A stretch of DNA of 64,000 bases from NCBI GenBank assembly GCA_937916195.1, contig CALFTO010000008.1, positions 4,906 to 68,905 on the forward strand, given 5' to 3'. The translations under genes and the position numbers were made by a program. Positions within the stretch are counted from its first letter, which is position 1, and every line of letters begins with the position of its first letter. The notes beneath the pieces were generated by a model. That model was not told the DNA's origin. It was given only the letters and a program-made list of their open reading frames with translations, and searched no databases. Source of the DNA: an uncultured Clostridia bacterium. Its GTDB lineage: Bacteria > Bacillota > Clostridia > Oscillospirales > Acutalibacteraceae. Below are positions 1 through 64,000 of the stretch, one piece after another.

Positions 1-936
1 AATGTAAGCGTTTGTGCAATTGAGGGCAACTTTGACGATGCACAGTCAGGTGTTAAGAAAATCTTTACCGATAAAGATATCGAAAAGAAGTTTAAGGAAA
101 ACGGACTTGCGTTTTCATCAGCTAACTCAATCAACTGGGGTCGTCTTGTTCCGCAGATTGTTTATTATGTATCTGCTTATTGCGATATGCTCGCAAACGG
201 TGAGCTTAAAATCGGTGAGCCTATGAATGTTGTAGTTCCAACAGGTAACTTTGGTAACATTCTTGCAGCTTATTATGCAAAGAGAATGGGTGTACCCGTA
301 AAAACTCTTATTTGTGCTTCAAATGCAAATAATGTTCTTACAGACTTCCTCACAACAGGCACATACGACAAAAATCGTGATTTCTATTGCACAACTTCAC
401 CATCAATGGATATTTTGATTTCAAGTAACCTTGAAAGACTTCTTTTCCACCTTTGCGGTGAGAATGATGTTCAGGTTGCAGAGTGGATGAATTCTCTTGC
501 AAACGATGGTAAATATACAGTTTCAGCAGAAGTTGCAGACGAGGTTAAGAGCCTTTTTGCCGCAGGTTGCTGTGACGATGCCGAAACAAAGGCAACTATC
601 GGCAAGGTTTTTGCTGAAAAGAATTATCTTTGCGATACTCACACAGCAGTTGCAGTTAAGGTTTATGACGATTACAAGGCATCAACAGGGGATAACACTC
701 CCACAGTAATCGCTTCAACTGCTAACCCTTACAAATTTTCTGCAAGCGTGCTTTCAGCAATTACTGACGAAATCAAAGCAGATAACGAATTTGATATGGT
801 AGAAGAGCTTTTTGAAAAGTCAAATGAGCCCGTACCATCACAGCTCGCAACTCTTAAAGGCAAAACACCTCGTTTTACAAATGTGGCTAAAAAAGAGGAT
901 ATGAAACAAGTTGTTTTTGATATGTTAGGAATCTAA
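1..936 (+). CDS. thrC: threonine synthase, C-terminal 311 codons (5' end outside window)
   Basis: Frame 1 is open from nt 1 (NVSVCAIEGNFDDAQ...SANSINWGRLVPQIVYY...VVPTGNFGNILAAYYAKRMG), typical ThrC PLP-enzyme pattern. Stop at 934-936, followed by a hairpin terminator. Confidence 0.85.
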   Translation, partial: NVSVCAIEGNFDDAQSGVKKIFTDKDIEKKFKENGLAFSSANSINWGRLVPQIVYYVSAYCDMLANGELKIGEPMNVVVPTGNFGNILAAYYAKRMGVPVKTLICASNANNVLTDFLTTGTYDKNRDFYCTTSPSMDILISSNLERLLFHLCGENDVQVAEWMNSLANDGKYTVSAEVADEVKSLFAAGCCDDAETKATIGKVFAEKNYLCDTHTAVAVKVYDDYKASTGDNTPTVIASTANPYKFSASVLSAITDEIKADNEFDMVEELFEKSNEPVPSQLATLKGKTPRFTNVAKKEDMKQVVFDMLGI

Positions 937-951
937 CCTTATAAAACTTAT

Positions 952-990
952 GCGGAACCCCAACAGCTTGTTTTCGGGATTCCGCATTTT
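952..990. terminator. hairpin terminator between convergent thrC and the small DUF1540 gene
   Basis: GCGGAACCC (952-960) pairs with GGGATTCCGC (976-985, one bulge), followed by ATTTTTA. Confidence 0.6.
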
Positions 991-996
991 TAATTG

Positions 997-1158
997 CTAT
1001 TTGTTTTCAGCCTTCATTTTAAATGTTGCACATCTTGTGTCGTCACAACAGCAAGCGTTCTGTGTGCCTACCTTAATTCCGTCTGCGGTGCAGTTCATAT
1101 GGCCGTCATTGTAAGTGCAATGATATGCGTCGCAGGTAATATTTCTGTTCTTATCCAT
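997..1158 (-). CDS. small Cys-rich DUF1540-type protein (53 aa)
   Basis: Below the ORF-track length cutoff. ATG at 1158, stop at 997-999, AAAGGAGG 8 nt upstream. Translation: MDKNRNITCDAYHCTYNDGHMNCTADGIKVGTQNACCCDDTRCATFKMKAENK, which fits the C-x-x-x-x-C-x-Y...C-x-A-x-x-I-x-V pattern of DUF1540. Confidence 0.7.
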   Translation of the reverse strand: MDKNRNITCDAYHCTYNDGHMNCTADGIKVGTQNACCCDDTRCATFKMKAENK

Positions 1159-1226
1159 CTCGTTAACCTCCTTTCAGATATATTTTTTGAAAGAAAAACT
1201 TGATTATTCATAGGAGATTTTACTTT

Positions 1227-1919
1227 ATGTCTGTTTACGCAATCGGTGATACTCATCTTTCCTTTTCTGTTGATAAACCAATGGATATTTTCAAAGGTTG
1301 GGATGATTATGCTCTTCGCCTTGAAAACAATTGGCAAAGACTTGTTTCACCCGAAGATACAGTTATAATAAATGGTGATATTTCCTGGGCAATGAGCCTT
1401 GAGGAAGCAGAAAAGGATTTTGAATTTTTAAACAGACTTAACGGTACAAAAATTATCTCAAAGGGTAATCATGATTATTGGTGGAATACTGTAACAAAAA
1501 TGGAAAAGTTTTTTAAAGAAAAAGGCTTTGATACTTTGAAAATTCTTCATAATAACGCTTATAGAGTTGGCAATATCTCAATTGCAGGTTCTCGCGGTTG
1601 GTTCTTTGATGCAGAAAAAGAAAATGTTGATAAAATTATGGCTCGCGAGTGCGCCCGTCTTCAGCGTTCAATTGACGAGGCTAAAAAGCTCGGCGGTGAA
1701 ACAGTGGTTTTTCTTCACTATCCGCCAGTAAGTCTTACAAAAGATTGTGACCCGATTTTTGATGTGATTAAGAAAAACGAAATAAGCCGTTGCTATTATG
1801 GTCACCTTCACGGCGGTGCTACAAAGCTTGCCGTTAACGGCGAAAAAAATGGTGTGAATTTTCGACTTATTTCTGCCGATTACCTTGAATTTTGTCCGTT
1901 CCTTATCAGTTTAGACTGA
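1227..1919 (+). CDS. metallophosphoesterase (calcineurin-like phosphoesterase family)
   Basis: MSVYAIGDTHLSF...INGDISW...KGNHDYWW...FLHYPP...YGHLHG metal-ligand motifs. AGGAGA RBS lies before ATG 1227; the track ORF starts at an upstream TTG at 1200. Confidence 0.8.
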   Translation: MSVYAIGDTHLSFSVDKPMDIFKGWDDYALRLENNWQRLVSPEDTVIINGDISWAMSLEEAEKDFEFLNRLNGTKIISKGNHDYWWNTVTKMEKFFKEKGFDTLKILHNNAYRVGNISIAGSRGWFFDAEKENVDKIMARECARLQRSIDEAKKLGGETVVFLHYPPVSLTKDCDPIFDVIKKNEISRCYYGHLHGGATKLAVNGEKNGVNFRLISADYLEFCPFLISLD

Positions 1920-1978
1920 TTTTGCGTCAAAATACCTCGGTTTTTCTTAAATGTTAAAGAAAAAACTTAAGGAAAATA

Positions 1979-2007
1979 TTGTATTTAATTTTTTTCTGTG
2001 ATATAAT
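1979..2007 (+). promoter_or_regulatory. sigma-A-type promoter for tig
   Basis: -35 TTGTAT (1979-1984), 17-bp spacer, extended -10 TGaTATAAT (TATAAT at 2002-2007). Confidence 0.45.
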
Positions 2008-2066
2008 ATCGTGAATATTGCGGTATAGCAAATAAGTACAACAATAGTATTCAGGAGGAATATTAA

Positions 2067-3473
2067 ATGTTAAAATCATCAAACAAGGTAGAAACAAATG
2101 TCTACCAGCTTGAAATCTCAATTGACGGTGAAAAGTTTGAGGCTGCTGTTCAGAAAGCTTACCTCAAGCAGAGAAAAGATATCGTCATCAAGGGTTTCAG
2201 AAAGGGTAAAGCACCCAGAAACTTTATTGAAAGAATTTACGGCGAAGGCGTTTTCTATGAAGATGCTCTCGAAATCCTTTATCCCGAGGTAGTAAGTGAA
2301 GCAATCACAGAGTCAGGTCTTGACGTTGTTGGTATGCCTTTTGACCTCGATGTTCCCGAAATCGGCAAAAACGGTGTTGAGCTTGTTCTCAAGGTTACAG
2401 TTAAGCCTGAAGCAAAGCTTGGCGAGTACAAGGGACTTAAGGCTACAAAGCCCTCAACTAAGGTTTCAGCTGACGAAGTAAAGACAGAACTTGCAAGAAT
2501 GCAGGAGCAGAACTCAAGAATGGTTGACGCAAGTGACCGTGCAGTTAAGAACGGCGATACAACAGTTATCGACTTTGAAGGTTTTGTTAACGGCGTTGCA
2601 TTTGACGGCGGTAAGGCTGAAAAATATGAGCTTGTTATCGGTAGCGGTTCATTCATTCCCGGCTTTGAAGACCAGATTATCGGCCACAAGGTTGACGAGG
2701 AATTCGATGTAAATGTTACTTTCCCTGCAGAATATCAAGAAAACCTTGCTTCTAAAGATGCTGTTTTCAAGATTAAGCTTCACGAAATCAGAGTTAAAGA
2801 GCTTCCCGCACTTGATGATGACTTCGCAAAGGATGTAAGTGAATTCGATACACTTGACGAGCTTAAAAAGAGCGTTAAGGCTCAGCTTGAAGAACACAAA
2901 AAGGCTGACGCTGACAATAAGGTAACTAACGACCTTCTTGAAGAAGTAGTTAAGGGCGTAGAAGTTGAAATCCCCGAGGTTATGGTTGAAGAAGCAATCG
3001 ACAACATCGTTAATGATTTCAATTACAGACTTCAAGCTCAGGGCTTAAACCTTGACACATACCTTATGTACACAGGTATGGAAATGAAGGCATTCAGAGA
3101 CGGTTATAAAGAAAATGCAGAATCTCAGGTGAAACTCTCTCTTGCTCTTGAAGCAATTATCAAGGCAGAGGGTATTGAAGCTACTGAAGATGAGCTCAAT
3201 GAAGAATATGAGAAGCTTGCAAAGACATACAATATGGATGTTGAGCAGATTAAGAAGGCTATCGGTGCTGATGCACTTTCTGGCGACATCAAGTCAAGAA
3301 AAGCAATTGAGCTTGTTAAGGCTAACGCAGTTGTAACAGAAGAAAAGAAGACAGCAGCTAAAAAGCCTGCTGCAAAGAAAAAGGCAGATGCTGAGGGCGA
3401 AGAGCCCGCAGAAAAGCCTGCAAAGAAGCCCGCAGCCAAGAAAACAACAAAGAAAAAGGCTGACGAGGAATAA
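2067..3473 (+). CDS. tig: trigger factor with Lys/Ala-rich C-terminal tail
   Basis: 468 aa, FKBP-type PPIase core (GDTTVIDFEGFVNGVAFDGGKAE...FIPGFEDQIIGHKVDEE). Gene order tig-clpP-clpX. Confidence 0.95.
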   Translation: MLKSSNKVETNVYQLEISIDGEKFEAAVQKAYLKQRKDIVIKGFRKGKAPRNFIERIYGEGVFYEDALEILYPEVVSEAITESGLDVVGMPFDLDVPEIGKNGVELVLKVTVKPEAKLGEYKGLKATKPSTKVSADEVKTELARMQEQNSRMVDASDRAVKNGDTTVIDFEGFVNGVAFDGGKAEKYELVIGSGSFIPGFEDQIIGHKVDEEFDVNVTFPAEYQENLASKDAVFKIKLHEIRVKELPALDDDFAKDVSEFDTLDELKKSVKAQLEEHKKADADNKVTNDLLEEVVKGVEVEIPEVMVEEAIDNIVNDFNYRLQAQGLNLDTYLMYTGMEMKAFRDGYKENAESQVKLSLALEAIIKAEGIEATEDELNEEYEKLAKTYNMDVEQIKKAIGADALSGDIKSRKAIELVKANAVVTEEKKTAAKKPAAKKKADAEGEEPAEKPAKKPAAKKTTKKKADEE

Positions 3474-3570
3474 TTATCAGTAAATAATTATATGTATAAG
3501 CGTTGAAGAATTGTCCAATAATCAAAGGGCGATTCTTTAATGCTTTTAAGGATTTTAAGGAGGTTATATT

Positions 3571-4152
3571 ATGGCACTTGTTCCATATGTTGTTGAACAG
3601 ACAAACAGAGGGGAAAGACAGTACGATATTTTCTCAAGACTTTTAAATGACAGAATTATCGTTTTGTCAGATGAGGTTAATGACGCAACAGCTTCTCTTG
3701 TAGTAGCACAGTTGCTTTATCTTGAAGGACAGGACAGCGAAAAAGACATAAGCCTTTATATCAACAGCCCCGGCGGCTCAGTTTCAGCAGGCCTTGCAAT
3801 TTACGATACAATGCAGTACATCAAATGTGATGTTTCAACTATTTGTATGGGTATGGCGGCAAGTATGGGCGCATTTTTGTTATCCTCCGGTGCAAAGGGC
3901 AAAAGATATGCTCTTCCAAATAGCGAAATTATGATTCACCAGCCTCTTGGCGGTGCTCAGGGTCAGGCATCTGACATTAAAATTGCGGCTGAGCATATTC
4001 TTCGCACAAGAGAAAAGCTTAACAAAATCCTTGCTGAAAATACAGGTAAGCCTATTGAACAGATTGCTCTTGATACAGAGCGCGATAATTGGCTTTCAGC
4101 ACAGGAAGCAATGGATTACGGCATTGTTGATAAAGTGTTTTATAAAAGATAA
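3571..4152 (+). CDS. clpP: ATP-dependent Clp protease proteolytic subunit
   Basis: [20 protein letters not shown]...[11 protein letters not shown]...IMIHQPLGG (Ser-His-Asp ClpP signature). GGAGG RBS. Confidence 0.97.
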
Positions 4153-4163
4153 GGAGACTCCTT

Positions 4164-5477
4164 ATGGCAAGAGATAACGATAAAGAGAGAACCGTTCGAT
4201 GCTCCTTTTGCGGTAAAACTCAAGAGCAGGTAGATAAGCTTATTGCCGGTCCCGGTGTTTATATCTGTGACGAGTGTATTGAACTTTGTATGGGCATTAT
4301 TGATGAGAATGCAGATATGTCCCGCAAGCGTTCAGGCAAAAAGGTTAAGCTTGAAGAAAAGGTTCTTCCAAAGCCACAAGAAATCAAAGCGGCTCTTGAT
4401 GAGTATGTGGTAGGGCAGGAAGCAGCTAAAAAAGCTTTAAGCGTTGCGGTTTATAACCATTACAAGAGAATATATCACGGCTTTGAAAGTGATGTTGAAA
4501 TTCAAAAGAGTAATGTTGTTCTTTTGGGCCCTACAGGTGTGGGTAAAACCGTTCTTGCACAAACCCTTGCTAAAATCATTGATGTGCCTTTTGCTATTGC
4601 AGATGCTACAACTCTTACTGAGGCAGGCTATGTTGGTGAAGATGTTGAAAATATTCTCTTGAAGCTTATTCAAGCGGCAGACTACGACATTGAAAAGGCA
4701 GAGCGCGGTATTATTTATGTTGATGAAATCGACAAAATTGCCCGCAAGAGCGAAAATCCATCAATTACTCGTGACGTAAGTGGTGAGGGTGTTCAGCAGG
4801 CACTTCTCAAAATTCTTGAGGGTACAGTTTCAAATGTTCCTCCGCAGGGTGGCAGAAAGCATCCTCAGCAGGAATTTATACAGATTGACACATCAAATAT
4901 TCTTTTTATTTGCGGTGGTGCATTCGACGGCATTGAAAAAATAGTCGAAAAGCGTGCAGGTAATTCCGGCCTTGGTTTCGGTGTGGAAATTAAGAATAAA
5001 ACAGAATTTGAGAATGAAGATATCTATTCAAAGGTTATCGCGCAAGATTTGGTTAAGTTCGGTCTTATTCCCGAACTTGTTGGTCGTGTGCCCGTTATAA
5101 CAGCACTTCAACAGCTTTCAAAAGAGGATTTAATACGAATTCTTTCAGAGCCAAAAAACGCACTTCTCAAGCAGTTTAAGGCATTGTTTACAATGGATGA
5201 TGTTGAGCTTGAGTTTACTGACGACGCACTTGTTGCTATTGCAGAAAAAACTCTTGAAAAGAAAACAGGTGCTCGCGGTCTTCGCGGTATTATGGAGAGT
5301 GTTCTCACAGGCGTTATGTATGAAACTCCCTCCGACCACACAATTTCTAAGGTTATTATTACCAAAGATTGCGTAACCGATGGCGCAGAGCCTGAAATTC
5401 TTCGCGATGCAAACAGAAAGCCCAATATTTTAACTTCCAAAAATATCGGCAAAGCTTCAACTAAAAAAGCAATATAA
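4164..5477 (+). CDS. clpX: ATP-dependent Clp protease ATP-binding subunit ClpX
   Basis: N-terminal zinc ribbon CSFCGK...CDEC, Walker A GPTGVGKT, Walker [10 protein letters not shown]. Confidence 0.97.
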
Positions 5478-5482
5478 TTCTT

Positions 5483-5505
5483 AAGCCACAGTTTTTGCTG
5501 TGGCT
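5483..5505 (+). terminator. hairpin after clpX
   Basis: AAGCCACAG-TTTTT-CTGTGGCTT perfect 9-bp stem with no strong T-run. Confidence 0.5.
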
Positions 5506-5531
5506 TCTAATCTATCTGTCGGGTGACAAAA

Positions 5532-6431
5532 ATGAATACTAAAAAAATCAAATCAACAATTCTTCTCTTTTTAACAGCAATTATATGGGGTTTTGCCTTT
5601 GTGGCGCAAAGAGTTGGCGCAGAATTTGTGGGTGCATTCACATTTAACGGTATCCGCTTTCTGCTCGGTACAATTTCACTTGTTCCCGTAATATTGATTT
5701 TTGAAAAAGAGAAATTCAATAAAGAAAAATTTAAGAAAACTCTTTTTTCGGGACTTTTAGCAGGAGTTGTCCTTTTCATTGCCTCAACACTTCAGCAGTT
5801 TGGTGTTGAAATTACGGGCAGTGCAGGCAAAGCGGGCTTTTTAACGGGTCTTTACATAGTTTTAGTGCCACTTATCCGTTTCGTAATGGGTAAAAAAACA
5901 AGCATTCTCACATTTTTTGGCGCTGTTTTCGCCGTTATCGGTCTATTCTTCTTGTGTATGACGGGCGACGAAATATCATTTGGAATAGGCGATGTAGTGC
6001 TTATTATCGGTGCATTTTTCTGGGCAGGGCATATTCTTGTTGTGGATAAGTTTGTAAACGACGTAAGCCCGCTGAAATTCAGTATGACACAGTTCTTTGT
6101 CTGCGGATTTTTAAGTATTATTTTCGCTTTGTTTACCGAAGAAATAGAATTATCTGCAATTCAAAGAGCGGGAATTCCAATCCTCTATGGCGGTTTAATG
6201 TCTGTTGGTGTGGCTTATACCTGTCAAATACTTGGACAAAAAGATGCAGACCCCACATTTGCCTCAATTGTATTTTCAACTGAATCAGTTTTCAGTGCAA
6301 TCGGCGGGGCAATAATCCTTCACGAAATTATGAGCGGCAGGGGATATCTCGGTTGTGTTTTGATTTTTATTGGAATTATTCTTTCTCAATTGGATATACC
6401 AACAATCAAGCAGAAAATTTGTGAAAAATGA
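5532..6431 (+). CDS. DMT-superfamily (EamA-type) transporter
   Basis: Ten-TM-like hydrophobic profile with two EamA-like halves (LLFLTAIIWGFAFVAQR...). An alternative GTG start lies at 5523. Confidence 0.85.
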   Translation: MNTKKIKSTILLFLTAIIWGFAFVAQRVGAEFVGAFTFNGIRFLLGTISLVPVILIFEKEKFNKEKFKKTLFSGLLAGVVLFIASTLQQFGVEITGSAGKAGFLTGLYIVLVPLIRFVMGKKTSILTFFGAVFAVIGLFFLCMTGDEISFGIGDVVLIIGAFFWAGHILVVDKFVNDVSPLKFSMTQFFVCGFLSIIFALFTEEIELSAIQRAGIPILYGGLMSVGVAYTCQILGQKDADPTFASIVFSTESVFSAIGGAIILHEIMSGRGYLGCVLIFIGIILSQLDIPTIKQKICEK

Positions 6432-6473
6432 CGAAGCAATTATGACACATTTATTACATTTGAGTGCGAATTA

Positions 6474-6502
6474 TTGACAAAAGTCGCTGGTTTAAGTACA
6501 AT
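6474..6502 (+). promoter_or_regulatory. sigma-A-type promoter for the sugar transferase gene
   Basis: -35 TTGACA (6474-6479), 17-bp spacer, -10 TACAAT (6497-6502). Confidence 0.45.
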
Positions 6503-6547
6503 AACCGCATAAAATAATAATGTACTGTAGTCTTTTCGGAGGCAGAC

Positions 6548-7921
6548 ATGGATATATTGTCAAAGTTTCAAAAATCTGTTGTTTTTCTCATAAAAGCAAC
6601 AATGTATGTGTGCTTAATAGGAACATTTTTTTTAGTGTTCAGTACTGAATTTGCGTGGCTTTTGCGTCCTTCAAGAACCACGGCGGTTACTTTTGTGACC
6701 TTCTGCGTGGTTGAAGCGTTGCTCGTTGCAATTTACGGCGGGTTCACAATAGGTAAGGTGAAGAGTAAACCCATTGTTATGCAAATCTCAATTGCCACTA
6801 TAATAACCGATTTTGTTACTCATATGCAGCTTTGCATTATGAACGTTAACGAAAACCTCAATTCGCATTTCATTTATGAATCACCCCACTTGCTTATACT
6901 TGTAATGTGTATTCAAGTTTCGCTGGTTATACTTTTCACATATCTCGGCCATTATGTTTATTTTTCAATTAATCCCCCTGAGAAATGTTGTATAATCACA
7001 AGCTCTGAAGATTCACTTAATAACATTGTTCCTAAAGTAAAAAGATATAAAAAACAGTATAAAATTGTTCATATGATTCATTATACATCAAAGAAATTAT
7101 TTGATATTATCAATGAATGCGATACAATTTTTATCTACGATGTTCCCGCACAGGAAAAATCCTTTATCACCGAATACTGTTATGCTAAGAGTAAAAATAT
7201 CTATTTCAATTTTGAAATGGATGATGTGGTAATGCTTGGCGCAAGAACTGCAATGCTTGACGATAAGCCAATGGTGTCTGCAGTTGTGCGTGAACTTACC
7301 TTTGAGCAGAGATTTGTAAAAAGATTAATGGATATTTTGATTTCCTTGGTTGGTCTTATAATCTGCGGTATTCCTATGCTTATATGTGCTATTCTTATTA
7401 AGGCAGAAGACGGCGGTCATGTTTTCTTCAGGCAAGTACGTGCAACAAAGGGCGGTAAGCTTTTTAAGGTATATAAGTTCCGCACAATGAAAGAGGCTGA
7501 CAGCGTAAACCGTTCAGTAACTTCAGATGATGACCGAATTACAAAGATAGGTAAATATTTAAGAAAATTCCGTATTGACGAGCTTCCACAGCTTATTAAC
7601 ATTTTAAAGGGTGAAATGAGTGTTGTAGGTCCTCGTCCCGAAATGATTGAAAATGTTGATAAATACACCGAAGAACTTCCCGAATTCAAATATCGTCTTC
7701 GTGTTAAGGGTGGACTTACCGGATATGCACAGATTGCAGGTAAATATAACACTTCACCAAAGGACAAGCTTGTTCTTGATTTGATGTATATTGAAAAGTA
7801 TAGCTTGTGGCTTGATTTTAAATTGATTATGCAAACTGTTACAGTATTCTTAAGAGCAAGCGACAGTACAAAAGCATTCGGCAAAAAAGAAAATAAATAT
7901 CATTTCACACAAAATGATTAA
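6548..7921 (+). CDS. polyprenyl-phosphate glycosyl-1-phosphate transferase (WbaP/CpsE-type bacterial sugar transferase)
   Basis: N-terminal TM bundle plus C-terminal catalytic domain (KRLMDILISLVGL...FKVYKFRTM...DELPQLINILKGEMSVVGPRP...GLTGYAQI). Confidence 0.9.
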   Translation: MDILSKFQKSVVFLIKATMYVCLIGTFFLVFSTEFAWLLRPSRTTAVTFVTFCVVEALLVAIYGGFTIGKVKSKPIVMQISIATIITDFVTHMQLCIMNVNENLNSHFIYESPHLLILVMCIQVSLVILFTYLGHYVYFSINPPEKCCIITSSEDSLNNIVPKVKRYKKQYKIVHMIHYTSKKLFDIINECDTIFIYDVPAQEKSFITEYCYAKSKNIYFNFEMDDVVMLGARTAMLDDKPMVSAVVRELTFEQRFVKRLMDILISLVGLIICGIPMLICAILIKAEDGGHVFFRQVRATKGGKLFKVYKFRTMKEADSVNRSVTSDDDRITKIGKYLRKFRIDELPQLINILKGEMSVVGPRPEMIENVDKYTEELPEFKYRLRVKGGLTGYAQIAGKYNTSPKDKLVLDLMYIEKYSLWLDFKLIMQTVTVFLRASDSTKAFGKKENKYHFTQND

Positions 7922-7924
7922 ACC

Positions 7925-7957
7925 AAATCCCGTAAGAAAAAACTTACGGGATTTTTT
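7925..7957 (+). terminator. rho-independent terminator
   Basis: AAATCCCGTAAG-loop-CTTACGGGATTT followed by TTTT. Confidence 0.7.
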
Positions 7958-8036
7958 ATTAAATAAGCTTTTTAACTGTTGTTTATAAATGTTATTTGTG
8001 ATATACTAACTCTATATATCTGTTTTTGGTGTTGTT

Positions 8037-8885
8037 ATGAGCAAAAATAAAAATCTTTTTGAAAAGAATTCCCGAAATAAAGGAACTTTAAAATATTTTA
8101 TAATAGCTTTTGGTGCGTTTGTATTAATTCTCGGCTTGGCATCAGTGTTTCTTTTTATGTATTCAATTGATTTTGAATTCAATAATTTTGTTGATAAACC
8201 CGAAGAAGAAACTACCGAACTTGCTGAAACCACAACTGAGCTAACATACTCCGTTAATTCTCTTAAAGGAAAATCAACGGTACTTTTTGTGTGTGCAGAC
8301 AGCAAAGAAGAATTCGATTTCGCATTTACTGTTGAGTGCGATTTTGATAATAAATCCATGAATGTCAAGTGCGTTGATGCAAAAACAAAAGTTGCCATAA
8401 ACGGTAGTTCGTCAACTTGCGGTGAGGTTTATAAGAATAATTCTATTATAGAGTTGAAATCTGCATTTAAAGAAAGCTTCAAAATTGATGTAGATAAATA
8501 TTTTGTTTGTGACCGTGCAGGTGCAAAAGAAATCCTTTCATTATTTGACGGAATTACCATAAATGTAGCCGAAAATATTGATTATAATGCAAATGGCATA
8601 AATCTTGAGCTTAACAAAGGTAAACAGACTGTTTCGGGTGCATATGCGTTAAATTATCTGATAATCAGCAATAATATAATTCGTGAGCAGATTGTTAGCG
8701 ACATTATAAAATCCGTTTTAATTCCTCAATATACCGACAATTCACAAAGCTTGTTTACTGATTTTGTAAATGCAGGTGAAACTGATATTTCGGTCATCGA
8801 CTATTCTGAAAGCATTGAAAATCTTAAAATCTATGCAAATGCAGAAGATAAATTTTTGCCTGTGACAAGTACTGAAGGGGAATAG
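8037..8885 (+). CDS. LytR-CpsA-Psr (LCP)-like membrane-anchored protein, divergent
   Basis: N-terminal TM, then an LCP-like pattern (STVLFVCADS...VDKYFVCDRAGAKEILSLFDGITINV...GKQTVSGAYALNYL). The conserved Arg/Asp positions look poorly conserved. Confidence 0.5.
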   Translation: MSKNKNLFEKNSRNKGTLKYFIIAFGAFVLILGLASVFLFMYSIDFEFNNFVDKPEEETTELAETTTELTYSVNSLKGKSTVLFVCADSKEEFDFAFTVECDFDNKSMNVKCVDAKTKVAINGSSSTCGEVYKNNSIIELKSAFKESFKIDVDKYFVCDRAGAKEILSLFDGITINVAENIDYNANGINLELNKGKQTVSGAYALNYLIISNNIIREQIVSDIIKSVLIPQYTDNSQSLFTDFVNAGETDISVIDYSESIENLKIYANAEDKFLPVTSTEGE

Positions 8886-8886
8886 T

Positions 8887-10059
8887 ATGAAAAGAAAAGT
8901 TTCTGTGATTATTTCAATTCTCTTTGCAGTATTTGTAATTTTTGGTGGTGTATTTGTTGCCAATTTTGAGGATTTCATTGATTGGAAACAAATTAATGAC
9001 GACCGAATTACTGAACAAGAGCAAATTGATTTTGAAAGCCGGTTAAATACCAAAACATTTTATTATTATAACAATTTGAGTAGTGAGCAACAGCAGGCTT
9101 ACATAATGATTTATTCAATGTTCAGTAATTTTACTAATTCCCGTCGCCTTGAAGTTACCGAAGATGAACTTAAGGAACTTTTCGTAGCGGTGCTTTATGA
9201 TAATTCTGAATTCTTTTGGGTTGATGTCAATTATACTTTCGTTGATTACGGAACATCAATTGAATTTTCGCCAAAATACAGATTTGATAGTCCAACCGCA
9301 GAAAAGATGAGTGAAACTCTTTACGAAAAAATTAATGAAATAGTCAAAGGCGCTGAAAATCTTGCGACTGATTATGAAAAAGAACTCTATTTTCACGATT
9401 GTGTTTGTGATTTAACCGTTTATAATGAAGAAACTTTCGGTGAAATGGGCGATACCGCTTATAGTGCCCTGATTGATGGCGAAGCTATTTGCGAGGGCTA
9501 TTCCCGCGCAATGCAATTGCTTCTTGACAAAGTGGGAATTTCAAACTATCTTGTAGTCGGTGATGGAGTTAATGAAGATGGCACAGAGGCTCATATGTGG
9601 AATATCGTTAAAATCGACGGTAAAAACTACCACCTTGATGCTACTTGGAATGACACCGGCGCAGAAAACAATATAGGTTATTTATATTTTAATGTGAATG
9701 ATGAATTTATTTCACGTGACCATATAAATCTTGTGCCTGAGAATAACAATTGCGATAGTATGGAAGCAAATTATTTTGTAGTTAACAATTTATATGTAGA
9801 AAGCTTTAAAAACTACGATGAATTAGTTTCTCCTGTAGCAATAGAGCTTCAAAAAGGTGACAATATAGTCGAAATTCTTTTTGCAAATGAAACCCAGTTA
9901 GCCAAGGCAATGAAAACCCTTGAAAATAATAATTATGCGTTCTTTGACTTTGTAGGTGATGCCGTTAAAAAGAGTGGCAAAGATTTGCAAAAGAACGAAA
10001 TAGAATACTATACAATTGATGAGTGTAATTATTTATGTTTAATATTTAAAGAAGGTTGA
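8887..10059 (+). CDS. transglutaminase-like (papain-fold) domain protein, N-terminally anchored
   Basis: Cys-His-Asp core: [20 protein letters not shown]...[24 protein letters not shown]-terminal TM segment. Confidence 0.75.
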
Positions 10060-10063
10060 TAAA

Positions 10064-10627
10064 ATGGATAAAGAAAGAATTGAGCGTGCCTTTCGTGAAA
10101 TTTTAATAGCAATCGGTGAAGACCCCGACCGTGAGGGTTTGGTTGAAACACCAAAACGTGTTGCAAATATGTATGAAGAGATTTTTTCGGGTCTTACCGA
10201 AAATCCTGAAAAACATCTTAAAATGTTCCGCGAGGGTCAAAGCGACGAAATCGTAATAGTTCGTGATATCCCAATGTATTCAATGTGTGAGCATCATTTC
10301 TTGCCATTTGTGGGCAAGGCTCATATTGCGTATATTCCCAACGATGATGGGCTTGTGATTGGTCTTTCAAAGCTTGCAAGAATTGTTAACAGCTATGCCC
10401 GCCGTCCACAGCTTCAAGAAAGACTTACTGCACAGATTGCAGACTTTATTCAAAAAGAAATGAACCCCAAGGGTGTTGCAGTTGTTATTGAAGCAGAGCA
10501 TCTTTGTATGACTATGCGTGGAATAAGAGCGGCAGGCTCACAAACACAGACATCTGCACTTCGCGGAACTATAAGAAAGGATGCCCGCACAAGAGCCGAG
10601 GTTATGACTCTTTTGGGTTCAAAATGA
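10064..10627 (+). CDS. folE: GTP cyclohydrolase I
   Basis: [12 protein letters not shown]...MCEHHFLPF...[11 protein letters not shown] motifs. Confidence 0.95.
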
Positions 10628-11451
10628 TGTTTTCAGCTAAGAATTTCACTTTTACTCTTGGGGAAAAGACTTATATAATGGGCATTCTCAATGTAACTAC
10701 GGATTCGTTTTTTGACGGTGGATTATATAATTCTCCCGAAAAAGCGCTGGCGCACGCAAAAGAAATGCTCAATGACGGTGCACATATAATTGATATCGGT
10801 GCACAGTCAACTCGCCCAGGGTGTATTCAGCTTTCAGCAAACGAAGAACTTGAAATAATTAAGAATTACCTTCCAATGCTTTATAACGAAACAAATGCGG
10901 TCATTTCTGTTGATACTTTTTATCCCGAAGTAGCAGAATACGCACTTCAAAACGGCGCATCAATAATCAATGATGTTAGTGGCATTTTCAATGAAGCAAT
11001 GGCACGGCTTGTCCGCGAGTATAACTGCGGTTGGGTGATTATGCACACAGGCGGTGGCGATGCACAAACAGTACCCGAATACAAAAATTCTGTAACAGAA
11101 GATGTTGTTTCATTTTTCAACGAAACTCTTGAAAAATGTGAAGAATTCGGTATTTCTAAAAAGCAGATTATGCTCGATATGGGTATTGGCTTTGGCAAAA
11201 CTTATGAGCAGAATATTGAACTAATTAAGAATATAAATAAGCTTAAAATTAATGATGTTGCTCTGCTTACTGCGCTCTCATCAAAACGAGTTGTTGCAAC
11301 TGCGACAAATACCGACGGTTATGACAGGGTTTATGGCACAATCGCTGCAGATGTTCTGGCAATTGCTGGTGGTACAGACTTTATAAGAGTTCATAATGTA
11401 AAAGAAAACGCATTGGCGGCAAAAATGGCTGATGCGATTATCAGAGGTTAA
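10624..11451 (+). CDS. folP: dihydropteroate synthase
   Basis: [16 protein letters not shown]...[12 protein letters not shown]...GIGFGKT. ATG 10624 overlaps the folE stop (ATGA); the track ORF extends upstream in-frame. Confidence 0.93.
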
Positions 11452-11452
11452 T

Positions 11453-11815
11453 ATGGATAAAATTATTGTTAAGGATTTAAAACTTTTCTGCTATCATGGG
11501 GTTAACCCTGAAGAAAAAGTTGACGGTCAGAATTTTATATTTGATATTGAAGCTGGCGTTGATTTGACAACTCCTTGTGTAACTGATAATGTTGACGATA
11601 CGGTTAGTTATGCAAAAATCATTAAAGCTGTTCGTAGAGTGGCACAAAGCGAAAAGAATGACTTGCTTGAAAGGGTAGCACAGAGGGTTGCTGATGCGCT
11701 TTTTGAAGAATTCGATAAAATCAATACCGTTAAAATTCTTCTTAAAAAGCCTGAAGCACCAATTAAAGCAGATTTTTCATATGTGGCGGTTGAAATTGAG
11801 AGGTCAAGAGTATGA
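11453..11815 (+). CDS. folB: dihydroneopterin aldolase
   Basis: MDKIIVKDLKLFCYHGVNPEEKVDGQNFIFD...VSYAKI pattern. Starts 1 nt after the folP stop. Confidence 0.9.
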   Translation: MDKIIVKDLKLFCYHGVNPEEKVDGQNFIFDIEAGVDLTTPCVTDNVDDTVSYAKIIKAVRRVAQSEKNDLLERVAQRVADALFEEFDKINTVKILLKKPEAPIKADFSYVAVEIERSRV

Positions 11816-12294
11816 AGGCGTATCTTGGAATAGGCACAAATATCGGCGATAAACTTCAAAATCTTCAAGATGCTATTTCAGCCTTAAATCTTTTACCGCT
11901 TACTAAGGTTATCGATTGCTCAAATGTCTATGAAACAGACCCCGTAGGATATGCTAATCAAGATGATTTTTTGAACATCGTTGTTGAGGTTGAAACAGAG
12001 CTTAACTCCGATAATCTTCTTGGGGCTGCTTTGGGCATTGAAGCAGGGCTTGGCAGAGTGCGAACAATCAAAAACGGTCCTCGTATAATTGACATTGATT
12101 TGCTTTTATATGGAAACGAAGTGAAAAATACAGAAACACTTATTCTTCCACATCCTCGAATGATGGAGCGTGATTTCGTTTTAAAACCGTTACTTGATTT
12201 GAATTTTGACGGTATTTTAGACAGAAAAACAGTTGAAGATGCACTCACAAACAGCGGAGTGCGTTTTTACTGCAAAAAGGATAAATTAATATAA
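11812..12294 (+). CDS. folK: 2-amino-4-hydroxy-6-hydroxymethyldihydropteridine diphosphokinase
   Basis: AYLGIGTNIGD...YETDPVGY...NGPRIIDIDLLLY...LPHPRMMERDFVLKPL. 4-nt overlap with folB. Confidence 0.92.
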   Translation: MKAYLGIGTNIGDKLQNLQDAISALNLLPLTKVIDCSNVYETDPVGYANQDDFLNIVVEVETELNSDNLLGAALGIEAGLGRVRTIKNGPRIIDIDLLLYGNEVKNTETLILPHPRMMERDFVLKPLLDLNFDGILDRKTVEDALTNSGVRFYCKKDKLI

Positions 12295-12316
12295 TATCAG
12301 CGTTTTTGGGTGGTTT

Positions 12317-13192
12317 ATGAATTACATAATAATGGATTTAGAGTGGAACAATTCTTATATGAAATCCGCTGAAAAATTTATAAATGAAATAATTGAAATT
12401 GGTGCGGTGAAACTCGACGAAGAACGTAATACTGTTGATAGCTTTTCAGAACTTATTAAGCCCGTAGTTTCAAAAAAGCTTCGTTCAAGAATAAAAAATC
12501 TTACTCATATTACAAATGAAGATGTTCGTCACGGCAGACCTTTTAAGGAGGTTATTGAAGATTTCAAAAAATGGGTAGGGGATGACGCCTTAATTATGAC
12601 TTGGGGCGACACTGATATAAGAACTCTGCAAACAAATTTTAAATATTTTCTTAACAAAAAGAATATTGAATTTATTACAAAGTACGCTGATTTGCAGAAG
12701 TTTTGTCAGTGTTTTATAAATATGGAGAATGTTCAGCAGGCAGGTCTTTCTTATGCGGCTGAGTGTCTTGAAATCGACCCCGAGAAATATCCTCATCACA
12801 GAGCACTTGACGATAGCTTGCTCAGTGCTGAATGCTTTAAAAAGGTGTTTGATGCCGATAAATTGACCCAATTTATTAAAGTTTGTGATAATGATTTTTA
12901 TGCAAGGCTCGATTTTAAGCCATATGTAATTAAAGATAAAAACGACCCGTTGATTGATAAAAACCTCTTTAATTGCTATTGTGACATTTGTGGCGGTAAG
13001 GTTGAAACAAAAAAGAAATGGAAATTTATGAATCAATCCTTCCGCGGAGTATTCTTCTGCCCTAATTGTAATCGAGAATTCAGAGTAAATCTTCGCGTTA
13101 AAAAGTTTTATGACAGACTTGACATCAAACGAAATTACAGCGAAATTATTCATACAAAAGAAAATGACGATAAAAAAGAACCGACAGCTTAA
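12317..13192 (+). CDS. DEDDh 3'-5' exonuclease (KapD/ERI-like) with C-terminal Cys-cluster zinc ribbon
   Basis: Exo motifs IIMDLEWN, EIIEIGAV, HRALDDS. C-terminal CYCDICGG...CPNCN. Confidence 0.8.
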   Translation: MNYIIMDLEWNNSYMKSAEKFINEIIEIGAVKLDEERNTVDSFSELIKPVVSKKLRSRIKNLTHITNEDVRHGRPFKEVIEDFKKWVGDDALIMTWGDTDIRTLQTNFKYFLNKKNIEFITKYADLQKFCQCFINMENVQQAGLSYAAECLEIDPEKYPHHRALDDSLLSAECFKKVFDADKLTQFIKVCDNDFYARLDFKPYVIKDKNDPLIDKNLFNCYCDICGGKVETKKKWKFMNQSFRGVFFCPNCNREFRVNLRVKKFYDRLDIKRNYSEIIHTKENDDKKEPTA

Positions 13193-13205
13193 TTGCTATC
13201 GGTTC
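13178..13205. terminator. bidirectional hairpin between convergent exonuclease gene and serA
   Basis: GAACCGACAGC-TTAATT-GCTATCGGTTC (one mismatch), overlapping the exonuclease stop codon. Confidence 0.55.
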
Positions 13206-13221
13206 TTCGCTTTTATTGTGA

Positions 13222-14385
13222 TTATTTTAAAACTCTTATTCTGATAATTCCGCTAATTTTCTTAAGTGCTTCAATGGCTTCGGGTGAGGGCTCTGTGTCG
13301 GTCTCAACAATTGTGTAAGCATATTCGCCCTTTGATTTGTTTACCATATTGTCAATGTTAACATCCTCATTTGCGAAAGCAGATGTAATCTTGCTTACAA
13401 TACCTGAAATGTTCTTGTGAGCGATTGTAAGTCTGTGCTTGTCGCTTGCGGGTAATGAAATTGCGGGGAAGTTGACAGAGTTCACGATATTTCCGTTTTC
13501 AAGGAAATCAGCAACCTGGTCTACCGCCATAATTGCACAGTTGTCTTCTGATTCGGGTGTTGATGCACCAAGGTGGGGGATTGCAATAACGCCGGGCGCA
13601 CCAATTACAGCATCATTTGGAAAATCAGTTACATAAGCCGCAACCTTACCGTTTTGCAAAGCTTCAAGAATATCGTTTGTATCAACAAGCTCGCCACGTG
13701 CAAAGTTAAGAATACGAACTGCATCCTTCATTTGAGTAATTGTGTCTTTATTTACAAGACCTCTTGTACCGTCGTTGAGCGGAACGTGAAGAGAAATATA
13801 ATCTGAATTTGTAATAATTTCGTTTAAATCATCTGTAAATTTAACGTGATGATTAAGATTGATACTCTGCTTAACTGAAAGGTAGGGGTCATAGCCAATA
13901 ACTTTCATACCAAGAGCCGCCGCGGTGTTAGCAACGAGAATACCGATTGCACCCAAGCCTACAACACCTAAGGTTTTGCCAAGAATTTCGGGTCCTGCAA
14001 AAGCACTCTTGCCTTTTTCTACATCCTTGGGTACTGTGTCACCGTTACCCTTAAGTGTCTTTGCCCATTCAATTGCGGGAATAACCTTTCTTGATGCGAG
14101 AAGAAGTCCTGCGATTACAAGCTCTTTAACTGCATTTGCGTTTGCGCCGGGAGTGTTGAACACAACAACTCCGTCTTCGCTACATTTATCAACAGGAATA
14201 TTGTTAACGCCTGCGCCTGCACGAGCAATTGCGATAGTATTTTCATTCAAAACCATATCGTGCATTGATGCTGAACGCACAAGAATTGCATCGGGTGCTT
14301 CTGTATTTGCAGAGTAGTTGTATTTATCACTGAAACGGCAAAGTCCGGTTTCAGAAATCTTGTTGAGTGTAAGTATATTGTACAT
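13222..14385 (-). CDS. serA: D-3-phosphoglycerate dehydrogenase with C-terminal ACT domain
   Basis: GVVGLGAIG NAD fold, catalytic ...FARGELVD...HLGAST..., ACT-like tail. Sits downstream of serC. Confidence 0.9.
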   Translation of the reverse strand: MYNILTLNKISETGLCRFSDKYNYSANTEAPDAILVRSASMHDMVLNENTIAIARAGAGVNNIPVDKCSEDGVVVFNTPGANANAVKELVIAGLLLASRKVIPAIEWAKTLKGNGDTVPKDVEKGKSAFAGPEILGKTLGVVGLGAIGILVANTAAALGMKVIGYDPYLSVKQSINLNHHVKFTDDLNEIITNSDYISLHVPLNDGTRGLVNKDTITQMKDAVRILNFARGELVDTNDILEALQNGKVAAYVTDFPNDAVIGAPGVIAIPHLGASTPESEDNCAIMAVDQVADFLENGNIVNSVNFPAISLPASDKHRLTIAHKNISGIVSKITSAFANEDVNIDNMVNKSKGEYAYTIVETDTEPSPEAIEALKKISGIIRIRVLK

Positions 14386-14405
14386 AATAATAGCCCCTTA
14401 TTTCT

Positions 14406-15485
14406 TTAAGAATTTGCTTTTTCAAAGTCAGCCATGAATGCTACAAGCTTTTCAACGCCTTCAACGGGCATTGCGTTATAGATTGATGCTCTCATACCGC
14501 CAACAGTTCTGTGACCTTTAAGGTTTACAAAGCCAGCTTCGGTTGCTTCTTTAATGAATTTAGCATTAAGCTCTTCGCTGTCTGTAACAAATGGAACATT
14601 CATAAGTGAACGGTCTTCAGGAACTACTGTTCCCTTGAACATCTTGCTGTTATCAAGAAAATCGTAAAGAATTTTTGCTTTCTTTTCATTTCTCTCTTTC
14701 ATTGCTTCAAGTCCTCCCATTTCTTTAAGCCATTCAAGAACAAGCTTGCAGATGTAAATTGTGTAGCAGGGGGGAGTGTTGTAAAGAGAATCATTGTCAG
14801 CCATTGTTTTATAGTTGAGCATTGTGGGAGTGATGTCTCTTGCGTTTCCGAGCATATCCTCACGGATAATACAGATTGTAAGTCCTGCGGGTGCAACATT
14901 CTTCTGTGCACCGCCATAAACCATTGCAAACTTTGTAACATCAATAGGCTCTGAAAGGAAGCAAGATGAAATATCTGCAATAAGCGGAACATCTGTGTCG
15001 GGCAATTCGTGATAAACAGTACCGTAAATTGTATTGTTCATACAGATATAGAAATAGTCTGCATCCTTTGTGAATGTTGATTTGTCAAGCTTAGGGATAT
15101 ATGAGAATGTTTTGTCAGCAGAAGATGCCACAACATTGCATTCGCCGTATTTTTGAGCTTCCTGATAAGCTTTTTTTGCCCACTGACCTGTAATTACAAA
15201 GTCAGCCTTACCATTTTTATTCATAAAGTTGAGGGGGATTGCTGCAAACTGTGTTGATGCACCACCCTGCAAGAAAAGAACCTTATAATTGTCCGGAATA
15301 TTCATAAGCTCACGAAGAAGCTGTTCTGCACCTTTAATAATACTGTCATATACCTTTGAACGATGGCTCATTTCCATAACTGACTGACCGCTGCCCTCAT
15401 AATCGAGCATTTCTGCCGCAGCCTTTTTAAGTACCTCTTCGGGAAGCATTGAGGGACCCGCTGAAAAATTGTAAACTCTTGCCAT
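14406..15485 (-). CDS. serC: 3-phosphoserine aminotransferase
   Basis: MARVYNFSAGPSMLPEEVL...GGAQKNVAPAG (PLP Lys). GGAGG RBS precedes ATG 15485; the track ORF starts 30 nt further upstream. Confidence 0.93.
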   Translation of the reverse strand: MARVYNFSAGPSMLPEEVLKKAAAEMLDYEGSGQSVMEMSHRSKVYDSIIKGAEQLLRELMNIPDNYKVLFLQGGASTQFAAIPLNFMNKNGKADFVITGQWAKKAYQEAQKYGECNVVASSADKTFSYIPKLDKSTFTKDADYFYICMNNTIYGTVYHELPDTDVPLIADISSCFLSEPIDVTKFAMVYGGAQKNVAPAGLTICIIREDMLGNARDITPTMLNYKTMADNDSLYNTPPCYTIYICKLVLEWLKEMGGLEAMKERNEKKAKILYDFLDNSKMFKGTVVPEDRSLMNVPFVTDSEELNAKFIKEATEAGFVNLKGHRTVGGMRASIYNAMPVEGVEKLVAFMADFEKANS

Positions 15486-15551
15486 AATAAAGACCTCCAA
15501 AAAATACTTTTTCACAATCAGTATATGTGGTTTCGATTGCGTATTGACCGT

Positions 15552-15580
15552 ATTGTAGCAGAGAAATATCTAAATGTCAA
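15552..15580 (-). promoter_or_regulatory. sigma-A-type promoter for serC-serA
   Basis: On the minus strand: TTGACA (15580-15575), 17-bp spacer, TACAAT (15557-15552). Confidence 0.5.
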
Positions 15581-15638
15581 CCACTTATTTAAAAAATTAA
15601 CAAAGAAATTTAATGAGTTAAATTAAAATCAGCAAAAG

Positions 15639-15659
15639 ATTGTTAAAAACATTAACAAT
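15639..15659. repeat. perfect 8-bp inverted repeat between the divergent serC and lon promoters
   Basis: ATTGTTAA-AAACA-TTAACAAT. Confidence 0.6.
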
Positions 15660-15702
15660 ACACACAAGAAAATCACTTTTTCAAAAAAATTAGCACAATT
15701 TC

Positions 15703-15731
15703 TTGCAGTAAAAAAGTTTTTATTATATAAT
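15703..15731 (+). promoter_or_regulatory. sigma-A-type promoter for lon
   Basis: -35 TTGCAG (15703-15708), 17-bp spacer, -10 TATAAT (15726-15731). Confidence 0.5.
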
Positions 15732-15766
15732 ATAAATTCAACAATAGGAGTGATATATTTAAATCT

Positions 15767-18118
15767 ATGGAAAATAGCAAAAACTTATTTAATGAATTCA
15801 ATGAAAAATCCTTTTCAATGCCAATGGTGGCATTGAGAGGCCTTGTAATATTTCCCGAAATGACAATGCATTTTGACGTTGGCAGACAAAAATCAGTCCG
15901 TGCAATTCGCGCCGCAATGGAAAAGAAAACCAATGTTTTTCTTGCCGCGCAAATGGATGTCGAGTGCGATGACCCACGTTATGATGATTTGTATTCTGCA
16001 GGTGTAGTTTGTGAAATCAAGCAGGTGATGAAGCTTCCGGGCACTGACACATTGCGCGTGGTTGTTCATGGGCTTTATCGTGCAGAGCTTATTCACATTG
16101 CATCTGCTAATCCTTATCTTTCTGCAATTGTACATAAAATTGAAACTGAAAAGGTTGTTGCAGAAGATAAAATGTATGAAGAAGCACTTGTGCGCCGTCT
16201 GATAAGCACTTTTGAAGAATATGCTTACTTTCTTCCAAAGCTTCCGCCCGATATTATTGTGGGTGTTTCTGTTCGCAAAGAGGCATCAGAGATTACAGAT
16301 TACATACTTTCAAACATTCCTCTTGAGTATTCCTCAAAGCAATCCTTACTTGAAGAGCTTAACCCTTTAAAAAGAGCAGAGCGTCTTTGTGTAATTCTTA
16401 CCCGTGAAATCGAGTTGCTTGCAATCGAAGAGGAAATCAATGAAAAAGTTCAGGAGCAAATGGAAGAAAATCAGCGTGATTATTATCTTCGTGAGCAGAT
16501 TAAAGCTATTTCAGAAGAACTTAACGAGGGCGATGGTGCAATAAGCGAGGCTGAAAGCTATAAAGAAAAAATCAAGGCTATCGGTTTTTCTGAAGATACA
16601 GAGAAAAAGCTTCTTAAAGAGTGCGACCGTATGATGAAAATGCAGTCCTCAAGCCCTGAGTCTGCAGTAATCAGAAATTATCTTGATAAGGTTGTTTCTC
16701 TCCCTTGGAATGTGTTTACAGACGATAATCTCGATATTGAAAATGCAATGTCAATTCTTGACGAAGACCATTACGGACTTCGTGATGTAAAAGACAGAAT
16801 TATCGAGTTTCTTGCAGTAAGAAAAATTAATCCCGATATTAAAGGTCAGATTATCTGTCTTGCAGGTCCTCCCGGTGTCGGCAAAACCTCGATTGCAAAG
16901 TCTTTAGCTCGTGCTATGGGCAGAAGCTATGCACGAATTTCATTGGGCGGTGTCCGTGACGAAGCAGATATAAGAGGCCACAGAAAAACTTATATCGGCT
17001 CAATGCCGGGTAGAATTATAGAGGCTATTGAGAGTGCGAAAAGTTCAAATCCGCTTATTCTTCTTGATGAGGTGGATAAGCTTGGTTCTGACCATCGCGG
17101 TGACCCATCATCAGCACTTTTAGAGGTGCTTGACGGTGAACAGAATAACACCTTTGTTGACCATTATCTTGAAATTCCTTACGATTTGAGTCGAGTGCTT
17201 TTCATTACTACTGCCAACGATAAGAGCCGAATTCCTGCTCCGCTTCTTGATAGAATGGAAATTATTGATTTGCCCGGCTATACATACGAAGAAAAATTTA
17301 ATATTGCTAAAAAACATTTAGTGCCAAAGCAGATTAAAGCAAACGGACTTAAAAAGTCTAATGTAAAAATAACTGATAAGGCTCTCAAAGACATTATAAG
17401 CGGTTATACTAAAGAAGCAGGCGTGCGTGTGCTTGAGCGTACAATCGCATCAGTTCTTCGCAAAATCGCAGTTGAATATGCTAAGGGATATGACGGTAAG
17501 ATTTCCGTAAAACCAAACGAGCTTGAAAAGCATTTAGGTCCTGTAAAATTTAAGCCTGACGATACAGTAAAAGAAAATCGCGTAGGTGTTGTTAACGGAC
17601 TTGCATATACTTCTGTCGGTGGCTCAATGCTCACAGTTGAGGTTGCTGTAATGGATGGAACTGGTAAGCTTGAACTTACAGGCTCGCTCGGTGATGTGAT
17701 TAAAGAGTCAGCAAAAGCAGCAGTAAGCTATATCCGTACAAATGCCGAAAAATACAGAATTGATAAAGATTTTTATCAGAATAAAGATATTCATATTCAC
17801 TTCCCGGAGAGTGCAGTGCCCAAAGATGGTCCTTCAGCGGGTGTTACAATTTTCACTGCTCTTGTTTCAGCACTTTCTGGCTGTAAGGTCAGAGCAGACG
17901 TTGCAATGACTGGCGAAATTACAATCACAGGCAGAGTGCTCGCAATTGGTGGACTTCGCGAAAAAACAATGGCGGCATATATTGAAGGAATTAAAACCGT
18001 AATTGTGCCTGAGGCAAACAGAAGTGACCTTCAACAAATTGATGAAAAGGTAAAAGAAAAGCTGAATTTTGTGTTCGCCACAACAGGTGACGATGTGCTC
18101 AAAACAGCTTTGGTGTAA
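15767..18118 (+). CDS. lon: ATP-dependent endopeptidase La (Lon)
   Basis: LON N-domain, Walker A GPPGVGKTS, protease site PKDGPSAGV with the catalytic Ser. Confidence 0.96.
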   Translation: MENSKNLFNEFNEKSFSMPMVALRGLVIFPEMTMHFDVGRQKSVRAIRAAMEKKTNVFLAAQMDVECDDPRYDDLYSAGVVCEIKQVMKLPGTDTLRVVVHGLYRAELIHIASANPYLSAIVHKIETEKVVAEDKMYEEALVRRLISTFEEYAYFLPKLPPDIIVGVSVRKEASEITDYILSNIPLEYSSKQSLLEELNPLKRAERLCVILTREIELLAIEEEINEKVQEQMEENQRDYYLREQIKAISEELNEGDGAISEAESYKEKIKAIGFSEDTEKKLLKECDRMMKMQSSSPESAVIRNYLDKVVSLPWNVFTDDNLDIENAMSILDEDHYGLRDVKDRIIEFLAVRKINPDIKGQIICLAGPPGVGKTSIAKSLARAMGRSYARISLGGVRDEADIRGHRKTYIGSMPGRIIEAIESAKSSNPLILLDEVDKLGSDHRGDPSSALLEVLDGEQNNTFVDHYLEIPYDLSRVLFITTANDKSRIPAPLLDRMEIIDLPGYTYEEKFNIAKKHLVPKQIKANGLKKSNVKITDKALKDIISGYTKEAGVRVLERTIASVLRKIAVEYAKGYDGKISVKPNELEKHLGPVKFKPDDTVKENRVGVVNGLAYTSVGGSMLTVEVAVMDGTGKLELTGSLGDVIKESAKAAVSYIRTNAEKYRIDKDFYQNKDIHIHFPESAVPKDGPSAGVTIFTALVSALSGCKVRADVAMTGEITITGRVLAIGGLREKTMAAYIEGIKTVIVPEANRSDLQQIDEKVKEKLNFVFATTGDDVLKTALV

Positions 18119-18121
18119 ATT

Positions 18122-18709
18122 ATGAGATACGATAAAGCAGAATTCAAAGCAGCTTACGGCACATTCGGTCAGTTGCCCGAAAGCGATTTACCCGAAATTG
18201 CATTTGCAGGCCGTTCAAATGTGGGCAAAAGCTCACTTCTCAATAAACTTTTTCAGCGTAAAAGTTTGGCAAGAGTAAGTTCGGTCCCCGGCAAAACGAT
18301 TACAATCAATTTTTATGAGGCTGAAAATGTCAATTTTGTAGATTTGCCCGGTTACGGCTATGCAAAGGTGGCTAAAACTGAAAAACAGCGTTGGGCTGAA
18401 ATGATGGAAGGATATTTTAATTCCGACCGTAACATAAAACTCGTTGTTCAACTTGTTGATATGCGCCATCCGCCGACGAGGGACGATATAATGATGATGG
18501 AATTCCTGCAGGCTAACGGCTATGAATTTATTGTTGTTATGACAAAAGCGGACAAGCTTAAAAAGAAAAAAGAATACAACGAACGAATTGAGAATTCAAA
18601 AAATGAGATGAGCTTTGTGCCCGAAGACAGAATTATTCCGTTCTCATCTGAAACGGGTGCAGGACTTGATACATTAAAGAAATTCATTGAAGAGTATTTA
18701 GGAGAATGA
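18122..18709 (+). CDS. engB: ribosome biogenesis GTP-binding protein YsxC/EngB
   Basis: GRSNVGKSSLLN (G1), DLPGYG (G3), TKADK (G4). Conserved position after lon. Confidence 0.93.
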   Translation: MRYDKAEFKAAYGTFGQLPESDLPEIAFAGRSNVGKSSLLNKLFQRKSLARVSSVPGKTITINFYEAENVNFVDLPGYGYAKVAKTEKQRWAEMMEGYFNSDRNIKLVVQLVDMRHPPTRDDIMMMEFLQANGYEFIVVMTKADKLKKKKEYNERIENSKNEMSFVPEDRIIPFSSETGAGLDTLKKFIEEYLGE

Positions 18710-18712
18710 AAA

Positions 18713-19984
18713 ATGAGCAAAACACCTTTTACAACTAAAGAAAAATTAGAAGAAATTGCAAAGGTTTATCCAACACCTTTCCACCTTTACGACGAGGCAG
18801 GCATCCGTAAAAATGCCGAAAACCTTAAAAAAGCGTTCGCTTGGAATAAAGGCTTTAAAGAATATTTCGCAGTTAAAGCTACTCCCAACCCATTCCTTAT
18901 CAATATTTTAAGAGAATACGGCTGTGGTTGTGACTGTTCATCTATTACTGAGCTTATGCTTTCAAAGGCAATCGGTGCAGTTGGTGACGATGTAATGTTC
19001 TCATCAAATGATACACCTCCCGCAGAGTTCAAATTTGCTGACGATATGGGTGCAATCATTAATCTTGACGATATTACACATATTGATATTCTTGAAAAGA
19101 CCTTGGGTTACATCCCAAAGAAAATTTCTTGCCGTTATAATCCGGGCGGATATTTCTCTATTGCCAATAATATTATGGATAACCCCGGTGACGCTAAATA
19201 TGGTATGACAACCGAACAACTTTTTGAGGCATTTAAAACTCTTAAAGCGAAGGGCGCAGAGGAGTTCGGTATTCACGCATTTCTTGCAAGTAACACAGTT
19301 ACAAATGAGTATTATCCCACACTTGCAAAAACTCTTTTTGAGGTTGCAGTAAAGCTTAAAGAAGAAACAGGTGCACATATTAAGTTTATTAATCTCTCAG
19401 GCGGTATCGGTATTCCTTATCGTCCCGACCAAGAGGGTAACGATATCTTTGCAATCGGCGAGGGTGTAAGAAAGGTTTATGAAGAAGTGCTCATACCAGC
19501 GGGTATGGATGATGTTGCAATCTACACAGAGCTTGGCAGATTTATGCTCGCTCCTTACGGTGCTCTTGTAACACGTGCAATAAATGAAAAGCATACTCAT
19601 AAAGAGTATATTGGAGTAGATGCTTGTGCAGTTAACCTTATGCGTCCTGCTATGTACGGTGCATATCATCATATCACCGTAATGGGTAAAGAAAACGAGC
19701 CTTATGATTATAAATATGATGTAACAGGTTCACTTTGTGAAAATAACGATAAGTTCGCAATTGACAGAATGTTACCTAAGGTTGATATGGGCGATTTACT
19801 TTATATTCACGATACAGGTGCTCACGGCTTTGCAATGGGTTATAACTATAACGGTAAACTTAAATCAGCAGAAATTCTTCTTAAAGAGGACGGAAGCTTT
19901 GAACTTATCCGCCGTGCAGAAACTCCTGCAGATTATTTTGCAACCTTTGATTGCTTTGATTTCTATAAAAAAGTTACTGAATAA
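18713..19984 (+). CDS. lysA: diaminopimelate decarboxylase (fold-type III PLP enzyme)
   Basis: YPTPFHLYDE...FAVKATPNP (PLP Lys)...GGIGIPY...GSLCENNDKF...HDTGAHG. Confidence 0.8.
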   Translation: MSKTPFTTKEKLEEIAKVYPTPFHLYDEAGIRKNAENLKKAFAWNKGFKEYFAVKATPNPFLINILREYGCGCDCSSITELMLSKAIGAVGDDVMFSSNDTPPAEFKFADDMGAIINLDDITHIDILEKTLGYIPKKISCRYNPGGYFSIANNIMDNPGDAKYGMTTEQLFEAFKTLKAKGAEEFGIHAFLASNTVTNEYYPTLAKTLFEVAVKLKEETGAHIKFINLSGGIGIPYRPDQEGNDIFAIGEGVRKVYEEVLIPAGMDDVAIYTELGRFMLAPYGALVTRAINEKHTHKEYIGVDACAVNLMRPAMYGAYHHITVMGKENEPYDYKYDVTGSLCENNDKFAIDRMLPKVDMGDLLYIHDTGAHGFAMGYNYNGKLKSAEILLKEDGSFELIRRAETPADYFATFDCFDFYKKVTE

Positions 19985-20000
19985 AGTCTGAGGTATTAAA

Positions 20001-23000
20001 ATGTCATTTGTCCACTTACATGTGCATACAGAATATAGCTTGCTTGACGGTGTCTGCCGTCTTGACAGGCTTTGTTCTGTTGCAAAAGAACGTGGACAAA
20101 ATGCAATTGCAATTACCGACCACGGCAATCTTTTTGGTGCAGTAGATTTTTACAAAGCGGCACAAAAAACAGGTGTAAAGCCAATTATAGGCTGTGAGGT
20201 TTATGTTGCGGCGCGTTCTCGCTTTGATAAGGTTCACGGCATAGATTCTGAGCGTCATCACCTTGTTTTGCTTTGTAAAAATGAAACAGGATATAAAAAT
20301 CTTACTAAAATGGTTTCAGCGGCTTGGGTTGATGGCTTTTATACAAAACCACGTGTTGACCGCGAGCTTTTAGAAAAGCATCATGAGGGCTTAATTGCAC
20401 TTTCTGCTTGTCTTGCAGGCGAAATACCGAAAGCAATTTCTAATGGGGATATACACCGCGCAAAACAAACAGCCCTGTGGTATGAATCTGTATTCGGTAA
20501 GGGCAATTATTATCTTGAAATGCAAAATCACGGCATAAATGAGCAAGCCCGCGTCAATGAAGGGCTTATGCGTATTTCCAAGGAAACAGGAATACCATTA
20601 GTTGCAACAAATGATGTGCATTATATTGACCGTGAAGATGCAAAGACACAGAAAATACTTATTTGTGTTGCTACAAACCACACAATAGACGAAGAAAATT
20701 CTCTTGAATTTGAAAGTGATAATTTTTATCTTAAAACAGAAGACGAAATGCGTTCGCTTTTTCCGTATGCTTGCGAAGCAGTTGAAAATACACAGAAAAT
20801 TGCAGATATGTGTAATTTCGATTTTGAATTCGGTAACACAAAATTACCTAATTTCAAAGTTCCCGACGGTCAGTCTCATTATGATTATTTCAGAGCAAAA
20901 TGCTATGAGGGTTTGAAAATTCGCTATGGTGCAAATCCTCAACAAGAATATATTGACCGTCTTGAATATGAACTTTCAGTTATCAATGATATGGGATATG
21001 TCGACTATTTCCTTATCGTTGCTGACTTTATTCAGTATGCACGTGATAATGGTATTCCCGTAGGCCCCGGTAGAGGCTCTGGCGCGGGAAGTATCTGTGC
21101 GTATTGTATGGGTATTACAAATATTGACCCTATAAAATATAATCTTATTTTTGAGCGTTTTTTAAATCCCGAAAGAGTTAGTATGCCCGATATTGACGTG
21201 GATTTCTGCTATGAACGACGTCAGGAAGTAATTGATTATGTTATCGACAAATACGGTGCAGACCATGTTTCGCAGATTGTAACCTTTGGTACAATGAAAG
21301 CCCGTGCGGCACTTCGTGACGTGGGCAGGGCAATGGGACTTTCTTATGCAACAGTTGATAATGTGGCAAAGAAAATTCCGCGTGTATTGGGAATTACGAT
21401 TGAAGACGCTCTTAAAGAAAGTGACGAGTTAAAAGAACTTTATAACAGTGACGATAAAATTAAAGAGCTTATTGACACCGCCAAAAGTGTTGAGGGAATG
21501 CCACGAAATTCGTCAACTCATGCGGCAGGTATTGTTATTACCGACCGTCCCGTAAGTGACTATGTTCCGCTTGCACGAAATGACGAGTCAATTGTAACTC
21601 AATTTACAATGACAACAATTGAGGAGCTGGGACTTCTCAAAATGGACTTTTTGGGACTTCGCACACTTACGGTTATCAACGACTGTGTTAAAACAGTAAA
21701 AAGAAAAAATCCCGATTTTGATATTGAAAAAATTTCATATGATGACCCCAAGGTTTACTCTCTCTTTACAGCAGGGCAGACCGACGGTGTGTTCCAATGT
21801 GAATCAAACGGTATGAGAAGCGTATTTATGCGCCTTAAGCCCACGAGTCTTGAGGATATTATTGCGGTTATTTCTCTTTATCGCCCAGGCCCTATGGATT
21901 CAATCGACAGTTACATCGAAAATCGTCATAATCCTGACAGAATTAAATATAAAACACCTATGCTTCGTGATATTCTTGATGTTACTTATGGCTGTATGGT
22001 TTATCAGGAGCAGGTTATGCAGATTTTCCGTTCACTTGCAGGATATTCTCTCGGCAGAGCGGATATTGTTCGCCGTGCAATGTCAAAGAAAAAGCATAAG
22101 GTGCTTGAAGCTGAACGTACATTTTTTTGCGATGGCTGTGCAAAAAACGGCATTTCACAAAATATTGCTAATGAAATTTTTGACGATATGTCATCGTTTG
22201 CTTCATATGCCTTTAACAAATCTCACGCGGCGGCATATGCTGTTGTAGCATATAAAACTGCATATTTAAAATGCTATTATCCTTGTGAATTTATGGCGGC
22301 ATTACTGACAAGTGTGCTTGACGATGCGGGCAAGGTTGCCGATTACATTGAAGATTGCAAGCGTAACGGCATTACAATTCTTTCACCGAATGTAAATTAT
22401 AGTTATAAAACCTTTGCACCAAATGTAAAAGGCGATAAAACTATAATGTTCGGCTTGCTTGCCATTAAAAATCTCGGTCATGATTTTATTGACACAATAA
22501 TCAATGAACGAAAGCTTAATGGCGAATACACTTCATTCTATTCATTCTGTAAGCGTGTTCACGGCAAAGGCTTTAACCGTAGAGCAGTTGAAAGTCTCAT
22601 TAAAAGTGGTGCTTTGGATAATTTAGGAAGCAATCGTCACGAAATGCTTAACAATCTTCCGTTCATTATTGATGAGCTTGACGATAGTCGTCGCAGAAAT
22701 CTTGATGGTCAAATTGGATTTTTCGATTTGATGCAGGATAATGCACAAAGTGAATATGTTATGAAGCCAATTGCAGAATTTAAAACCAATGAATTGCTTG
22801 CAATGGAAAAAGAAACAACGGGCCTTTATATTTCTGCACATCCTATGAAAGAATATGCAGAACTTATTGCAAAGCTGAAATGCGATAAAATCAGTGATAT
22901 CATAAGTGCTGACGAATATGACGATAAATACGGTGACTCTGCCTCTGTCAAAGTGATGGGTATTGTAAACGGAATTACAAGAAAACAGACAAAGAGTGGC

Positions 23001-23432
23001 GAAACAATGGCGTTTGTAACTCTTGAAGATGTTTCGGGCTCAATTGAAGTGATTGTTTTTCCAAAGCTTTTCGCAAGATACGCCAATACTTTCAATAATG
23101 GTGTGGCGGTATTTGTCGGCGGCAGACTTTCTGTACGTGAAGAAGAAAAGCCAAAGCTTATTCTTGATTTTGCAGAAACTGCCGAAAGCGTTAAAGATAA
23201 ACAGACTCGTAAGGTCGGCCTGTTTGTGCGCGTTGACAATAATCAGAGTAAATTGTATTTTGAATGTGCAAAATATATAGAAGACAATTCACAAGCAGGG
23301 GATATACCACTTTATTTTTATTTTGCAGACAGCAAAAAGTATTTTCCGACTAAAAAGATTTCTGTTGATGACAATTTAATTGCCGGGCTTAAAAACATTG
23401 CAGGCGAACAAAATGTAATATTACAAAAATAG
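20001..23432 (+). CDS. dnaE: DNA polymerase III alpha subunit
   Basis: PHP domain FVHLHVHTEYSLLDG, palm GPGRGSGAGS...PDIDVDF, OB fold near the C-terminus. 1143 aa. Confidence 0.97.
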   Translation: MSFVHLHVHTEYSLLDGVCRLDRLCSVAKERGQNAIAITDHGNLFGAVDFYKAAQKTGVKPIIGCEVYVAARSRFDKVHGIDSERHHLVLLCKNETGYKNLTKMVSAAWVDGFYTKPRVDRELLEKHHEGLIALSACLAGEIPKAISNGDIHRAKQTALWYESVFGKGNYYLEMQNHGINEQARVNEGLMRISKETGIPLVATNDVHYIDREDAKTQKILICVATNHTIDEENSLEFESDNFYLKTEDEMRSLFPYACEAVENTQKIADMCNFDFEFGNTKLPNFKVPDGQSHYDYFRAKCYEGLKIRYGANPQQEYIDRLEYELSVINDMGYVDYFLIVADFIQYARDNGIPVGPGRGSGAGSICAYCMGITNIDPIKYNLIFERFLNPERVSMPDIDVDFCYERRQEVIDYVIDKYGADHVSQIVTFGTMKARAALRDVGRAMGLSYATVDNVAKKIPRVLGITIEDALKESDELKELYNSDDKIKELIDTAKSVEGMPRNSSTHAAGIVITDRPVSDYVPLARNDESIVTQFTMTTIEELGLLKMDFLGLRTLTVINDCVKTVKRKNPDFDIEKISYDDPKVYSLFTAGQTDGVFQCESNGMRSVFMRLKPTSLEDIIAVISLYRPGPMDSIDSYIENRHNPDRIKYKTPMLRDILDVTYGCMVYQEQVMQIFRSLAGYSLGRADIVRRAMSKKKHKVLEAERTFFCDGCAKNGISQNIANEIFDDMSSFASYAFNKSHAAAYAVVAYKTAYLKCYYPCEFMAALLTSVLDDAGKVADYIEDCKRNGITILSPNVNYSYKTFAPNVKGDKTIMFGLLAIKNLGHDFIDTIINERKLNGEYTSFYSFCKRVHGKGFNRRAVESLIKSGALDNLGSNRHEMLNNLPFIIDELDDSRRRNLDGQIGFFDLMQDNAQSEYVMKPIAEFKTNELLAMEKETTGLYISAHPMKEYAELIAKLKCDKISDIISADEYDDKYGDSASVKVMGIVNGITRKQTKSGETMAFVTLEDVSGSIEVIVFPKLFARYANTFNNGVAVFVGGRLSVREEEKPKLILDFAETAESVKDKQTRKVGLFVRVDNNQSKLYFECAKYIEDNSQAGDIPLYFYFADSKKYFPTKKISVDDNLIAGLKNIAGEQNVILQK

Positions 23433-23522
23433 TCAATATATGACTTGCATTTTGCGGGTTATTGTGTTATCATATAGACTCAATGTGGTAATATTTAGCA
23501 AAAAGTCTAAAGGGTGATAAAT

Positions 23523-24485
23523 ATGAAAACTATAGGTGTTCTTACAAGTGGCGGCGACGCTCCCGGTATGAACGCGGCTGTGCGTTCAGTTGTTCGTGCA
23601 GGTTGTGAAAACGGATTTCGCGTGATGGGTATAAGACGTGGTTACAATGGTCTTATGCAGGGCGATATGTACGAAATGAATCTTCGTAGCGTTTCCAATA
23701 TCATTAATCGCGGTGGTACAGTGCTCTATTCTGCAAGAAGCCCCGAGTTTAAAACTGAAGAAGGTCTTCAGAAGGCTCTCAATGTTGCAAAAGAGGTTGG
23801 CCTTGACGGTGTAGTTGTTATCGGCGGTGACGGTTCGTTCAGAGGTGCTCGCGATTTGTCACTTCGCGGACTTCCTTGTGTTGGTGTTCCCGGTACAATC
23901 GACAACGATATCGCTTGCAGTGAATATACAATCGGTTATGACACTGCAATGAATACAGTTCTTGAAATGGCTGACAGACTTCGCGATACTTCAGAGTCAC
24001 ACGACCGTTGCTCAGTTATTGAGGTTATGGGTCGCCGTGCAGGTTATATTGCTCTTAATGCAGGTATTGCTTGTGGTGCTACTACAATCCTTATTCCTGA
24101 GGTTGAGTATGACTTCCAGCGCGATGTTATTGACAGAATGATTAGAACACAGAAGACCGGTAAAAAGCACTTTATCATTATTGTTGCTGAAGGTGTTGGC
24201 GGCGTTGAAGAAATGGCAAAGCGCATTGAGGCTGAAACAGGCGTTGAGACAAGAGCAACAGTTCTTGGCCACGTTCAGCGTGGTGGTCATCCCACAGTAC
24301 GCGACAGAGTAACAGCAAGCCTTATGGGTTACAAGGCTGTTGAGCTTCTTAAAGAGGGTATCGGCAACCGTGTTATCGCTATGCAGCACGATAATATTGT
24401 TGATTTCGACATTTTCGAAGCTCTCAATATGACAAAGTCTCTTGACCTTGAGCTTTACAAGATTGCTCACGAAATCTCTATCTAA
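23523..24485 (+). CDS. pfkA: ATP-dependent 6-phosphofructokinase
   Basis: IGVLTSGGDAPGMNAA...IGGDGS...PGTIDNDI...MGRRAG...GHVQRGG. ATG 23523 preferred over the track GTG at 23514. Confidence 0.95.
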   Translation: MKTIGVLTSGGDAPGMNAAVRSVVRAGCENGFRVMGIRRGYNGLMQGDMYEMNLRSVSNIINRGGTVLYSARSPEFKTEEGLQKALNVAKEVGLDGVVVIGGDGSFRGARDLSLRGLPCVGVPGTIDNDIACSEYTIGYDTAMNTVLEMADRLRDTSESHDRCSVIEVMGRRAGYIALNAGIACGATTILIPEVEYDFQRDVIDRMIRTQKTGKKHFIIIVAEGVGGVEEMAKRIEAETGVETRATVLGHVQRGGHPTVRDRVTASLMGYKAVELLKEGIGNRVIAMQHDNIVDFDIFEALNMTKSLDLELYKIAHEISI

Positions 24486-24982
24486 TGATGTCGAATATAA
24501 TCCTTATTGGTATGCCCGGTTGTGGCAAAAGCACAGTCGGTGTTATACTCGCAAAGACTTTGGGTATTGGCTTTGTAGATACAGATTTGATTATTCAGCA
24601 GCGTGAAAAACGTCTTTTGCAAAATATAATTGATACTGACGGTATTGAAGCATTTCTTGATTGCGAAGCAGAAGCAGTTAAATCACTTGAATGTGAAAAC
24701 TGCGTTATCGCAACAGGCGGTAGTGTGATTTTTCGTGAAGATGCCATTGAGCATTTGAAAAAAGATGGTAAAATCTTTTATCTCAATGTACCGCTTGAAG
24801 AAATCAAAAAGCGTCTTGATAATATCAGTACTCGCGGTGTTGCGGCTTCAAAAGAACAGACAATTGACGATATTTTCAGCGAGCGTTCACCACTTTATGA
24901 AAAATATGCTGATTATATTCTTGATTTAGATGGTTGTTCTGCTGAACAAACAGTTGAAAAAATTTCAAAATTTTATAAATAA
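24485..24982 (+). CDS. aroK: shikimate kinase
   Basis: ILIGMPGCGKSTVG Walker A, FVDTDLII, GGSV motifs. Confidence 0.9.
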   Translation: MMSNIILIGMPGCGKSTVGVILAKTLGIGFVDTDLIIQQREKRLLQNIIDTDGIEAFLDCEAEAVKSLECENCVIATGGSVIFREDAIEHLKKDGKIFYLNVPLEEIKKRLDNISTRGVAASKEQTIDDIFSERSPLYEKYADYILDLDGCSAEQTVEKISKFYK

Positions 24983-25000
24983 AAAAATGTATAAATGATG

Positions 25001-25053
25001 CGCCTTACGGTAATTTCTTTTAAAGAGAAATTTAGCCGTAAGGCGATTTTTTT
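25001..25053 (+). terminator. rho-independent terminator after aroK
   Basis: CGCCTTACGG (25001-25010) pairs with CCGTAAGGCG (25036-25045), with an inner AATTTCT/AGAAATT helix, then an 8-T run. Confidence 0.75.
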
Positions 25054-25121
25054 ACCTCAAATAATATTCCTCGGATGAGGCAAATTATTATTGCGACATA
25101 AAGTCGCACGGAGGTGAGCGT

Positions 25122-26357
25122 TTGTGTAATTTTTTTAAAACTCTTTCTGCAATCTGCACTGCGTTGTGCGTAATTATTTTTTCTTTGGTCTATTTGGGAC
25201 AAAAAAATATACCAGATAAAATAACAACAATCGAAAATTCAATCTATGAATTTAAAAGCATTTTCGGTATTTCATTGTTTCGTTTAAATTGTGAAAACGA
25301 AAAAGGAGTCGCATCGGGGACTGCCCGAGCTTCACATAATGAAGCTGAAATTGACCTTTTAAATATTATTCCCGTAAAAACTGCTGAAATAACCAATTCT
25401 AAAAGAAAATATGTTGTTTTGGGCGGTGAGCTTTTCGGTGTTAAGCTTTATACTGAAGGTGTTCTTGTGGTTGATACTGATTCAGTTGAAACAGAAAACG
25501 GTAATGTTAATCCAGCTGAAAAGGCAGGGCTTAAAGTAGGGGATATTATAAAAAGTGTGAATAATGAAAAAATAACCTCTACCAAATCTCTTGCGCAAAA
25601 AATTGAAAAAAGTAATGGCGAAAAAATGAGCTTTAATATTGTGCGTAATAACAGAACTCTTACAATTGAATTTTCAACCTATAAAGATATAAATACGGGA
25701 AAATATAAAGCAGGACTCTGGGTGCGCGACAGTACGGCAGGTCTTGGAACGGTAACTTTTTATAATTCGGAAGAAGAGTCCTTTGCAGGTCTCGGTCATG
25801 GAATTTACGATGTTGACACCAATGAAATAATGCCTATGAATAGAGGCGAAGTATTTACGGCTTATGTTAATGGAATTTACAAAAGCAGTACGGGCAGTGT
25901 AGGCGAGCTTTGCGGCGTAATAACAGGTAAATCGATAGGGGAGCTTTGTCTTAATAATGAAATGGGAGTTTATGGCTTTACTAAAACTGTTAAAAATGAA
26001 TCAATTCCCGTTGCAGTAAAGCAAGAAGTCACAACAGGTGCAGCAAAAATATACTGTACTCTTGATGACGGCGGAGTAAAAGGCTATGATATTGAAATAA
26101 AAAAGATATATTCTAATTCTGATTCGGTTAATAAAGATATGATAATTGAAGTTACTGACAAAGCATTACTTGAAAAAACAGGCGGAATAGTTCAGGGAAT
26201 GAGCGGCTCACCGATAATACAAAACGGCAAGCTTGTAGGTGCCGTTACGCATGTTTTTGTCAATGACCCCACAAAAGGCTATGCAATTTTTATTGAAAGA
26301 ATGATTGATACAGCAGAAATTATGGCAGAAGAGCAAATCTTGCAGAATGCCGCATAG
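25122..26357 (+). CDS. spoIVB: SpoIVB peptidase (S55, PDZ-containing sporulation signalling protease)
   Basis: PDZ (GLKVGDIIKSVNNEKI), GLGTVTFY...FAGLGHGI, catalytic GMSGSPIIQNGKLVGAVTHVF. TTG start 7 nt after GGAGG. Confidence 0.9.
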   Translation: MCNFFKTLSAICTALCVIIFSLVYLGQKNIPDKITTIENSIYEFKSIFGISLFRLNCENEKGVASGTARASHNEAEIDLLNIIPVKTAEITNSKRKYVVLGGELFGVKLYTEGVLVVDTDSVETENGNVNPAEKAGLKVGDIIKSVNNEKITSTKSLAQKIEKSNGEKMSFNIVRNNRTLTIEFSTYKDINTGKYKAGLWVRDSTAGLGTVTFYNSEEESFAGLGHGIYDVDTNEIMPMNRGEVFTAYVNGIYKSSTGSVGELCGVITGKSIGELCLNNEMGVYGFTKTVKNESIPVAVKQEVTTGAAKIYCTLDDGGVKGYDIEIKKIYSNSDSVNKDMIIEVTDKALLEKTGGIVQGMSGSPIIQNGKLVGAVTHVFVNDPTKGYAIFIERMIDTAEIMAEEQILQNAA

Positions 26358-26452
26358 CAAACGAAATGCTGAATTTTGCTAAAGCTTGGGCAAGGTTCGG
26401 CATTTTGTTGTATTAATACTTTAATGTTATAAAATATTTGTTTGTATATGTA

Positions 26453-26482
26453 TTGACTACTTAATGCCATTTGTGGTAAAAT
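26453..26482 (+). promoter_or_regulatory. sigma-A-type promoter of the surface-module operon
   Basis: -35 TTGACT (26453-26458), 18-bp spacer, TGgTAAAAT (TAAAAT at 26477-26482). Confidence 0.45.
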
Positions 26483-26549
26483 ATACTGAATTATAAGGCA
26501 AAATGTGCCCTTATGACAAAATAACTTTGACGGGTAAATAGGAGGAACT

Positions 26550-29360
26550 ATGAAAAAAGTTAAAGAATTATTGGGAAAGATTAAGGCTCTTGACAAAAAG
26601 AAAAAGATTCTCTTAATCGTTCTCTCATGTGTTTTGGTTTTAGCCATTGCAGGCGGTATTGTTGCCGCAGTTGTATTAGGTGGCGGAGAAAGCTTGGGTA
26701 GTGAAACACCGGGCGAAAATACTACATACAGCGTAAGTGTAAAAACTGCCGGTGGTATGGCTTTGTCTGAAATCGATGTTTATATCTACGACAGCAAAAA
26801 GAAAGATAATATGAAAGATATGGGCAAAACCGATGAAAACGGTAAAGTTACCTTTAATCTTCCTAAAAGCAGCAAATATGCAATCGAGCTTTCAGGTGTA
26901 GCAAAAGGCTATGAAGTTGAAGAAAGCTATAAATTCGACGGCGAAAGTGCTGAAATCGTTTTGACTTCTTCAATTATTAAAGGTGAAGATATTTCAACTG
27001 TAACTCTCGGTCTTGGTGATGTAATGTATGACTTCACCGTAATGGCGGCAGATGGCAAAGAAATCACTCTTTCTGATGTTCTTAAAAAGAAAGATTTGGT
27101 AGTGCTTAACTTCTGGTATACAACTTGCTCATGGTGTGTTGAAGAATTCCCACTTATTGAGACTGTTTATCAAGAATATAAAGATAATGTTGAAGTTATC
27201 GCATTAGACCCAATGGACGATATCTCAGCAGTAGAAACATTCCAGAAGCAGTACGGACTTTCATTCCCAATGGCATCTTGTCCTTCTTCTTGGTCAAATA
27301 CTTTTGGAATTCAAGGTTATCCTACAACAATTATGATTGACCGTTACGGTGTAATTTGTCTTGTTGAGTCAGGTGCAGTTACAAGCAAGAGACCATGGGT
27401 TTCTGCTTTTGACCATTTCACAGCAAAAGATTATGAGCAGAAGCTTTGCGTGAACGGCATTGGCGATTTGGTAACACAGATTAAGCCAAATGTTGAAATG
27501 CCAAAATCTGAAAAGATTGCAGAATTAATCAATAAAGGCACCATCAATGTAACATATCGTCCTGAAACTGAAGATGAAAATGCAGAGTATATTTGGCCAT
27601 TTATTGAAGGCGAAAAGCTTGGTCAGTCCTGTATTTATGCTTCAAACAAGGGCATTGATGATTCATATGCAATTATGTATGCCGACGTTGAGCTTAAAAA
27701 AGGTCAGGCGCTTGGTTTCGATTATTTAATTTCCTCTGAACACCTTTGTGATATTTTATATGTAATTGTAAATGACGAAGATATTTTCCAGATTTCTGGT
27801 GTATCTGATAAAGAAAAATGGCAGTCATGCTATCCCGTTGTTGCAGATGAAGACGGCACTTATGAGGTTGCACTGTGCTTTATGAAAGATAGTGACGGCT
27901 CAGCAGGTGATGACACCGTATACATTGACAATATGCGTGTTGTAAATGAAAAAGATATTGACGTTGCAACATATCTTCCTCGTCAGGCTGCCGTAACAAA
28001 AGATGATGGCGATACATATTCATATGTTGATGTCGTTTACAACGAAAAAGACGGTTATTATCATGTTGGTTCTGCTAATGGTCCGCTTCTTCTTGCAGAT
28101 TTGATGAACTATACACAGTTCAATGAAGAAGAGTCACTTCATGACATTGTTTATGCAGGCGATGCAGATAAAGACGGCATAAGTCTTTATGATTATGAAA
28201 AAGACGGCGGTAAGGGAATGGTTAATTATTTCTCTTACGCTTCAAACTCAACTATAAGTGGTACTTGTACAGTTACTAAAGAACTGGCTGAAATGCTCAA
28301 ACAGGTTGCAGAAGTTGCAGGCTTTGAAGATGATGCAAACGAGTGGCTCAAGATTTGTAAGTACTATCAAGCTTACGGTAAGGGTGCAAAACAACTTGAA
28401 GACCCCATTAAAGGTCTTGCAACATTCTCAGCATACACGACAAAGCTTGGTAAAAATGTTTCAACAAACTATTTCTATTATGACAGAGCAATTATTCCAA
28501 GAGGTCTCTTTTCTGAATTCAAGCCTACAAAGTCCGGTGTTTATCGTTTCACTTCAAAGAGTGATTATGAAGAGGGTATTGATGCTTGGATTTTCAACGA
28601 AAAGGGCGAAGTAATCTATACATACGAGCACGACGAAAGAATGTACACTGATACAATCAACTGCTCAATGGTTTATTATATGGAAGCAGGCAAGTCATAT
28701 TATATCAATATGGCATTCTGGGATATTTACGCAACGGGTACAATTAAGTATGATGTTGAATATCTTGGCTCATCATATAAGCTTTTCCGTGCTTGTGCAC
28801 CCGGTTATTTCACTTATGACAGCGATGCTACAGGCGACGTAATGTATGATATCATTTCCGGTGGTATTAAGCCCGTACTTAAAAATGGTAAATATTATGA
28901 ATCTGAGTACAATAGCTTAATTTATGCTGACTTTACAGGTCTTACAAGCATTTTTGACCGTTCAATCATTGAAATGATTGAAATGGGTGGCTTTGATTTC
29001 AGTAAGTCTGAAACTGACGGCGAAATTCTTGCATATATGGCACAGAATGACAATGATGTAGAAAAGACCGATGCATACCTCAAGAAGCTTTGGGGTGAAG
29101 ATTATGATGCAAATGCAGAAATTTATCAGCTTGACGATATTTATGCAGGTCGTTACCACGGCGACGGTCCTGATTTGACAGCTGAAATGCGTGCATATGC
29201 AAAGAAAATTGATAAATCAGGCACAGAAAAAGACGGTTGTGTTGTAGTTGACGAAAGACTTGCAGAAATTCTTCAGCTTCTTATGGATAAATACACATTT
29301 GAAGGCGTAGATAATTCTTGGATTAAGCTTTGCTATTACTACGACAATTTAAGCAAATAA
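26550..29360 (+). CDS. P1: signal-anchored 936-aa surface protein (Ig-like module + TlpA/ResA-like thioredoxin (CSWC) + jelly-roll-like domain + two DGYYH/CYY-type modules flanking a PPC-like beta-sandwich)
   Basis: TM at ILLIVLSCVLVLAIAGGIVAAVVL. Ig-like YSVSVKTAGG...TDENGKVTFNL...GYEV. Redoxin LVVLNFWYTTCSWCVEEFP...GYPTTIMIDRYG. Also FDYLISSE...CFMKDSDGSAGDDTVYIDNMRVV, DGYYHVGSANGPLLL...WLKICKYY, and terminal WIKLCYYYD. Confidence 0.8.
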   Translation: MKKVKELLGKIKALDKKKKILLIVLSCVLVLAIAGGIVAAVVLGGGESLGSETPGENTTYSVSVKTAGGMALSEIDVYIYDSKKKDNMKDMGKTDENGKVTFNLPKSSKYAIELSGVAKGYEVEESYKFDGESAEIVLTSSIIKGEDISTVTLGLGDVMYDFTVMAADGKEITLSDVLKKKDLVVLNFWYTTCSWCVEEFPLIETVYQEYKDNVEVIALDPMDDISAVETFQKQYGLSFPMASCPSSWSNTFGIQGYPTTIMIDRYGVICLVESGAVTSKRPWVSAFDHFTAKDYEQKLCVNGIGDLVTQIKPNVEMPKSEKIAELINKGTINVTYRPETEDENAEYIWPFIEGEKLGQSCIYASNKGIDDSYAIMYADVELKKGQALGFDYLISSEHLCDILYVIVNDEDIFQISGVSDKEKWQSCYPVVADEDGTYEVALCFMKDSDGSAGDDTVYIDNMRVVNEKDIDVATYLPRQAAVTKDDGDTYSYVDVVYNEKDGYYHVGSANGPLLLADLMNYTQFNEEESLHDIVYAGDADKDGISLYDYEKDGGKGMVNYFSYASNSTISGTCTVTKELAEMLKQVAEVAGFEDDANEWLKICKYYQAYGKGAKQLEDPIKGLATFSAYTTKLGKNVSTNYFYYDRAIIPRGLFSEFKPTKSGVYRFTSKSDYEEGIDAWIFNEKGEVIYTYEHDERMYTDTINCSMVYYMEAGKSYYINMAFWDIYATGTIKYDVEYLGSSYKLFRACAPGYFTYDSDATGDVMYDIISGGIKPVLKNGKYYESEYNSLIYADFTGLTSIFDRSIIEMIEMGGFDFSKSETDGEILAYMAQNDNDVEKTDAYLKKLWGEDYDANAEIYQLDDIYAGRYHGDGPDLTAEMRAYAKKIDKSGTEKDGCVVVDERLAEILQLLMDKYTFEGVDNSWIKLCYYYDNLSK

Positions 29361-29399
29361 TTTTTAACTCTTTAATTTATTGAAAAGGAGTTTGAAAAA

Positions 29400-30629
29400 A
29401 TGAAAAAAATTAAAGGCGTTGTTGCTATTATTCTTGTAGTATGTATGCTTGCTACTCTTACTGCTTGTGGTGGTAACAAAACATATAAGGTTGCCGTTAA
29501 AGACGCACTTGGCAATCCTTACACATCTGGCGTAGTTGTTAACTTTATGCAGAATGGCGAAAAAGTTGGTATGCAGGCTTGTGACGAAAACGGAGTAGCA
29601 ACCAAAAAGCTTCCTAAAGGCGAATATACAGTTTCACTGTCATTTACTGACAGTGAAACAGAGTATTATTATGATGAGAATACAAAAGTAACTGCAAGTG
29701 AAAACGAAATTGATTTGGTTTTGGCTTACAAAACCTCTGAAGAGCCCACAATTCTCTATGTTGGTTCAGAAGAGCTTGAGGCCTATGCAGTTTCAGTAGG
29801 TTGTACTTATGTTGAACTTTCAAATGAGCACAGAAATTATTTTCTTTTCACACCTAAAGAAGCAGGTAATTATGAATTCTCTGTAATCGGTGATGTAAAA
29901 ACTGAAATCGGTTATTACGGCGCACCTCATTTTGTTCAGAGCAATAATGTTGCAGAGGTAGTTAACAACAAGTTTACTGTTTCTGTAAGCGCAAGTATGA
30001 TTGGCACAGGCGATAGTGGTACTTCAACTTATGTTATCGGTATCGACGCACTTGATGCTGATTCAAAGAATTGCGTTCTTGCAATTAATCGTCTTGGTGA
30101 TGCAATTAAAACTCTCGCTGACGAGCCATGGACAATCTACCAGAAAACTGTTGACCTTACTGAATACACGTTGCCCGCAGGTGCACAGATTAAAGAATTT
30201 GACTTGACTGCATCAACAGATACATATAAATTTGTATTTAACGAGAATGATGGCTTCTATCATCTTAATTCTGCAAATGGTCCTTTGGTGCTTGTTCGTC
30301 TTGCTGAGGATTGTGATTATATTGCTTGTTTTGAGACAATGCTCGACCGTTCAGGCGTTACAAAGTATTTCTTTGATGAGAACGATGAGTTTGTCAAGAA
30401 AGAAAGCTATTCAGAATGTCTTCTCGAATATATCGAATATGTTGACGAAGCAGAGGGTGTTTATCCTCTTACTGAAGACCTCAAATATATCATTCAGCAG
30501 CGTGGCGGATACGTCGGCTGGTGGGATATTGAAAGCTCAGGCTATATTTTCAAAGACGCAGCTGGTAATAACGATGCAACAATCAACGCAGAAATCGCTT
30601 GGCTCTTGATGTGTTGTTATATTGATTAA
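29400..30629 (+). CDS. P2: lipoprotein (Ig-like module + beta-sandwich + DGYYH...CYY module)
   Basis: Lipobox LATLTAC. YKVAVKDALGNP...CDENGVATKKLPKGEYTV; GNYEFSVIGD; DGFYHLNSANGPLVLV...YPLTEDLKYI...WLLMCCYID. Confidence 0.8.
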   Translation: MKKIKGVVAIILVVCMLATLTACGGNKTYKVAVKDALGNPYTSGVVVNFMQNGEKVGMQACDENGVATKKLPKGEYTVSLSFTDSETEYYYDENTKVTASENEIDLVLAYKTSEEPTILYVGSEELEAYAVSVGCTYVELSNEHRNYFLFTPKEAGNYEFSVIGDVKTEIGYYGAPHFVQSNNVAEVVNNKFTVSVSASMIGTGDSGTSTYVIGIDALDADSKNCVLAINRLGDAIKTLADEPWTIYQKTVDLTEYTLPAGAQIKEFDLTASTDTYKFVFNENDGFYHLNSANGPLVLVRLAEDCDYIACFETMLDRSGVTKYFFDENDEFVKKESYSECLLEYIEYVDEAEGVYPLTEDLKYIIQQRGGYVGWWDIESSGYIFKDAAGNNDATINAEIAWLLMCCYID

Positions 30630-30640
30630 TCTAATGAAGT

Positions 30641-31498
30641 ATGTTTAAGAAAAAAGTATTATCTATTATATCAGTTGTTTTAATACTGTGCATTTTGTTT
30701 TCAGGCTGTAACAGCTCTGACAATAAAGATGCTGAAAAGGTTGCTTACACCGTAAAGGTTGAAACTATTGGCGGAATGCCACTTGAAGATGTTATGATTA
30801 AGGTGTATAAAGATGCCGAAATGCAAAATCTTCAATGGGGCACAGAAACTGACAACGATGGTGTAATTACCTTTAACGCTGAGCCTTCAAAAACCTATTA
30901 TGCAGTTCTTGAAGAAGTTCAAGAGGGATATAAGCTTGAAGCAAATTATGAAATAACAAGCAAAAACACAACTATTTCTCTTGAAACCGTTATTGGTGAC
31001 GCAAAAGATATGTCAGGTGTTACCTACAAGCTTGGCAGTGTGGTGCACGATTTCACAGTAACTGCAATTGACGGAAAAGAATATAAGATTTCTGATTTGC
31101 TTAAAACTAAAAAAGCCTTAGTGCTTAATTTTTGGTATCTCAATTGTCAGCCCTGTAAAATGGAGTTTCCGTATTTACAGCAAGCATATATTGATTATCA
31201 AGATGAAATTGCATTAATCGCTATTAATCCATATGACGGCACAAATGATACGGTTTCTGCTTATGCGGTTGAGAATGAACTCACTTTCCCAATGGTGTCA
31301 GATGAGAAGATTGATTGGGCAAGTATTGTGCAGTTAACAGCTTATCCTACAACTGTTGTAATTGACCGTTATGGTACAATTTGCATGATGCATAGGGGAA
31401 TGGTAACCAGCAAAGAGGATTTCACAAAAGTATTTGAATTCTTTACTGCTGACGATTACAAACAGACTTTAATCAGAAATTTAAATGACATTGAATAA
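30641..31498 (+). CDS. P3: lipoprotein (Ig-like module + TlpA/ResA-like thiol-disulfide oxidoreductase, CQPC)
   Basis: Lipobox LFSGC. YTVKVETIGGMPL...TDNDGVITFNA...GYKL. LVLNFWYLNCQPCKMEFP...AYPTTVVIDRYG. Paralogous to the N-terminal third of P1. Confidence 0.85.
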   Translation: MFKKKVLSIISVVLILCILFSGCNSSDNKDAEKVAYTVKVETIGGMPLEDVMIKVYKDAEMQNLQWGTETDNDGVITFNAEPSKTYYAVLEEVQEGYKLEANYEITSKNTTISLETVIGDAKDMSGVTYKLGSVVHDFTVTAIDGKEYKISDLLKTKKALVLNFWYLNCQPCKMEFPYLQQAYIDYQDEIALIAINPYDGTNDTVSAYAVENELTFPMVSDEKIDWASIVQLTAYPTTVVIDRYGTICMMHRGMVTSKEDFTKVFEFFTADDYKQTLIRNLNDIE

Positions 31499-31520
31499 TT
31501 TTTATAAAGAGGTATATAAA

Positions 31521-31931
31521 ATGAAAAATTTAAAGAAAGTTTTAGCAGTTTTACTCGCTCTCGGAATGCTCTTCTGCTTCTGCGCTTGCGGTGGTAATGA
31601 TGAGGGTAAAACTACTACAACTACCACAACTACAACTGAAAATCAGTCGACAGAAAATGAAAATCCGGTTGAAAACAAAGGCTTTACAGTTACTGTTGTT
31701 GATGAAAACGGAATTGCAGTTTCAGGTGTTATGGTTCAGCTTTGCAAGGATGCTTGTGTTCCTGCAAAAACAGACGATAACGGTAAGGCAACATTCAGCA
31801 TTGAGGTTACTGACGGTTACAAATTATCTGTAATGTCTTGCCCCGAAGGCTATGAGTACACAGGTGAAGCAGAAGTTTATCTTGAAGATGGTGCAACTGA
31901 ATATACTCTTGAATTAAAGGCGGTGGCATAA
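31521..31931 (+). CDS. P4: small lipoprotein (Thr-run linker + single Ig-like module)
   Basis: MKNLKKVLAVLLALGMLFCFCACGG lipobox, TTTTTTTTT linker, FTVTVVDENGIAVSGVMVQL...TDDNGKATFSI...GYEY. AAGAGG RBS before ATG 31521; the track ORF starts at 31485. Confidence 0.8.
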   Translation: MKNLKKVLAVLLALGMLFCFCACGGNDEGKTTTTTTTTTENQSTENENPVENKGFTVTVVDENGIAVSGVMVQLCKDACVPAKTDDNGKATFSIEVTDGYKLSVMSCPEGYEYTGEAEVYLEDGATEYTLELKAVA

Positions 31932-32941
31932 TGGAAAAACTTAAAAAATTAGATAAAAAAGTAATTATCGGTATTGTTGCTGCTGTTCTTGCAGTTGTGA
32001 TTGCTGTTGTTGCTGTTGTAATTGCAACAAGTGATAAACCTGCGAATACTGACCCCGACAATACAAATTCTAATGAATATGTAGCCAATGCAAATGATGA
32101 TGATTCATCAACATCAACAAGCGAAGATGAAAGCACATCTGATGAAGAGTCTTCAAGTGAAGAAGACACAAGTTCCGAAGAAGATGCTCAGAACGGCGAA
32201 GAAGATAAGACCAATGGCAGTGATAAAGGCGACGGTACTACAGCAGTGCAGAAGCCCACAGCTACAAATCCCGATGGTGATGAAATTCTCGGTGCAGGTA
32301 GCAAGGACCAGCCTTATCTTGAAACTCCCGGTAGTGATTTTGCTGTAACAACAGCAAAAGTTCCCGCAGGCAAAGCTCTTTATTATGATATTTACCGTGT
32401 AGGTGGTATGTATTTGACAATTAATGATGCTGATGCTTATGTAATCTGCAACGGCACAAAGTACACTGCTAAAAATGGTAAGGTTTCTTTTAAAGTTCCT
32501 AATGCTTTGGCAAGTGATGCAGTTTCATTCCAGATTGGTAACAATGGTTCATCTGCAAAGAGCTTCACAATTAAATTTGCAAATCTTAAAGGTAGCTATG
32601 CTAACCCTGAAAAGATTTCAAAGCTTACAGGCGATTTTGAAAAGAGCCTTGCAGCAGGTGTTGAAACAGGATATTATTATGAATATAAAGCTGAAAAAAC
32701 AGGTACAATTCGTTTTTATATTGTTGAAGAAACAAAGGACAGCATTATGGTTGTAACAAATAACAGAAACTCTGCCCAGAGAACAACTGAAGCAGACGTG
32801 TTCACCGATGCTGACGGTAATGAGTATATTGAGCTTGAAGTTCAAAAAGGCGACGAAATTATAATTAATATTGGTGCAATGCCGACAAAGCGCGGTAAAT
32901 ATCCCGCAACAGATATTACTTGGCGCGGAGTGTATGCATAA
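31931..32941 (+). CDS. P5: signal-anchored protein (acidic Ser/Glu/Asp linker + two PPC-like beta-sandwich repeats)
   Basis: TM IIGIVAAVLAVVIAVVAVVIA, linker DDDSSTSTSEDESTSDEESSSEEDTSSEED, repeats GSKDQPYLE...YYDIYRVGG... and GSYANPEKI...GYYYEYKAEKTGTIRFY. ATG overlaps the P4 stop (TAATG). Confidence 0.75.
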   Translation: MEKLKKLDKKVIIGIVAAVLAVVIAVVAVVIATSDKPANTDPDNTNSNEYVANANDDDSSTSTSEDESTSDEESSSEEDTSSEEDAQNGEEDKTNGSDKGDGTTAVQKPTATNPDGDEILGAGSKDQPYLETPGSDFAVTTAKVPAGKALYYDIYRVGGMYLTINDADAYVICNGTKYTAKNGKVSFKVPNALASDAVSFQIGNNGSSAKSFTIKFANLKGSYANPEKISKLTGDFEKSLAAGVETGYYYEYKAEKTGTIRFYIVEETKDSIMVVTNNRNSAQRTTEADVFTDADGNEYIELEVQKGDEIIINIGAMPTKRGKYPATDITWRGVYA

Positions 32942-32954
32942 ATAACTAAAAATT

Positions 32955-32994
32955 ATCCACTTTTTTCTAAAATAATTGAAAAAAGTGGATTTTA
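32955..32994 (+). terminator. rho-independent terminator ending the P1-P5 operon
   Basis: ATCCACTTTTTT (32955-32966) pairs with AAAAAAGTGGAT (32979-32990), then TTTTAT. Confidence 0.75.
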
Positions 32995-32997
32995 TTA

Positions 32998-33026
32998 TTG
33001 CATTATAAATAAAATAGTGATAAAAT
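32998..33026 (+). promoter_or_regulatory. sigma-A-type promoter for P6
   Basis: -35 TTGCAT (32998-33003), 17-bp spacer, TGaTAAAAT (TAAAAT at 33021-33026). Confidence 0.45.
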
Positions 33027-33093
33027 ATTTAGGAATATTTATGTAATTGTTAGACCTTAATGACAATTGCACAAAATAAAAGGAGGAAAAATC

Positions 33094-35151
33094 ATGAAAT
33101 CCATGATGAAAAAAACATTAAGCGTAATTATTGCGTTGGCTATGATTCTTGTACCAATGTCAGTATTCGCATCTTCTACAGGTGAGTTGCCTATCGGTGC
33201 AAGTACATTTGCTTCATACGATGGTGATAATAACTGTGAATATACTTATGTAGCTGATGCGGATGGAACAGTAACTCTTTCTTTTTATACAAACAACTGG
33301 TATTGTAATGTATATGAAGATGACGCCTCAACAGGCCCATGTGTTGGTGGCGGATATTGGGGTCTCGGCAGTGAAGTTGCTTTTGATGTAACTGCTGGTA
33401 AAACTTATGTAGTTGTTATCCAGGGCCAAACTGCTGGTGATAATATTATGTTTATGGGTAGCTTTGAAGAAGGTTCAGCAGGTGGTTCAGCAGATGGTTC
33501 AACTTATGAAACAGCTGTTGAAATTCAGAGCGGTGCTATGGAATATGTTGATGGTATGGCTCAGAAGTACTTTAAGATTGCTGCCGACTACGGTGTAGAG
33601 TATACTTTAACCGTTCAAGGAACTATGATGGCAAGTTTCGATTTATATACTGAAGGCAGAATGGGAATGGGTTATTCTTCAAGTGGTGCTTATGGTACAC
33701 CAGCAACTGCAACAGTTTATGCAAATAACGGATATGTTACTTTTATGATTCAGGAAACTGGCAGAATGGGTGCGGATGTTCAGATTACATTATCCGCTAC
33801 TCCCGTTTCTACTGTAGGCACATATGATGACCCCGAAGAGTTAACAACTCTTGGTCAGGCAACAGCAGATTGCAGCACAGGTGCTCATTGGTATAAATGG
33901 ACTGCAACTGAAGCAGGTGTATTTACTGTTTCTGTACCTATGTCACTTGTTATGATGGGTAGTGCATCTTATGGTATCTTTACTGTTAATGGTGAAACAC
34001 CCGCAAACATTGAAGAGGCAATGGCATCTCAGGAGGTTGAAGTTTTTGCTGGTGATGTTGTTACATTCTATGTAAGAGATTTTGAGAGCACAACTATTGA
34101 TTTCTCAACTGAATTTGTTGCTGGTGCTACACTCGGCGGCGGTGACGAAGGTGGCGACGACATCGGCGGTGGTGATGACATCGGCGGTGGTGAAGAAGAT
34201 GTGAACTACATAAAGAGTGATACTCTTCTTGAAGTTGGCGAAAACGCTTATGTTGTAGATGGTCGATACCAGTACACAATCTATGCTTTTGAGCCAACTG
34301 AAGAAGGTAAATATACATTCTCATCTGCTGATAGTGTAATGGGTATCGCAAGTAACAATGGTGCTTGGGTTACAACTGAGCCAAGTGCAGAAACAGTTAA
34401 CGCGAATGAATTTTCTTGGAATTGCGAAAGCGTTGGCCAGTCAATTTGGGTTGCTGTAATGGCTGATACAAATGTTGCTAACATTACAATCACAAGAGAA
34501 GACCTTGAGGTTAAAGAAGAGATTGAGTGGGTTGTTTATGAAAATATAACAACTCCTGAAGCTTTCACATATGAAGGCGATGTTGCTGACCTTGTTTATG
34601 TTGACACTCTTGAAGATGAAGTAGTTGATACAGCAGTCCTTGGTGACGATGGATACTATCACCTTAACTCAGCAGATGGTCCTATCCTTTACGTTGATAT
34701 TATGGGCTTAATGGATGATACAATGTTATCAGCAGTTGAAGCATATGGTTATGGTCAGTTGACAGCTGTTTTCCAGGATGAAAACTTAGTTGTTCTTTCA
34801 AAGACTGATTATAATGAAGCTTTTGCAGAGTATGCTGCTTGTGCAGATGCAGAAACAGGTTTATATCCTTTAACAGCTGACTTAATGGAAATCTACAAGA
34901 ATGTAGGTACAGCTAAGGGTTGGTACGGTGAGAATGGTGCTGTAGGCGGTACAGAAGATGACGCTTGGATGTTTGCTTGCTATTATGTTCCCGCTGTTGT
35001 AGATGGCGGTAACGAAGGTGGCAACGTTCCTAACCCTGAAATTCCCAACACAGGCGCTGAAGCATTTGGTGTTGCATTTGCTATGATGGCTACTGCAGCT
35101 GCTCTTGGTGCAACAGTTGTTACAACAAAAAAGTCAAAGAGAGTTAAATAA
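33094..35151 (+). CDS. P6: secreted, predicted sortase-anchored protein (PPC-like beta-sandwich repeats + DGYYH...CYY module + C-terminal IPNTG sorting signal)
   Basis: Signal peptide MKSMMKKTLSVIIALAMILVPMSVFA (AAAGGAGG RBS before ATG 33094). Repeats such as TYDDPEELTTLG...HWYKWTATEAGVFTVSV. DGYYHLNSADGPILYV...YPLTADLMEI...WMFACYYVP. C-terminus IPNTG + AEAFGVAFAMMATAAALGATVV + TTKKSKRVK. Confidence 0.85.
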   Translation: MKSMMKKTLSVIIALAMILVPMSVFASSTGELPIGASTFASYDGDNNCEYTYVADADGTVTLSFYTNNWYCNVYEDDASTGPCVGGGYWGLGSEVAFDVTAGKTYVVVIQGQTAGDNIMFMGSFEEGSAGGSADGSTYETAVEIQSGAMEYVDGMAQKYFKIAADYGVEYTLTVQGTMMASFDLYTEGRMGMGYSSSGAYGTPATATVYANNGYVTFMIQETGRMGADVQITLSATPVSTVGTYDDPEELTTLGQATADCSTGAHWYKWTATEAGVFTVSVPMSLVMMGSASYGIFTVNGETPANIEEAMASQEVEVFAGDVVTFYVRDFESTTIDFSTEFVAGATLGGGDEGGDDIGGGDDIGGGEEDVNYIKSDTLLEVGENAYVVDGRYQYTIYAFEPTEEGKYTFSSADSVMGIASNNGAWVTTEPSAETVNANEFSWNCESVGQSIWVAVMADTNVANITITREDLEVKEEIEWVVYENITTPEAFTYEGDVADLVYVDTLEDEVVDTAVLGDDGYYHLNSADGPILYVDIMGLMDDTMLSAVEAYGYGQLTAVFQDENLVVLSKTDYNEAFAEYAACADAETGLYPLTADLMEIYKNVGTAKGWYGENGAVGGTEDDAWMFACYYVPAVVDGGNEGGNVPNPEIPNTGAEAFGVAFAMMATAAALGATVVTTKKSKRVK
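34159..34194 (+). repeat. 18-bp direct tandem repeat x2 inside P6 (encodes DIGGGD/DIGGGE linker)
   Basis: GACATCGGCGGTGGTGAT (34159-34176) and GACATCGGCGGTGGTGAA (34177-34194), 17/18 identical. Confidence 0.9.
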
Positions 35152-35170
35152 TTAAATCTCAAAATAAATT

Positions 35171-35202
35171 AAGAGGGTAATCCGCAAGGATTATCCTCTT
35201 TT
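35171..35202. terminator. bidirectional terminator between P6 and the FliB-like gene
   Basis: AAGAGGGTAATCC-GCAA-GGATTATCCTCTT (one G:U pair), then TTTC. Confidence 0.7.
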
Positions 35203-35203
35203 C

Positions 35204-36145
35204 TTATGAGAATTTATTCAAAATTGTTTCTATGTTTTCTTCGGAATATTCAATTTCAGAAGAAAAAAGTCGAGCATATTCTGCTATATCGTTATATGTT
35301 AATTTGCTGAATTTATTTAAATGATATTTGCACAATCTCTCAATTATTTTATAACTGAAAATAATAAAATTTGCTCGTTGTGGTAACCTTCCGTCATCTA
35401 AACAACCGCATAAATGCCGATATGTAAAATATATTAGTAACTGTTCTGCAACTGTGTCAAAACATGATGGGAGAACGATATCAGTTAAATCGCTTGCAAT
35501 TTTTAATTCATTTAAAACATCGGTCCACTTGTTATCAAGTCGTTCTAATTCAAGAAGAAAATCTACACTTATAGTTGGACTTTCTTCAATAAATTCAGTA
35601 TTACAAAGCTTTAAGAATTTGTTTATTCGCTGATTAATCGTGATTTTTCTGTTCTGCAGTATTTCAAAAAGCTTATTTCTAAATTCAATAAAGGTCACGT
35701 CTTCTTGAATGTAATCGTCTTTAATACCATCATCGTCAATGATTTCAAATGTAACCTTTTCGTTTTGACTTATAATCAATTCTGATGCCGCTTCACAACA
35801 AAGTCCCAGTCCGATTTCAGTTGCACCGCCGTAAAAGTTACGAAATCTGGGGTGGTCATTACATATTTGACAAAGATAATCTTCACCTATATTTAAAATT
35901 ATGTCACAGAGATTATTTCCATTTAAAAATGGGCATCTCTCATTGCAGTCAAGTTGAAAACAGGCGATATCATCAGTAATCTCTATGTTTTCTTTTAACT
36001 TATTGCCGAAATCACCTTGTATTTGCTTGTATTTTTCATGTGTCTCATTATCAATATCTATTTCCCAACCAATGCAACAACTGTGTTTGCATTTGTCAGC
36101 AATACATTTAAACTTTTTATAATAATTCGGTGCTATATATTTCAT
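35204..36145 (-). CDS. FliB-family Cys-rich protein (flagellin lysine-N-methylase-like)
   Basis: N-terminal FKCIADKCKHSCCIGWEIDID matches the C-x4-C-x3-CC-x-G-W pattern of FliB, plus a second Cys cluster CNERCPFL...CDII...CQICNDHPRF. Start taken at MKYIAPNYY; the track ORF starts at 36187. Confidence 0.6.
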   Translation of the reverse strand: MKYIAPNYYKKFKCIADKCKHSCCIGWEIDIDNETHEKYKQIQGDFGNKLKENIEITDDIACFQLDCNERCPFLNGNNLCDIILNIGEDYLCQICNDHPRFRNFYGGATEIGLGLCCEAASELIISQNEKVTFEIIDDDGIKDDYIQEDVTFIEFRNKLFEILQNRKITINQRINKFLKLCNTEFIEESPTISVDFLLELERLDNKWTDVLNELKIASDLTDIVLPSCFDTVAEQLLIYFTYRHLCGCLDDGRLPQRANFIIFSYKIIERLCKYHLNKFSKLTYNDIAEYARLFSSEIEYSEENIETILNKFS

Positions 36146-36240
36146 TATATTTCTCTTTTCGCTTTTTTTACAGAATAACATATACAAACTTATTTTTCAA
36201 ATATTTTTACATATAATAATCAAAAAAGGTTGTGAATATT

Positions 36241-37212
36241 ATGTGTACGGCAGTATCTTTTCAGTCAAAAGACCATTATTTCGGACGAAATCTTGATGTG
36301 GAGTGTTCGTACGGCGAAAAAATAGTTATTACTCCGCGAAAATACCCATTTAATTTCAGGTTTGAAAAATCAAGGGAAAATCATTATGCGATAATTGGTA
36401 TGGGTATTGTTGCTGATAGTTATCCGCTTTATTTTGATGCTACAAATGAAAAAGGACTTTCAATGGCAGGGCTCAATTTTCCTGAAACCGCAGATTATGA
36501 AGAACCAACTGAAGATAAGCATAATATCGGTGTGTTTGAGTTAATTCCATGGGTTTTAAGCAGTTGCTCAAGTGTTGATGAAGCAAAAGATTTATTACAA
36601 AAAACCAATATTGTTGCAATGGATTTTAATGAAGAATATCATTCAACACCGCTTCATTGGATGATTTCTGACCGTGATTATTCTATTACTGTCGAATGTG
36701 TTGAAAAGGGGCTTAAAATCTATTATAACCCTGTTCACGTGCTTACAAACAACCCTGAATTTCCAATGCAGATGTTTAATCTAAATAACTATATGAGCCT
36801 TACGAGAGAAGAACCTGAAACTCGTTTTGCTGAGGGCTTTGATTTCTATAAATACAGCAGGGGAATGGGTACACTTGGTATGCCCGGTGATTTATCTTCA
36901 ATGTCGCGTTTTGTAAGAGCATCGTTTACGCGACTTAATTCAGTATGCGGTGAAACAGAAAGTGAAAGTGTAAGTCAGTTTTTTCATATTCTTAATTCGG
37001 TGGCTCAGACAAGAGGCTGTGTGCGTGTTGAAGACAGTTTTGAAATTACTTCATACGCTTCTTGTTGCAATACGGATAAAGGAGTTTATTATTACAAAAC
37101 CTATGAGAATAGTCAGATTTCTGCTGTGGATTTGCACCGAGAAAACCTTGACAGAAACGGGCTTATAATATATAATCTTGTCAATGAACAACAGGTAAAT
37201 TATCAAAATTAA
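36241..37212 (+). CDS. bsh: choloylglycine (bile-salt) hydrolase, Ntn-hydrolase family
   Basis: MCTAVSF...YFGRNLD (Cys2 nucleophile), LHWMISD, VLTNNPEF, MSRFVRASF, YYYKTYENSQISAVD. Colinear with the clostridial CBAH pattern. Confidence 0.85.
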   Translation: MCTAVSFQSKDHYFGRNLDVECSYGEKIVITPRKYPFNFRFEKSRENHYAIIGMGIVADSYPLYFDATNEKGLSMAGLNFPETADYEEPTEDKHNIGVFELIPWVLSSCSSVDEAKDLLQKTNIVAMDFNEEYHSTPLHWMISDRDYSITVECVEKGLKIYYNPVHVLTNNPEFPMQMFNLNNYMSLTREEPETRFAEGFDFYKYSRGMGTLGMPGDLSSMSRFVRASFTRLNSVCGETESESVSQFFHILNSVAQTRGCVRVEDSFEITSYASCCNTDKGVYYYKTYENSQISAVDLHRENLDRNGLIIYNLVNEQQVNYQN

Positions 37213-37316
37213 AAATATACAACTGCCACCGGGTAGTGTGATGCAAGGCATCCGCTTGATATGTCGTTAGGTCTTAGAAGATGTATCAAACGGGTGTTAT
37301 TTTTTTGAGGTGTATT

Positions 37317-38006
37317 ATGAAGAGACTTTTTAATTATTTTACGAAATTTGAGATATGCTTATGGACTGCGTCAGTGTCGCTAATTCTGTTATCCTTTTGT
37401 ATATTCGACAAAGAAAATTATCTTACACTTATAGCATCAATTATCGGAGCAACCTTTTTAATTTTTAACGCAAAAGGTAATCCCATAGGTCAGTTTTTAA
37501 CAATTGTTTTCAGTATTCTTTACGGAATAATCTCATATAGCTTTTCATATTACGGTGAAATGATTACATATTTAGGAATGACAATGCCGATGGCTCTTTT
37601 TGCATTGATTTCTTGGCTTAAAAATCCTTATCAAAAAGGTAAAGCAGAAGTTAAAGTGAATAGATTGTCAAAAAAAGAAATTTTGTTTATGCTTGTGCTC
37701 ACATTAATAGTAACATTTGTGTTTTATTTTATTTTAGAGTATTTCAATACGGCAAATATAATACCAAGCACTATCTCAGTTACAACAAGCTTTTTGGCTG
37801 TTTATCTTACATTCAGAAGAAGCCCATATTTTGCATTGGCTTACGCAATGAATGATTTGGTATTAATTATATTGTGGGTATTGGCAACCAAAACTCAAAT
37901 ATCGTATTTGTCGGTAGTTATTTGTTTCGCAGTGTTTTTTGTAAATGATATGTATGGTTTTATAAACTGGAAAAAGATAGAAAAAAGACAAAATAATAAA
38001 ATGTAG
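37317..38006 (+). CDS. pnuC: PnuC-family nicotinamide riboside (vitamin) transporter
   Basis: Seven-TM-like profile with LIASIIGATFLIFNAKGNPIGQF...YGEM...WLKNPY. GAGGTG RBS before ATG 37317. Confidence 0.75.
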   Translation: MKRLFNYFTKFEICLWTASVSLILLSFCIFDKENYLTLIASIIGATFLIFNAKGNPIGQFLTIVFSILYGIISYSFSYYGEMITYLGMTMPMALFALISWLKNPYQKGKAEVKVNRLSKKEILFMLVLTLIVTFVFYFILEYFNTANIIPSTISVTTSFLAVYLTFRRSPYFALAYAMNDLVLIILWVLATKTQISYLSVVICFAVFFVNDMYGFINWKKIEKRQNNKM

Positions 38007-38009
38007 AAC

Positions 38010-38040
38010 AAAACCGATGTCAGCGAATGGCATCGGTTTT
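38010..38040. terminator. bidirectional terminator (pnuC / lipoprotein gene)
   Basis: AAAACCGATG-loop-CATCGGTTTT perfect 10-bp stem. Confidence 0.7.
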
Positions 38041-38061
38041 GCTATTGCTTAAAGACTTAAT

Positions 38062-38400
38062 TTAGTTTCCCATATCTCTGCCCGCGTTAGATGCTGCTTC
38101 ACCAATACCGCCGATTGCGTCGCCTGCGGCATTGCCTACATCACCAATAGCATCACCTACATTGCTTGCAGCATTTCCAAGGTCATCACCGACTTCACCC
38201 ATGGCATTTCCGTTGTTGCCATTATTTCTGTCGTTGTTATTATTGTTATTGTTGTCGTCGTTGCCTCTTGTAGTGCTTGTGGTTGTTGATGTGCTTGAGC
38301 TTGTGTCACTTACTTTGCCGTCTTCTGCATCTGTGCAACCAACAAGTAATACACAAAGAAGTGCTGTCACCATAACCAAAACTATAGCTGCTTTTTTCAT
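38062..38400 (-). CDS. low-complexity lipoprotein (Ser/Thr run, poly-Asn run, G-[DN]-A-[AI]-G repeats)
   Basis: Lipobox LLVGCTD, AAGGAGGG RBS. Sequence ...NDDNNNNNNNDRNNGNNGN...GNAASNVGDAIGDVGNAAGDAIGGIGEAASNAG. Confidence 0.7.
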   Translation of the reverse strand: MKKAAIVLVMVTALLCVLLVGCTDAEDGKVSDTSSSTSTTTSTTRGNDDNNNNNNNDRNNGNNGNAMGEVGDDLGNAASNVGDAIGDVGNAAGDAIGGIGEAASNAGRDMGN

Positions 38401-38457
38401 AATTATCCCTCCTTAAATAGTGGTGTTATTATTATTTCTCACGAGTGACGGTTTATA

Positions 38458-39804
38458 CTATTTTGTAAGCACACCACCGTCGCTGTAAAGCAAAATAAGA
38501 ATGTTGTCCTCTTCACCGGTTTCACAATCGACATAGACAAGCAATTCTTGTCCCTCATCGGTTTTACAATGAATTTCATAACAATACTTCTCTGTCTGCC
38601 AATCAGTTGGAATTATACAAAGCTGAGTGTCAATAATCTCAAGATATCCGTTGAGCGTGGCTTCTGCCTGTGCACGATTAATTTTTGCTTTGAGTGAGTC
38701 ACGTTTTTGATGATTGTAAATGTATCCGGTTGCGTCAAAAGACATAATCTCACCATTTGAAAGGTTAACACTTACTTTTATAAGGTCAGGATAAAGTGTC
38801 ACACCATTTTCTGTTGCGGCAAAGTTAACCGTGCAAATACCATCGTCGGCAAAATAATAGCTTTCACGCATATTTTCATAACCGATTTTTGATAGATATC
38901 TTTTAGCGTTTTGAACTGCTTCTTTGTATTCAAGCTGAATTTCACCTGCAAAGCTTGAATTAATCATATACAAAGGCTTGCCGCCGATTTTGGTAATTGC
39001 AACGGTGCAGTCTTCTCCTTGAAAAACATAGCAGGGAATATCGCCATTTTCATCATAAGCATATTCAAGACTTTCTGCTTCTGCCATACAAACTTCTTTT
39101 GCAACTTCTAATGCTTGATTTTCGCTTATTTCTTCAAGTCCCTCAAGAAATCTTGGCTCTCCCTGGTCAATATGGTCAGAAAACGGACCATCATATATAA
39201 GCGATGGTAAATCTGTCATTGCCTGCTCTGCATCATCAAGACTTTTACTTAATGTGCTTAACTCAGTGTTTTCTTGGGGTAGGGTAGAGTTGTAATCATC
39301 AAAACTGAAGCTACCATTTTGCAAGTCAAAACACATTTTACTTACTTGTTCATTTAACGAAATACAATAGTTCTTAAGCTCTTTAAGTTGTTCTCTTTCA
39401 CTGTTAGTAAGCTCTTGACCCATAGCACTTTTCCGCTGAAGAGACATTACAAACTCGCCGATTTGCGATAAAAATTTGTAAGTGTTATTTAGTGAAATAT
39501 TTTCTGCTGGCAGTATTGAAAGGCTTGTTTTTGCGGACGATGCCTCACGCCACAAATCTGAACCTAACTCTGAAAGCATTGTGGGTGTGCTTACATAAAC
39601 TGTTTTTTCAAGATTTGTTGAAATATTGTTAAGACATTCTTCAAGTGAAAGTAACGCCATTTGCTTTGTAACAAGTGCTTCCCGTTCATATTTTTGAGCC
39701 CTTACAGTTTGCACAATACTGAAAATTCCCAACACAGTAATAACTGTACCAACGTAAAGCCCAAGTCTGATTTTCGCCCGACGGGACATATGTTTTTGTT
39801 CCAT
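38458..39804 (-). CDS. ypeB: germination protein YpeB (PepSY-domain protein)
   Basis: 448 aa. N-terminal TM, a long helical region (SLEECLNNISTNLEK...LWREASSAKTSLSILP) and C-terminal PepSY-like repeats. AAGGGAG RBS. Confidence 0.8.
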   Translation of the reverse strand: MEQKHMSRRAKIRLGLYVGTVITVLGIFSIVQTVRAQKYEREALVTKQMALLSLEECLNNISTNLEKTVYVSTPTMLSELGSDLWREASSAKTSLSILPAENISLNNTYKFLSQIGEFVMSLQRKSAMGQELTNSEREQLKELKNYCISLNEQVSKMCFDLQNGSFSFDDYNSTLPQENTELSTLSKSLDDAEQAMTDLPSLIYDGPFSDHIDQGEPRFLEGLEEISENQALEVAKEVCMAEAESLEYAYDENGDIPCYVFQGEDCTVAITKIGGKPLYMINSSFAGEIQLEYKEAVQNAKRYLSKIGYENMRESYYFADDGICTVNFAATENGVTLYPDLIKVSVNLSNGEIMSFDATGYIYNHQKRDSLKAKINRAQAEATLNGYLEIIDTQLCIIPTDWQTEKYCYEIHCKTDEGQELLVYVDCETGEEDNILILLYSDGGVLTK

Positions 39805-39893
39805 TTCTTACGCTCCCTTATTCTCGCGAAGTGTTTTGCGAATATTATTAACAAAAAATTCAAAAATATGCAGTAAAAAACTCGTTTTTTTAT

Positions 39894-39922
39894 TTGCCAA
39901 ACAGTGTATTTTGTAGTATAAT
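39894..39922 (+). promoter_or_regulatory. sigma-A-type promoter for nifS-thiI array
   Basis: -35 TTGCCA (39894-39899), 17-bp spacer, -10 TATAAT (39917-39922). Confidence 0.5.
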
Positions 39923-39960
39923 GTATTTTGATTTAATATGCAGAATGGGAGAGAAGTGTC

Positions 39961-41088
39961 GTGTGCGTTTATCTTGATAACAGTGCAACTACAAAGCCTT
40001 GTGATGTGGCAGTGAAAAAAGCACTTGAAATGTGCAGCGAGAACTTTGGTAACCCGTCTTCTCTTCATATGGGTGGCTTTAATGCCAAGAAAGAATTGGA
40101 TAGTGCTCGTAACTCAATCTCAAGGTTTCTTTCTTGTAGTGATAATGAAATCTTTTTCACACCAAGCGGAACAATTGCCAATTATACCGCCATTATAGGT
40201 ACAGCACGCACAAAGAAAAGAGAAGGCAAAAAAATCATAACCACACTTTTGGAACACCCAAGCGTATTAAAGAATTTTGAACTTTTAGCTGAACAAGGAT
40301 TTGATACAGTATATTTAAAGCCCAACAAAGACGGAAAAATTGACCTTGAAGAATTTTCAAATGCCGTTGATGAAAACACAATTCTTGTAAGCGTTATGGC
40401 AGTTAACAATGAGGTTGGCTCAATTCAGGATATTGATAAAATCAAAGGAATAATCCGCGATAAAAAATCAAAGGCATATTTCCATTGTGATGCAGTTCAA
40501 GCATTTGGTAAGATACCGTTAAAGCCCAAAAAAATGGGCATTGATTTAATGAGTATGAGCGCTCATAAAATTCACGGTCTTAAGGGTGCGGGTGCACTTT
40601 ATGTGAACAGTTCAATTCGTCTTATGCCTGCAATCCTCGGTGGTGGGCAAGAAAACGGACTTGTTTCAGGTACAGAGGCAATGCCTGCAATATGTGCTTT
40701 TGCTGCAGCAGTTAATGATATCGGCAATGTAGAAAGAAATCTGAATACAGTTAGTGAAGTAAAAGAATATTTTATTAATAAAATCAGTGAATTAGATAGA
40801 GTTTATGTGAATTCACCGGAAAACGCATTACCATATATAATCAATATCTCTGTTGAGGGAGTTCCCTCGCAGGTAATGCTCAATTCACTTTCATCAATGG
40901 GTATTTATGTTTCTGCAGGCTCAGCCTGTGCAAAAGGACACCGAAGTGACGTGCTTACGGCAATGGGAATAGAGCCCAAAAGAATTGACAGCGCAATCCG
41001 CATAAGCTTGTCAAAAACTACCACAACAAAAGATATGGATTTGTTGTATAATGGAATAGTTGAAACCATAAAACGCGTTAGGAGATAA
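39961..41088 (+). CDS. cysteine desulfurase (NifS/IscS class V aminotransferase)
   Basis: VYLDNSATT...SMSAHKIHGLKG (PLP Lys)...SAGSACA (active-site Cys). GTG start. Paired with thiI. Confidence 0.9.
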   Translation: MCVYLDNSATTKPCDVAVKKALEMCSENFGNPSSLHMGGFNAKKELDSARNSISRFLSCSDNEIFFTPSGTIANYTAIIGTARTKKREGKKIITTLLEHPSVLKNFELLAEQGFDTVYLKPNKDGKIDLEEFSNAVDENTILVSVMAVNNEVGSIQDIDKIKGIIRDKKSKAYFHCDAVQAFGKIPLKPKKMGIDLMSMSAHKIHGLKGAGALYVNSSIRLMPAILGGGQENGLVSGTEAMPAICAFAAAVNDIGNVERNLNTVSEVKEYFINKISELDRVYVNSPENALPYIINISVEGVPSQVMLNSLSSMGIYVSAGSACAKGHRSDVLTAMGIEPKRIDSAIRISLSKTTTTKDMDLLYNGIVETIKRVRR

Positions 41089-41090
41089 AA

Positions 41091-42263
41091 ATGAAAGAAA
41101 TCATACTTATAAAGAACGGTGAGTTAGCACTTAAAGGTCTTAATCGTTCAACCTTTGAAGATATATTGATTAAAAATATTCGCCGTAGAATTAAACCGCT
41201 TGGCGAGTTTGAATACAGAAAAGAGCAGTCAACTGTTACTGTAATTCCAATGGATGATTACATTGATATGGATGAGGTAAGCGAGCGAATTGGTCACGTT
41301 TTCGGTATTGCCGCTTATTCAAGAGCCTTGCAGGTTGAAAAGGATATGACAGAAATTCTCGAAAATGCACCTGATTATCTTGCTGAGCAGTTGAAAAATG
41401 CTAAAACTTTTAAGGTTGAGGGCAAGCGTTCTGACAAAAAATTCCCGTTGACCTCACCGCAGATTTCTGCTGAGGTTGGCGGTGCAATCCTTTCAAAATT
41501 TCCTCATCTCAGGGTTGATGTTAAAAATCCCGACATTCTTGTAACTATTGAAATCCGCGAAAAATTTGCATTTATCCGCGGTAATCAGACTAAAGGTGCA
41601 GGCGGAATGCCCACAGGCACAGCTGGCAAATCTGCAATTCTTATTTCGGGCGGAATTGATAGTCCCGTAGCCGCATATATGATGGCAAAGAGAGGACTTT
41701 CACTCACTGCAATTCACTTTGCATCACCACCGTATACTTCGCCTCAATCAGAAGAAAAAGTGCATAATCTTCTTCGTAAGGTTTCAAAATATAGCGGTAA
41801 TATCTGCTTGTTTACAGTTGGATTTACCGAAATTCAAGAGGCTATTCGTGATAATTGCCCCGAAGATTTGTTTACACTTGTTATGCGCCGCTTTATGATG
41901 CGCATTTCACAGCGTATTGCTGAAAAAGAGGATTGTAAGGCACTTATAACAGGCGAAAGTCTTGGTCAGGTAGCAAGCCAAACACTCAATGCTCTTGCTT
42001 GTACCGATGCAGTTTGTGAAATGCCCGTATTTCGTCCTTTGATTGGTCTTGATAAGGACGAAATTATCAAAGTTTCAAGAAAAATTGATACCTTTGATAT
42101 TTCAATTGAGCCTTATGAGGATTGTTGTACAGTATTTACCCCTAAGCACCCCAAAACTAAGCCACAGATTTCAATTCTTGAAAACGCAGAAAAGGCTTTG
42201 GATGTTGAAGCGCTTATTGAAAGAGCAATTGAAAATACAACAATCAAAAATATTTGTTTTTAA
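41091..42263 (+). CDS. thiI: tRNA 4-thiouridine(8) synthase ThiI
   Basis: THUMP region plus PP-loop LISGGIDSPVAAYM. Confidence 0.92.
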   Translation: MKEIILIKNGELALKGLNRSTFEDILIKNIRRRIKPLGEFEYRKEQSTVTVIPMDDYIDMDEVSERIGHVFGIAAYSRALQVEKDMTEILENAPDYLAEQLKNAKTFKVEGKRSDKKFPLTSPQISAEVGGAILSKFPHLRVDVKNPDILVTIEIREKFAFIRGNQTKGAGGMPTGTAGKSAILISGGIDSPVAAYMMAKRGLSLTAIHFASPPYTSPQSEEKVHNLLRKVSKYSGNICLFTVGFTEIQEAIRDNCPEDLFTLVMRRFMMRISQRIAEKEDCKALITGESLGQVASQTLNALACTDAVCEMPVFRPLIGLDKDEIIKVSRKIDTFDISIEPYEDCCTVFTPKHPKTKPQISILENAEKALDVEALIERAIENTTIKNICF

Positions 42264-42274
42264 GGTAGAGTAAA

Positions 42275-42754
42275 ATGACACTTGAAGAAAAAACCGTAAA
42301 AGTTTTAAAAGAAAAAAACTTGGTAATGGCTTGCGCAGAGTCCTGCACAGGCGGATTAATTGCGAAAAGAGTTACTGACGTAAGCGGTTCTTCATCTGTG
42401 TTTAATTGCGGAATTGTAAGCTATAGCAATGAGATTAAAGAAAAAGTGCTCGGTGTAAAACACGAAACTCTTGAAATCTATGGCGCAGTAAGTGAACAGA
42501 CTGTTCGTGAAATGGTGGCAGGAGTGCTTAAAATTTCGGGTGCTGATGTTGCAGTTGCTGTTTCAGGTATTGCAGGACCTTTGTCCGATAATACATCAAA
42601 GCCCGTTGGTCTTATTTGGCTTGCAGTTTCAGACAGCAAAACAACTGACGTAAAGTGTCTTAATAATAACTTTACCGATGATATTAGAAATAACAATCGC
42701 ATTAGTGCTTCTGATGAGGCTTTAAAGCTGATTTTACAAAAGGCAGGTGAATAA
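42275..42754 (+). CDS. CinA C-terminal-domain protein (nicotinamide-nucleotide amidohydrolase PncC type)
   Basis: MACAESCTGGLIA...GIVSYSNEIKEKVLGV...GAVSEQTV...VAVSGIAGP. Confidence 0.88.
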   Translation: MTLEEKTVKVLKEKNLVMACAESCTGGLIAKRVTDVSGSSSVFNCGIVSYSNEIKEKVLGVKHETLEIYGAVSEQTVREMVAGVLKISGADVAVAVSGIAGPLSDNTSKPVGLIWLAVSDSKTTDVKCLNNNFTDDIRNNNRISASDEALKLILQKAGE

Positions 42755-43709
42755 TTTGGCAAATGATAAAAAAAGAATAGGCAAGGGCAGAGCCCTTCTT
42801 TTAGCAATCTGTATTATTATCTTTCTTTTTTCTGCCTCTCTCGTTATTAAACATTTTGTGGAAATTAATAATAATAAAAGAGGCTATGAAGACCTTGCAG
42901 GTCTTGTAAACAATACAACGTTAGATAATGGTGAGAGCGAAGACGAGCCGGTGCCTGATTATTCTCCGTTGATTGAACAAAACCGCGATTTTGTGGGTCA
43001 GATTATAGTGCCTAACACATCAATCAATCATCCCGTTGTGCAATATGCAGATAATGATTATTATCTTGACCATAGTTTTGAAAAGAAATATGATTATCGC
43101 GGGGCAATCTTCATGGATTACCGAAACGATGCTGTAAATCTTGATTCTAACACAATTATTTACGGCCATAATGCATATGACACAACAATGTTTTCAGAGC
43201 TTGTTAAATACGAGGATATTGAATTCTATAAAAAATCACCGATAATAGAGTTTAATACTCTTGAAGCTAATTATAAATGGAAGATTTATGGTGTGTTTAT
43301 AACAAATGCTACTGCAAGCGAAGATAATGGTTATATCTTCAATTATATATATCCGTATATGGACGGCGAGAATTTTGACGGATTTATCGAAGAGGTCAAT
43401 AAGCGCAGACTTTACACAACCGATGTTGATATAACTGACGACGATAAAATGCTTGTTTTGTCAACTTGTGTTCGTACACTTGACCTTAAGAATAAATACG
43501 GTAAAACGACATATCGTGCAAATGCAAGATTAGTAGTTCTTGCCCGTATGGTACGTGACGGCGAAAGTTTTGAGGTTAATGTGGATAACGCAAAAGCAAA
43601 CGAAAATCCTAAATATCCACAGCTTTGGTATGATAAGCATGGCTTGAAAAACCCTTATAAAAATGACGAAAAATGGTATCCTCAGGAGGTAGTACAAGAT
43701 GAACAATAA
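42747..43709 (+). CDS. class B-type sortase (SrtB-1)
   Basis: TM anchor, DFVGQIIVPNTSINHPVVQYADNDYYL...GAIFMDYRN...IIYGHN (His)...LVLSTCV (Cys)...ARLVVLARM (Arg). 8-nt overlap with the cinA-C gene. Confidence 0.85.
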   Translation: MNNLANDKKRIGKGRALLLAICIIIFLFSASLVIKHFVEINNNKRGYEDLAGLVNNTTLDNGESEDEPVPDYSPLIEQNRDFVGQIIVPNTSINHPVVQYADNDYYLDHSFEKKYDYRGAIFMDYRNDAVNLDSNTIIYGHNAYDTTMFSELVKYEDIEFYKKSPIIEFNTLEANYKWKIYGVFITNATASEDNGYIFNYIYPYMDGENFDGFIEEVNKRRLYTTDVDITDDDKMLVLSTCVRTLDLKNKYGKTTYRANARLVVLARMVRDGESFEVNVDNAKANENPKYPQLWYDKHGLKNPYKNDEKWYPQEVVQDEQ

Positions 43710-45036
43710 AAATAACAACGAAGTACTTTCTTTTGAGGAGCTTCGTAAAAAGCTTGGTATGGATGAGGCTTCAGAGCCTGCAAAAACTGAAAGTAACGGT
43801 TTTTCTGAGCTTGCTGACGATATTCTTTCAGTTGAAGAGGGAAGTTTAGAAATTAATACCTCAGCAAAAGACGATATTGTTTCACAAATTGAGAAAAAAT
43901 TGAGTGAAACAGAAAATAACGAGCCTTCTGAATTTACTGAAAACGGCAAAACCTTTGTTGATATTACATCACAGTATGTAAAAAAAGATAATTCAGAAAT
44001 CAAAAGTGAAAACTCCGTTGCAACGACTCAAAAGAAAAAGGTAAGAACCTTTAACGAGATTTTCTCTGACTTTTTTAAAGGCTTTATTCCGCTTAAAAAA
44101 GATAGCACAAAAGAAAAAATCCGTAAAATTGTTATGGATATTTCTATAATCGCAATAATTGGTTGTTGCTTTGCATTTGTTGAGTTGTATAATCAATGGA
44201 GAGAACAACAAAATATGCAAGAAGATTTGAGTAATAAGATTGTCGAGACCGATGATATGGATGATAATCAGTATGTTGAAGCTTGGGAAGAGTTGTTTGC
44301 ACAATATCCCAATATCACATTTCCTGACGGAATGAACCTTAAATATTCATATCTTTATGCTGTTAATCAGGATTTGGTCGGTTGGCTTAAAATTGATAAT
44401 ACCAATCTTGATGTTCAGGTGGTACAGAGTGAAGATAATGACTATTATTTGAGACGAGATTTTTATCAAAAATCAAGCCGTTATGGTTGTCCTTATCTTG
44501 ATTTCAAGAATGACCCCAAATATCTCGACGATAACACCGTGATTTATGGTCACCATATGACTGACGGTCTTATGTTCTCAAACCTTGATAAATACAGAAC
44601 ATTAGAAGGCTATAAGGAATCACCTGTAATTGAATATAGCACACTTTATGATACATATTATTTCAAAGTTTTTGCGGCATTTGTGACAAATTCAAATGTT
44701 GCGGATGACGATAATTATATGTTCAACATTATGGTAACAGATTTTAGTACGGACGAGAAATTCACAAGTTTTGTTGAAGAGGCTAAAAAACGCAGTATTG
44801 TAAATACAGGTGTTTCTGTTCAGCCTGACGATAAGCTTATAACTCTTGTTACCTGTACCTATGATTTTGATGACGCAAGACTTATTATAATGGGCAGACT
44901 TCTTCGTGAAAATGAAGAGCCTACCGTTGATACAAGTATGGCGGCACTTAATACTGCACCTAAATATCCGCAGGCGTGGTATGATGCTAATAATATGGAA
45001 AATCCTTATAAGGATGATGAGGATTGGACTCCGTAA
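43699..45036 (+). CDS. class B-type sortase (SrtB-2) with ~150-aa acidic N-terminal extension
   Basis: GGAGG RBS. TM IVMDISIIAIIGCCFAFVELY. DLVGWLKIDNTNLDVQVVQSEDNDYYL...VIYGHH...LITLVTCT...ARLIIMGRL. 11-nt overlap with SrtB-1. Confidence 0.85.
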   Translation: MNNKNNNEVLSFEELRKKLGMDEASEPAKTESNGFSELADDILSVEEGSLEINTSAKDDIVSQIEKKLSETENNEPSEFTENGKTFVDITSQYVKKDNSEIKSENSVATTQKKKVRTFNEIFSDFFKGFIPLKKDSTKEKIRKIVMDISIIAIIGCCFAFVELYNQWREQQNMQEDLSNKIVETDDMDDNQYVEAWEELFAQYPNITFPDGMNLKYSYLYAVNQDLVGWLKIDNTNLDVQVVQSEDNDYYLRRDFYQKSSRYGCPYLDFKNDPKYLDDNTVIYGHHMTDGLMFSNLDKYRTLEGYKESPVIEYSTLYDTYYFKVFAAFVTNSNVADDDNYMFNIMVTDFSTDEKFTSFVEEAKKRSIVNTGVSVQPDDKLITLVTCTYDFDDARLIIMGRLLRENEEPTVDTSMAALNTAPKYPQAWYDANNMENPYKDDEDWTP

Positions 45037-45077
45037 TCGGATTTTTATATAAATGGGAAAAAGAGAGGTTTTATTAA

Positions 45078-47222
45078 ATGAAGGTAAGATTGCTGTCGCT
45101 TAATATTGATAAAAGTATGTCATTCTCTCGCTTTCAGGCAAGGATTGTAAGCAGTATTAAGCCTTATGCAGATGCAGATAGTTCTTTTGAGAATGTTGAA
45201 AATATGCGCGACTTTTTTGGTCTGTTGCAGTCAGCTCTCGAAAATGACGAATTAATTGTTACTGCAGTTGATGTGAAGCATTACGCAATGCTTAAAAATG
45301 CGTTTATTCAGGCTTTTGAAACTGATGTTGTTTATGACCCGTCAGTGCTCAATATGCTTGAAAATAATGACGAAATGGATGACGAAACAAGAAAACAGTT
45401 TTCTGCATTTCCTGAGCCTGCAACAGTTTTTCTTTCAAAAGACGGATTATATTCAGGCTTCGGTGTTGAAAACGGTAGTCAATATATTCTGTTTTTACCC
45501 ATTGATAATGAGCGAATTAACCATATTCTTCGTAACGGTGCAGTTCCTTTTCTTGCACAAAGAATTAAAACCTCTGAAACGCAAAATTTTATGAATGCTG
45601 CAAAGCAGATTGGCGATGCAAAAGTAAGCAAGGCGGTTGAAAGACTTCTTGAATCTCAATCTGTTGTAGCAATTAATGGCACACCAAATGCTGAAATTTT
45701 GAAAAGCTGTGGTGACAGTACAGATAGATTTGATGATGTATTCATTTTCACTCCTCACGTTGAGGATAAAGGTGATGTAAACGCAACAGAATATGCGGCA
45801 CAGCTTGCAAAGGTAAGCCTTGATTTGTCAGCCGCAAATATCGGTGCTTCAATCAGTGATATTTATGATTCGGGTGAAGCAAGATACATTTGCATTGCAG
45901 TTGCAAATAATGAATCTGCCGTTGTAAGAAAGCTTTATATGAGTGACGGCGAAACGGAATATGCTTTCATTGAAAGTGCCGCACTTGAGCTTATTGAATT
46001 GATTGGTGAAAAGGCGGCAGGGCTTCGCAGCGTTGGTATTGAAATTACTGAAGCAAATAATCAACTTTCAGATGAAGATAAAAAGCCTGCAGGCAAAAAG
46101 CCCGTTGCAATTATGACGATTGTTCTCGGCGTAATTATTCTACTTTGTGCGGTGCTTGGCATTGTTTATAAGGTGCAAGGCGAAAATGGTCCTCTGGCAG
46201 CAGTATTTGACGGTATTTTCGGTAAAGAAACTACAACTACCACAACAACGACAACAACCACTGAACCAACAACCGAGGCTGAACCTCAGGTAGTAAACAA
46301 AAAGCTTTCTGATTTTATTACCGCTGACCTTATCGCTTTAGAAAAAGCCAAGGCAGAGGCTTCAACTGAAGAGTCAACTGAAGAAGAGCATTCAAGCGAA
46401 GAAGTAGAAGTTCAGGTTGATAAAGGTGCGCCTGAGGTAATGAAAATCAACGGAGAGATTATAGAGGCAAAAGAAGCACTTGCAAGACTTGTTATGACCG
46501 AAATGGGTGAGGGCTATGATGTTGAAGCCATTAAGGCACAAACGGTTGTAATTTACACCTATCTTAAATATCGTGATACAGATTTTACTATTGACGGTGT
46601 TGAAATCAGTGATACATATAATGACGAAGTAAAGTCAGCAGTAGACAGCGTTTTCGGTCAGTATCTTACATATAAAGATGAAATTGCATTAACTCCCTAT
46701 TTCTCAATTGCGGCGAGAAAAACAACTGATTCAGAAAATGTTTTTACACAAGGTTATCCTTACCTCAAGAGTGTTGAAGCAGACGGAAATCCTGATTCAC
46801 TTCATAAAGATTATAAAATTGAGAAAACATATTCAGCAGGTGAGGTTAAAGGCTTGCTTCTTGATAAAAATAGTGAATTTGCTTTAACTGATGACCCATC
46901 ACTTTGGATTATTATTAACGAACAGGATGCTTCAATTTCTTCAAGCATTGGTTATGTTACAAGAGTAACGGTTGGTGGTGTTGAAATGACGGGTATAGAG
47001 CTTCGTGAGCTTTTGGGTGCTGATGTTCTTGCTTCTCATTGCTTTACAGTTTCTTATGATGATGCTTCAGCAGAATTTGTTGTAACAACCTATGGTAGTG
47101 GTTACGGCGTTGGTATGAGCCAGACGGGTGCTAACTCAATGGCGGCAAACGGCGTTAGCTATAAAAAAATTCTTTCAACATATTACAATGGTACAACACT
47201 TACCGAGGAGGAAAAGGTATGA
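45078..47222 (+). CDS. bitopic fusion protein (cytoplasmic CinA-N-like degenerate domain + TM + Thr-run linker + extracytoplasmic SpoIID/LytB domain)
   Basis: C-terminal SpoIID pattern: [12 protein letters not shown]...[16 protein letters not shown]...YPYLKSVE...[54 protein letters not shown] linker. Confidence 0.75.
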
Positions 47223-48238
47223 AAATATTAGTTACAGGCGGAGCAGGTTTTATCGGCTCTCACACTTGCGTTGAGCTTCTTAATGCAGGCTATGAAATTG
47301 TTGTGGTAGATAATCTCTACAACTCAAGCGAAAAATCTCTTGACAGAGTTCGCGAGCTTACAGGCAAGGATTTTGCATTTTATCCTTTCGATATTCGCGA
47401 CAAAGAGAATATGCGCAAGATTTTTGAAGACCATAAGATTGATGCTTGTATTCACTTTGCAGGACTTAAGGCGGTTGGAGAGAGTGTAAGAAAACCACTT
47501 GAATATTATGATAATAATATCGGCGGTACTCTTGCTCTTTGCGAGGTTATGCGCGAATATGGTTGTAAAAAGATAGTTTTCAGTTCTTCTGCAACCGTTT
47601 ACGGAAGCAGCAATATTTCACCTCTTAAAGAGGATATGAAAACAGGCGGAACAACAAATCCTTATGGCACAACAAAGTATATGATAGAAATTATTCTTGA
47701 TGACTTCCATAAGGGTGACAGCGAATGGGCAGTTACACTTCTTCGTTATTTCAACCCCATTGGTGCTCATAAGAGTGGCAGAATTGGTGAAAATCCTAAC
47801 GGAATTCCAAATAACCTTATGCCATATATTACACAGGTTGCAATCGGTAAATTGCCTTATCTTAATGTTTTTGGTGATGATTATGACACACATGACGGCA
47901 CAGGTGTAAGAGATTACATTCACGTTGTTGATTTGGCTTTAGGCCACGTTAAAGCTGTTGAAAAAATCCTTAAGGATGAGCCTGCAGTTAATGTTTATAA
48001 CCTTGGCACAGGCAACGGATACAGCGTTCTTGATATTGTTAAGGCATTTGAAAAGGCTTCAGGTCAAAAGATTGAATACAAAATTGTTGACCGTCGTCCC
48101 GGTGACCTTGATGTTTGCTATTCAGATGCATCAAAAGCTCTTAATGAGCTTGGCTGGAAGGCTGAACGTGACCTTCTTGAAATGTGCGAGGACTCTTGGC
48201 GCTGGCAGAGTGGAAATCCCAACGGATTTGATGACTAA
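47219..48238 (+). CDS. galE: UDP-glucose 4-epimerase
   Basis: [11 protein letters not shown] Rossmann motif, [17 protein letters not shown] (YxxxK). ATGA overlap with the upstream gene. Confidence 0.95.
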
Positions 48239-48275
48239 TATATATAATTAAATTTAAAAGTAAAGGGTGATTTAA

Positions 48276-48848
48276 GTGAAGAAAAAAGGTTTGTTAATTG
48301 CAATCGGTGCAGTTGTAGTTGTAATTGCTTTAGTTGTTGGCGGAATTGTTTCAACAAACAATAATTTAGTCGATATGCAAGAAGCAGTTGCTGAAAAAGA
48401 GGCGCAGGTTGAGAATTATCTTCAGCGTCGTGCTGATTTAATTCCCAATCTTGTAAGCACAGTAAAAGGCTATGCTGCTCATGAAGAAGAGGTTTATGCC
48501 GCTCTTGCAGATGCTCGTGCAAAGCTTAATTCTGCATCAAGTGCAGAAGAATACACCGAGGCAAATGAAAGCTTTGAATCTGCACTTTCAAGACTGTTGG
48601 TAGTTGTTGAAAATTATCCTGAGCTTAAAGCGAATGAAAACTTTATCTATCTTCAGGATGAACTTTCAGGCAGTGAAAGCAGAATTTCTACTGCTAGAAA
48701 AGATTACAACGAAGCAGTAGCAGAGTATAATAAAACTATAAAAAAATTCCCCACAGTTATTTTTGCTGGTATCTTAGGCTTTGAAGAGGCAGAATATTTT
48801 GAAGCTACTGACGATGCACAAAATGCACCTGTGGTAAGTTTTGAATAA
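48276..48848 (+). CDS. lemA: LemA family protein
   Basis: N-terminal TM, then QVENYLQRRADLIPNLV...YPELKANENF...ELSGSESRISTARKDYNEAV...FP. GTG start. Confidence 0.88.
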   Translation: MKKKGLLIAIGAVVVVIALVVGGIVSTNNNLVDMQEAVAEKEAQVENYLQRRADLIPNLVSTVKGYAAHEEEVYAALADARAKLNSASSAEEYTEANESFESALSRLLVVVENYPELKANENFIYLQDELSGSESRISTARKDYNEAVAEYNKTIKKFPTVIFAGILGFEEAEYFEATDDAQNAPVVSFE

Positions 48849-48856
48849 TTGAAAAT

Positions 48857-49639
48857 ATGAAGAAGATTAAAAGTACATTTATTATCACTTTGGTTTTGTC
48901 CTTGCTTTTGTCTTTTTCTGTATTTGCTATTGATTTGCCTGAGCCCACAAGTGATTTCTTTGTAAATGACTTTGCAAATGTTATTGATGAAGATGATGAA
49001 GAAGAGCTCATGGCTATCGGTGCAAGTCTCTATAAGCAGACAACAGCACAGGTGGTTATAGTGACTGTTGATTCCCTTGACGGCTATGAAGTGGGCGAGT
49101 ATGCTCTTGAACTCGGTCGCGAGTGGGGCGTTGGAAGTGAAGAAACTGACAATGGTGTAGTACTGCTTATGTCTGTAAGTGACCGTCAGGTTACAATACA
49201 GGTTGGCTATGGACTTGAAGGGTGTTTACCCGATGGCAAAACTGGCAGAATTCTTGACACATATGCTATTCCGTATTTAAGAAATGATGATTTTTCAACA
49301 GGGCTTACAGAGGCATATAAAGCAATTACAACTGCAGTTTGTGAAGAGTACGGCATTACACTGGATGTCGATTATAATGCTACTATATATTCTGGTATGG
49401 ATGCTGAAACTGAAGAGACGGTTGCTGTGGTCAGCTTTATTATTCTTTTTATTGCGGTTTTGATTTTGCTTATATGGATAAAAGTTTCGCCTAAAACAAT
49501 AGGCCCTGTAGTAAGAGGACCTTATAATCGTAATAGTAGTGGCGGCTTTTCAGGCGGTGGTTATTTTCGCGGAGGCGGAGGAGGCTTCCGTGGAGGTGGT
49601 GGCTCATTCGGCGGAGGCGGTTCTTCAAGAGGGTTTTAA
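48857..49639 (+). CDS. TPM-domain protein (YgcG-like) with TM and Gly/Arg-rich tail
   Basis: FVNDFANVIDEDDEEEL...QVVIVTVDSL...GVVLLMSVSDRQVTIQVGYGLEG. Tail GGFSGGGYFRGGGGGFRGGGGSFGGGGSSRGF. Typical lemA partner. Confidence 0.85.
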   Translation: MKKIKSTFIITLVLSLLLSFSVFAIDLPEPTSDFFVNDFANVIDEDDEEELMAIGASLYKQTTAQVVIVTVDSLDGYEVGEYALELGREWGVGSEETDNGVVLLMSVSDRQVTIQVGYGLEGCLPDGKTGRILDTYAIPYLRNDDFSTGLTEAYKAITTAVCEEYGITLDVDYNATIYSGMDAETEETVAVVSFIILFIAVLILLIWIKVSPKTIGPVVRGPYNRNSSGGFSGGGYFRGGGGGFRGGGGSFGGGGSSRGF

Positions 49640-49642
49640 TTT

Positions 49643-50236
49643 ATGCGAGTTTTCGATTTTGACAATACAATTTATGACGGCGAAAGCATAATGGATATTT
49701 TTCTTTATTTTTTAAAGAAAGATACCAAAACAATTCTCAAATTCGCACCAAAGTTCATCAAGGATTTTATTCGCTATAAGTTCGATAAAATTACTGTTGA
49801 TGAGGCTATGGCAAGCTACGGTAAAGCCTTTAAGGATTACTGCGAAAAAGCTGAAGATATTTATGGCGATTTTGAACGATTCTGGGATGAAAACCAACAT
49901 AAATTAAAACAGTTTTATTTCGATATTCAAGATGAAAATGATATTGTCGTGTCAGGTTGTCCGTATTGTCTTTTAAAGATTATTTGTGAGCGTATCGGAA
50001 TAAAACATTACATAGGCTCTGATATTGACCCGATTAAAGGGGAAATTAATAGAATATGTTATAAAGACAAGAAAATAGATGCATTTCGCGAGGTTTACGG
50101 CGATGTCGTTATTGATGATTTTTACACTGATTCAATGGCAGATAAGCCATTGATGGAAATTTCACGGAATGTGTTTATGGTCAAGGGTGATAAAATCACT
50201 CAAATAAAAAAAAACGGCACGCCCGTCAATATATAG
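49643..50236 (+). CDS. HAD-superfamily hydrolase (subfamily IB-like)
   Basis: Motif I VFDFDNTIY, VSGCP, late KID...YTDSMADKP. Confidence 0.7.
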   Translation: MRVFDFDNTIYDGESIMDIFLYFLKKDTKTILKFAPKFIKDFIRYKFDKITVDEAMASYGKAFKDYCEKAEDIYGDFERFWDENQHKLKQFYFDIQDENDIVVSGCPYCLLKIICERIGIKHYIGSDIDPIKGEINRICYKDKKIDAFREVYGDVVIDDFYTDSMADKPLMEISRNVFMVKGDKITQIKKNGTPVNI

Positions 50237-50245
50237 TTTAATATA

Positions 50246-50573
50246 AGAGTAGGTTGGGCAGTTGCGCAAGTTTTACTTGTGAGGAAAGTCCGAGCATCAC
50301 ACAGCAGGGTAACGGCTAACAGCCGCCGAGGGTGACCTTAGGGAAAGTGCATAGAAAATTACCGCCGTTTTTAACGGTAAGGGTGGAAAGGTGAGGTAAG
50401 AGCTCACCGGCGTTGCAGAGATGTAACGGCCGAGCAAACCCTACCCGATGCAACATCGACCGAAGTTGTCAGCTGGGCAGATACTTCGACGGATGGCTAG
50501 AGGCACATAGCAATATGTGTCACAGATAGATAATTGCCTTTAAAGACAGAACTCGGCTTACAGACCTACTCTT
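50246..50573 (+). ncRNA. rnpB: RNase P RNA (bacterial)
   Basis: P1 pairing AGAGTAGGT/ACCTACTCT, P4 strands GAGGAAAGTCCG and ACAGAACTCGGCTTACAG, GGTAAGGGTGGAAAGGTGAGGTAAGAGCTCACC core. Ends +/-5 nt. Confidence 0.93.
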
Positions 50574-50581
50574 ATTTTAAT

Positions 50582-50607
50582 AAAAGCCCTTCGGGGCTTT
50601 TTATTTT
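50582..50607 (+). terminator. rho-independent terminator after rnpB
   Basis: AAAAGCCC-TTCG-GGGCTTTT followed by a T-rich tract. Confidence 0.8.
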
Positions 50608-50651
50608 TAACACAAATTTCTGTTTACCGTATAATGTGTTGAGGTGATTTT

Positions 50652-50996
50652 ATGCTTGACGCATTTATAGGGTCCGTTTTTGTGGCACTAATTCTCATTG
50701 GAACAGTTGCAATTTGTTATCTTATTATGTTAAAATTATTGTTGCCAAAAACAAAAACAGATTATTACATATTTTTACCGCAGAATAAAAATTCAGTGGG
50801 TGTAAGAAGGCTCGCGTACGGCACAAGAATAAAGTTAAATCTTATGGGTGACGACCGCCACAGTAAGATTGTTGTTCTTGATTGTGGAATAACTCAGGAA
50901 GAAAGAGAAAATCTTTTGCCAATATGCAAAGAAAGTAACGGAATTTACCTTGTTCAAAAGGAATATATAAAGGATTATTTTGATGGAAGAATTTGA
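50652..50996 (+). CDS. hypothetical N-terminally anchored small protein
   Basis: 114-aa ORF with one TM (FIGSVFVALILIGTVAICYLIMLKLLL). The 3' end overlaps the recD2 start by 17 nt. No family recognised. Confidence 0.5.
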   Translation: MLDAFIGSVFVALILIGTVAICYLIMLKLLLPKTKTDYYIFLPQNKNSVGVRRLAYGTRIKLNLMGDDRHSKIVVLDCGITQEERENLLPICKESNGIYLVQKEYIKDYFDGRI

Positions 50997-53205
50997 AAGT
51001 AAGCTTAGAATTAAAGGTACAGTAACTGATATAACCTTTCGTAATGATGTGAACGGTTATACTGTTTTTGCTGTTGATAAAGGTGACGAAGAGCTCACGG
51101 TTGTCGGCACGGCTGCAGACATTAAAATCGGCGACCGTGTTGAAATTGTGGGTGATTATACATATCATTTGGTTTATGGAAGACAGTTCAAGGCTGAATT
51201 TTGCAATGCACTTCTGCCTGAAACTGTTGACGACCTTTACCGTTATCTTGCAAGCGGAGTAATTAAGGGAATAAGAGAATCCACCGCACGAAAAATTATT
51301 GATAAATTTGGGGAAAATGCTTTCGATATTTTACAGAATGAACCCCACAGACTTGCTGAAATTAAGGGTATTTCCAAGGAAAAAGCACTTAAAATGGGCA
51401 AAGAATATAACCGTCAGTTTTCTACACGTGCACTTATTATGAATTTGTCCCGCTATGGACTTAAAACAAGTGAATGTATTGTTGCTTTCGAAAAGCTTGG
51501 TAACGGCGCAGTTGAGCTTATTGAAGAAAATCCTTATCTTCTTTGTGAGGGTGACGGCAGAATTTCTTTTGAGCGTGCTGAGCAAATTGCTGAAATGTTA
51601 CCAAATAAACCAAAAGCTCAATACAGAATTGAAGCGGGAATAGTTTATGTAATCAGCCATAATTTCCGCAACGGTCATACCTGTGTACCGCTTGAAAAGA
51701 TTTACACACCATCGGGTGATTTGTTGAGTGAATCTCGTGATAACCTTGAAATCGCTGTGGATAGCCTTTTAGAAAAGAGAAAAATCGTTCTTGAAAAAAT
51801 AGGGGAGAGAGATTTTGTTTTTCTTCCCGAGGCTTATCATGCAGAAAAAGCAATTTCAAATCGTGTGAAAGTTTTACTCAAATACCCACCAGAAAATCCT
51901 ATTAATGTTGCAAAGTATATTGAAAAGTTAGAGAAAAATGATAATATTCAATATGCTGAAAAACAAAAAGAAGCAATTATAACTGCCGTAAATCGTGGTG
52001 TGCTTATTCTTACAGGTGGTCCGGGTACAGGCAAAACTACAACTCTCAACGGTATTATCAGTATGTTTGAAAAAGACCAGCTTGATATTGCTCTTTGTGC
52101 CCCGACAGGCAGAGCCGCACAACGCATGACCGAGGCAACGGGAAGAACTGCAACCACAATTCACCGACTTTTAGAGGTTGAGTGGGGAAATAGCGATAAG
52201 CCCATATTCAAAAGAAATCTTCGTAATCCTCTTGATTGTCAAGCGGTTATTGTTGACGAAATGTCAATGGTTGATATTTTTCTGTTTTCAAGCCTTTTAG
52301 ATGCACTTCCATTTGGTTGCCGTCTTGTAATGGTTGGTGACAGCGACCAGCTTCCGCCCGTAAGTGCTGGCAATGTGCTTAAAGATTTAATTGAAAGTGA
52401 ACTTTTGCCCGTTGTTCAGCTTAACGAGATTTTTCGTCAGTCATTAGAGAGTAATATTGTCCGCAATGCACACGCGATTGTTAACGGTGAAAAAATCGAA
52501 ACTGATTATAAAGATGGCGATTTCTATTTTATGCATCGTAATTTCCCACTTGATGCGGTACGCACAATTAAAGACCTTTATATTAAAAGATTGCCCGATG
52601 CTTATGGTTTTGACCCATTAAGTCAAATTCAGGTGCTTTGTCCGTCAAAGAAAGGTGACACGGGTACAATGAACCTCAATAAAGTTCTACAAGAGGCAAT
52701 TAATCCTGCGTCAAATGACAAAAATGAATATAACACAGGCTACCGACTTTTCAGAGTCGGTGATAAGGTTATGCAAACCCGTAATAATTATAATATTCAT
52801 TGGGAATCCTATGATGACGAGGGTGATGGTATTTTTAATGGTGATATCGGCTTTATTGAAATGATTGACCTGCGCCATGATGCCACAATAATCGACTTTG
52901 CGGGTAAGCGAGCAACATACTCAAGAGAACAATTGCAAGAAATTGAGCTTGCCTATGCTGTAACAGTACATAAAAGTCAGGGCAGTGAATTTGATGCAGT
53001 AATTATGCCTGTAATATCTGTAAATGACCGTTTGTGTTACAGGAACTTGCTTTATACTGCAGTTACCCGTGCTAAAAGACTTATGATTTTAGTTGGTACA
53101 ACGGGTTGTGTTAACAATATGATTGAAAATTGTAAAACACAGTTAAGATATTCTGCGTTAAAGCATTTTTTGCTTGACAATGGCGAAAAGAAGAGTATAA
53201 TGTAA
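50980..53205 (+). CDS. recD2: RecD2-type ATP-dependent DNA helicase (SF1B)
   Basis: LTGGPGTGKTT (Walker A), VIVDEMSMV, VGDSDQLPPV, AVTVHKSQGSEF, YTAVTRAK. Confidence 0.93.
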   Translation: MMEEFESKLRIKGTVTDITFRNDVNGYTVFAVDKGDEELTVVGTAADIKIGDRVEIVGDYTYHLVYGRQFKAEFCNALLPETVDDLYRYLASGVIKGIRESTARKIIDKFGENAFDILQNEPHRLAEIKGISKEKALKMGKEYNRQFSTRALIMNLSRYGLKTSECIVAFEKLGNGAVELIEENPYLLCEGDGRISFERAEQIAEMLPNKPKAQYRIEAGIVYVISHNFRNGHTCVPLEKIYTPSGDLLSESRDNLEIAVDSLLEKRKIVLEKIGERDFVFLPEAYHAEKAISNRVKVLLKYPPENPINVAKYIEKLEKNDNIQYAEKQKEAIITAVNRGVLILTGGPGTGKTTTLNGIISMFEKDQLDIALCAPTGRAAQRMTEATGRTATTIHRLLEVEWGNSDKPIFKRNLRNPLDCQAVIVDEMSMVDIFLFSSLLDALPFGCRLVMVGDSDQLPPVSAGNVLKDLIESELLPVVQLNEIFRQSLESNIVRNAHAIVNGEKIETDYKDGDFYFMHRNFPLDAVRTIKDLYIKRLPDAYGFDPLSQIQVLCPSKKGDTGTMNLNKVLQEAINPASNDKNEYNTGYRLFRVGDKVMQTRNNYNIHWESYDDEGDGIFNGDIGFIEMIDLRHDATIIDFAGKRATYSREQLQEIELAYAVTVHKSQGSEFDAVIMPVISVNDRLCYRNLLYTAVTRAKRLMILVGTTGCVNNMIENCKTQLRYSALKHFLLDNGEKKSIM
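53174..53201 (+). promoter_or_regulatory. sigma-A-type promoter inside the recD2 3' end, driving the TPP riboswitch and thiT
   Basis: -35 TTGACA (53174-53179), 16-bp spacer, -10 TATAAT (53196-53201). Confidence 0.5.
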
Positions 53206-53221
53206 TCAAGCCAAGTAAATA

Positions 53222-53315
53222 GTGCATGGGTGCTGACGGTTAAGTCGGCTGAGATTGAGGCTAATCTGCCTCTGACCATTGAACCTGATACGGATAATGC
53301 CGTCGTAGGAAAGCT
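53222..53315 (+). promoter_or_regulatory. TPP (THI-box) riboswitch aptamer
   Basis: GGGTGCTGACGG...GGCTGAGATTGAGG...CCTCTGACCATTGAACCTGATACGGATAATGCCGTCGTAGGAAAG. CUGAGA and ACCUGAU-N-GGAUAAUGCC-N-CG core elements are present. Confidence 0.9.
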
Positions 53316-53320
53316 TTTCA

Positions 53321-53358
53321 GTTCAGCCTTGCGGTATCTGCTATGGCTGAATTTTTTA
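53321..53358 (+). terminator. riboswitch expression-platform terminator
   Basis: GTTCAGCC (53321-53328) pairs with GGCTGAA(T) (53345-53352), then TTTTTTATT. Confidence 0.7.
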
Positions 53359-53377
53359 TTATTTGGAGGAAAATAAA

Positions 53378-54043
53378 ATGAAAAAGAAAAGTATGATTTG
53401 GCTCTATTGGCTTGTTGAAAGTGCAATAATGATTGCCTTGGCAGCAGTGTTGGAACTTGTGTCAAAGTCTATTATTCCCGAATTAACTTTCGGAGGGCAA
53501 ATCACAATCGTCAGTATGCTACCGGTTATTCTTGTAGCATGGAAGTATGGTATGGGTAAAGGTCTTATTACAGGCTTTGTATACTCGTTGGTACAAATGG
53601 TGATGGGTGTAAGCACTATCAGTAAAATGATTATGCCTTCATCCGACGAATATCTCGGCAGCTTGCTTAACATTGCTCTTATGTTTATCTTTGATTACAT
53701 ACTTGCATACACAGTTCTCGGACTTTCTGCTATGTATAAAAAGGTAATCAAAAAAGACGTAGTATCACTTGCTCTCGGTGCATTTACAGTTCTTGCACTT
53801 CGTTATATCTGCCATATTATTTCAGGCTACATTCTTTTTGGTGCGTGGGCTGAATGGTTCTTCTCACAAGAAGGCTTCTATTCTTGGGGTGAGACAATTC
53901 TCAACACCTTTAGCGGTAATGCATTGTCGCTTATATATTCAATTATTTATAACGGTTTCTATATGATTCCCGAAATAATAATCACAACAATTGTTGCTGT
54001 GATTATCGGTAAAATCCCACAGATTACAAAAATAAGAGCATAA
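53378..54043 (+). CDS. thiT: ECF-transporter S component for thiamine (ThiT-like)
   Basis: Six-TM profile, preceded by the TPP riboswitch. GGAGGA RBS before ATG 53378; the track ORF begins at 53363. Confidence 0.8.
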   Translation: MKKKSMIWLYWLVESAIMIALAAVLELVSKSIIPELTFGGQITIVSMLPVILVAWKYGMGKGLITGFVYSLVQMVMGVSTISKMIMPSSDEYLGSLLNIALMFIFDYILAYTVLGLSAMYKKVIKKDVVSLALGAFTVLALRYICHIISGYILFGAWAEWFFSQEGFYSWGETILNTFSGNALSLIYSIIYNGFYMIPEIIITTIVAVIIGKIPQITKIRA

Positions 54044-54047
54044 ATAT

Positions 54048-54075
54048 AACTCCCTTGCTGAATAGCAGGGGAGTT
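54048..54075. terminator. bidirectional hairpin between thiT and the HTH gene
   Basis: AACTCCCTTGCT-GAAT-AGCAGGGGAGTT (one G:U pair). Confidence 0.65.
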
Positions 54076-54292
54076 AATCTTTTTCTGAATACTCCATAAT
54101 GTCTTGAACATTACAATTTAATATTCGACAAAGGTCATCAATTGTAACAGTGCTTAAAGGTTTGTTGTGTTTTAGTCTATCAAGCAAGCTACGGCTGATA
54201 TTGTAATTTTTTATTAATTTATATGTTGTTAGATTACGTTCTTTAAGAGTTTTGTAAAAAGGTTCATATGAAATCAATGTTTTCCACCTCAT
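54074..54292 (-). CDS. XRE/Cro-type helix-turn-helix transcriptional regulator (72 aa)
   Basis: LKERNLTTYKLIKNYNISRSLLDRLKHNKPLSTVTIDDLCRILNCNVQDIMEY, a typical HTH_26/HTH_3 pattern. Confidence 0.8.
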   Translation of the reverse strand: MRWKTLISYEPFYKTLKERNLTTYKLIKNYNISRSLLDRLKHNKPLSTVTIDDLCRILNCNVQDIMEYSEKD

Positions 54293-54375
54293 TACAATGT
54301 TAGTTTATTATCAATAACTTGACAATTGTCTATAAAACGAGTATAATTGTTTTAAAATAATAAGGGGGATTAAAA

Positions 54376-55830
54376 ATGAAAAAAGTTTTTTCAGTTATAT
54401 TATCTGCAATTATGGTGATATTAGTTTTTCCAATATCTTCTTTCGCTGCAAAAAGTGGAGATTTTACATATTCAGTAATTTCCGAAAGCGAAAAAACCTG
54501 TAAAATTACTGTGTATCGTGGCGGAGAAACGGGTACTCTCGTAATTCCCGAATCAATAGATGGTTATACCGTAGTAGCTTTAGAGCGATATTCATTTATG
54601 ATGTGCAATTTTAGCGAGGTTGTAATCCCATCCGGTGTAAAATCTTTGGATAATGCATTTTACTATTGCAAAAATTTTGCAAGTTTTGTGGTTGCCGATG
54701 GTAATACGGAGTTTTCCGCTCAAAATGGTGTCCTTTTTAATGCCGACAAAACAACCTTGATTATGTATCCTGAAGCTAAAAAGGATGTATCATATACCGT
54801 TCCTGACGGAGTTAAATCTATCAAAAATAATGCATTTGAGAGTTCGCAGTTGACTTCTGTAGCTATTTCTGATGGCGTAACAACCGTTGGCTCTAGTGCC
54901 TTCAGGAATTGTAGTAAATTGGAATCTGTTACTATACCTGATAGTGTTGTTTTTATTGATAGTGCAGCATTTTATAATTGTAGTGAATTAAAAAGTATAA
55001 GACTTTCAAATAATTTGTCTGAAATTGGTGGTGCAGCTTTTTCCGGTTGTGAGGCCTTAACTGAGATTGAAATCCCGCAAAGTGTTACTTTTATTGGTAT
55101 GCAGGCATTTTATCATTGTGATTCATTAACAGAAATTGTCATCCCCGGAAGTGTTACTTCAATGGAACGTCAAATAGTAGGTAATTGCAAAAATCTTAAA
55201 AGTGTTATAATTGGTGATGGATTATCAGAAATAACATCTTACAGTTTTAGTGAGTGCCCTGCTCTTGAAAAAGTAATTATTCCCGAATCGGTAACAACTA
55301 TAGCAGATGATGTCTTTAAAAAGAGTGAGAAAGTAACAGTTTATGGTTATGATGGTTCTTATGCACAAACATTTGCTAACGAAAACGGCATTCCATTTAT
55401 AGCACTTAACGGTGAAAAGGAATTAACCAAAGAAAATAATATAGGCGATGTAATGATTAATACTGACACAATAACAATCGATGGCGATTCTGCTGAAAAT
55501 TATTTTGTAACAATTCCTGCCAATACAATAATTGATTGGGAAACAGAAGTAAAAAATCTTGTTTATAAAGTTGAATCCCATTTGGAATACGGCAGAATAC
55601 TTACGGTATCTGTTACGGGTAACAGCATTATGACCTGTTCACCTGAGCCAAACGTAAACCTAACACTTGCATATATATTGACAGGTGATACCAATTTTAC
55701 CGCCTCAAGCCCTGTTATATATCCCATAATTGATAAAACAATAACCGTAAACATAGCAAAAGAAGCGTGGACAAATGCACCTGTGGCAGAATATTCAGAT
55801 ATATTAACTTTTACCTCAACAATATCATAA
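54376..55830 (+). CDS. secreted BspA-type leucine-rich-repeat protein
   Basis: Signal peptide, then ~23-aa repeats (IPDSVVFIDSAAFYNCSELKSIRL / IPQSVTFIGMQAFYHCDSLTEIVI / IPESVTTIADDVF...) and a C-terminal beta-rich region. Confidence 0.85.
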   Translation: MKKVFSVILSAIMVILVFPISSFAAKSGDFTYSVISESEKTCKITVYRGGETGTLVIPESIDGYTVVALERYSFMMCNFSEVVIPSGVKSLDNAFYYCKNFASFVVADGNTEFSAQNGVLFNADKTTLIMYPEAKKDVSYTVPDGVKSIKNNAFESSQLTSVAISDGVTTVGSSAFRNCSKLESVTIPDSVVFIDSAAFYNCSELKSIRLSNNLSEIGGAAFSGCEALTEIEIPQSVTFIGMQAFYHCDSLTEIVIPGSVTSMERQIVGNCKNLKSVIIGDGLSEITSYSFSECPALEKVIIPESVTTIADDVFKKSEKVTVYGYDGSYAQTFANENGIPFIALNGEKELTKENNIGDVMINTDTITIDGDSAENYFVTIPANTIIDWETEVKNLVYKVESHLEYGRILTVSVTGNSIMTCSPEPNVNLTLAYILTGDTNFTASSPVIYPIIDKTITVNIAKEAWTNAPVAEYSDILTFTSTIS

Positions 55831-55846
55831 CAAAAATTTATAGCAA

Positions 55847-55870
55847 AAAAGAGGTAGTTTTCTACCTCTT
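55847..55870. terminator. bidirectional hairpin between the LRR gene and the kinase gene
   Basis: AAGAGGTAG-TTTT-CTACCTCTT, overlapping the stop codon of the minus-strand gene. Confidence 0.65.
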
Positions 55871-56782
55871 TAATTTATTTTTCTTAATTTGTTTAATTAA
55901 TCTTTTTGACCTGTAATATAGATAATCCATTGGGCAAAAGCCTAACTTTTTGTACCAATCAAGCTCATTGATGAGTGCATAGAGTTCAATTTTCAAATCA
56001 CAGTATTTACTTATATTTTTTCTTTTTCTATAGTTTTTATACAGTTTTAGATTTTTACCATATCCCACCGTGATGGCGAACAATTCATATTCAGGCTCAA
56101 CCCATGCAACATTATTTGGGTCAAAAACACCTGAAACCTCACATTTTTCAGGGTCAATTATCATATTGTTAACCCAAAAATCACCGTGAGATATACAGGG
56201 TGTCTTGCTGACATCCTTAAAAATCTCGTCAAAGTTGAGTTCAATAAGCTTCAAGGCATCAGTGACAATTTTCTTAATTTCTCCGTAATTGTATTTTTCT
56301 AAAGCAAAATCATATGTTGCTTTGAAAAAGTCCCAATAGAACTCTTGCCAATTATCATAAACTGCATTGTCATAAAATCCAAACTTATCATTGTGAATAT
56401 TCTGCATATTTTCAAAGCAGTCGATAATATTATCTGAAAGATGTTTTTTATCTTTTAAGTGGAGCATTTTTTTACTGCCACCATTGATACCTTCAAGAAA
56501 TTCCATTCCAAGAAAGCCTGTTTTCTCTTCATTTGCATAGAAATATGTGCAGGGGATTTTGAAGCTTACCTTTTCGCCGAGAAAATCAAGCATTTTCTTT
56601 TCTTCGCAAAGCAAATCGGTGTATTTTCCCGCTTTTACAACAATTTTGTATGGTTTATCAGTAATCTCAATCAAATATGCAGAGGCAGTTGCACCTTTAC
56701 CGATTTCAGTAACAGATTTTACTGCTGTATTCATTTCTCTTTCAACTAATTGCTGTATTCTATCAGTTGCTTCCATAATCAT
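55862..56782 (-). CDS. APH/choline-kinase-fold phosphotransferase family protein
   Basis: Brenner motif CISHGDFWVNNMIID, downstream VFDP. N-terminal IGKGATASAY...KIVVK ATP-binding lobe. Confidence 0.75.
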   Translation of the reverse strand: MIMEATDRIQQLVEREMNTAVKSVTEIGKGATASAYLIEITDKPYKIVVKAGKYTDLLCEEKKMLDFLGEKVSFKIPCTYFYANEEKTGFLGMEFLEGINGGSKKMLHLKDKKHLSDNIIDCFENMQNIHNDKFGFYDNAVYDNWQEFYWDFFKATYDFALEKYNYGEIKKIVTDALKLIELNFDEIFKDVSKTPCISHGDFWVNNMIIDPEKCEVSGVFDPNNVAWVEPEYELFAITVGYGKNLKLYKNYRKRKNISKYCDLKIELYALINELDWYKKLGFCPMDYLYYRSKRLIKQIKKNKLKR

Positions 56783-57741
56783 AAGCCTTTGTTGTAAAAT
56801 TCATTTTTAAACCACACGTCGTCAACTTCAAATTCCTTGTGGTTTAAGTATTCAAGAATTCCTGCATCGGTAGTAAAATCAAATACAAGCTTATATGAGT
56901 ACAAGAATTGCTTTTTATAACCGTATTTCTTGTTTTGAGCGTTTGTGCCATATTTTCCATCACCCAAAAGGGGATGACCGATAGAGGCAAAATGTGCTCT
57001 TATTTGGTGTGTTCTGCCTGTAAGCAATTCAACTTCAACAAGGCTCAGTTCACCATCACTATCAAGTACATTATATTTTGTGCGTATTTCTTTTGCATCA
57101 GCAAATTTTTTCTTTGAAACAGTAACCTTGTTTTTGTTTTCGTCTTTTACAAGATATCCTTCAAGAAGTCCGCTTTTTTTCTTTATATCGCCGTGAACTA
57201 TGCAAAGATAAAACTTGTGCAGTTCGCGGTCTTTCATTTTTTGATTAAGAATACGAAGTGTTTCAGCATTTTTGGCAGCAATTACAATTCCGCCTGTGTT
57301 GCGGTCAATACGGTTTACAAGCGACGGTACAAATGAGTTTTCGTCGTCGGGCTTGTATTCGTCTTTTTCATAAAGATAACGCTTAATTCTGCCAATCAGC
57401 GTGTCAATATACTCGTGGTCGTCAGGGTGAGAGAGAACACCAACCTTTTTATCACAAAGAATAATATTCTCATCTTCATATATAATGTTGAGATTTTTTG
57501 AAGCCTTGAGAAAATCATACTTTTCAGGTGCTTTCTCAAAAAACTCATCATTTATATACATATCAACAATATCACCCAAACTGAGCCTTGTTGAAATTTC
57601 TGCACGCTTGCCGTTAACCTTGATTCTCTTTATGCGTATGTATTTGTACATAAGAGTTTTAGGCAGTAGGGGAACAGTTTTATTTATGAACTTGTCAAGA
57701 CGTTGATCGGCATCATTTTTATTTATTGTAAAGCTTTTCAT
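56779..57741 (-). CDS. RluA/RluD-family pseudouridine synthase with N-terminal S4 domain
   Basis: VNRIDRNTGGIVIAAKN (catalytic Asp), GRTHQIRAHFASIGHPLLGDGKYG. ATGA overlap with the downstream kinase gene. Confidence 0.88.
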   Translation of the reverse strand: MKSFTINKNDADQRLDKFINKTVPLLPKTLMYKYIRIKRIKVNGKRAEISTRLSLGDIVDMYINDEFFEKAPEKYDFLKASKNLNIIYEDENIILCDKKVGVLSHPDDHEYIDTLIGRIKRYLYEKDEYKPDDENSFVPSLVNRIDRNTGGIVIAAKNAETLRILNQKMKDRELHKFYLCIVHGDIKKKSGLLEGYLVKDENKNKVTVSKKKFADAKEIRTKYNVLDSDGELSLVEVELLTGRTHQIRAHFASIGHPLLGDGKYGTNAQNKKYGYKKQFLYSYKLVFDFTTDAGILEYLNHKEFEVDDVWFKNEFYNKGL

Positions 57742-57843
57742 TTTAGCACCTCAAATTTCTATAAATAAATATATCATATCTTATTATTCTTTTCAACTTG
57801 AAACTTCCAATATTTTAGTATAGAATATTAAAAGGTGATAATT

Positions 57844-58368
57844 ATGGAAATCAATAGAATTCATTACAAGGTGTTAAGTGAACCGCAAAAAATCTATTTG
57901 GATATGCCAACTGTCAAAATTCGTGAAAAATTAAATGTTGCTTTCAAAAGTCCTACGGCAGAAGAGGATATGACAGGAATTTTCGGCAAATTTTCAAAGC
58001 TTGAAAAACTTTATAAGGTGAAATATATTCATTCGCGAAATAATCAGTTGCAACCGCAGACGTTTGACAGATATTATTATTTACTTGATATTGGTGAAGA
58101 TGAAAAGGGTGCATATATTGAATATGCAATGGTTTATGACAAGCTTTATGACCCGCTTATAAGAATAGTTTATGTTATTGCCGTGTGTGCGGTGCTTGCT
58201 TATCTTTATTATTTATATTCGCAAAAAGCAATGCAATCTTTTTCAGCAATCACTCTTGGCGTGATTGTAACGGCATCTGTAGCTCTTGTGTTCAAAAAAT
58301 CAAAGGAAAATAAAGAAGAATGCAAAAAAGCTGAAGAATTATTGAAAAAACTTATTATAGAACTGTAA
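57844..58368 (+). CDS. hypothetical membrane protein (two C-terminal TM segments)
   Basis: ORF with AAAGGTG RBS and TM IVYVIAVCAVLAYLYYLY / AITLGVIVTASVALVF. No family recognised. Confidence 0.55.
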   Translation: MEINRIHYKVLSEPQKIYLDMPTVKIREKLNVAFKSPTAEEDMTGIFGKFSKLEKLYKVKYIHSRNNQLQPQTFDRYYYLLDIGEDEKGAYIEYAMVYDKLYDPLIRIVYVIAVCAVLAYLYYLYSQKAMQSFSAITLGVIVTASVALVFKKSKENKEECKKAEELLKKLIIEL

Positions 58369-58446
58369 TTTGGGTTGACAAATTCATTTATATATTGTAT
58401 CATACTACCGTATTAACGCTTTACTATGTTAAAAGGAGCTATAATT

Positions 58447-59241
58447 ATGAAAATGAAAAAAATTCTTGCTGTCGTAATGGCAGTGCTTATGATGACCCTC
58501 TGCTTTGCAGGTTGTGGCGGAAATGAAGCTAAAATCGTTGTTGCTGAAGCAGGCTCAGCAGGTGAAACTGTTATGAATGCTGACGCATATTTTACCGACT
58601 ATGAGAAAATTCCTGTAGACTCACAGGCAAAGACACTTGTTGAGGTAAAATCTGGAACTGCCGATGCGGCTGTTATTGACTATGTAATGACAATCGGTTC
58701 AATCGGTGAGGGCACTGATTACGCTGACCTTAAGGTTGTTGAAGATGTTTCTTTCAATCCTGAGCAGTATGGTGTTGCTTTCAGAAAAGGCTCAGATGCT
58801 GTTTATTATGTAAATCAGGCAATGACAGACCTTAAAGCTGACGGCACACTTAATACTATTGCAACTAAATATAAGCTTCAGGATTTACTTGTTGTTGAAG
58901 ACAAATTTGAAAAACCTGAGGTTGCAGAGTCAGATTGGGAGTATATTAAGAATAAAGGTGAAATGATTATTGGCATCACTCTTTTTGCCCCAATGAACTA
59001 TGAAGTTGATGGCAAGCTTACAGGTTTTGAAACAGAGTTTGCTGAGGCTGTTTGTGCAAAACTTGGTGTTAAAGCTAAATTCCAAGTAATTGATTGGAAC
59101 TCAAAAGAAACCGAGCTTGCAAGTAAGAATATTGATTGTATCTGGAACGGTATGACAATTACTGAAGAAAGAGCAGAAAATATGGCAATTACTATTCCTT
59201 ATATGGAAAATAAGCAGGTTGTAGTTGTTAAAGCTGACTAG
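58447..59241 (+). CDS. amino-acid ABC transporter substrate-binding lipoprotein, apparently circularly permuted
   Basis: Lipobox LCFAGCGG. Family-3 SBP signature GFETEFAEAVCAKL lies at residues 193-206 of 264 instead of near the N-terminus. The C-lobe/KY-end segment (SGTADAAVIDY...EQYGVAFRKGSD...LKADGTLNTIATKY) comes first. Confidence 0.8.
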   Translation: MKMKKILAVVMAVLMMTLCFAGCGGNEAKIVVAEAGSAGETVMNADAYFTDYEKIPVDSQAKTLVEVKSGTADAAVIDYVMTIGSIGEGTDYADLKVVEDVSFNPEQYGVAFRKGSDAVYYVNQAMTDLKADGTLNTIATKYKLQDLLVVEDKFEKPEVAESDWEYIKNKGEMIIGITLFAPMNYEVDGKLTGFETEFAEAVCAKLGVKAKFQVIDWNSKETELASKNIDCIWNGMTITEERAENMAITIPYMENKQVVVVKAD

Positions 59242-59258
59242 TTTTAGGAGTTTATTTG

Positions 59259-59903
59259 ATGTCTTTTGTTGAAATAAGTTTTGATTTACTTCAAAGCTTT
59301 GCTGAAAATTGTGAGCTATTTGTGTTCACACTGTTATTTTCTTTGCCGTTGGGTTTGATTATTTCAATAGGCTCAATGTCAAAGATCAAAATTATAAAGT
59401 ACATAACAAAAGCATTTGTCTGGGTCATCAGAGGTACGCCTCTGATGCTCCAGCTTTTTGTGGTCTTTTATATTCCGGGACTTGTATTTGGAGTGCCAAT
59501 GAAATCCCGTATGTCTGCTGCTTTGATTGCTTTTGTTATAAATTATGCCGCCTATTTTTCAGAAATTTACAGAGGCGGAATTGAGTCTATTCCCAAAGGG
59601 CAGTATGAAGCAGGTCAAGTACTTGGAATGACAAAATCACAGATATTCTTCAAAGTTGTTTTGATGCAAGTTGTAAAAAGAATTATTGCTCCTATGAGTA
59701 ATGAAATTATAACGCTTGTGAAAGATACTTCGCTTGCGCGTGTAATTGCAATTTCAGAAATTCTGATGACTGCAACGGAATATACTGCAGAAGGTCTAAT
59801 CTGGCCGTTGTTCTATACCGGACTTTATTTCCTTGCATTCTGTGGCGGACTTACATTATTGTTTAATTTTATTGAAAAGAAATTTGATTATTATCGGAGT
59901 TAA
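59259..59903 (+). CDS. amino-acid ABC transporter permease (His/Glu/Gln/Arg/opine family)
   Basis: VIRGTPLMLQLF...YFSEIYRGGIESIPKGQYEAGQVLGM EAA loop. AGGAG RBS before ATG 59259. Confidence 0.9.
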   Translation: MSFVEISFDLLQSFAENCELFVFTLLFSLPLGLIISIGSMSKIKIIKYITKAFVWVIRGTPLMLQLFVVFYIPGLVFGVPMKSRMSAALIAFVINYAAYFSEIYRGGIESIPKGQYEAGQVLGMTKSQIFFKVVLMQVVKRIIAPMSNEIITLVKDTSLARVIAISEILMTATEYTAEGLIWPLFYTGLYFLAFCGGLTLLFNFIEKKFDYYRS

Positions 59904-59908
59904 AAATT

Positions 59909-60682
59909 ATGTCTATATTACAAGTAGAAAATATTAAAAAAAGCTTCGGTAATAACGAAGTTTTAAAGGACATCAGCTTTTCACTTGAGAAAGGCGAGGT
60001 GTTGTCAATTATTGGCTCATCTGGTAGTGGTAAGACTACACTTTTGCGATGCCTTAACTTCCTTGAAACTGCTGAATTCGGTAAAATCTATGTTGATGGT
60101 GAAATGCTTGTAGATTTTGAGACGGATTTGAATGAAAAAGATGCACAGCTTCGCAGAAAAAGACTTAATTTTGGATTGGTGTTTCAATCCTTTAATCTGT
60201 TTCCACAGTACAGCATTTTAAAAAATCTTACTTTGGCTGTTCAGCTTCTTGAAAATGTTAAGAAAAAAGATAAAGAAAAGATTAAAGATATTGACGACCG
60301 CGCAATAGAATTACTCAAAAGGGTAGGGCTTGAAGATAAGGTCAACGCTTATCCCTGTGAGCTTTCAGGAGGTCAGCAACAGCGTGTTGCAATTGCACGT
60401 GCATTAATGCTTTCGCCGAAAATCCTTTGCTTTGATGAGCCTACAAGCGCCCTTGACCCCGAGCTTACCGGCGAAGTGCTTCGAGTAATCCGCGAGCTTC
60501 GTGACGGTAATACTACAATGATTATTGTTACACACGAAATGAATTTTGCAAAGAATGTTTCTGACAAAGTTATTTTTATGGCAGACGGCATTATCGAAGA
60601 AATGGGCACACCCGCAGAACTTTTTGAAAATCCACAAAGTCAAAGACTTAAAGATTTCTTAAGTTCTTCATTAAAAGATTAG
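59909..60682 (+). CDS. amino-acid ABC transporter ATP-binding protein
   Basis: GSSGSGKTT, LSGGQQQRVAIARAL, ILCFDEPTSALD, VTHEM. Confidence 0.93.
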   Translation: MSILQVENIKKSFGNNEVLKDISFSLEKGEVLSIIGSSGSGKTTLLRCLNFLETAEFGKIYVDGEMLVDFETDLNEKDAQLRRKRLNFGLVFQSFNLFPQYSILKNLTLAVQLLENVKKKDKEKIKDIDDRAIELLKRVGLEDKVNAYPCELSGGQQQRVAIARALMLSPKILCFDEPTSALDPELTGEVLRVIRELRDGNTTMIIVTHEMNFAKNVSDKVIFMADGIIEEMGTPAELFENPQSQRLKDFLSSSLKD

Positions 60683-60685
60683 ATT

Positions 60686-60716
60686 AAATCCTCTGTTTAT
60701 GCAGAGGATTTTTCTT
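60686..60716 (+). terminator. rho-independent terminator after the ABC operon
   Basis: AAATCCTCTG-loop-CAGAGGATTT, then TTTC. Confidence 0.75.
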
Positions 60717-60759
60717 GTATTAAGCATTAATTTATGGTATTATGTATTTGGTGATAATT

Positions 60760-61482
60760 ATGAAAAAAATAGTTTCTTTATTTTTAACATTATTAATGTT
60801 ATTATCTTTGTTTTCAATTTCAGTTTTTGCTGAATCTAAGGCAAAGCTTTCACTCACAAGTGAAACTGTTTATGCGGGTGCAGAGTTTAAGCTTAACCTT
60901 TTTATAAGTGATAACTCAAAAATGAGTGGCGCGGTAATTGATATTAATTACGATAAGAATTTGCTTGAATTTGTGTCGGCAGAGCAGGGTGCAATCCTTG
61001 ATAAATCGGCTAATGTAAGCATAAAAAATATTGATGGTGACAAGGCAAAAGTTAGATTTACATATCTCGCACCCAATTCTTCCGTTACGTCAGAGGGTGT
61101 AATTATGTCAATTACATTTAAAGCACTCGCCAATTCAACGGGCAATACTGATTTAACCATCACAATTCCGAATGCCGCAGATTTTGTAACTCAGGATTTA
61201 GAAAATATTTCCTATGAAGTAAGTAATTCTGTTGTGAAAATAATAAATAAAACATATGAAGAACAGAGTGAAGATGAAAGTTCTTCAACAACAGAAGATG
61301 CATCACAATCAACCTCTGAAGATACTCAATCAACCACAGAGCAAGAGAATGTTAACGGTGATAAAACTCAAAAAGATGATAAAAGTGATAACACATTAAT
61401 TATTGTTTTACTTGTAGTTGGTTTATTATTTATAACTGTTGGTGTTGTAATGCTTGTTCAGAGTAAAAAGAAAAAGGAATAA
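60760..61482 (+). CDS. cohesin-domain protein with Ser/Thr/Glu linker and C-terminal TM anchor
   Basis: Signal peptide. Cohesin-like beta-sandwich pattern KLSLTSETVYAGAEFKLNLFISDNSKMSGAVIDINYDKNLLEFVS...VRFTYLA...GVIMSITFKA. C-terminal LIIVLLVVGLLFITVGVVMLV + QSKKKKE. Confidence 0.7.
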   Translation: MKKIVSLFLTLLMLLSLFSISVFAESKAKLSLTSETVYAGAEFKLNLFISDNSKMSGAVIDINYDKNLLEFVSAEQGAILDKSANVSIKNIDGDKAKVRFTYLAPNSSVTSEGVIMSITFKALANSTGNTDLTITIPNAADFVTQDLENISYEVSNSVVKIINKTYEEQSEDESSSTTEDASQSTSEDTQSTTEQENVNGDKTQKDDKSDNTLIIVLLVVGLLFITVGVVMLVQSKKKKE

Positions 61483-61616
61483 TTTTGTTTTTACCGCATA
61501 TTATTTAGCGGTGATGCAAGTGAAAAGGTACATAACAGAAAATGAAAAATTAGATATTTTAGTTCATTTAATTGTGAACGGATATCTTACAAAAAATCAA
61601 ATAAAAGCAATAATAA

Positions 61617-61642
61617 AGCGAGGTAATTAATTTTACCTCGCT
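61617..61642. terminator. bidirectional hairpin upstream of 61649 (3' of the rubredoxin-fusion gene)
   Basis: AGCGAGGTAA-TTAATT-TTACCTCGCT perfect 10-bp stem. Confidence 0.7.
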
Positions 61643-61648
61643 AAACTT

Positions 61649-62260
61649 TTATTCAATTGGCTCGAAATCTTCTGCACCGTGCTTGCACAGTGGACAAATA
61701 AAATCGGATGGTAATTCTTCACCCTCATAAACATAACCACAGATTTTACAAACATAACCCTTTTTCTTTTTAGGTGCTTCAGGCTTTGGTTTTATATTAT
61801 CAAAATAATACTGGTATGTTGCTGACGGCACATCTGATAAAGTTTCAGCTTCAGTTACATCGGCGATAAATAAAATATGAGTGCCGCAATCAATTGAATC
61901 AGTAACGGTACAAGAAATATAAGCATTTGTGCCTTCGCAAATGAAATATGTTCCGTTTTCTGTTCTGTAATGGTCGTTATATCCTGAGAATTTGTCGGTA
62001 TCACGACCGCTTGCAAAGCCAAATCTTTTAATTAAATCAAATGTTGCTTCAGTAGAAAGAACAGATAATGTGAATTTTTTTGTATTTTCAATCATTTCAC
62101 AGGTATAATTACTTTTGTTAACTGCAATTGTAAGTTTTTTAGGATTATCTGTAATCTGACAAGCTGTATTTATTATGCAGGCATTGTCTTTTTCGTTTTC
62201 GCGAGCACTTAATATATACAAACCATAACTCAGTTTAAACATAGCTTCATTTTTTATCAT
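61649..62260 (-). CDS. flavin reductase-like domain fused to rubredoxin (high-molecular-weight rubredoxin type)
   Basis: N-terminal FMN-binding split-barrel pattern (YGLYILSA...NACIINT). C-terminal rubredoxin YVCKICGYVY...FICPLCKHGAEDFE. Confidence 0.85.
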   Translation of the reverse strand: MIKNEAMFKLSYGLYILSARENEKDNACIINTACQITDNPKKLTIAVNKSNYTCEMIENTKKFTLSVLSTEATFDLIKRFGFASGRDTDKFSGYNDHYRTENGTYFICEGTNAYISCTVTDSIDCGTHILFIADVTEAETLSDVPSATYQYYFDNIKPKPEAPKKKKGYVCKICGYVYEGEELPSDFICPLCKHGAEDFEPIE

Positions 62261-62452
62261 AAAACCAACTCCTATTGTTTATTTTACTATATTATACCAC
62301 AAATAATCGCATATGTATATGTTATTTTTTTAACATTCTGTAAATTCATTTTTACATTGACAAAATACTACAATTATGGTATCTTTTTTGTATATTATTT
62401 GTATATTGAGTATATTTATTTCCCTCAGTGTGCAAAAAAAGGAGTTGTAAAA

Positions 62453-64000
62453 ATGAAAAGAAAATTCAGCGTTAAAGCTTTGGCTGTAATGGCAGTTGCC
62501 ATAGTTCTTGTTATGGCTATGTCAGTAGTTGCTTTTGCTGAAGGTGATGCGGCAGAGGCGGAGTATGTAAGCAGATTTTACTCAACAATCTTCTCACTTC
62601 TTCCTCCCGTAATTGCTATTGCATTGGCACTTATTACAAAAGAAGTTTATTCTTCATTGTTTGTTGGTATTGTTGTGGGTGGTGCTTTATATGCGGTTGG
62701 CCCCAATGGCTTCAGCTTTGAAACAATGTTCAATACCATTATGACCGACGGCTTTATCGGTAAGCTTGCAGACACTTGGAATATGGGTATTATCATTTTC
62801 CTTGTTGTTCTTGGTGTAATTGTTGTTCTTATGAATAAGGCAGGCGGTAGCCGTGCTTATGGTGAATGGGCAAAGAAAAAAATCAAGTCAAGAAAAGGTG
62901 CAATGCTGGCTACCTTTGGTCTTGGTGCTTTGATTTTCGTTGACGACTATTTCAACTGCCTTACAGTTGGTAGCGTTATGCGTCCTGTAACAGATACACA
63001 CCAGATTTCTCGTGCTAAGCTTTCATATATTATCGACGCAACTGCAGCACCTGTCTGCATTATTGCTCCCATTTCATCTTGGGCAGCAGCGGTTAGTGGT
63101 GTTGTTGAGGGTACAGATGGTCTTGAGCTCTTTATTAAGACAATTCCCTTTAACCTTTATGCATTGTTAACAATCGTAATGGTTGTTATGATTTCAGCGC
63201 TTAACATTGACTTTGGTCCTATGAGAAAGCATGAAAAGAACGCTGAAAATGGCGACCTTTTCACAACAGATTCGAGACCTTATGCTAATGTTGTTGAAGA
63301 ACCTGTTACAACACGAGGCAAGGTTATTGACCTTATTCTTCCTGTTGTAATTCTTATTGCTTTCTGTATTTTAGGTATGGTTTACACAGGTGGCTTGTTC
63401 TCAGGCGAGAACTTTATTGACGCTTTTGCTAATTGTGACGCAGCTTACGGCCTGGCACTTGGCTCAATTGCAGCTCTTATTGTTGTAATTGCATACTTTA
63501 TGATTAGAAAAGTTCTTTCATTTAAGGATTGTATGGAAGCTATCCCTGATGGTTTTAAGGCAATGGTTCCCGCAATTCTTATTCTTACTTTTGCTTGGAC
63601 ACTTAGTGCGATGACAAATAACCTTGGTGCTGACGTATTTGTAGAAGGTCTTGTTGATGCAACAGCAGGTAAGCTTACATACTTCTTGCCCGCAATCCTC
63701 TTCCTTGTTGGTATGGGACTTGCATTTGCAACAGGTACTTCATGGGGTACATTCGGTATTCTTATTCCTATTATTGTTCCTCTTTTCGCAGCTACAGATA
63801 CAATGCTTGTTGTTTGTATTGCAGCTTGTCTTGCAGGTGCAGTTTGCGGTGACCACTGCTCACCAATTTCAGATACAACTATTATGGCATCAACAGGTGG
63901 TCAGTGCGACCATGTTAACCACGTTTCAACGCAGTTGCCTTATGCAATGACCGTTGCAGGTGTATCTTTTGCAGGCTACTTACTCGCAGGCTTTGTACCC
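62453..64000 (+). CDS. NhaC-family Na+/H+ antiporter (3' end outside window)
   Basis: Not in the ORF track because no stop falls within the window. ATG 62453 follows AAAGGAG and the frame is open for 516 codons to nt 64000. Motifs ...LLPPVIAIALALITKEV...FVDDYFNCLTVGSVMRPVTD...IDATAAPVCIIAPISSW. Confidence 0.85.
   Translation, partial: MKRKFSVKALAVMAVAIVLVMAMSVVAFAEGDAAEAEYVSRFYSTIFSLLPPVIAIALALITKEVYSSLFVGIVVGGALYAVGPNGFSFETMFNTIMTDGFIGKLADTWNMGIIIFLVVLGVIVVLMNKAGGSRAYGEWAKKKIKSRKGAMLATFGLGALIFVDDYFNCLTVGSVMRPVTDTHQISRAKLSYIIDATAAPVCIIAPISSWAAAVSGVVEGTDGLELFIKTIPFNLYALLTIVMVVMISALNIDFGPMRKHEKNAENGDLFTTDSRPYANVVEEPVTTRGKVIDLILPVVILIAFCILGMVYTGGLFSGENFIDAFANCDAAYGLALGSIAALIVVIAYFMIRKVLSFKDCMEAIPDGFKAMVPAILILTFAWTLSAMTNNLGADVFVEGLVDATAGKLTYFLPAILFLVGMGLAFATGTSWGTFGILIPIIVPLFAATDTMLVVCIAACLAGAVCGDHCSPISDTTIMASTGGQCDHVNHVSTQLPYAMTVAGVSFAGYLLAGFVP

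Follow-up and report, generated by a model that had tools for sequence, protein, structure and literature searches.

A conserved six-gene locus of gut Oscillospirales, with ResA-like thioredoxins and a previously undescribed domain, is a candidate redox operon

We asked what six neighbouring genes of an uncultured Clostridia bacterium (Acutalibacteraceae) might do at the cell surface, where their products are predicted to be anchored and where no described system of this composition had been recognised. The genes lie in a window of 64,000 nucleotides, the whole stretch of DNA that was analysed (Table 1). The original prediction had described six open reading frames with their spacings, anchoring signals and shared modules, and all of these were borne out on re-examination. 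The start of P4 is an internal ATG, and the same start is used by the gene call in a near-identical contig.

Table 1. Features of the P1-P6 locus and of its surroundings (nucleotide positions in the window, residues in the respective protein).
Feature	Residues	Position (nt)	Strand	Description
Sigma-A-like promoter		26453..26482	+	TTGACT-18 nt-TAAAAT, TG two bases upstream of -10
Short hairpin, 5' leader of P1		26493..26514	+	ATAAGGC-loop-GCCCTTAT
P1		26550..29360	+	936 aa
P1 signal-anchor helix	about 20-43			
P1 Ig/prealbumin-like stalk	57-140			
P1 ResA/TlpA thioredoxin	155-290			CSWC 193-196 = nt 27126-27137
P1 jelly-roll	334-466			all-beta
P1 DGYYH module a	468-612	27951-28385		
P1 beta-sandwich	641-748			
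P1 DGYYH module b	772-936	28863-29357		
P2		29400..30629	+	409 aa, predicted lipoprotein
P2 lipobox	Cys23			LTAC
P2 Ig-like domain	26-110			
P2 beta-sandwich	117-233			PPC/collagen-binding-domain-like
P2 DGYYH module	249-409	30144-30626		ends in invariant CCY
P3		30641..31498	+	285 aa, predicted lipoprotein
P3 lipobox	Cys23			FSGC
P3 Ig-like stalk	about 30-125			
P3 ResA-like thioredoxin	130-258			CQPC 169-172 = nt 31145-31156, then KMEFP as in ResA
P4		31521..31931	+	136 aa, predicted lipoprotein; Thr-rich linker, one Ig/CarboxypepD_reg-like domain with conserved C-x3-C (Cys75, Cys79)
P5		31931..32941	+	336 aa; signal-anchor helix, acidic Ser/Asp/Glu-rich linker, two beta-sandwich domains
Intrinsic-terminator-like hairpin and U-run, 3' of P5		32955..32999	+	
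P6		33094..35151	+	685 aa; signal peptide, variable beta-sandwich repeats, P2-like sandwich and DGYYH module, sorting signal
P6 hypervariable allelic cassette	mature, about 25-589	33165..34860	+	
P6 DGYYH module region	470-640	34501-35013		
P6 sorting signal		35041-35055		IPNTG, then 23-residue hydrophobic stretch, KKSKRVK
Terminator 3' of P6		35171..35200	+	13-bp stem, terminator scan
Two tandem sortase-domain genes		42747-43709, 43699-45036	+	Pfam Sortase 2.6e-12, 2.8e-13; TLVTC motif

The first point concerns the genetic organisation. The gaps from P1 to P5 measure 39, 11, 22 and -1 nt, as stated earlier, and a consensus scan of the promoter announced upstream of P1 gave 10 matches out of 12. 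In a five-locus alignment, both hexamers and the TG are kept in L001, L002, L003 and L006, amid DNA that is otherwise variable, and the columns of the leader hairpin are invariant; this hairpin matched no Rfam family. After P5 a strong terminator had been announced. The hairpin with its U-run is real (13 bp stem, -15.7 kcal/mol, z -5.46, none of 200 shuffles folding as well), but "strong" was generous because the stem is A/U-rich, and a simple terminator scan missed it; the terminator that follows P6 is the stronger one (-23.9 kcal/mol, z -6.4). As for a promoter proper to P6, an extended -10 and a -35 box with 3 of 6 bases can be read by eye, whereas the scan made no call. Tight gaps, one conserved promoter and one terminator for P1-P5 are the signs of a unit. 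The six genes form a unit that is conserved across species and a predicted operon, with a redox role as its candidate function.

Conservation of the gene neighbourhood had been put forward as a check. The order P1-P2-P3-P4-P5-(sixth gene) was found in 80 loci, each from another species, so that at least 80 species carry it, all metagenome-assembled genomes of uncultured gut Oscillospirales; such recurrence is more than chance would give. The carriers include Ca. Fimenecus, Acutalibacteraceae, Faecousia, Avispirillum and others, all uncultured and from animal guts. Identity to P1 ranges from 51 to 97% across the 80 loci and is about 70% in most. Among envelope proteins this is a high value, and it speaks for an important function; the P5 gene was found in 52 loci. 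In a clade that includes Faecousia MAGs, P3, P5 and P6 are one fused open reading frame. The sixth gene is missing in some species (e.g. L007, L013, L017, L038) and is therefore not essential to the core. The flanking genes change between clades while the order of P1-P5-(sixth) holds. About 25 loci have an Opp-type ABC importer encoded immediately upstream, on the same strand. Two membrane-protein genes adjoin the cluster in 19 of the 80 loci: one encodes a polyferredoxin of the NapH/MauN type to which an extracellular ResA-like domain of its own is fused, the other a protein that bears a CD1871A CXXC domain. The spoIVB gene is found upstream in the window, in L001-L003 and in L006; in L030, L032, L035, L042 and L073 it lies downstream, on the opposite strand. 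YpeB is encoded 3 kb downstream of the cluster in the window. From sequences read by eye, a downstream gene on the opposite strand resembles a sporulation sigma factor in six loci.

What activity could such an operon encode? Pfam, NCBIfam and Foldseek agree on the two TlpA/ResA-like CxxC domains that had been read in P1 and P3; apart from these, they recognise only the Ig-like stalks and, by Foldseek, the middle sandwich of P2. Pfam AhpC-TSA and Redoxin scored 63.2 and 61.7 bits with P1 (at about 1e-17) and 66.6 and 46.6 bits with P3, against cut-offs of about 26, and the Foldseek match of P1 to ResA had an E of about 1e-10 and a TM-score to target of 0.8-0.9. Residues 18-302 of P1 are 38% identical to P3 (E 3e-62). 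In an alignment with ResA of B. subtilis and B. anthracis, the stretch C-x-P-C-K-x-E-F-P is kept in P3, as is the P-T-T cis-Pro loop, the Y-P-T-T loop of the thioredoxin domain aligning with P-T-T of ResA. The CxxC and the EFP that follows it are invariant in all 46 P1 homologues and all 36 P3 homologues. From the N-terminal anchors, a helix in P1 (residues 2-42 of its AF2 model; pLDDT 85.9) and the lipobox in P3, both domains would be extracytoplasmic.

ResA and StoA of B. subtilis are TlpA-family extracytoplasmic thiol-disulfide oxidoreductases that are reduced via CcdA. The P1 and P3 thioredoxins have their best sequence and fold matches in ResA, and they share with this pair the N-terminal membrane tether, CxxC then x-x-E-F-P, the cis-Pro loop and the presence of two paralogues per organism. 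However, both remain under the family cut-offs. ResA proper was rejected on NCBIfam scores of 83.6 and 84.7 bits (cut-off 170), and StoA on StoA_CxxC scores of 57.4 bits for P3 and 33.9 bits for P1 (cut-off 210). The cluster is also devoid of cytochrome c maturation genes (ResB, ResC) and of CcdA, none of which appeared among the gene families recurring beside it in the 80 loci or among the scanned ORFs of the window; more generally, no electron donor of CcdA/DsbD type was found in the cluster or recognised in the window. Further differences are the Ig-like stalks, the fusion of the P1 thioredoxin to about 640 residues of other domains, and the genomic partner, which is here an undescribed domain family.

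This partner, the recurrent DGYYH...W..CYY module, is a previously undescribed domain. With 15 module sequences, Pfam gave no consistent match at E up to 10; the best E of a module profile against PDB sequences was 0.75, and no NCBIfam match covered the module. It was not seen in the Foldseek searches either, where the list for P1 was filled by thioredoxins and the module in the P2 model (pLDDT 77) is partly of low confidence (residues 311-336). The original prediction could name no described system of this composition, and the unassigned modules matched no described family in Pfam, NCBIfam and PDB sequences. Their recurrence was confirmed by hhalign, with 96.9% between the P2 copy and P1a and 98% between P1a and P1b over the C-terminal half; two copies are in P1 and one each in P2 and P6. 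Grouped at 50% identity, the family comprises at least 1158 clusters. It is marked by DGYYH..GP, G.YPLT..L and W..C(C/Y)Y, with the D, G, Y, H, G, P, W and Y conserved at 89-100% in 160 domain copies, and H39, C140, Y38, Y91 and Y142 invariant. The C-terminal Cys is present in 141 of these copies (88%), and in 158 at that position or the next. At least two Cys occur in 150/160 copies; the second one sits at varying alignment columns and is missing from the three main ones in 46/160, so that a fixed structural disulfide is not proven. Among the best 150 representatives of the family, 65 carry the module and a redoxin domain in one chain, and six long representatives contain redoxin, Ig-type repeats and the module as their only domains, with no other enzyme domain. 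These same-chain fusions, together with that of P3, P5 and P6 in one clade, make the link between thioredoxin and module stronger than the original prediction could see. Covalent fusion fits a relation of enzyme and client no better than it fits a permanent functional unit.

The cysteines themselves had been the starting point of the redox idea, the mature proteins having been called Cys-rich. This was contradicted by the counts: 37 Cys in 2614 residues (1.4%) versus 1.6% in the other ORFs of the window, with a single Cys in P5. Nor was there support for the claim that such a content is unusual for an anaerobic Firmicute: the study to which Cys exclusion is commonly traced reports it for aerobic Firmicutes, and only 33% of exported proteins in anaerobic ones are without Cys (PMC2823432). 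The meaningful point is the invariance of specific Cys, and not their number. In P1, Cys 193, 196, 244, 573, 603, 897 and 928 are invariant among 46 homologues.

The combinatorial build from few modules is backed by blastp and hhalign between the products. The Ig-like module does occur four times: hhalign supports homology among the copies in P1, P3 and P4 (probability 97-99.9%), and that of P2 is linked to P1 by blastp (1e-4). For P4, Pfam gave no more than weak Ig matches, while hhalign placed its domain with those of P1 and P3 at 97-98%, and Cys75 and Cys79 of P4 are kept in 64 of its 71 homologues. The lipobox Cys is present in every aligned family member (23/23 for P2, 36/36 for P3, 71/71 for P4), and P2 (LTAC), P3 (FSGC) and P4 ((F)CAC) are lipoproteins by this signal, their lipidation being predicted. 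The domain of P1 described as jelly-roll-like is all-beta in the AF2 model. Of the sandwiches called PPC-like, only the middle domain of P2 found support: Foldseek matched it to ColG collagen-binding and PPC domains with E 2e-5 to 1e-3 (1nqd, 5iku and 5sv5, TM-score to target about 0.6). The other sandwiches had no such support, Pfam gave no PPC match in any of the six proteins, and the cluster, in contrast to the PPC/ColG systems, is without a peptidase. By hhalign, the sandwiches of P5 and P6 showed no detectable kinship to that of P2, except for P6d; residues 115-408 of P2 match residues 367-632 of P6 with E 5e-19. P5b, P6b and P6c are homologous beta-sandwiches (hhalign 92-99%; P5b and P6c 97.4%, P6b and P6c 98.8%). 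P5 has no Pfam or NCBIfam family match, and the 1696 homologues of P2 are all unnamed or "hypothetical".

P6 had been seen as the wall-linked component, and it remains a putative one: IPNTG, the hydrophobic stretch and KKSKRVK are in the sequence, the LPXTG models stay slightly under their thresholds (TIGR01167 with 14.5 bits, cut-off 15.9), and two sortase-domain genes in the window, outside the cluster, are candidates for processing IPNTG. The sixth protein ends in IPNTG, SPxTG or APxTG in 12 loci and in a Pfam dockerin in L012 and L018, dockerin-like C-terminal repeats being visible in further loci. Its variability is of another order than that of its neighbours. The DNA of the conspecific contig L081 is 97.5% identical to the window up to 33164 and 96.8% from 34861 on, while blastn aligned nothing in the interval; at the protein level, identity is 43% for P6 versus 96-99% for P1-P5. 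Five close genomes hold at least four types of P6 allele, whose N-terminal parts are 25-34% identical. A predicted sortase link, variable repeats and the swapping of alleles make up the pattern expected of a surface-exposed binding or antigenic protein.

We propose, tentatively and with somewhat less than even confidence, that this operon encodes a thiol-disulfide oxidoreductase assembly, extracytoplasmic and tethered to the envelope, that acts on the module cysteines and has a variable distal P6. At the membrane's outer face, two ResA/TlpA thioredoxins would each be carried by a short Ig-like stalk, P1 held by its signal anchor and P3 as a lipoprotein. Beside them, and partly on the same polypeptide, would lie the alpha/beta DGYYH modules with their near-universal C-terminal Cys and second Cys. 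The most likely activity would be reduction or isomerisation of the module cysteines (P1 twice, P2 and P6), and a ligand held by the modules could also be the substrate. P4, with its Ig domain and C-x3-C, and P5, with its long acidic stalk and beta-sandwiches, may be accessory subunits. P6 would be the distal component, linked to the wall by sortase and swapped between strains as an allelic cassette of variable beta-sandwich repeats. The extracellular topology, the redox direction, the role of the modules as thiol partners, the physical complex and the biological ligand are all our deductions from the proteins as encoded.

It is unusual for an enzyme to be joined covalently to its own client, so that the modules may serve to bind substrate instead of being clients. 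A surface disulfide reductase would then act on substrates of the gut lumen (cystine, dietary or host glycoproteins, mucin), which the jelly-roll, the beta-sandwiches and the DGYYH modules would bind, with P6 as a variable capture protein; its purpose would be nutrient acquisition or host interaction and not the maturation of the cluster's own proteins. We consider this unlikely. The permanent fusion of a thioredoxin to binding-type folds and the Opp-type importer upstream speak for it, and all carriers are gut organisms. However, the Opp adjacency is limited to one clade and may be inherited synteny, and no transporter or hydrolase belongs to the conserved core. DipZ of Mycobacterium tuberculosis (Rv2874) offers a parallel, a thioredoxin followed by an all-beta domain that we take to be CBM-like: in about 350 columns, its C-terminal region (5cyy) can be aligned to the P1 thioredoxin and the next beta domain. 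The TM-score is nevertheless 0.35 and the rmsd 17 A, which indicates a different domain arrangement. Likewise, the part of P1 outside the thioredoxin resembles arrays of CBM, F5/8-type and CUB domains found in phage receptor-binding proteins; these similarities are generic, however, with low TM-scores of about 0.1. Finally, a reductase of lumen substrates leaves the near-universal module Cys unexplained. It is also conceivable, if improbable, that the module and its obligatory ResA-like partner form a new Gram-positive surface redox machine acting on host or dietary disulfides or thiols. In many species, the NapH/MauN-type fusion and the CD1871A protein could then replace CcdA/DsbD as a non-canonical transmembrane electron input, and specificity for ligand or host would lie with the hypervariable P6.

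A role in the sporulation envelope, in which a StoA-like thiol-disulfide system of the intermembrane space would serve spore cortex or coat assembly, is very unlikely. P3 has a sub-threshold StoA match, StoA (3erw) is among the PDB sequence matches, and spoIVB, in several arrangements, YpeB and the sigma-factor-like gene are neighbours. On the other hand, the StoA score is far from its cut-off, the conserved promoter is sigma-A-like, and the spoIVB adjacency may be ancestral synteny that was rearranged later. Moreover, sortase and dockerin anchors together with strain-level hypervariability of the sixth protein indicate the vegetative cell surface. TlpA-family proteins service the thiols of metal sites, as TlpA does for the copper sites of Sco and CoxB, and we give hardly any weight to the view that the module His, Cys, Tyr and Asp form a site for metal or cofactor binding or uptake whose liganding thiols the TlpA-like domains keep reduced: this precedent, the invariant residues of the module and FetE, a thioredoxin of an iron-uptake system, among the Foldseek fold matches would suit it, but the conserved core holds no transporter, Sco-like or metallochaperone gene, and Pfam and NCBIfam gave no metal-binding family match.

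How does the thiol-disulfide oxidoreductase assembly that we favour compare with other known systems? Etrx1 and Etrx2 of Streptococcus pneumoniae are, like P3, lipoprotein-anchored TlpA-like thioredoxins of a Gram-positive surface, and Etrx2 (4hqz, 2yp6) came up among the matches by fold and by sequence. They act together with CcdA and MsrAB2, whereas the cluster lacks both CcdA and a methionine sulfoxide reductase, and the partners here are Ig, beta-sandwich and DGYYH-module proteins. In DsbD, an Ig-fold domain with a Cys pair is combined with a thioredoxin-fold domain, and P4 might be analogous to DsbD-alpha. Membership of the DsbD/DipZ group was rejected, as the cluster has no transmembrane domain of CcdA/DsbD type and P1 a single helix. 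In Actinobacteria (MdbA/VKOR, with sortase-assembled pilins) and Streptococcus gordonii (SdbA), a dedicated extracytoplasmic oxidoreductase serves Cys-containing surface proteins bound for anchoring by sortase, and the likeness to the cluster is one of functional analogy only. MdbA is a DsbA-like oxidase with a CPHC motif and VKOR as partner; in contrast, the cluster has ResA-like domains, belongs to an anaerobe and showed no partner for reoxidation.

The cell surfaces of these uncultured carriers are, to our knowledge, essentially unstudied, although they are abundant gut Oscillospirales. The cluster defines an undescribed domain family tied to extracytoplasmic thioredoxins, and one of its components, P6, is exchanged between strains in the manner of surface antigens or phage receptors. 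If the redox activity is aimed at the organism's own surface proteins, the locus would encode a pathway of strict anaerobes dedicated to thiol maturation; if aimed outward, it would represent a new mode of interaction with disulfide-rich substrates of host or dietary origin.

A new Cys-bearing domain, the DGYYH...CYY module, co-occurs with ResA-like active sites and is often fused to them. We searched a 149-position profile of this module against 1.84 billion cluster representatives (50% identity) and obtained 1158 clusters with E up to 1e-3; for 735 of these, E was 1e-10 or lower. Of the best 150 representatives, 65 combined the module with a redoxin domain in a single polypeptide, and three architectures recurred: the sandwich-module type of P2 and P6, the Ig-thioredoxin-jelly roll-module-sandwich-module type of P1, and Ig-thioredoxin-Ig(n)-sandwich-module. 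Six long representatives consisted of a redoxin, Ig-type repeats and the module, and nothing else. The original prediction could not map the cluster to a characterised system, and our searches of Pfam, NCBIfam and PDB sequences identified thioredoxin and Ig-like domains only. Neither the module profile nor the C-terminal part of P1 had a match among PDB sequences, and no Pfam family was hit consistently (E up to 10) by 15 sequences of the module. No record matched the window's P2 exactly, and ten module proteins had no names in cluster look-ups. When the AF2 model of P1 (pLDDT 85.9) was compared with the PDB by Foldseek, thioredoxin folds filled the best 50 matches listed, with none for the module among them, and in a viral library the matches were limited to beta-sandwich arrays, of a generic kind, in tail-fibre proteins (TM-score ~0.1). 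The P2 model (pLDDT 77) comprises an Ig domain, a sandwich resembling PPC and ColG collagen-binding domains, and the module; Foldseek retrieved PPC-like sandwiches only, and residues 311-336, part of the module region, are of low confidence. Profile-profile comparison related the Ig domains of P1, P3 and P4 (97-99.9%), the sandwiches P5b, P6b and P6c (92-99%), the P6d and P2 sandwiches (88%), and the modules, P2 with the first P1 copy at 96.9% and the two P1 copies with each other at 98% over the C-terminal half.

Across 160 domain copies, the conserved module positions are D35, G36, Y38, H39, G45, P46, Y91, G100, L108, W136, C140 and Y142. C140 is 88% conserved, and a Cys occupies position 140 or 141 in 158 of the copies. 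At least two Cys are present in 150 of them; the position of the second varies (column 87, 94 or 102), with no clean pairing pattern across the 160. The candidate pairs in the window are C573/C603 and C897/C928 in P1, C340/C405-406 in P2 and C583/C629 in P6. All four P1 residues are invariant in 46 homologues; in P2, C405 and C406 are invariant and C340 occurs in 22/23 homologues; in P6, C629 occurs in 17/17 and C583 in 14/17. The mature proteins had also been predicted to be unusually rich in cysteine, which was not borne out: Cys makes up 1.4% of mature P1-P6, with a single residue in P5, and 1.6% of the remaining ORFs in the window. Cysteine exclusion was reported by Daniels et al. for aerobic Firmicutes; among the exported proteins of anaerobic Firmicutes, only 33% are devoid of Cys (PMC2823432). 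The Cys content of P1-P6 is ordinary, and the argument should rest on the invariance of particular residues, not on their number.

The thioredoxin parts of the cluster are of an already-known kind. Pfam and NCBIfam recovered the two predicted ResA/TlpA-like CxxC domains, in P1 and P3, and in P1-P6 they recognised only these redoxin/ResA-like domains and weak Ig-type matches (Ig, prealbumin and CarboxypepD_reg at the N-termini of P1-P4). P3 can be aligned with ResA residue by residue, NCQPCKMEFPY corresponding to WCEPCKKEFPY, and retains the cis-Pro loop; all of 46 P1 and 36 P3 homologues have CxxC..EFP. We rejected assignment as ResA or StoA equivalogs for both proteins, the NCBIfam scores being well under both cut-offs. 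The two domains belong to the TlpA/ResA superfamily and are not ResA or StoA equivalogs. By analogy, the ResA-like Glu after CxxC suggests a reductase-type chemistry. Foldseek matches of the P1 model in the PDB include ResA, DsbE, Etrx2 and FetE, and the C-terminal region of DipZ aligns with P1 over the thioredoxin and the next beta domain. P4 is a small lipoprotein with a single Ig-type domain, whose residues 75-79 hold a C-x3-C pair in 64/71 homologues. It is reminiscent of DsbD-alpha, the DsbD domain in which an Ig fold carries a Cys pair, and because of that resemblance P4 could, as an idea only, be considered a candidate redox carrier. In 19/80 related loci, an opposite-strand gene pair follows the cluster. 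The first gene (~490 aa) combines a NapH/MauN-type polyferredoxin membrane domain with a C-terminal ResA-like thioredoxin (WCTPC), and the second encodes a ~255-aa membrane protein with a CD1871A-family CXXC domain at its end. Together they could supply the system with electrons; both genes are absent from the window. An alternative use of these redox sites, disulfide reduction directed outward, seems unlikely to us.

The organization of the cluster was largely as predicted. ORF analysis found all six genes, with gaps of 39, 11, 22 and -1 nt between P1 and P5, and all the anchors can be recognised in the sequence: P1 and P5 have signal-anchor helices, P2, P3 and P4 have lipoboxes (their Cys invariant within each family), and P6 has a signal peptide with an IPNTG sorting signal. 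The promoter-like site preceding P1 is among the two best plus-strand matches of the region. Because the consensus scan found 39 sites against 38 expected, this match alone says little; four related loci, however, retain the two hexamers and the extended-10 TG amid variable neighbouring DNA. In the P1 leader, a short hairpin is invariant in five related loci with variable leader around it, and has no match among Rfam families. P5 is followed by an A/U-rich 13-bp hairpin with a U-run (-15.7 kcal/mol, z -5.5) and P6 by a stronger one (-23.9 kcal/mol). The separate promoter proposed for P6 was not called by the scan, and only a weak hint of it, TTGCAT-17-TGaTAAAAT, is seen by eye.

Coordinates of the cluster, its parts and its neighbours (window positions, or residues of the AF2 model for P1 domains)
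Feature	Position	Strand	Remarks
spoIVB	25122-26357		
Promoter-like site	26453-26482	+	
P1 leader hairpin	26493-26514	+	ATAAGGC…GCCCTTAT
P1	26550-29360	+	936 aa
P1 TM helix	residues 2-42		
P1 Ig	residues 57-140		
P1 thioredoxin	residues 155-290		also Pfam, NCBIfam
P1 all-beta jelly-roll	residues 334-466		
P1 alpha/beta module a	residues 474-609		
P1 beta-sandwich	residues 641-748		
P1 module b	residues 776-934		
P2	29400-30629	+	409 aa
P3	30641-31498	+	285 aa
P3 redoxin/ResA-like domain	residues 130-258		Pfam, NCBIfam
P4	31521-31931	+	136 aa from internal ATG; same start in gene call of near-identical contig
P5	31931-32941	+	336 aa
P6	33094-35151	+	685 aa
FliB-like gene	35204-36187	-	directly 3' of P6
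Choloylglycine-hydrolase-family gene	36232-37212	+	PnuC-type transporter next
ypeB	38458-39804		3 kb downstream of cluster
Two sortase-domain genes	42747-45036	+	tandem, slightly overlapping; 7.6 kb downstream of P6
ORF after sortases	45078-47222		714 aa; SpoIID/LytB-like motif at end by eye; no Pfam match, E up to 1e-5
RNase P RNA (class A)	50246-50576	+	260 bits
TPP riboswitch	53216-53329	+	61 bits; upstream of ORF 53363-54043
NapH-thioredoxin pair	16280-18610	-	positions in L001, a locus of the same genus

Scanning one genome for each GTDB species by pattern gave 98 loci that encode a P2 relative, and 80 of these were retained. All carriers are gut metagenome-assembled genomes (MAGs), with names such as Ca. 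Fimenecus (95% identity; probably the genus of the window), Acutalibacteraceae, Oscillospiraceae, Faecousia and Ca. Avispirillum. The co-localisation suggested as a check was observed: tblastn and a domain-level scan recovered the order P1-P2-P3-P4-P5 in most of the 80 loci, and a further module-bearing gene lies after P5, or within a fused ORF, in ~45. Which genes flank the cluster depends on the clade. The window and its four closest relatives have Pfk-AroK-SpoIVB, a second group has a GTPase, an exonuclease and a radical-SAM gene (read by eye), and a third has an Opp-type ABC importer together with a small membrane protein; what is conserved is thus the cluster itself. In 13 loci of a clade with Faecousia MAGs, P3, P5 and P6 form one ORF of ~920-1055 aa, which argues for functional coupling. 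Four loci have P1 and P2 and little else, and at least four species do not have the sixth gene, so that the core is P1 and P2 with a thioredoxin. In 24 loci of one large clade, the importer, made up of a ~845-aa substrate-binding protein, two permeases and two ATPases, is found immediately upstream of P1 in the same orientation; the 85-aa membrane protein between them has no family match. In the window, the gene directly 3' of P6 encodes a Cys-rich protein that scores 210 bits with the model for the flagellin lysine-N-methylase FliB (cut-off 85), and L001 has the NapH-thioredoxin pair in its place. Sporulation genes are also found nearby: spoIVB, upstream or downstream and on either strand, in the window, its four closest relatives and five further loci; a gene resembling a sporulation sigma factor (by eye) downstream in six loci; and ypeB in the window. 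This recurring adjacency could be inherited from an ancestor or could hint at a function. A role in the sporulation envelope, to which the recurring spoIVB neighbour would point, is improbable in view of the sigma-A-type promoter and of display by sortase or dockerin.

The sixth protein is the variable component, and its anchor differs between species. An IPNTG, SPxTG or APxTG signal with a hydrophobic tail is present in 12 loci, and a type I dockerin was confirmed by Pfam in two, with dockerin-like C-terminal repeats in further loci. The DNA of a conspecific contig is 97.5% identical to the window up to 33164 and 96.8% from 34861 on, with no DNA match between these positions; its P1-P5 proteins are 96-99% identical to those of the window and its P6 is 43% identical. 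Among five close genomes there are at least four types of P6 allele, with N-terminal repeat regions 25-34% identical and nearly identical signal peptides and sorting signals.

In the resources searched, we found no description of the partner domain, the operon architecture, the restriction to uncultured Oscillospirales or the cassette-like variation of P6; a literature search on TlpA in Oscillospiraceae found nothing, and the 'Fimenecus' papers are microbiome surveys only. Binding of a metal or cofactor is a still more improbable role than the sporulation envelope. Altogether, our results establish an envelope-anchored protein set with two conserved ResA-like active sites, a thioredoxin-linked Cys domain and a hypervariable distal protein. 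We propose, as a reading that is quite possible but slightly short of probable, that the thioredoxins would act by reduction or isomerisation on the module thiols, or on those of something that the modules bind, that the cluster proteins would act jointly, and that P6 would be their exposed binding or antigenic part.

Follow-up and report, generated by a model that had tools for sequence, protein, structure and literature searches.

The question raised by this locus is what kind of domain is common to three cell-surface proteins that an uncultured gut Clostridium encodes close together, and what it might do there. These proteins, P1, P2 and P6, are encoded in a cluster of six genes (P1 to P6), all located on the plus strand of the window, i.e. 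the whole stretch of 64,000 nucleotides that was analysed. An initial annotation of this DNA had described recurring motifs in the three proteins, and every motif quoted there was found again at its place, with DG(Y/F)YH at residue 501 of P1, 284 of P2 and 528 of P6, and W-x3-C-x-Y at residues 599 and 924 of P1, 401 of P2 and 634 of P6. The motifs belong to one homologous domain, hereafter referred to as the module.

P1 (936 aa; 26550..29360) consists of a signal-anchor TM segment, a prealbumin-like Ig domain, a ResA/TlpA-type thioredoxin domain, a beta-sandwich, module A (residues 460–607; 27927..28370), a PPC-like beta-sandwich with the strand GVYRFTS (residues ~620–750; 28407..28799, inferred boundaries) and a putative, diverged C-terminal module. 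Its residues 156–280 are matched by Pfam AhpC-TSA/Redoxin and contain the CxxC motif CSWC (positions 193–196); orthologues of P1 are named 'redoxin domain-containing protein' by NCBI. P2 (29400..30629) is a lipoprotein of 409 aa with the lipobox LTAC at residues 20–23, followed by an Ig-like domain, a PPC/collagen-binding-like beta-sandwich with the strand GNYEFSV (residues ~100–235; 29697..30104) and the module (residues 241–409; 30120..30626). Its homologues (n=1241) are all unnamed or 'hypothetical'. P3 (30641..31498), a lipoprotein of 285 aa without module, combines an Ig-like domain with a ResA/TlpA-type thioredoxin domain, which was recognised with Pfam and NCBIfam (AhpC-TSA/Redoxin and ResA models, residues 132–258; CxxC motif CQPC). 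P4 (31485..31931) is an Ig-like lipoprotein of 148 aa with Pfam matches to CarboxypepD_reg and SpaA under the curated cut-offs, and the open reading frame of P5 (336 aa; 31931..32941) encodes a TM anchor, an acidic linker and an uncharacterised region. P6 (33067..35151) is a secreted protein of 694 aa, in which an uncharacterised N-terminal region is followed by a PPC-like beta-sandwich with the strand GKYTFSS (residues ~400–486; 34264..34524, assigned by BLASTP to P2), the module (residues 487–641; 34525..34989) and an IPNTG sorting signal. Judging by the lipoboxes, the signal-anchor, the signal peptide and the sorting signal of the window proteins, and by the anchors of homologues, all module copies are extracytoplasmic.

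In hmmsearch, a profile built from family members gave E-values of 2.6e-67 for P2, 7.5e-56 for P6 and 2.4e-27 for module A of P1, which also reached a probability of 99.9% in hhalign (E 4e-32), and in the whole assembly of 1.9 Mb it matched only P1, P2 and P6. The proteins were also aligned pairwise by BLASTP (P2–P6 8e-16 over 269 aa; P1–P2 5e-8; P1–P6 4e-5), and the alignment of P2 (residues 148–408) with P6 (residues 406–641) spans both sandwich and module. The motif similarity noticed initially is significant (BLASTP down to 8e-16, profile E-values from 1e-27 to 1e-67) and, judged from these sequence comparisons, is due to homology and not to chance. A length of ~130 aa had been assigned to the module; the domain itself was verified, while its length had to be corrected to 150–170 aa, with an N-terminal start ~40 residues ahead of DGYYH. 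The terminal position described for P2 and P6 was found as well: P2 ends exactly with the module, and in P6 the module is followed by nothing but a linker and the sorting signal IPNTG.

A second, more diverged copy had been suggested for the C-terminus of P1 (residues ~770–934; 28857..29351). This region shows NGKYYE in place of DGYYH, a helical insert of ~55 aa and the end WIKLCYYYD, and it is 76–100% identical among the 120 best homologues. In a profile-profile comparison by hhalign, agreement was limited to the 56 C-terminal columns (probability 92%, E 5.5e-7), and with hmmsearch the last 14 residues alone were matched without significance (iE 0.28). A colinear alignment of sandwich and module needed an insert of ~55 aa and reached a probability of 14%; the beta-sandwich of P1 is colinear with that of P2 at low probability (FKPTKSGVYRFTS vs FTPKEAGNYEFSV). 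In orthologues of P1, the N-half or the C-half of this C-terminal module was marginally matched in the correct order. Because of these marginal matches and the hhalign result, the fourth copy is kept as partly supported.

No named family had been recognised for the module, and extended searches led to the same result. In P1 to P6, the module region remained without match in Pfam-A and NCBIfam at E≤1, and for a diverse set of 75 full-length members Pfam-A gave none at E≤1e-3. When 23 isolated modules were compared with Pfam at E≤10, no family recurred and each weak match occurred in one member only. PHROGs contributed a single weak match of unknown function (3.8e-4), and the sequence profile search of the PDB gave nothing except 2jpu/2q00 (E 0.0024 over 65 residues). 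The latter was absent among the 50 Foldseek matches listed; it is therefore probably compositional and was rejected as a relative. Neither of the two results named by the initial annotation as counter-evidence was obtained: Pfam and NCBIfam gave no significant family match, and the alignments were significant.

The defined fold that had been presumed was obtained when the P2 module alone was modelled with AF2, resulting in a confident, compact alpha/beta fold (pLDDT 94.1, pTM 0.88) with the order b-b-b-b-b-a-b-b-a-b-a-a-b. Mean-field DCA, which is independent of AF2, revealed coherent strand and helix contacts. Foldseek searches with the module model (pLDDT 94) identified no neighbour in the PDB (best E 0.49, TM <0.2) or in BFVD (best E 0.22), and nothing specific was found in the literature on the module motif or on polyferredoxin-thioredoxin systems. 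With its mixed alpha/beta fold, the module constitutes a real extracytoplasmic domain that had not been named before.

In most copies, the module is preceded by a PPC-like beta-sandwich. This sandwich, which had been described by its G-x-Y-x-F-(S/T) strand, was recovered in the AF2 model of full-length P2 (pLDDT 91), and all Foldseek neighbours of this model were beta-sandwiches (PPC, HA70, CPE, CueO). Among them were ColG s3a/s3b (5iku, E 5e-5; 1nqd, target TM 0.55) and the PPC domain of B. anthracis (5sv5, target TM 0.62), which have the same fold as the P2 sandwich (E 5e-5 to 1e-3, TM 0.5–0.6). The Pfam model PPC (PF04151) itself was unmatched in P1, P2 and P6 at E≤1. Unlike the clostridial collagenases with their PPC/collagen-binding domains, P2-type proteins possess no peptidase domain in the same chain. 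Furthermore, the likeness to PPC concerns the sandwich adjoining the module, whereas the module itself is without structural neighbour. By analogy with the collagenase domains, the sandwich probably binds a polymeric substrate.

The module family comprises at least 1000 representative clusters (50% identity) at E≤1e-3 and 653 at E≤1e-10. Its range is narrow: members come from gut MAGs of the Oscillospirales type, most of them with a ruminant hindgut label, and 400 further genomes taken from across the phylum contained none. P0125 (4220 aa), which appeared in the representative search, was not accepted as a member; it is a repeat protein, of which 33 DGFYT hairpins match profile positions 6–50 only. 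Homologues of the module proteins bear LPXTG, dockerin or choline-binding anchors. Those of P6 swap the anchor (LPXTG, dockerin, choline-binding, InlB-B or F5/8C domains), and P6-like proteins are also found outside the operon on dockerin or choline-binding scaffolds. Each module-positive genome holds 3–4 copies on separately anchored proteins, and tandem copies exist (P0066). The gene order P1-P2-(P3)-P4-(P5)-(P6) recurs in ~70 of 79 genome loci, with P4 conserved in 52 and P5 in 31 of them; in many loci the position of P3 is occupied instead by a protein of 900–1400 aa consisting of thioredoxin plus module.

A link to thioredoxins was also evident elsewhere. Redoxin/AhpC-TSA domains occur in the same polypeptide as the module in 19 of the 75 diverse members, and in the window extracytoplasmic thioredoxin domains with CxxC are provided by P1 (signal-anchor) and P3 (lipobox). 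A NapH-type Fer4_5 protein with a C-terminal Redoxin domain is encoded within 8 kb in 31 of the 79 loci, and the CTECIGLG-tailed membrane partner of this NapH-thioredoxin fusion in 27. Among 41 relatives, the full fusion was present in exactly the 4 module-positive genomes, a co-occurrence that spans no more than two independent lineages, one represented by three genomes of a single genus and the other by one genome from another family. Additionally, a large S8 peptidase adjoins in 26 of the 79 loci. In the window's own genome, the fusion and the S8 peptidase are located apart from the P1–P6 cluster on contigs C54 and C143, respectively. An ORF beside the fusion gene on C54 was considered as a broken P6 and rejected, as its product, a repeat protein with a dockerin-like tail, is unrelated to P6. 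The CcdA/DsbD family was not prominent among the recurrent neighbour clusters of the 79 loci, few of whose neighbours were scanned with Pfam, and Msr, cytochrome or other known client domains were not detected in the operon.

Residue conservation was derived from 609 distinct module copies (Neff 353). D284, G285, Y287, H288, G294, Y344, L361 and W401 (P2 numbering) are each conserved to at least 96%, and the module is the best-conserved part of P2, with 75–86% identity to the same orthologues that are 61–72% identical over the whole protein. A cysteine at position 405 or 406 is kept in ~98% of the copies. The second cysteine is subfamily-specific: C340 is present in ~64% of the copies with C406 and in ~6% of those without it, about one third of the P6-type copies lack a second cysteine at the usual positions, and ~12% of all copies contain a single cysteine. 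This pattern resembles that of thiol-dependent reductases (Msr, Prx, ArsC), in which an invariant catalytic cysteine is combined with a resolving cysteine that varies by subfamily. The resemblance is an analogy only; neither sequence nor fold match these enzymes, and Cys405 is apparently buried. In the DCA, Cys405 is coupled to V297 on a face of the strand to which L289 also belongs, and in ~7% of the copies it is replaced by Leu, Val or Ile. These contacts and replacements suggest that Cys405 lies buried, pointing towards the hydrophobic side of the sheet, and they weaken a direct ligand or catalytic role of Cys405 alone. A ligand site marked by the conserved Trp, Cys and Tyr residues, as suggested initially, would be a candidate role for the module. 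The reading of Cys405 as an exposed catalytic thiol loses weight by the same data; it was not dropped completely, since 406 compensates where 405 is not a cysteine.

Taken together, we assign a probability of roughly 40% to the reading in which the module engages the substrate, perhaps with a thiol activity of its own, as the head of a disulfide-reduction relay at the cell surface. In proteins anchored in the membrane, by a lipid or to the wall, module and PPC-like sandwich would together form the head that faces outwards and represent the client side of a thiol-disulfide relay. We infer a direction of electron flow, in which the NapH-like membrane polyferredoxin would carry electrons over the membrane to its own fused thioredoxin domain, which would hand them on to those of the ResA/TlpA type in P1 and P3. 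Sandwich and module of P1, P2 and P6 may then engage an extracellular target, most likely a disulfide-bonded protein, which the associated S8 peptidase could subsequently digest. Cys 405/406 and the subfamily-specific second cysteine may be kept reduced or cycled by the thioredoxins. Against a thiol role speak the replaceable and probably buried Cys405, the copies with a single cysteine and the P6-type copies that lack a second one; against a tight coupling to the thioredoxin operon speak the P6-like proteins outside it, the position of the NapH-thioredoxin gene and the S8 peptidase on other contigs of this genome, and the small number of lineages behind the co-occurrence. It is rather doubtful whether one can go further and regard the module as a new fold that acts as thiol-active terminal acceptor or catalytic head of an undescribed, CcdA/DsbD-independent export of reducing power in strictly anaerobic gut Clostridia.

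Somewhat unlikely, and the best of the other explanations, is a purely ligand-binding head of the adhesin or lectin type without thiol chemistry. Y287, H288, Y344, W401, Y407 and D284 would then bind a glycan, a peptide or a host or dietary polymer at an aromatic-rich conserved site, the cysteines would be structural, and the thioredoxins would have the bound substrate or something different as their target. The interchangeable anchors (LPXTG, dockerin, choline-binding, lipoprotein, TM) are reminiscent of adhesins and CBM-type modules, the module is mostly paired with a substrate-binding-type sandwich, and a probably buried, replaceable Cys405 as well as copies with a single cysteine fit this explanation. 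However, families of CBMs, lectins or adhesins resemble the module neither in sequence nor in fold, and both the ~98% retention of Cys 405/406 and the repeated thioredoxin fusions would be left unexplained.

The near-invariant D284, H288 and Cys 405/406 together with the conserved tyrosines could also belong to a Cys/His/Asp-type or Tyr/His active site. In this case, the module would be an autonomous enzyme with a new fold, e.g. a hydrolase or transferase for a surface or dietary polymer, and the thioredoxins would serve only to hold its thiol reduced outside the cell. Its high conservation within its proteins and the dockerin-borne homologues, which recall cellulosomal enzymes, are in line with this. 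Nevertheless, this is improbable: DCA suggests H288 and C405 to lie on opposite faces of neighbouring strands, two strands apart, there is no fold likeness to known thiol enzymes such as papain, NlpC/P60, sortase or YkuD, and 3–4 paralogous copies per operon are unusual for a catalytic domain. This number of copies on separately anchored proteins in every positive genome, the tandem copies and the strict synteny of the operon would fit a protein-protein assembly domain, which joins P1, P2, P6 and the thioredoxin proteins in a cohesin-dockerin style and has no ligand of its own. Such a function is likewise improbable, because invariant D, H and Y residues across paralogues with ~30% identity fit a common small site better than pairwise interfaces, and P6-type proteins also occur far from the operon. 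A chance or low-complexity similarity without any domain, for which only the weakness of the fourth copy speaks, is refuted by E-values to 1e-67, 653 clusters at E≤1e-10, the compact fold and the coherent covariation.

Outward-facing thioredoxin relays serve cytochrome maturation, spore cortex synthesis and the repair of oxidised methionine. If the relay proposed here exists, its orientation towards external substrates would be a new use of such thioredoxins; it would be fed by an iron-sulfur membrane protein and not by CcdA/DsbD, and would end in a domain without known relative. Disulfides of extracellular dietary or host proteins would be broken ahead of S8 proteolysis and peptide uptake. 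Such an extracellular 'protein disulfide reductase' machine would bear on the breakdown of disulfide-rich proteins by uncultured Clostridia of the herbivore gut. No part of the system is more conserved or less understood than the module; as it is compact, confidently modelled and easily expressed, it offers a practical entry point for study. Even as a plain binder it defines a new domain family of at least 1000 clusters (50% identity), whose members are annotated as 'hypothetical' or by neighbouring domains.

Regarding known systems, the thioredoxin domains of P1 and P3 match those of the ResA/TlpA/CcmG (DsbE)/StoA group (NCBIfam ResA subfamily 1.4e-23 and 6.7e-24; StoA 1.6e-15), with which they share CxxC motifs as well as anchoring in the membrane or by a lipid. 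With 84–85 bits and a curated cut-off of 170, they are not ResA-type equivalogs. In contrast to this group, P1–P6 show no context of cytochrome c maturation or the spore cortex, and the proteins carry additional Ig, PPC-like and module domains, the last of which has no counterpart there.

The CcdA-Etrx-MsrAB2 system is a surface thioredoxin relay with a client enzyme at its end (PMC3914529). Like CcdA1/2-Etrx1/2-MsrAB2 of S. pneumoniae, the system proposed here comprises lipid-anchored, outward-facing thioredoxin-fold proteins, encoded together with a membrane electron supplier and a surface client that would receive the electrons. Here, however, the supplier would be a NapH-like [4Fe-4S] polyferredoxin-thioredoxin fusion with its CTECIGLG-tailed partner and not CcdA, the presumed client is the module with the PPC-like sandwich and not a methionine sulfoxide reductase, and the context (S8 peptidase) suggests proteolysis and not repair after oxidative stress.

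According to a proposal by Meheust et al. 2021 (PMC8238504), NapH-like proteins hand electrons to redox domains outside the cytosol. For NapH, NosR and PceC, as for the system considered here, a polytopic Fer4_5 iron-sulfur membrane protein is proposed to move electrons across the membrane to such a domain, by which modular partners are served. The acceptor in those systems is an ApbE-flavinylated FMN-binding domain and the partners are respiratory reductases or oxidases, whereas in the gut Clostridia a fused thioredoxin domain would take the place of the acceptor, and surface proteins composed of thioredoxin and module that of the partners.

The module shared by the proteins P1, P2 and P6 is the domain that characterizes a surface thioredoxin system restricted to certain lineages. 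It is encoded in a cluster of six genes, which all point in the same direction in the region under study and code for P1 (26550-29360, 936 aa), P2 (29400-30629, 409 aa), P3 (30641-31498, 285 aa), P4 (31485-31931, 148 aa), P5 (31931-32941, 336 aa) and P6 (33067-35151, 694 aa). All six proteins are exported or anchored, judging from their sequences, which revealed N-terminal signal-anchor helices in P1 and P5, lipoboxes in P2 (LTAC), P3 (FSGC) and P4, and, in P6, a signal peptide together with a C-terminal sorting signal composed of IPNTG, a hydrophobic and a basic stretch. Matches to Pfam and NCBIfam were limited to a thioredoxin domain of the ResA/TlpA type in each of P1 (residues 156-280, CSWC) and P3 (residues 132-258, CQPC) and to weak Ig-like, prealbumin-like regions behind the anchors, and P6 showed no Pfam match at all.

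The module itself is real, homologous among the three proteins and unnamed. Each motif quoted in the initial annotation was found in the sequence, and the similarity proved statistically solid both by BLASTP (P2 vs. P6, 8e-16 over 269 aa; P1 vs. P2, 5e-8; P1 vs. P6, 4e-5) and with a profile of family members, which matched P2 241-409 (2.6e-67), P6 487-641 (7.5e-56) and P1 460-607 (2.4e-27). These boundaries correspond to a length of 150-170 aa instead of the ~130 aa proposed initially, and the module starts about 40 residues upstream of DGYYH. In a six-frame search of the whole assembly (1.9 Mb, 145 contigs), exactly three copies were detected, those in P1, P2 and P6. The view that the module belongs to no named family also held, since Pfam and NCBIfam gave no match in the module region of the cluster, and Pfam showed no family covering it in 75 diverse members.

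A second, diverged copy had additionally been claimed for the C-terminus of P1, and this claim is partly supported by hhalign and by the orthologues, but hmmsearch recognized only the last 14 residues (iE 0.28). Comparison of a P1-orthologue profile with the module profile by hhalign yielded 92% probability (E 5.5e-7) for a match confined to the C-terminal 56 columns, which cover Y..Y..D..G-x-x-x-L/V-x-x-x-L ... W-x3-C-x-Y. When P1 608-936 was aligned colinearly with the sandwich and module of P2, the probability was only 14% and an insert of ~55 residues was required; this alignment placed GVYRFTS opposite GNYEFSV, NGKYYE-SEYNSLIYADF opposite NDGFYHLNSANGPLVLVRL, GCVVVDERLAEIL opposite GVYPLTEDLKYII, and WIKLCYYYD opposite WLLMCCYID. 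In P1 orthologues, the module HMM gave marginal matches to the N-terminal half (P0178, 729-817, iE 2e-4) or to the C-terminal half (iE 0.001-0.018), in the expected order. It is probable, short of proof, that the C-terminus of P1 carries a degenerate module with an insert.

Full-length P2 was modelled by AlphaFold2 with a pLDDT of 91 (68 sequences) and the module alone with a pLDDT of 94.1 and a pTM of 0.88 (106 sequences), the order of secondary structure elements in the module being b-b-b-b-b-a-b-b-a-b-a-a-b. Independently of AlphaFold2, a compact sheet-plus-helix domain is supported by mean-field DCA of 609 distinct module copies (Neff 353), which gave coherent contacts, e.g. V299-I365, V297-L357, V297-C405 and C340-M404 (P2 numbering), and paired C406 with Y337, R300 and V354. 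With the full P2 model, Foldseek found neighbours of the middle beta-sandwich only, namely the collagen-binding domains of ColG (5iku, E 5e-5), 1nqd and the PPC domain 5sv5 (TM 0.62), which confirms the initial description of a beta-sandwich with a G-x-Y-x-F-S/T strand in front of the module. The module alone had no neighbour in the PDB (best E 0.49, TM below 0.2) or in BFVD (best E 0.22), and we strongly suspect from the model that it represents a new fold, as judged against these two collections. Sequence-profile searches of the PDB gave a single borderline match, 2jpu/2q00 (E 0.0024), which was discounted because it did not occur among the 50 Foldseek matches listed. In the metagenomic homologue P0066 (588 aa), two modules (239-418 and 422-587) follow each other in direct tandem with no sandwich between them; thus, the pairing of sandwich and module is usual, not obligatory.

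Weighted conservation was highest for Y287 and G294 (frequency 0.99 each), G285 (0.98), H288 and L361 (0.97 each) and D284, Y344 and W401 (0.96 each), followed by P295 (0.91), Y407 (0.90) and C405 (0.88). In ~7% of the copies C405 is replaced by Leu, Val or Ile, and position 406 is then nearly always Cys, so that a cysteine at 405/406 is kept in ~98% of the copies. The position of a second cysteine depends on the subfamily: it is C340 in P2-type copies, where it co-occurs with C406 (~64% vs. 6%), and lies at column 105 in P6-type and at column 113 in P1-A-type copies (those like the first copy of P1). About 12% of the copies have a single cysteine. C405 probably faces a hydrophobic layer, since it was paired by DCA with V297, and V297 in turn with L289. 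We read this pattern as a maintained thiol with an optional local disulfide, which may have a structural or redox role and is not clearly an exposed nucleophile.

An exhaustive profile search over 1.84 billion representatives yielded 653 clusters at E<=1e-10 and, with the looser cut-off of E<=1e-3, at least 1000; nearly all of the best 150 matches carry DG[YF]YH and W[LM]F-x-C-[CY]-Y. The hit list was inflated by P0125 (4220 aa, representative library), a repeat protein with 33 units of ~104 aa; the DGFYT hairpin in each unit matches only profile positions 6-50, and Pfam detected Sm_like and CarbopepD_reg_2 fragments. This protein is probably unrelated. Among the 75 diverse members, Pfam identified the Ig-like companions Big_1 (23), CarboxypepD_reg (17) and SpaA (12), Redoxin/AhpC-TSA in 19 and dockerin in four. 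In P6-type homologues, LPXTG, dockerin, choline-binding repeats, InlB-B repeats or F5/8C domains stand in place of the wall anchor. At NCBI, P1 orthologues bear the name 'redoxin domain-containing protein' and P2 orthologues are 'hypothetical'. Within P2, conservation is highest in the module (75-86% identity vs. 61-72% for the whole protein in the same orthologues).

The organisms named in genome records are uncultured gut Clostridia throughout, including Candidatus Fimenecus (95% identical; same genus as the source of the window), Acutalibacteraceae, Faecousia and Oscillospiraceae, and many records give the hindgut of goat, sheep, yak, buffalo or deer as the source. The distribution is narrow and patchy: the module was present in 2/24 other species of the genus, in 3/201 genomes of the order (the window's own genome counted) and in 0/400 other genomes across the phylum. 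Positive genomes have three to four copies, in P1-, P2- and P6-sized proteins. Upstream of P1, the window contains pfkA, aroK and a spoIVB-type peptidase gene (23514-26357, + strand), which also precede P1 in the closest relatives (L015-L017, L037), and unrelated genes occur there in distant genomes. The variable upstream genes and the patchy presence within the genus suggest that the operon is an accessory island. Directly downstream of P6 lies a Cys-rich 327-aa protein (35204-36187, - strand), initially labelled FliB-like, for which no Pfam family was found at E<=0.001. In the same-genus relatives L015 and L016, a NapH-thioredoxin gene takes its place; the downstream junction of the operon therefore varies within the genus.

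Of 79 loci taken from species genomes, ~70 have the genes in the order P1-P2-(P3)-P4-(P5)-(P6). In many loci of the Faecousia/Oscillospiraceae type (among L040-L070, e.g. L057:7227-8516 and neighbours), P3 gives way to a protein of 900-1400 aa that begins with a thioredoxin and has a module at its C-terminus, so the fusion of thioredoxin and module arose in more than one architecture; with this fusion, three module proteins follow one another. Three partners were found within 8 kb by neighbour clustering and targeted BLAST, with counts that are lower bounds because many loci end at contig ends. The first is a NapH-like membrane protein of 480-530 aa (at least 31/79 loci) with two Fer4_5 motifs of the NapH type, a 2x[4Fe-4S] segment resembling ferredoxin, an extra TM helix and, at the C-terminus, a Redoxin domain (WCTPC or WCGPC, Pfam matches). 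Translationally coupled upstream of it is a polytopic protein of 250-310 aa (at least 27/79 loci) with the invariant C-terminus (I/L)C(T/M)EC(I/V)G(L/M)G and no Pfam match; the pair adjoins the operon in at least 26-31 of the 79 related loci. The third is a large S8 subtilisin-like peptidase (at least 26/79 loci). Furthermore, oligopeptide ABC components lie near a subset of loci.

The window's own genome also encodes these partners, not adjacent to the P1-P6 cluster in this assembly. A CTECIGLG-tailed protein (L094:3-668, ending in NICTECIGLG) and a NapH-thioredoxin fusion (L094:681-2138) occupy the beginning of contig C54, outside the window; the fusion contains two Fer4_5 motifs, the 2x[4Fe-4S] segment and a C-terminal extracytoplasmic thioredoxin, and is 87% identical to its Fimenecus orthologue. 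A giant S8 subtilisin-like peptidase (locus L097, C143:22585-25995, - strand; open frame of 2537 aa), 57% identical to the S8 peptidase next to the operon in L077, lies near the end of the stretch of contig C143 that was fetched. C143 and C54 may be adjoining pieces of the actual genome, since the S8 and CTECIGLG-tailed genes are arranged divergently in the Fimenecus relative L015. Among 41 relatives, the full fusion was present in exactly the four module-positive genomes (G000, G209, G216, G007) and missing from 37/37 module-negative ones, one of which has a NapH-only paralogue. This tight phyletic coupling is supportive, not conclusive, because it comprises only two independent lineages.

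These domains are present and travel together; beyond this, we infer as the best-supported reading, with a probability of about 0.4, that the module and its PPC-like partner form the head that engages the substrate in a thiol-disulfide relay at the cell surface. The NapH-like polyferredoxin would carry electrons through the membrane, by analogy with NapH-like systems (PMC8238504), and pass them to its fused thioredoxin; P1 and P3, with their anchored thioredoxins, would be the next acceptors, and the electrons would finally be used on a target that the module-bearing heads either hold or contain. That this target consists of extracellular proteins with disulfide bonds is suggested by the neighbouring S8 peptidase and peptide-uptake genes and by the collagenase-type binding domain. 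A plain binding domain is the next most probable reading, an autonomous new enzyme is improbable, and an assembly domain is slightly less probable still. The proposed relay differs from NapH-like systems (PMC8238504) in its outside acceptor, which is an FMN domain there and a fused thioredoxin here. Among characterised systems, the pneumococcal CcdA-Etrx-MsrAB2 pathway (PMC3914529) comes closest in its logic, and the present one differs from it in both electron donor and client.

Follow-up and report, generated by a model that had tools for sequence, protein, structure and literature searches.

The gene at positions 58447..59241 (+ strand) of the window, by which is meant the whole stretch of 64,000 nucleotides analyzed here, raises the question of whether a family-3 substrate-binding lipoprotein can be encoded with its chain in a rotated order and, if so, whether such a gene is authentic and how it may have arisen. 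Family-3 proteins, among them GlnBP, HisJ/LAO-BP, ArtJ, and the domains of GlnPQ, are textbook models of ligand-induced closure, importer docking, and biosensor design, and to the best of our knowledge the topology of these binding proteins has been treated as fixed. A first-pass annotation of the locus claimed that the product is circularly permuted relative to this family, that its length equals one binding domain, and that the permease and ATPase genes downstream are intact. The feature is annotated here as a circularly permuted family-3 substrate-binding lipoprotein of 264 aa plus stop on the grounds of its match to PF00497, out-of-order alignments, a structure model (AF2), and dN/dS values.

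The binding-protein ORF spans 58426/58447..59241 on the + strand. The ATG at 58447 is the probable start and is preferred over the upstream ATG at 58426 because of the placement of a Shine-Dalgarno AAGGAG, read from the sequence at 58433..58438 (+), 8 nt before it. Translation from this start gives an N-terminus of MKMKK followed by a putative lipoprotein signal peptide and lipobox (residues 1-23; 58447..58515, +) with the motif FAGC, the lipidated residue being Cys23. This cysteine is invariant across 41 aligned homologues. Directly upstream of the gene, a sigma-70-like promoter candidate, TTGACA-17-TATCAT (58375..58403, +), has 11 of 12 matches and is the top-scoring site of the scan, as a consensus match only, in a scan that returned 18 sites in the region versus ~16 expected by chance. 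Downstream are genes for an ABC permease (59256..59903, +; 215 aa, likely start ATG 59259; PF00528, 68.6 bits) and an ABC ATPase (59909..60682, +; 257 aa; PF00005, 121.9 bits), both intact as claimed, and a terminator-like hairpin with an 11-pair stem and a T-rich tail (60686..60711, +) closes the three-gene operon. The promoter-like site, the binding-protein, permease, and ATPase genes, and the hairpin follow one another in line. Encoded in one operon, the binding protein, the BPD_transp_1 permease, and the ABC ATPase have the arrangement of a PAAT-type importer, and canonical polar-amino-acid binding lipoproteins of Firmicutes are likewise encoded with a single permease and a single ATPase.

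The binding protein matches PF00497 (SBP_bac_3) at 103.6 bits against a cut-off of 26.4, with the match split in two stretches, and phmmer against the PDB returns 86 sequences that match it at E <= 0.01. The order of the matching stretches is rotated. Against 3HV1, query residues 162-262 align with residues 12-114 (E of the stretch, 6e-20) and query residues 25-149 with residues 124-253; against the AncQR structure 4ZV1, query 171-262 aligns with 10-103 (3.5e-13) and query 36-141 with 125-229 (1.3e-7). On a profile built from 20 canonical relatives, residues 29-150 of the window protein fall on profile positions h145-266 and residues 160-264 on h26-131, two complementary pieces that sum to one domain, in agreement with the length first claimed. 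The elements of both lobes are all present, each once, and only ~13 loop residues (h132-144) are missing. Because alignments to solved structures and to the canonical profile run out of order, the window protein is confirmed, at the level of sequence, as a circular permutant of the canonical family-3 type, and the alternative that the first-pass annotation had put up against itself, a normal colinear alignment, is not what the profile and structure alignments give. With a rotated order and termini placed inside lobe 2, rather than on lobe 1 as in the canonical N-to-C order, the window protein is regarded as a topological variant and not as a standard member of PF00497.

The two pieces can be described residue by residue. 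The old C-terminal segment (residues 24-151; 58516..58899, +; canonical profile 145-266, 3HV1 124-253) supplies lobe 2 starting with the second strand; this is followed by hinge 2, the C-terminal portion of lobe 1, and the tail ending KYKLQDLLVVE. The old N-terminal segment (residues 162-264; 58930..59238, +; canonical profile 26-131, 3HV1 12-114) opens with the N-terminal helix. The N-terminal portion of lobe 1, which carries the GFETEF signature, comes next, and hinge 1 then leads to the first lobe-2 strand, QVVVVKAD. The family signature was placed correctly in the first-pass annotation, as G-F-E-T-E-F-A-E-A-V-C-A-K-L at residues 193-206, and the swapped order that it described holds; its assignment of the two pieces to the two lobes does not, as an ungapped alignment to GlnBP puts the cut inside lobe 2, between the first strand (QVVVVK, now the C-terminus) and the second (KIVVAE, now the N-terminus). 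Similarly, the 27-residue segment that it called a linker is present at the junction, but only ~10 of those residues, DKFEKPEVAE (residues 152-161; 58900..58929, +), are new and without equivalent in canonical relatives; the remainder is old, QDLLVVE being the C-terminal tail and SDWEYIKNKG the N-terminal helix. A comparison with G026, the canonical protein nearest to that of the window (274 aa; identities of 70% and 60% over the two pieces), makes this apparent: the canonical protein ends in KYKLQDYIVVE and stop and its mature chain starts CGAKTSDKTDWDYIADKGEMIIGIT, whereas the window protein reads KYKLQDLLVVE, DKFEKPEVAE, and then SDWEYIKNKGEMIIGIT, to be compared with the canonical start TDWDYIADKGEMIIGIT. 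The new linker is the most variable region of the homologue alignment (A1). Relative to canonical forms, the window protein thus lacks ~13 residues that connect the lobe-2 strands and has its old termini joined by ~10.

An out-of-order reading frame in a metagenome-assembled genome (MAG) could be produced by an assembler that collapsed or joined two neighboring or strain-variant binding-protein genes. The source genome is a MAG of 145 contigs (90% complete), true chimeras of this kind exist among the relatives (P0009 in genome G002, and P0178), and another relative (P0162) carries an adapter read-through tail. However, the identical 264-aa protein is on record in independent NCBI, ENA, and Logan assemblies (2 contigs, the longest of 419 kb), which in effect already refutes such an artefact, and its 90% cluster has 16 members. 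Moreover, the same boundaries are found in at least 120 clusters (90% identity clustering) that share the order at 61-97% identity and 92-100% query coverage, nearly all at 98-100%, and in 42 species-representative genomes, and the junction is free of stop codons, of intergenic remnants, and of a second signal peptide. With dN/dS values of 0.04-0.19 over the mature protein against 10 orthologues, the chance that the permuted ORF is an assembly product is negligible.

The same values bear on whether the gene is a pseudogenized relic, left by two binding-protein genes that lay side by side or were fused, and has lost the ability to fold or work; the absence of the ~13 residues that in canonical proteins bridge the two lobe-2 strands would argue for this. 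Taken per half, dN/dS is 0.02-0.20, and both halves are under strong purifying selection. The reading frame is unbroken in all orthologues, and the orthologue search recovered the same order in hundreds of relatives that are intact and not decaying. The operon is conserved as well: among the 42 class-A loci (the cut class of the window protein, see below), permease and ATPase homologues lie downstream in 38, the other 4 being cut by contig ends, and a permease homologue lies downstream in every locus not ended early in that way. Additionally, the ligand-contact residues of both halves are invariant or almost so, the AF2 model is confident, and the window protein is the only close family-3 binding protein of the source genome, in which a single further member of the family could be detected. 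A non-functional remnant is therefore very improbable, and the gene is confirmed as intact and conserved, being neither artefact nor remnant.

Structure prediction, which the first-pass annotation had suggested as a check on whether the chain closes, gave a model with closure confidently predicted (AF2; pLDDT 89.9, pTM 0.80), in which the secondary-structure elements follow the canonical order rotated, with the linker modeled at a pLDDT of ~87. Foldseek placed ~85 residues of the model on 3HV1, 4OHN, and 9E2B with an rmsd of 1.0-1.4 A. It should be noted that Foldseek aligns sequentially, and this is why canonical homologues are covered over only ~85 residues and with TM of ~0.3-0.5, such that the search is no test of permutation. 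Full-length matches were to the phosphate-binding protein 4H1X, OpuAC, and HisG (TM 0.4-0.5), with OpuAC (TM 0.49) among the best. With respect to the binding site, residues 175-263 align with GlnBP residues 8-96, an alignment taken as ungapped since both spans comprise 89 residues, and F180, W217, G235, T237, and R242 then fall on F13, F50, G68, T70, and R75 of E. coli GlnBP, which are ligand contacts in 1WDN. Among 41 homologues, each of these five positions is either invariant or conserved at 90% or more, and S37-A-G39 and D78 of the other half are conserved too; from the AncQR alignment, D78 (in DAAVIDY) probably corresponds to GlnBP D157. The positions that bind the alpha-carboxylate and alpha-amino groups (GlnBP G68, T70, R75, and D157) and the aromatic pair (F13 and F50) are, by these alignments, conserved. 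The alignments and the model together suggest that the two-lobed type II / cluster F fold and an ordinary binding site are retained despite the permuted chain, and the window protein shares family, predicted fold, and contact residues with canonical family-3 / cluster F proteins (3HV1, 4OHN, 4ZV1, the Thermotoga maritima arginine-binding protein TmArgBP 4PRS, and GlnBP 1GGG/1WDN).

The reading that best explains the whole of these observations, to which we assign a rough probability of 0.88, is that of a working permuted lipoprotein of a three-gene polar-amino-acid ABC importer with an ordinary fold and site and a trimmed-tandem origin. In this reading the mature chain starts at the second beta-strand of lobe 2, ~5 residues past the lipidated Cys23, and by way of hinge 2 reaches the C-terminal portion of lobe 1. 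The ~10-residue linker next joins the old C- and N-termini, after which the chain completes lobe 1 with its N-terminal portion, crosses hinge 1, and finishes on the first lobe-2 strand; of the stretch that formerly connected this strand to the second, ~13 residues are missing. The protein would capture an amino acid between its lobes by Venus-flytrap closure and hand it to the permease. Alternatively, the first piece of one chain might pair with the second piece of another, giving a dimer or oligomer with swapped domains. Circular permutants, like 1.5-domain intermediates, readily undergo such swapping, the T. maritima protein (4PRS, 6SVF), a dimer swapped through its C-terminal helix, is among the PDB sequence matches, and the AF2 model was computed for a monomer only. 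However, the monomer has a pTM of 0.80 with a pLDDT of about 87-95 through the junction, a very short lipid tether would impede swapped dimers, and ~27 residues (old tail, linker, and old helix) cross the junction, when a 12-residue (GGS)4 linker was sufficient in the engineered cpLAO-BP (PMC5087393). A swapped assembly is accordingly given a small probability, and the monomeric permuted lipoprotein is preferred.

How such a protein came about can be approached through its relatives. Most probably, the permutation arose via tandem duplication and trimming, a plausible route for which the evidence is circumstantial and drawn from sequence comparison. Two binding domains would have been fused head to tail, a form common in this clade, and the first copy would then have lost its N-terminal part and the second its C-terminal part. 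The two pieces are complementary, and the junction is built of the old termini, preserving the complete canonical C-tail and N-terminal helix relative to G026. Proteins in which 2-8 binding domains are fused head the list of profile-search matches, including arrays of 8 (P0121, whose cluster is present on at least 17 contigs), 6 (P0122), 5 (P0123 and P0124), and 2 domains (P0150 and P0186). In addition, the SBD1-SBD2 junction of GlnPQ from Lactococcus lactis (6H30) is crossed colinearly, query residues 64-257 aligning with chain residues 146-324, as if the window protein were a stretch one domain long taken out of a tandem of the SBD1-SBD2 type; it differs from GlnPQ in having the length of a single domain and in being a free lipoprotein that is not fused to a permease.

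A convincing duplication intermediate was not found among the relatives, the two 1.5-domain proteins recovered both being chimeras with unrelated tails. P0009 has a head 97% identical to an ordinary class-A protein and a tail 60-63% identical to canonical proteins like that of genome G021; the permease at the end of its contig shares just 61% identity with that of the window, and a second contig of the same MAG (G002) begins with another class-A tail. P0178 switches to a cystine-binder-like tail, as judged by eye. The duplication origin put forward in the first-pass annotation thus stands as far as the retained termini and the abundance of fused arrays are concerned, while the 1.5-domain proteins supply no relics of it. 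Separately, P0162 terminates in translated Nextera adapter sequence.

Gene fission with reordering and re-fusion, or recombination between two paralogous genes, could also yield a rotated chain, and the lack of a true intermediate, the existence of recombinant permuted-canonical forms such as P0009, and the presence of suitable substrates, canonical and permuted operons occupying one locus position within one genus, are in its favor. These routes are nevertheless unlikely when set against a junction that reads exactly as old C-terminus, short linker, and old mature N-terminus, as in fused tandem domains, against the abundance in the clade of arrays of 2-8 domains, and against four cut classes that are complementary rotations of one domain, as would be obtained from different frames on a tandem repeat. 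Trimming of a tandem is thus retained as the preferred origin. Conversion in situ of the genus' own canonical gene was considered and is not supported. The canonical copy that G021 carries at this locus shares only 42-48% identity, while the canonical gene of G026, from another family, shares 60-70%, and this points to cassette replacement.

Permuted binding proteins have been reported from other families and from the laboratory. TpMglB-2 (Tp0684) of Treponema pallidum ('Type Ic / Cluster Bc') is a natural and conserved permutant among binding lipoproteins that keeps ligand binding and closure, and its authors tied the topology to membrane tethering (PMC4990184). It differs from the window protein in being a type I / cluster B sugar binder with another cut and an added fourth hinge crossing, and it is unrelated in sequence to family 3. 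Circular-permutation relations were also reported with CPSARST among OpuAC (2B4L) versus ProX (1R9L, 1SW1) and among molybdate binders and CysB (PMC2395249). These, like the window protein, represent natural permutation within the type II fold, but they concern different families with less than 24% mutual identity, the relation was found only structurally, and the report describes no recurrent multi-site permutation inside one closely related clade (PMC2395249). Within family 3, the FRET sensor cpLAO-BP has its old termini linked by ~12 residues and still binds ligand, with an affinity reduced 36-fold versus the free binding protein, which its authors blame on the permutation and the fused fluorescent proteins (PMC5087393); further engineered family-3 permutants (Okada et al. 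2009) are mentioned as cited there. The cut in cpLAO-BP lies at the hinge and corresponds to that of natural class B, whereas the class-A cut inside lobe 2 is not the engineered one. Moreover, cpLAO-BP is artificial, while the natural permuted forms are under purifying selection and lie in predicted working operons. In the full-text literature searched, which comprises papers readable without subscription, a natural family-3 permutant was not found, natural cases being MglB-2 and the glycine-betaine/molybdate/CysB set and the engineered case LAO-BP.

The clade holds fold, binding site, and operon constant while the start of the chain moves, at up to 60-70% identity to canonical forms. Matched natural pairs, such as the window protein and G026, could be used to measure the effect of topology on folding, hinge mechanics, affinity, and transport, and the cut sites, having been validated by nature, are usable in sensor engineering. 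The clade also constitutes an unusually dense record of circular permutation arising, as it would seem, from tandem-domain proteins. Because domain annotation returns only 'SBP_bac_3', annotation pipelines and structure-based classifications overlook the rearrangement.

The window protein is one of several such forms. Among relatives from gut Clostridia, four complementary cut classes (A-D) are found, dispersed among canonical forms on the tree, and the fold is re-cut repeatedly in the clade at these four sites. A single origin of class A is rejected by the AU test (delta lnL 422, p 6e-49). The tree comes from a quick search over 241 columns and leaves many forks unresolved, so that the number of independent events is a lower bound that varies with the model, and the count could be raised spuriously by recombination between halves. 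It is tempting, if doubtful, to suppose that repeated re-cutting was selected, rather than a product of neutral drift, because it shifts the lipid anchor. Were this so, the shift would set how the tethered binding protein is oriented over the permease and how far it reaches, and would tune delivery kinetics; class B forms, in which a single hinge strand is kept, would also have altered open-close dynamics; and the clade would offer a natural library in which to test how ABC import is controlled by chain topology and tether geometry. In every cut class the lipobox stands right before the first piece. The lipidated cysteine is 4-8 residues from a core strand in permuted forms (~5 from the lobe-2 strand in the window protein), on lobe 2, at the hinge, or on a lobe-1 hairpin, whereas in canonical relatives a median of ~16 residues separates it from the first strand of lobe 1.

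The open reading frame extends from 58426 or 58447 to 59241 on the plus strand, with AAGGAG 8 nt upstream of the ATG at 58447, and the protein read from this ATG begins MKMKKILAVVMAVLMMTLCFAGC..., a lipoprotein signal that includes Cys23. We conclude that the product is a genuine, functional-looking and naturally circularly permuted family-3 binding lipoprotein. It scored 103.6 bits against Pfam SBP_bac_3 (PF00497; cut-off 26.4), in two stretches, and positions 25-133 of NCBIfam models were matched by query residues 155-260. Residues 12-114 of the Streptococcus thermophilus binding protein 3HV1 correspond to query residues 162-262 and its residues 124-253 to query residues 25-149; in AncQR (4ZV1), residues 10-103 and 125-229 correspond to 171-262 and 36-141, respectively. 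On a canonical profile built from 20 relatives with the usual chain order, positions 145-266 align with residues 29-150 and positions 26-131 with residues 160-264; the pieces complement each other and together make up a single domain, except for about 13 loop residues (profile positions 132-144), which are absent. The order is thus clearly swapped relative to solved structures, and the only colinear match was to the fused SBD1-SBD2 tandem of GlnPQ (6H30; chain 146-324 to query 64-257), where it spans the junction of the two domains. The first-pass annotation had proposed a swapped family-3 lipoprotein with the total length of one domain, and both points are borne out, the former by the out-of-order matches to 3HV1, 4ZV1 and the canonical profile and the latter by the complementarity of the pieces.

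Query residues 175-263 align with residues 8-96 of the Escherichia coli glutamine-binding protein (GlnBP), an alignment taken as ungapped since both spans are 89 residues long. We take the GlnBP domain limits (1GGG/1WDN) to be 1-84 plus 186-226 for the large domain and 90-180 for the small domain. On this mapping, lobe 2 has its first strand at the C-terminus (QVVVVKAD) and its second at the N-terminus (KIVVAEAGSAGE); as these strands now form the chain ends, the cut lies inside lobe 2 and not between the lobes. Thus, the two pieces recognized in the first-pass annotation are indeed swapped, but they are not the lobes that it took them for. Its linker, 27 residues long, is likewise new only in part: comparison with the closest canonical relative, from genome G026, which ends in ...KYKLQDYIVVE* and has the mature start ...TDWDYIADKGEMIIGIT, identifies QDLLVVE as the old C-terminal tail and SDWEYIKNKG as the old N-terminal helix, leaving DKFEKPEVAE (152-161) as the sole new sequence at the junction.

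A search for orthologs with the same order returned at least 120 clusters at 90% identity, which are 61-97% identical to the query, with a query coverage of 92-100% (98-100% for almost all), members of 258-276 aa and a single outlier, P0009 (394 aa). All aligned members have the lipobox followed by ..IVVAE.GSAGE at the start and ...NKQV.VVK at the end, and the identical protein is recorded from NCBI, ENA, and Logan assemblies, the longest contig being 419 kb. The same class of cut (class A) was found in 42 of the 80 best loci of species-representative genomes; these are named Candidatus Fimenecus, Acutalibacteraceae, Ruminococcaceae, Ructibacterium, or just Clostridia or Eubacteriales and, where the record states a source, derive from ruminant and other animal guts. 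Against ten orthologs, the mature protein has a dN/dS of 0.04-0.19 and its two halves have comparably low values, as expected under purifying selection. The AlphaFold2 model (41-sequence alignment) has a mean pLDDT of 89.9, about 87-95 at the junction, and a pTM of 0.80; its secondary-structure elements keep the canonical order, rotated, and the monomer is predicted to close into the fold. Foldseek, a sequential aligner blind to rotation, placed about 85 residues on 3HV1, 4OHN, and 9E2B at 1.0-1.4 Å. The ligand-contact residues F13, F50, G68, T70, and R75 of GlnBP align with F180, W217, G235, T237, and R242, each of which is invariant or conserved in at least 90% of homologs; the same holds for S37-A-G39 and D78 of the other half. 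A binding function for the protein is putative.

The gene is part of a compact operon consisting of a promoter-like site (58375-58403), the binding protein, a permease, an ATPase, and a terminator-like hairpin (60686-60711). Both permease and ATPase lie downstream in 38 of the 42 class-A loci, the remaining four being cut by contig ends. Only one further family-3 binding protein, canonical and on a small contig, was detectable in this 90%-complete genome. Four genomes of the same genus (G016, G009, G005, and G006) carry the permuted gene at the same locus, in the order pseudouridine synthase, 177-aa protein, binding protein, permease, ATPase, cohesin-domain protein, and flavin reductase-rubredoxin. 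In another, G021, exactly this locus encodes a canonical 267-aa binding protein (L023, 5066-5866); its flanking genes are 89-95% identical and the binding protein itself only 42-48% identical to the window protein, versus 70% and 60% in the two pieces for the canonical protein of G026, which belongs to another family of the order. These identities led us to reject formation of the permuted gene in place from a G021-type gene. Rather, given a canonical gene between conserved flanks in G021 and a closer relative in G026, the transporter operon looks, from sequence comparison, like a replaceable cassette. The 246-aa product of the gene directly after the operon (60742-61482, plus strand) combines a signal peptide and a cohesin domain (PF00963, 57 bits) with an acidic linker rich in Ser/Thr and a membrane anchor at the C-terminus; relatives have it at this locus too, 50-59% identical. 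Directly upstream (57835-58368, plus strand), the 177-aa protein has a hydrophobic stretch by eye and no Pfam match; its position is conserved, although it is only 64-84% identical among close relatives versus 92-95% for the neighboring pseudouridine synthase.

A profile search of 1.84 billion representatives, with matches mapped to the canonical profile, revealed, for lipoproteins as long as a single domain, four complementary cut classes, with the lipobox right before the first piece in each. Class A is cut at about 129-145 (131 sequences, the window's own family included), class B at hinge 2, about 203 (10 sequences), class C at about 161-167 (8 sequences), and class D at about 53, in the first hairpin of lobe 1 (9 sequences); a further 75 sequences are canonical. 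Classes B and C each account for 10 of the 80 best loci. Boundaries vary within class A, positions 129-144 being at the N-end in P0126, at the C-end in P0170, and absent in the window protein. In a tree of 159 un-permuted sequences, the cut classes are scattered among canonical forms, and well-supported branches force at least six changes each for A and B, three for C, and four for D. A single class-A clade was rejected by the AU test (delta lnL 422, p 6e-49). The window's own clade (16 class-A rows) and canonical G026 form one fork without resolved order. The window protein is one case of a recurrent topological plasticity in a Clostridia clade, a plasticity of family 3 that is apparently undescribed: a full-text search of literature open without subscription did not turn up any account of natural permutants in family 3. 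Outside this family, the type I sugar binder TpMglB-2 is a natural circular permutant, for which a 'Cluster Bc' and a connection with tethering were suggested (PMC4990184), and CPSARST detected circular permutation among glycine-betaine binders (OpuAC, ProX) as well as molybdate binders and CysB (PMC2395249). Engineered LAO-BP permutants, cut at a hinge and rejoined by (GGS)4, still bound lysine, with an affinity 36-fold below that of the free binding protein, a loss ascribed to permutation and to the fused fluorescent proteins (PMC5087393). The lipidated Cys precedes the first core strand by a median of about 16 residues in canonical proteins and 4-8 in the permuted classes, a rough comparison in which class A is dominated by one family; the moved anchor may have an adaptive role. 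A second, distant subfamily (about 30% identical, 278-293 aa; L017 4988-5866, L019 5599-6432, and L018 5297-6175) has a class-A-like order, its own permease and ATPase, and the pattern IKIGVQTNTTG ... GMTVTDER ... VQVVIVKEGG; G009 has both this and the window type.

The best matches of the profile search were proteins with two to eight fused binding domains, the starting material to be expected if permutation arises by duplication; one, P0121 (2001 aa, 8 domains), represents a cluster seen on 17 or more contigs of JGI, Logan, and ENA. The giant proteins P0121, P0122, P0123, P0124, and P0125 comprise 3-8 head-to-tail family-3 domains in canonical register, several ending in a hydrophobic stretch; they may represent the N-terminal part of permease fusions in which the contig end truncates the permease gene. 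P0009 and P0178 were considered as half-trimmed intermediates; their shape fits, but they are chimeras with foreign tails, so that the proposed origin by duplication and trimming stays inferred. In P0009 (genome G002, contig C9; L005/L010 1486-2682), a class-A head 97% identical to P0021 precedes a canonical G021-like tail (60-63% identical), and the permease at the end of the contig shares only 61% identity with that of the window. At the start of contig C17 of the same genome (L022, 2-541) lies another, different class-A tail, ahead of the usual permease and ATPase. Either two strains were joined in assembly to give P0009, or it is a true recombinant of the two operon types sharing the locus. 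The tail of another database protein, P0162 (343 aa; ...LLYTSPSPRDS), is a translated Nextera adapter, which makes this entry a read-through artifact, and P0141, with exact internal repeats, is likely an assembly artifact.
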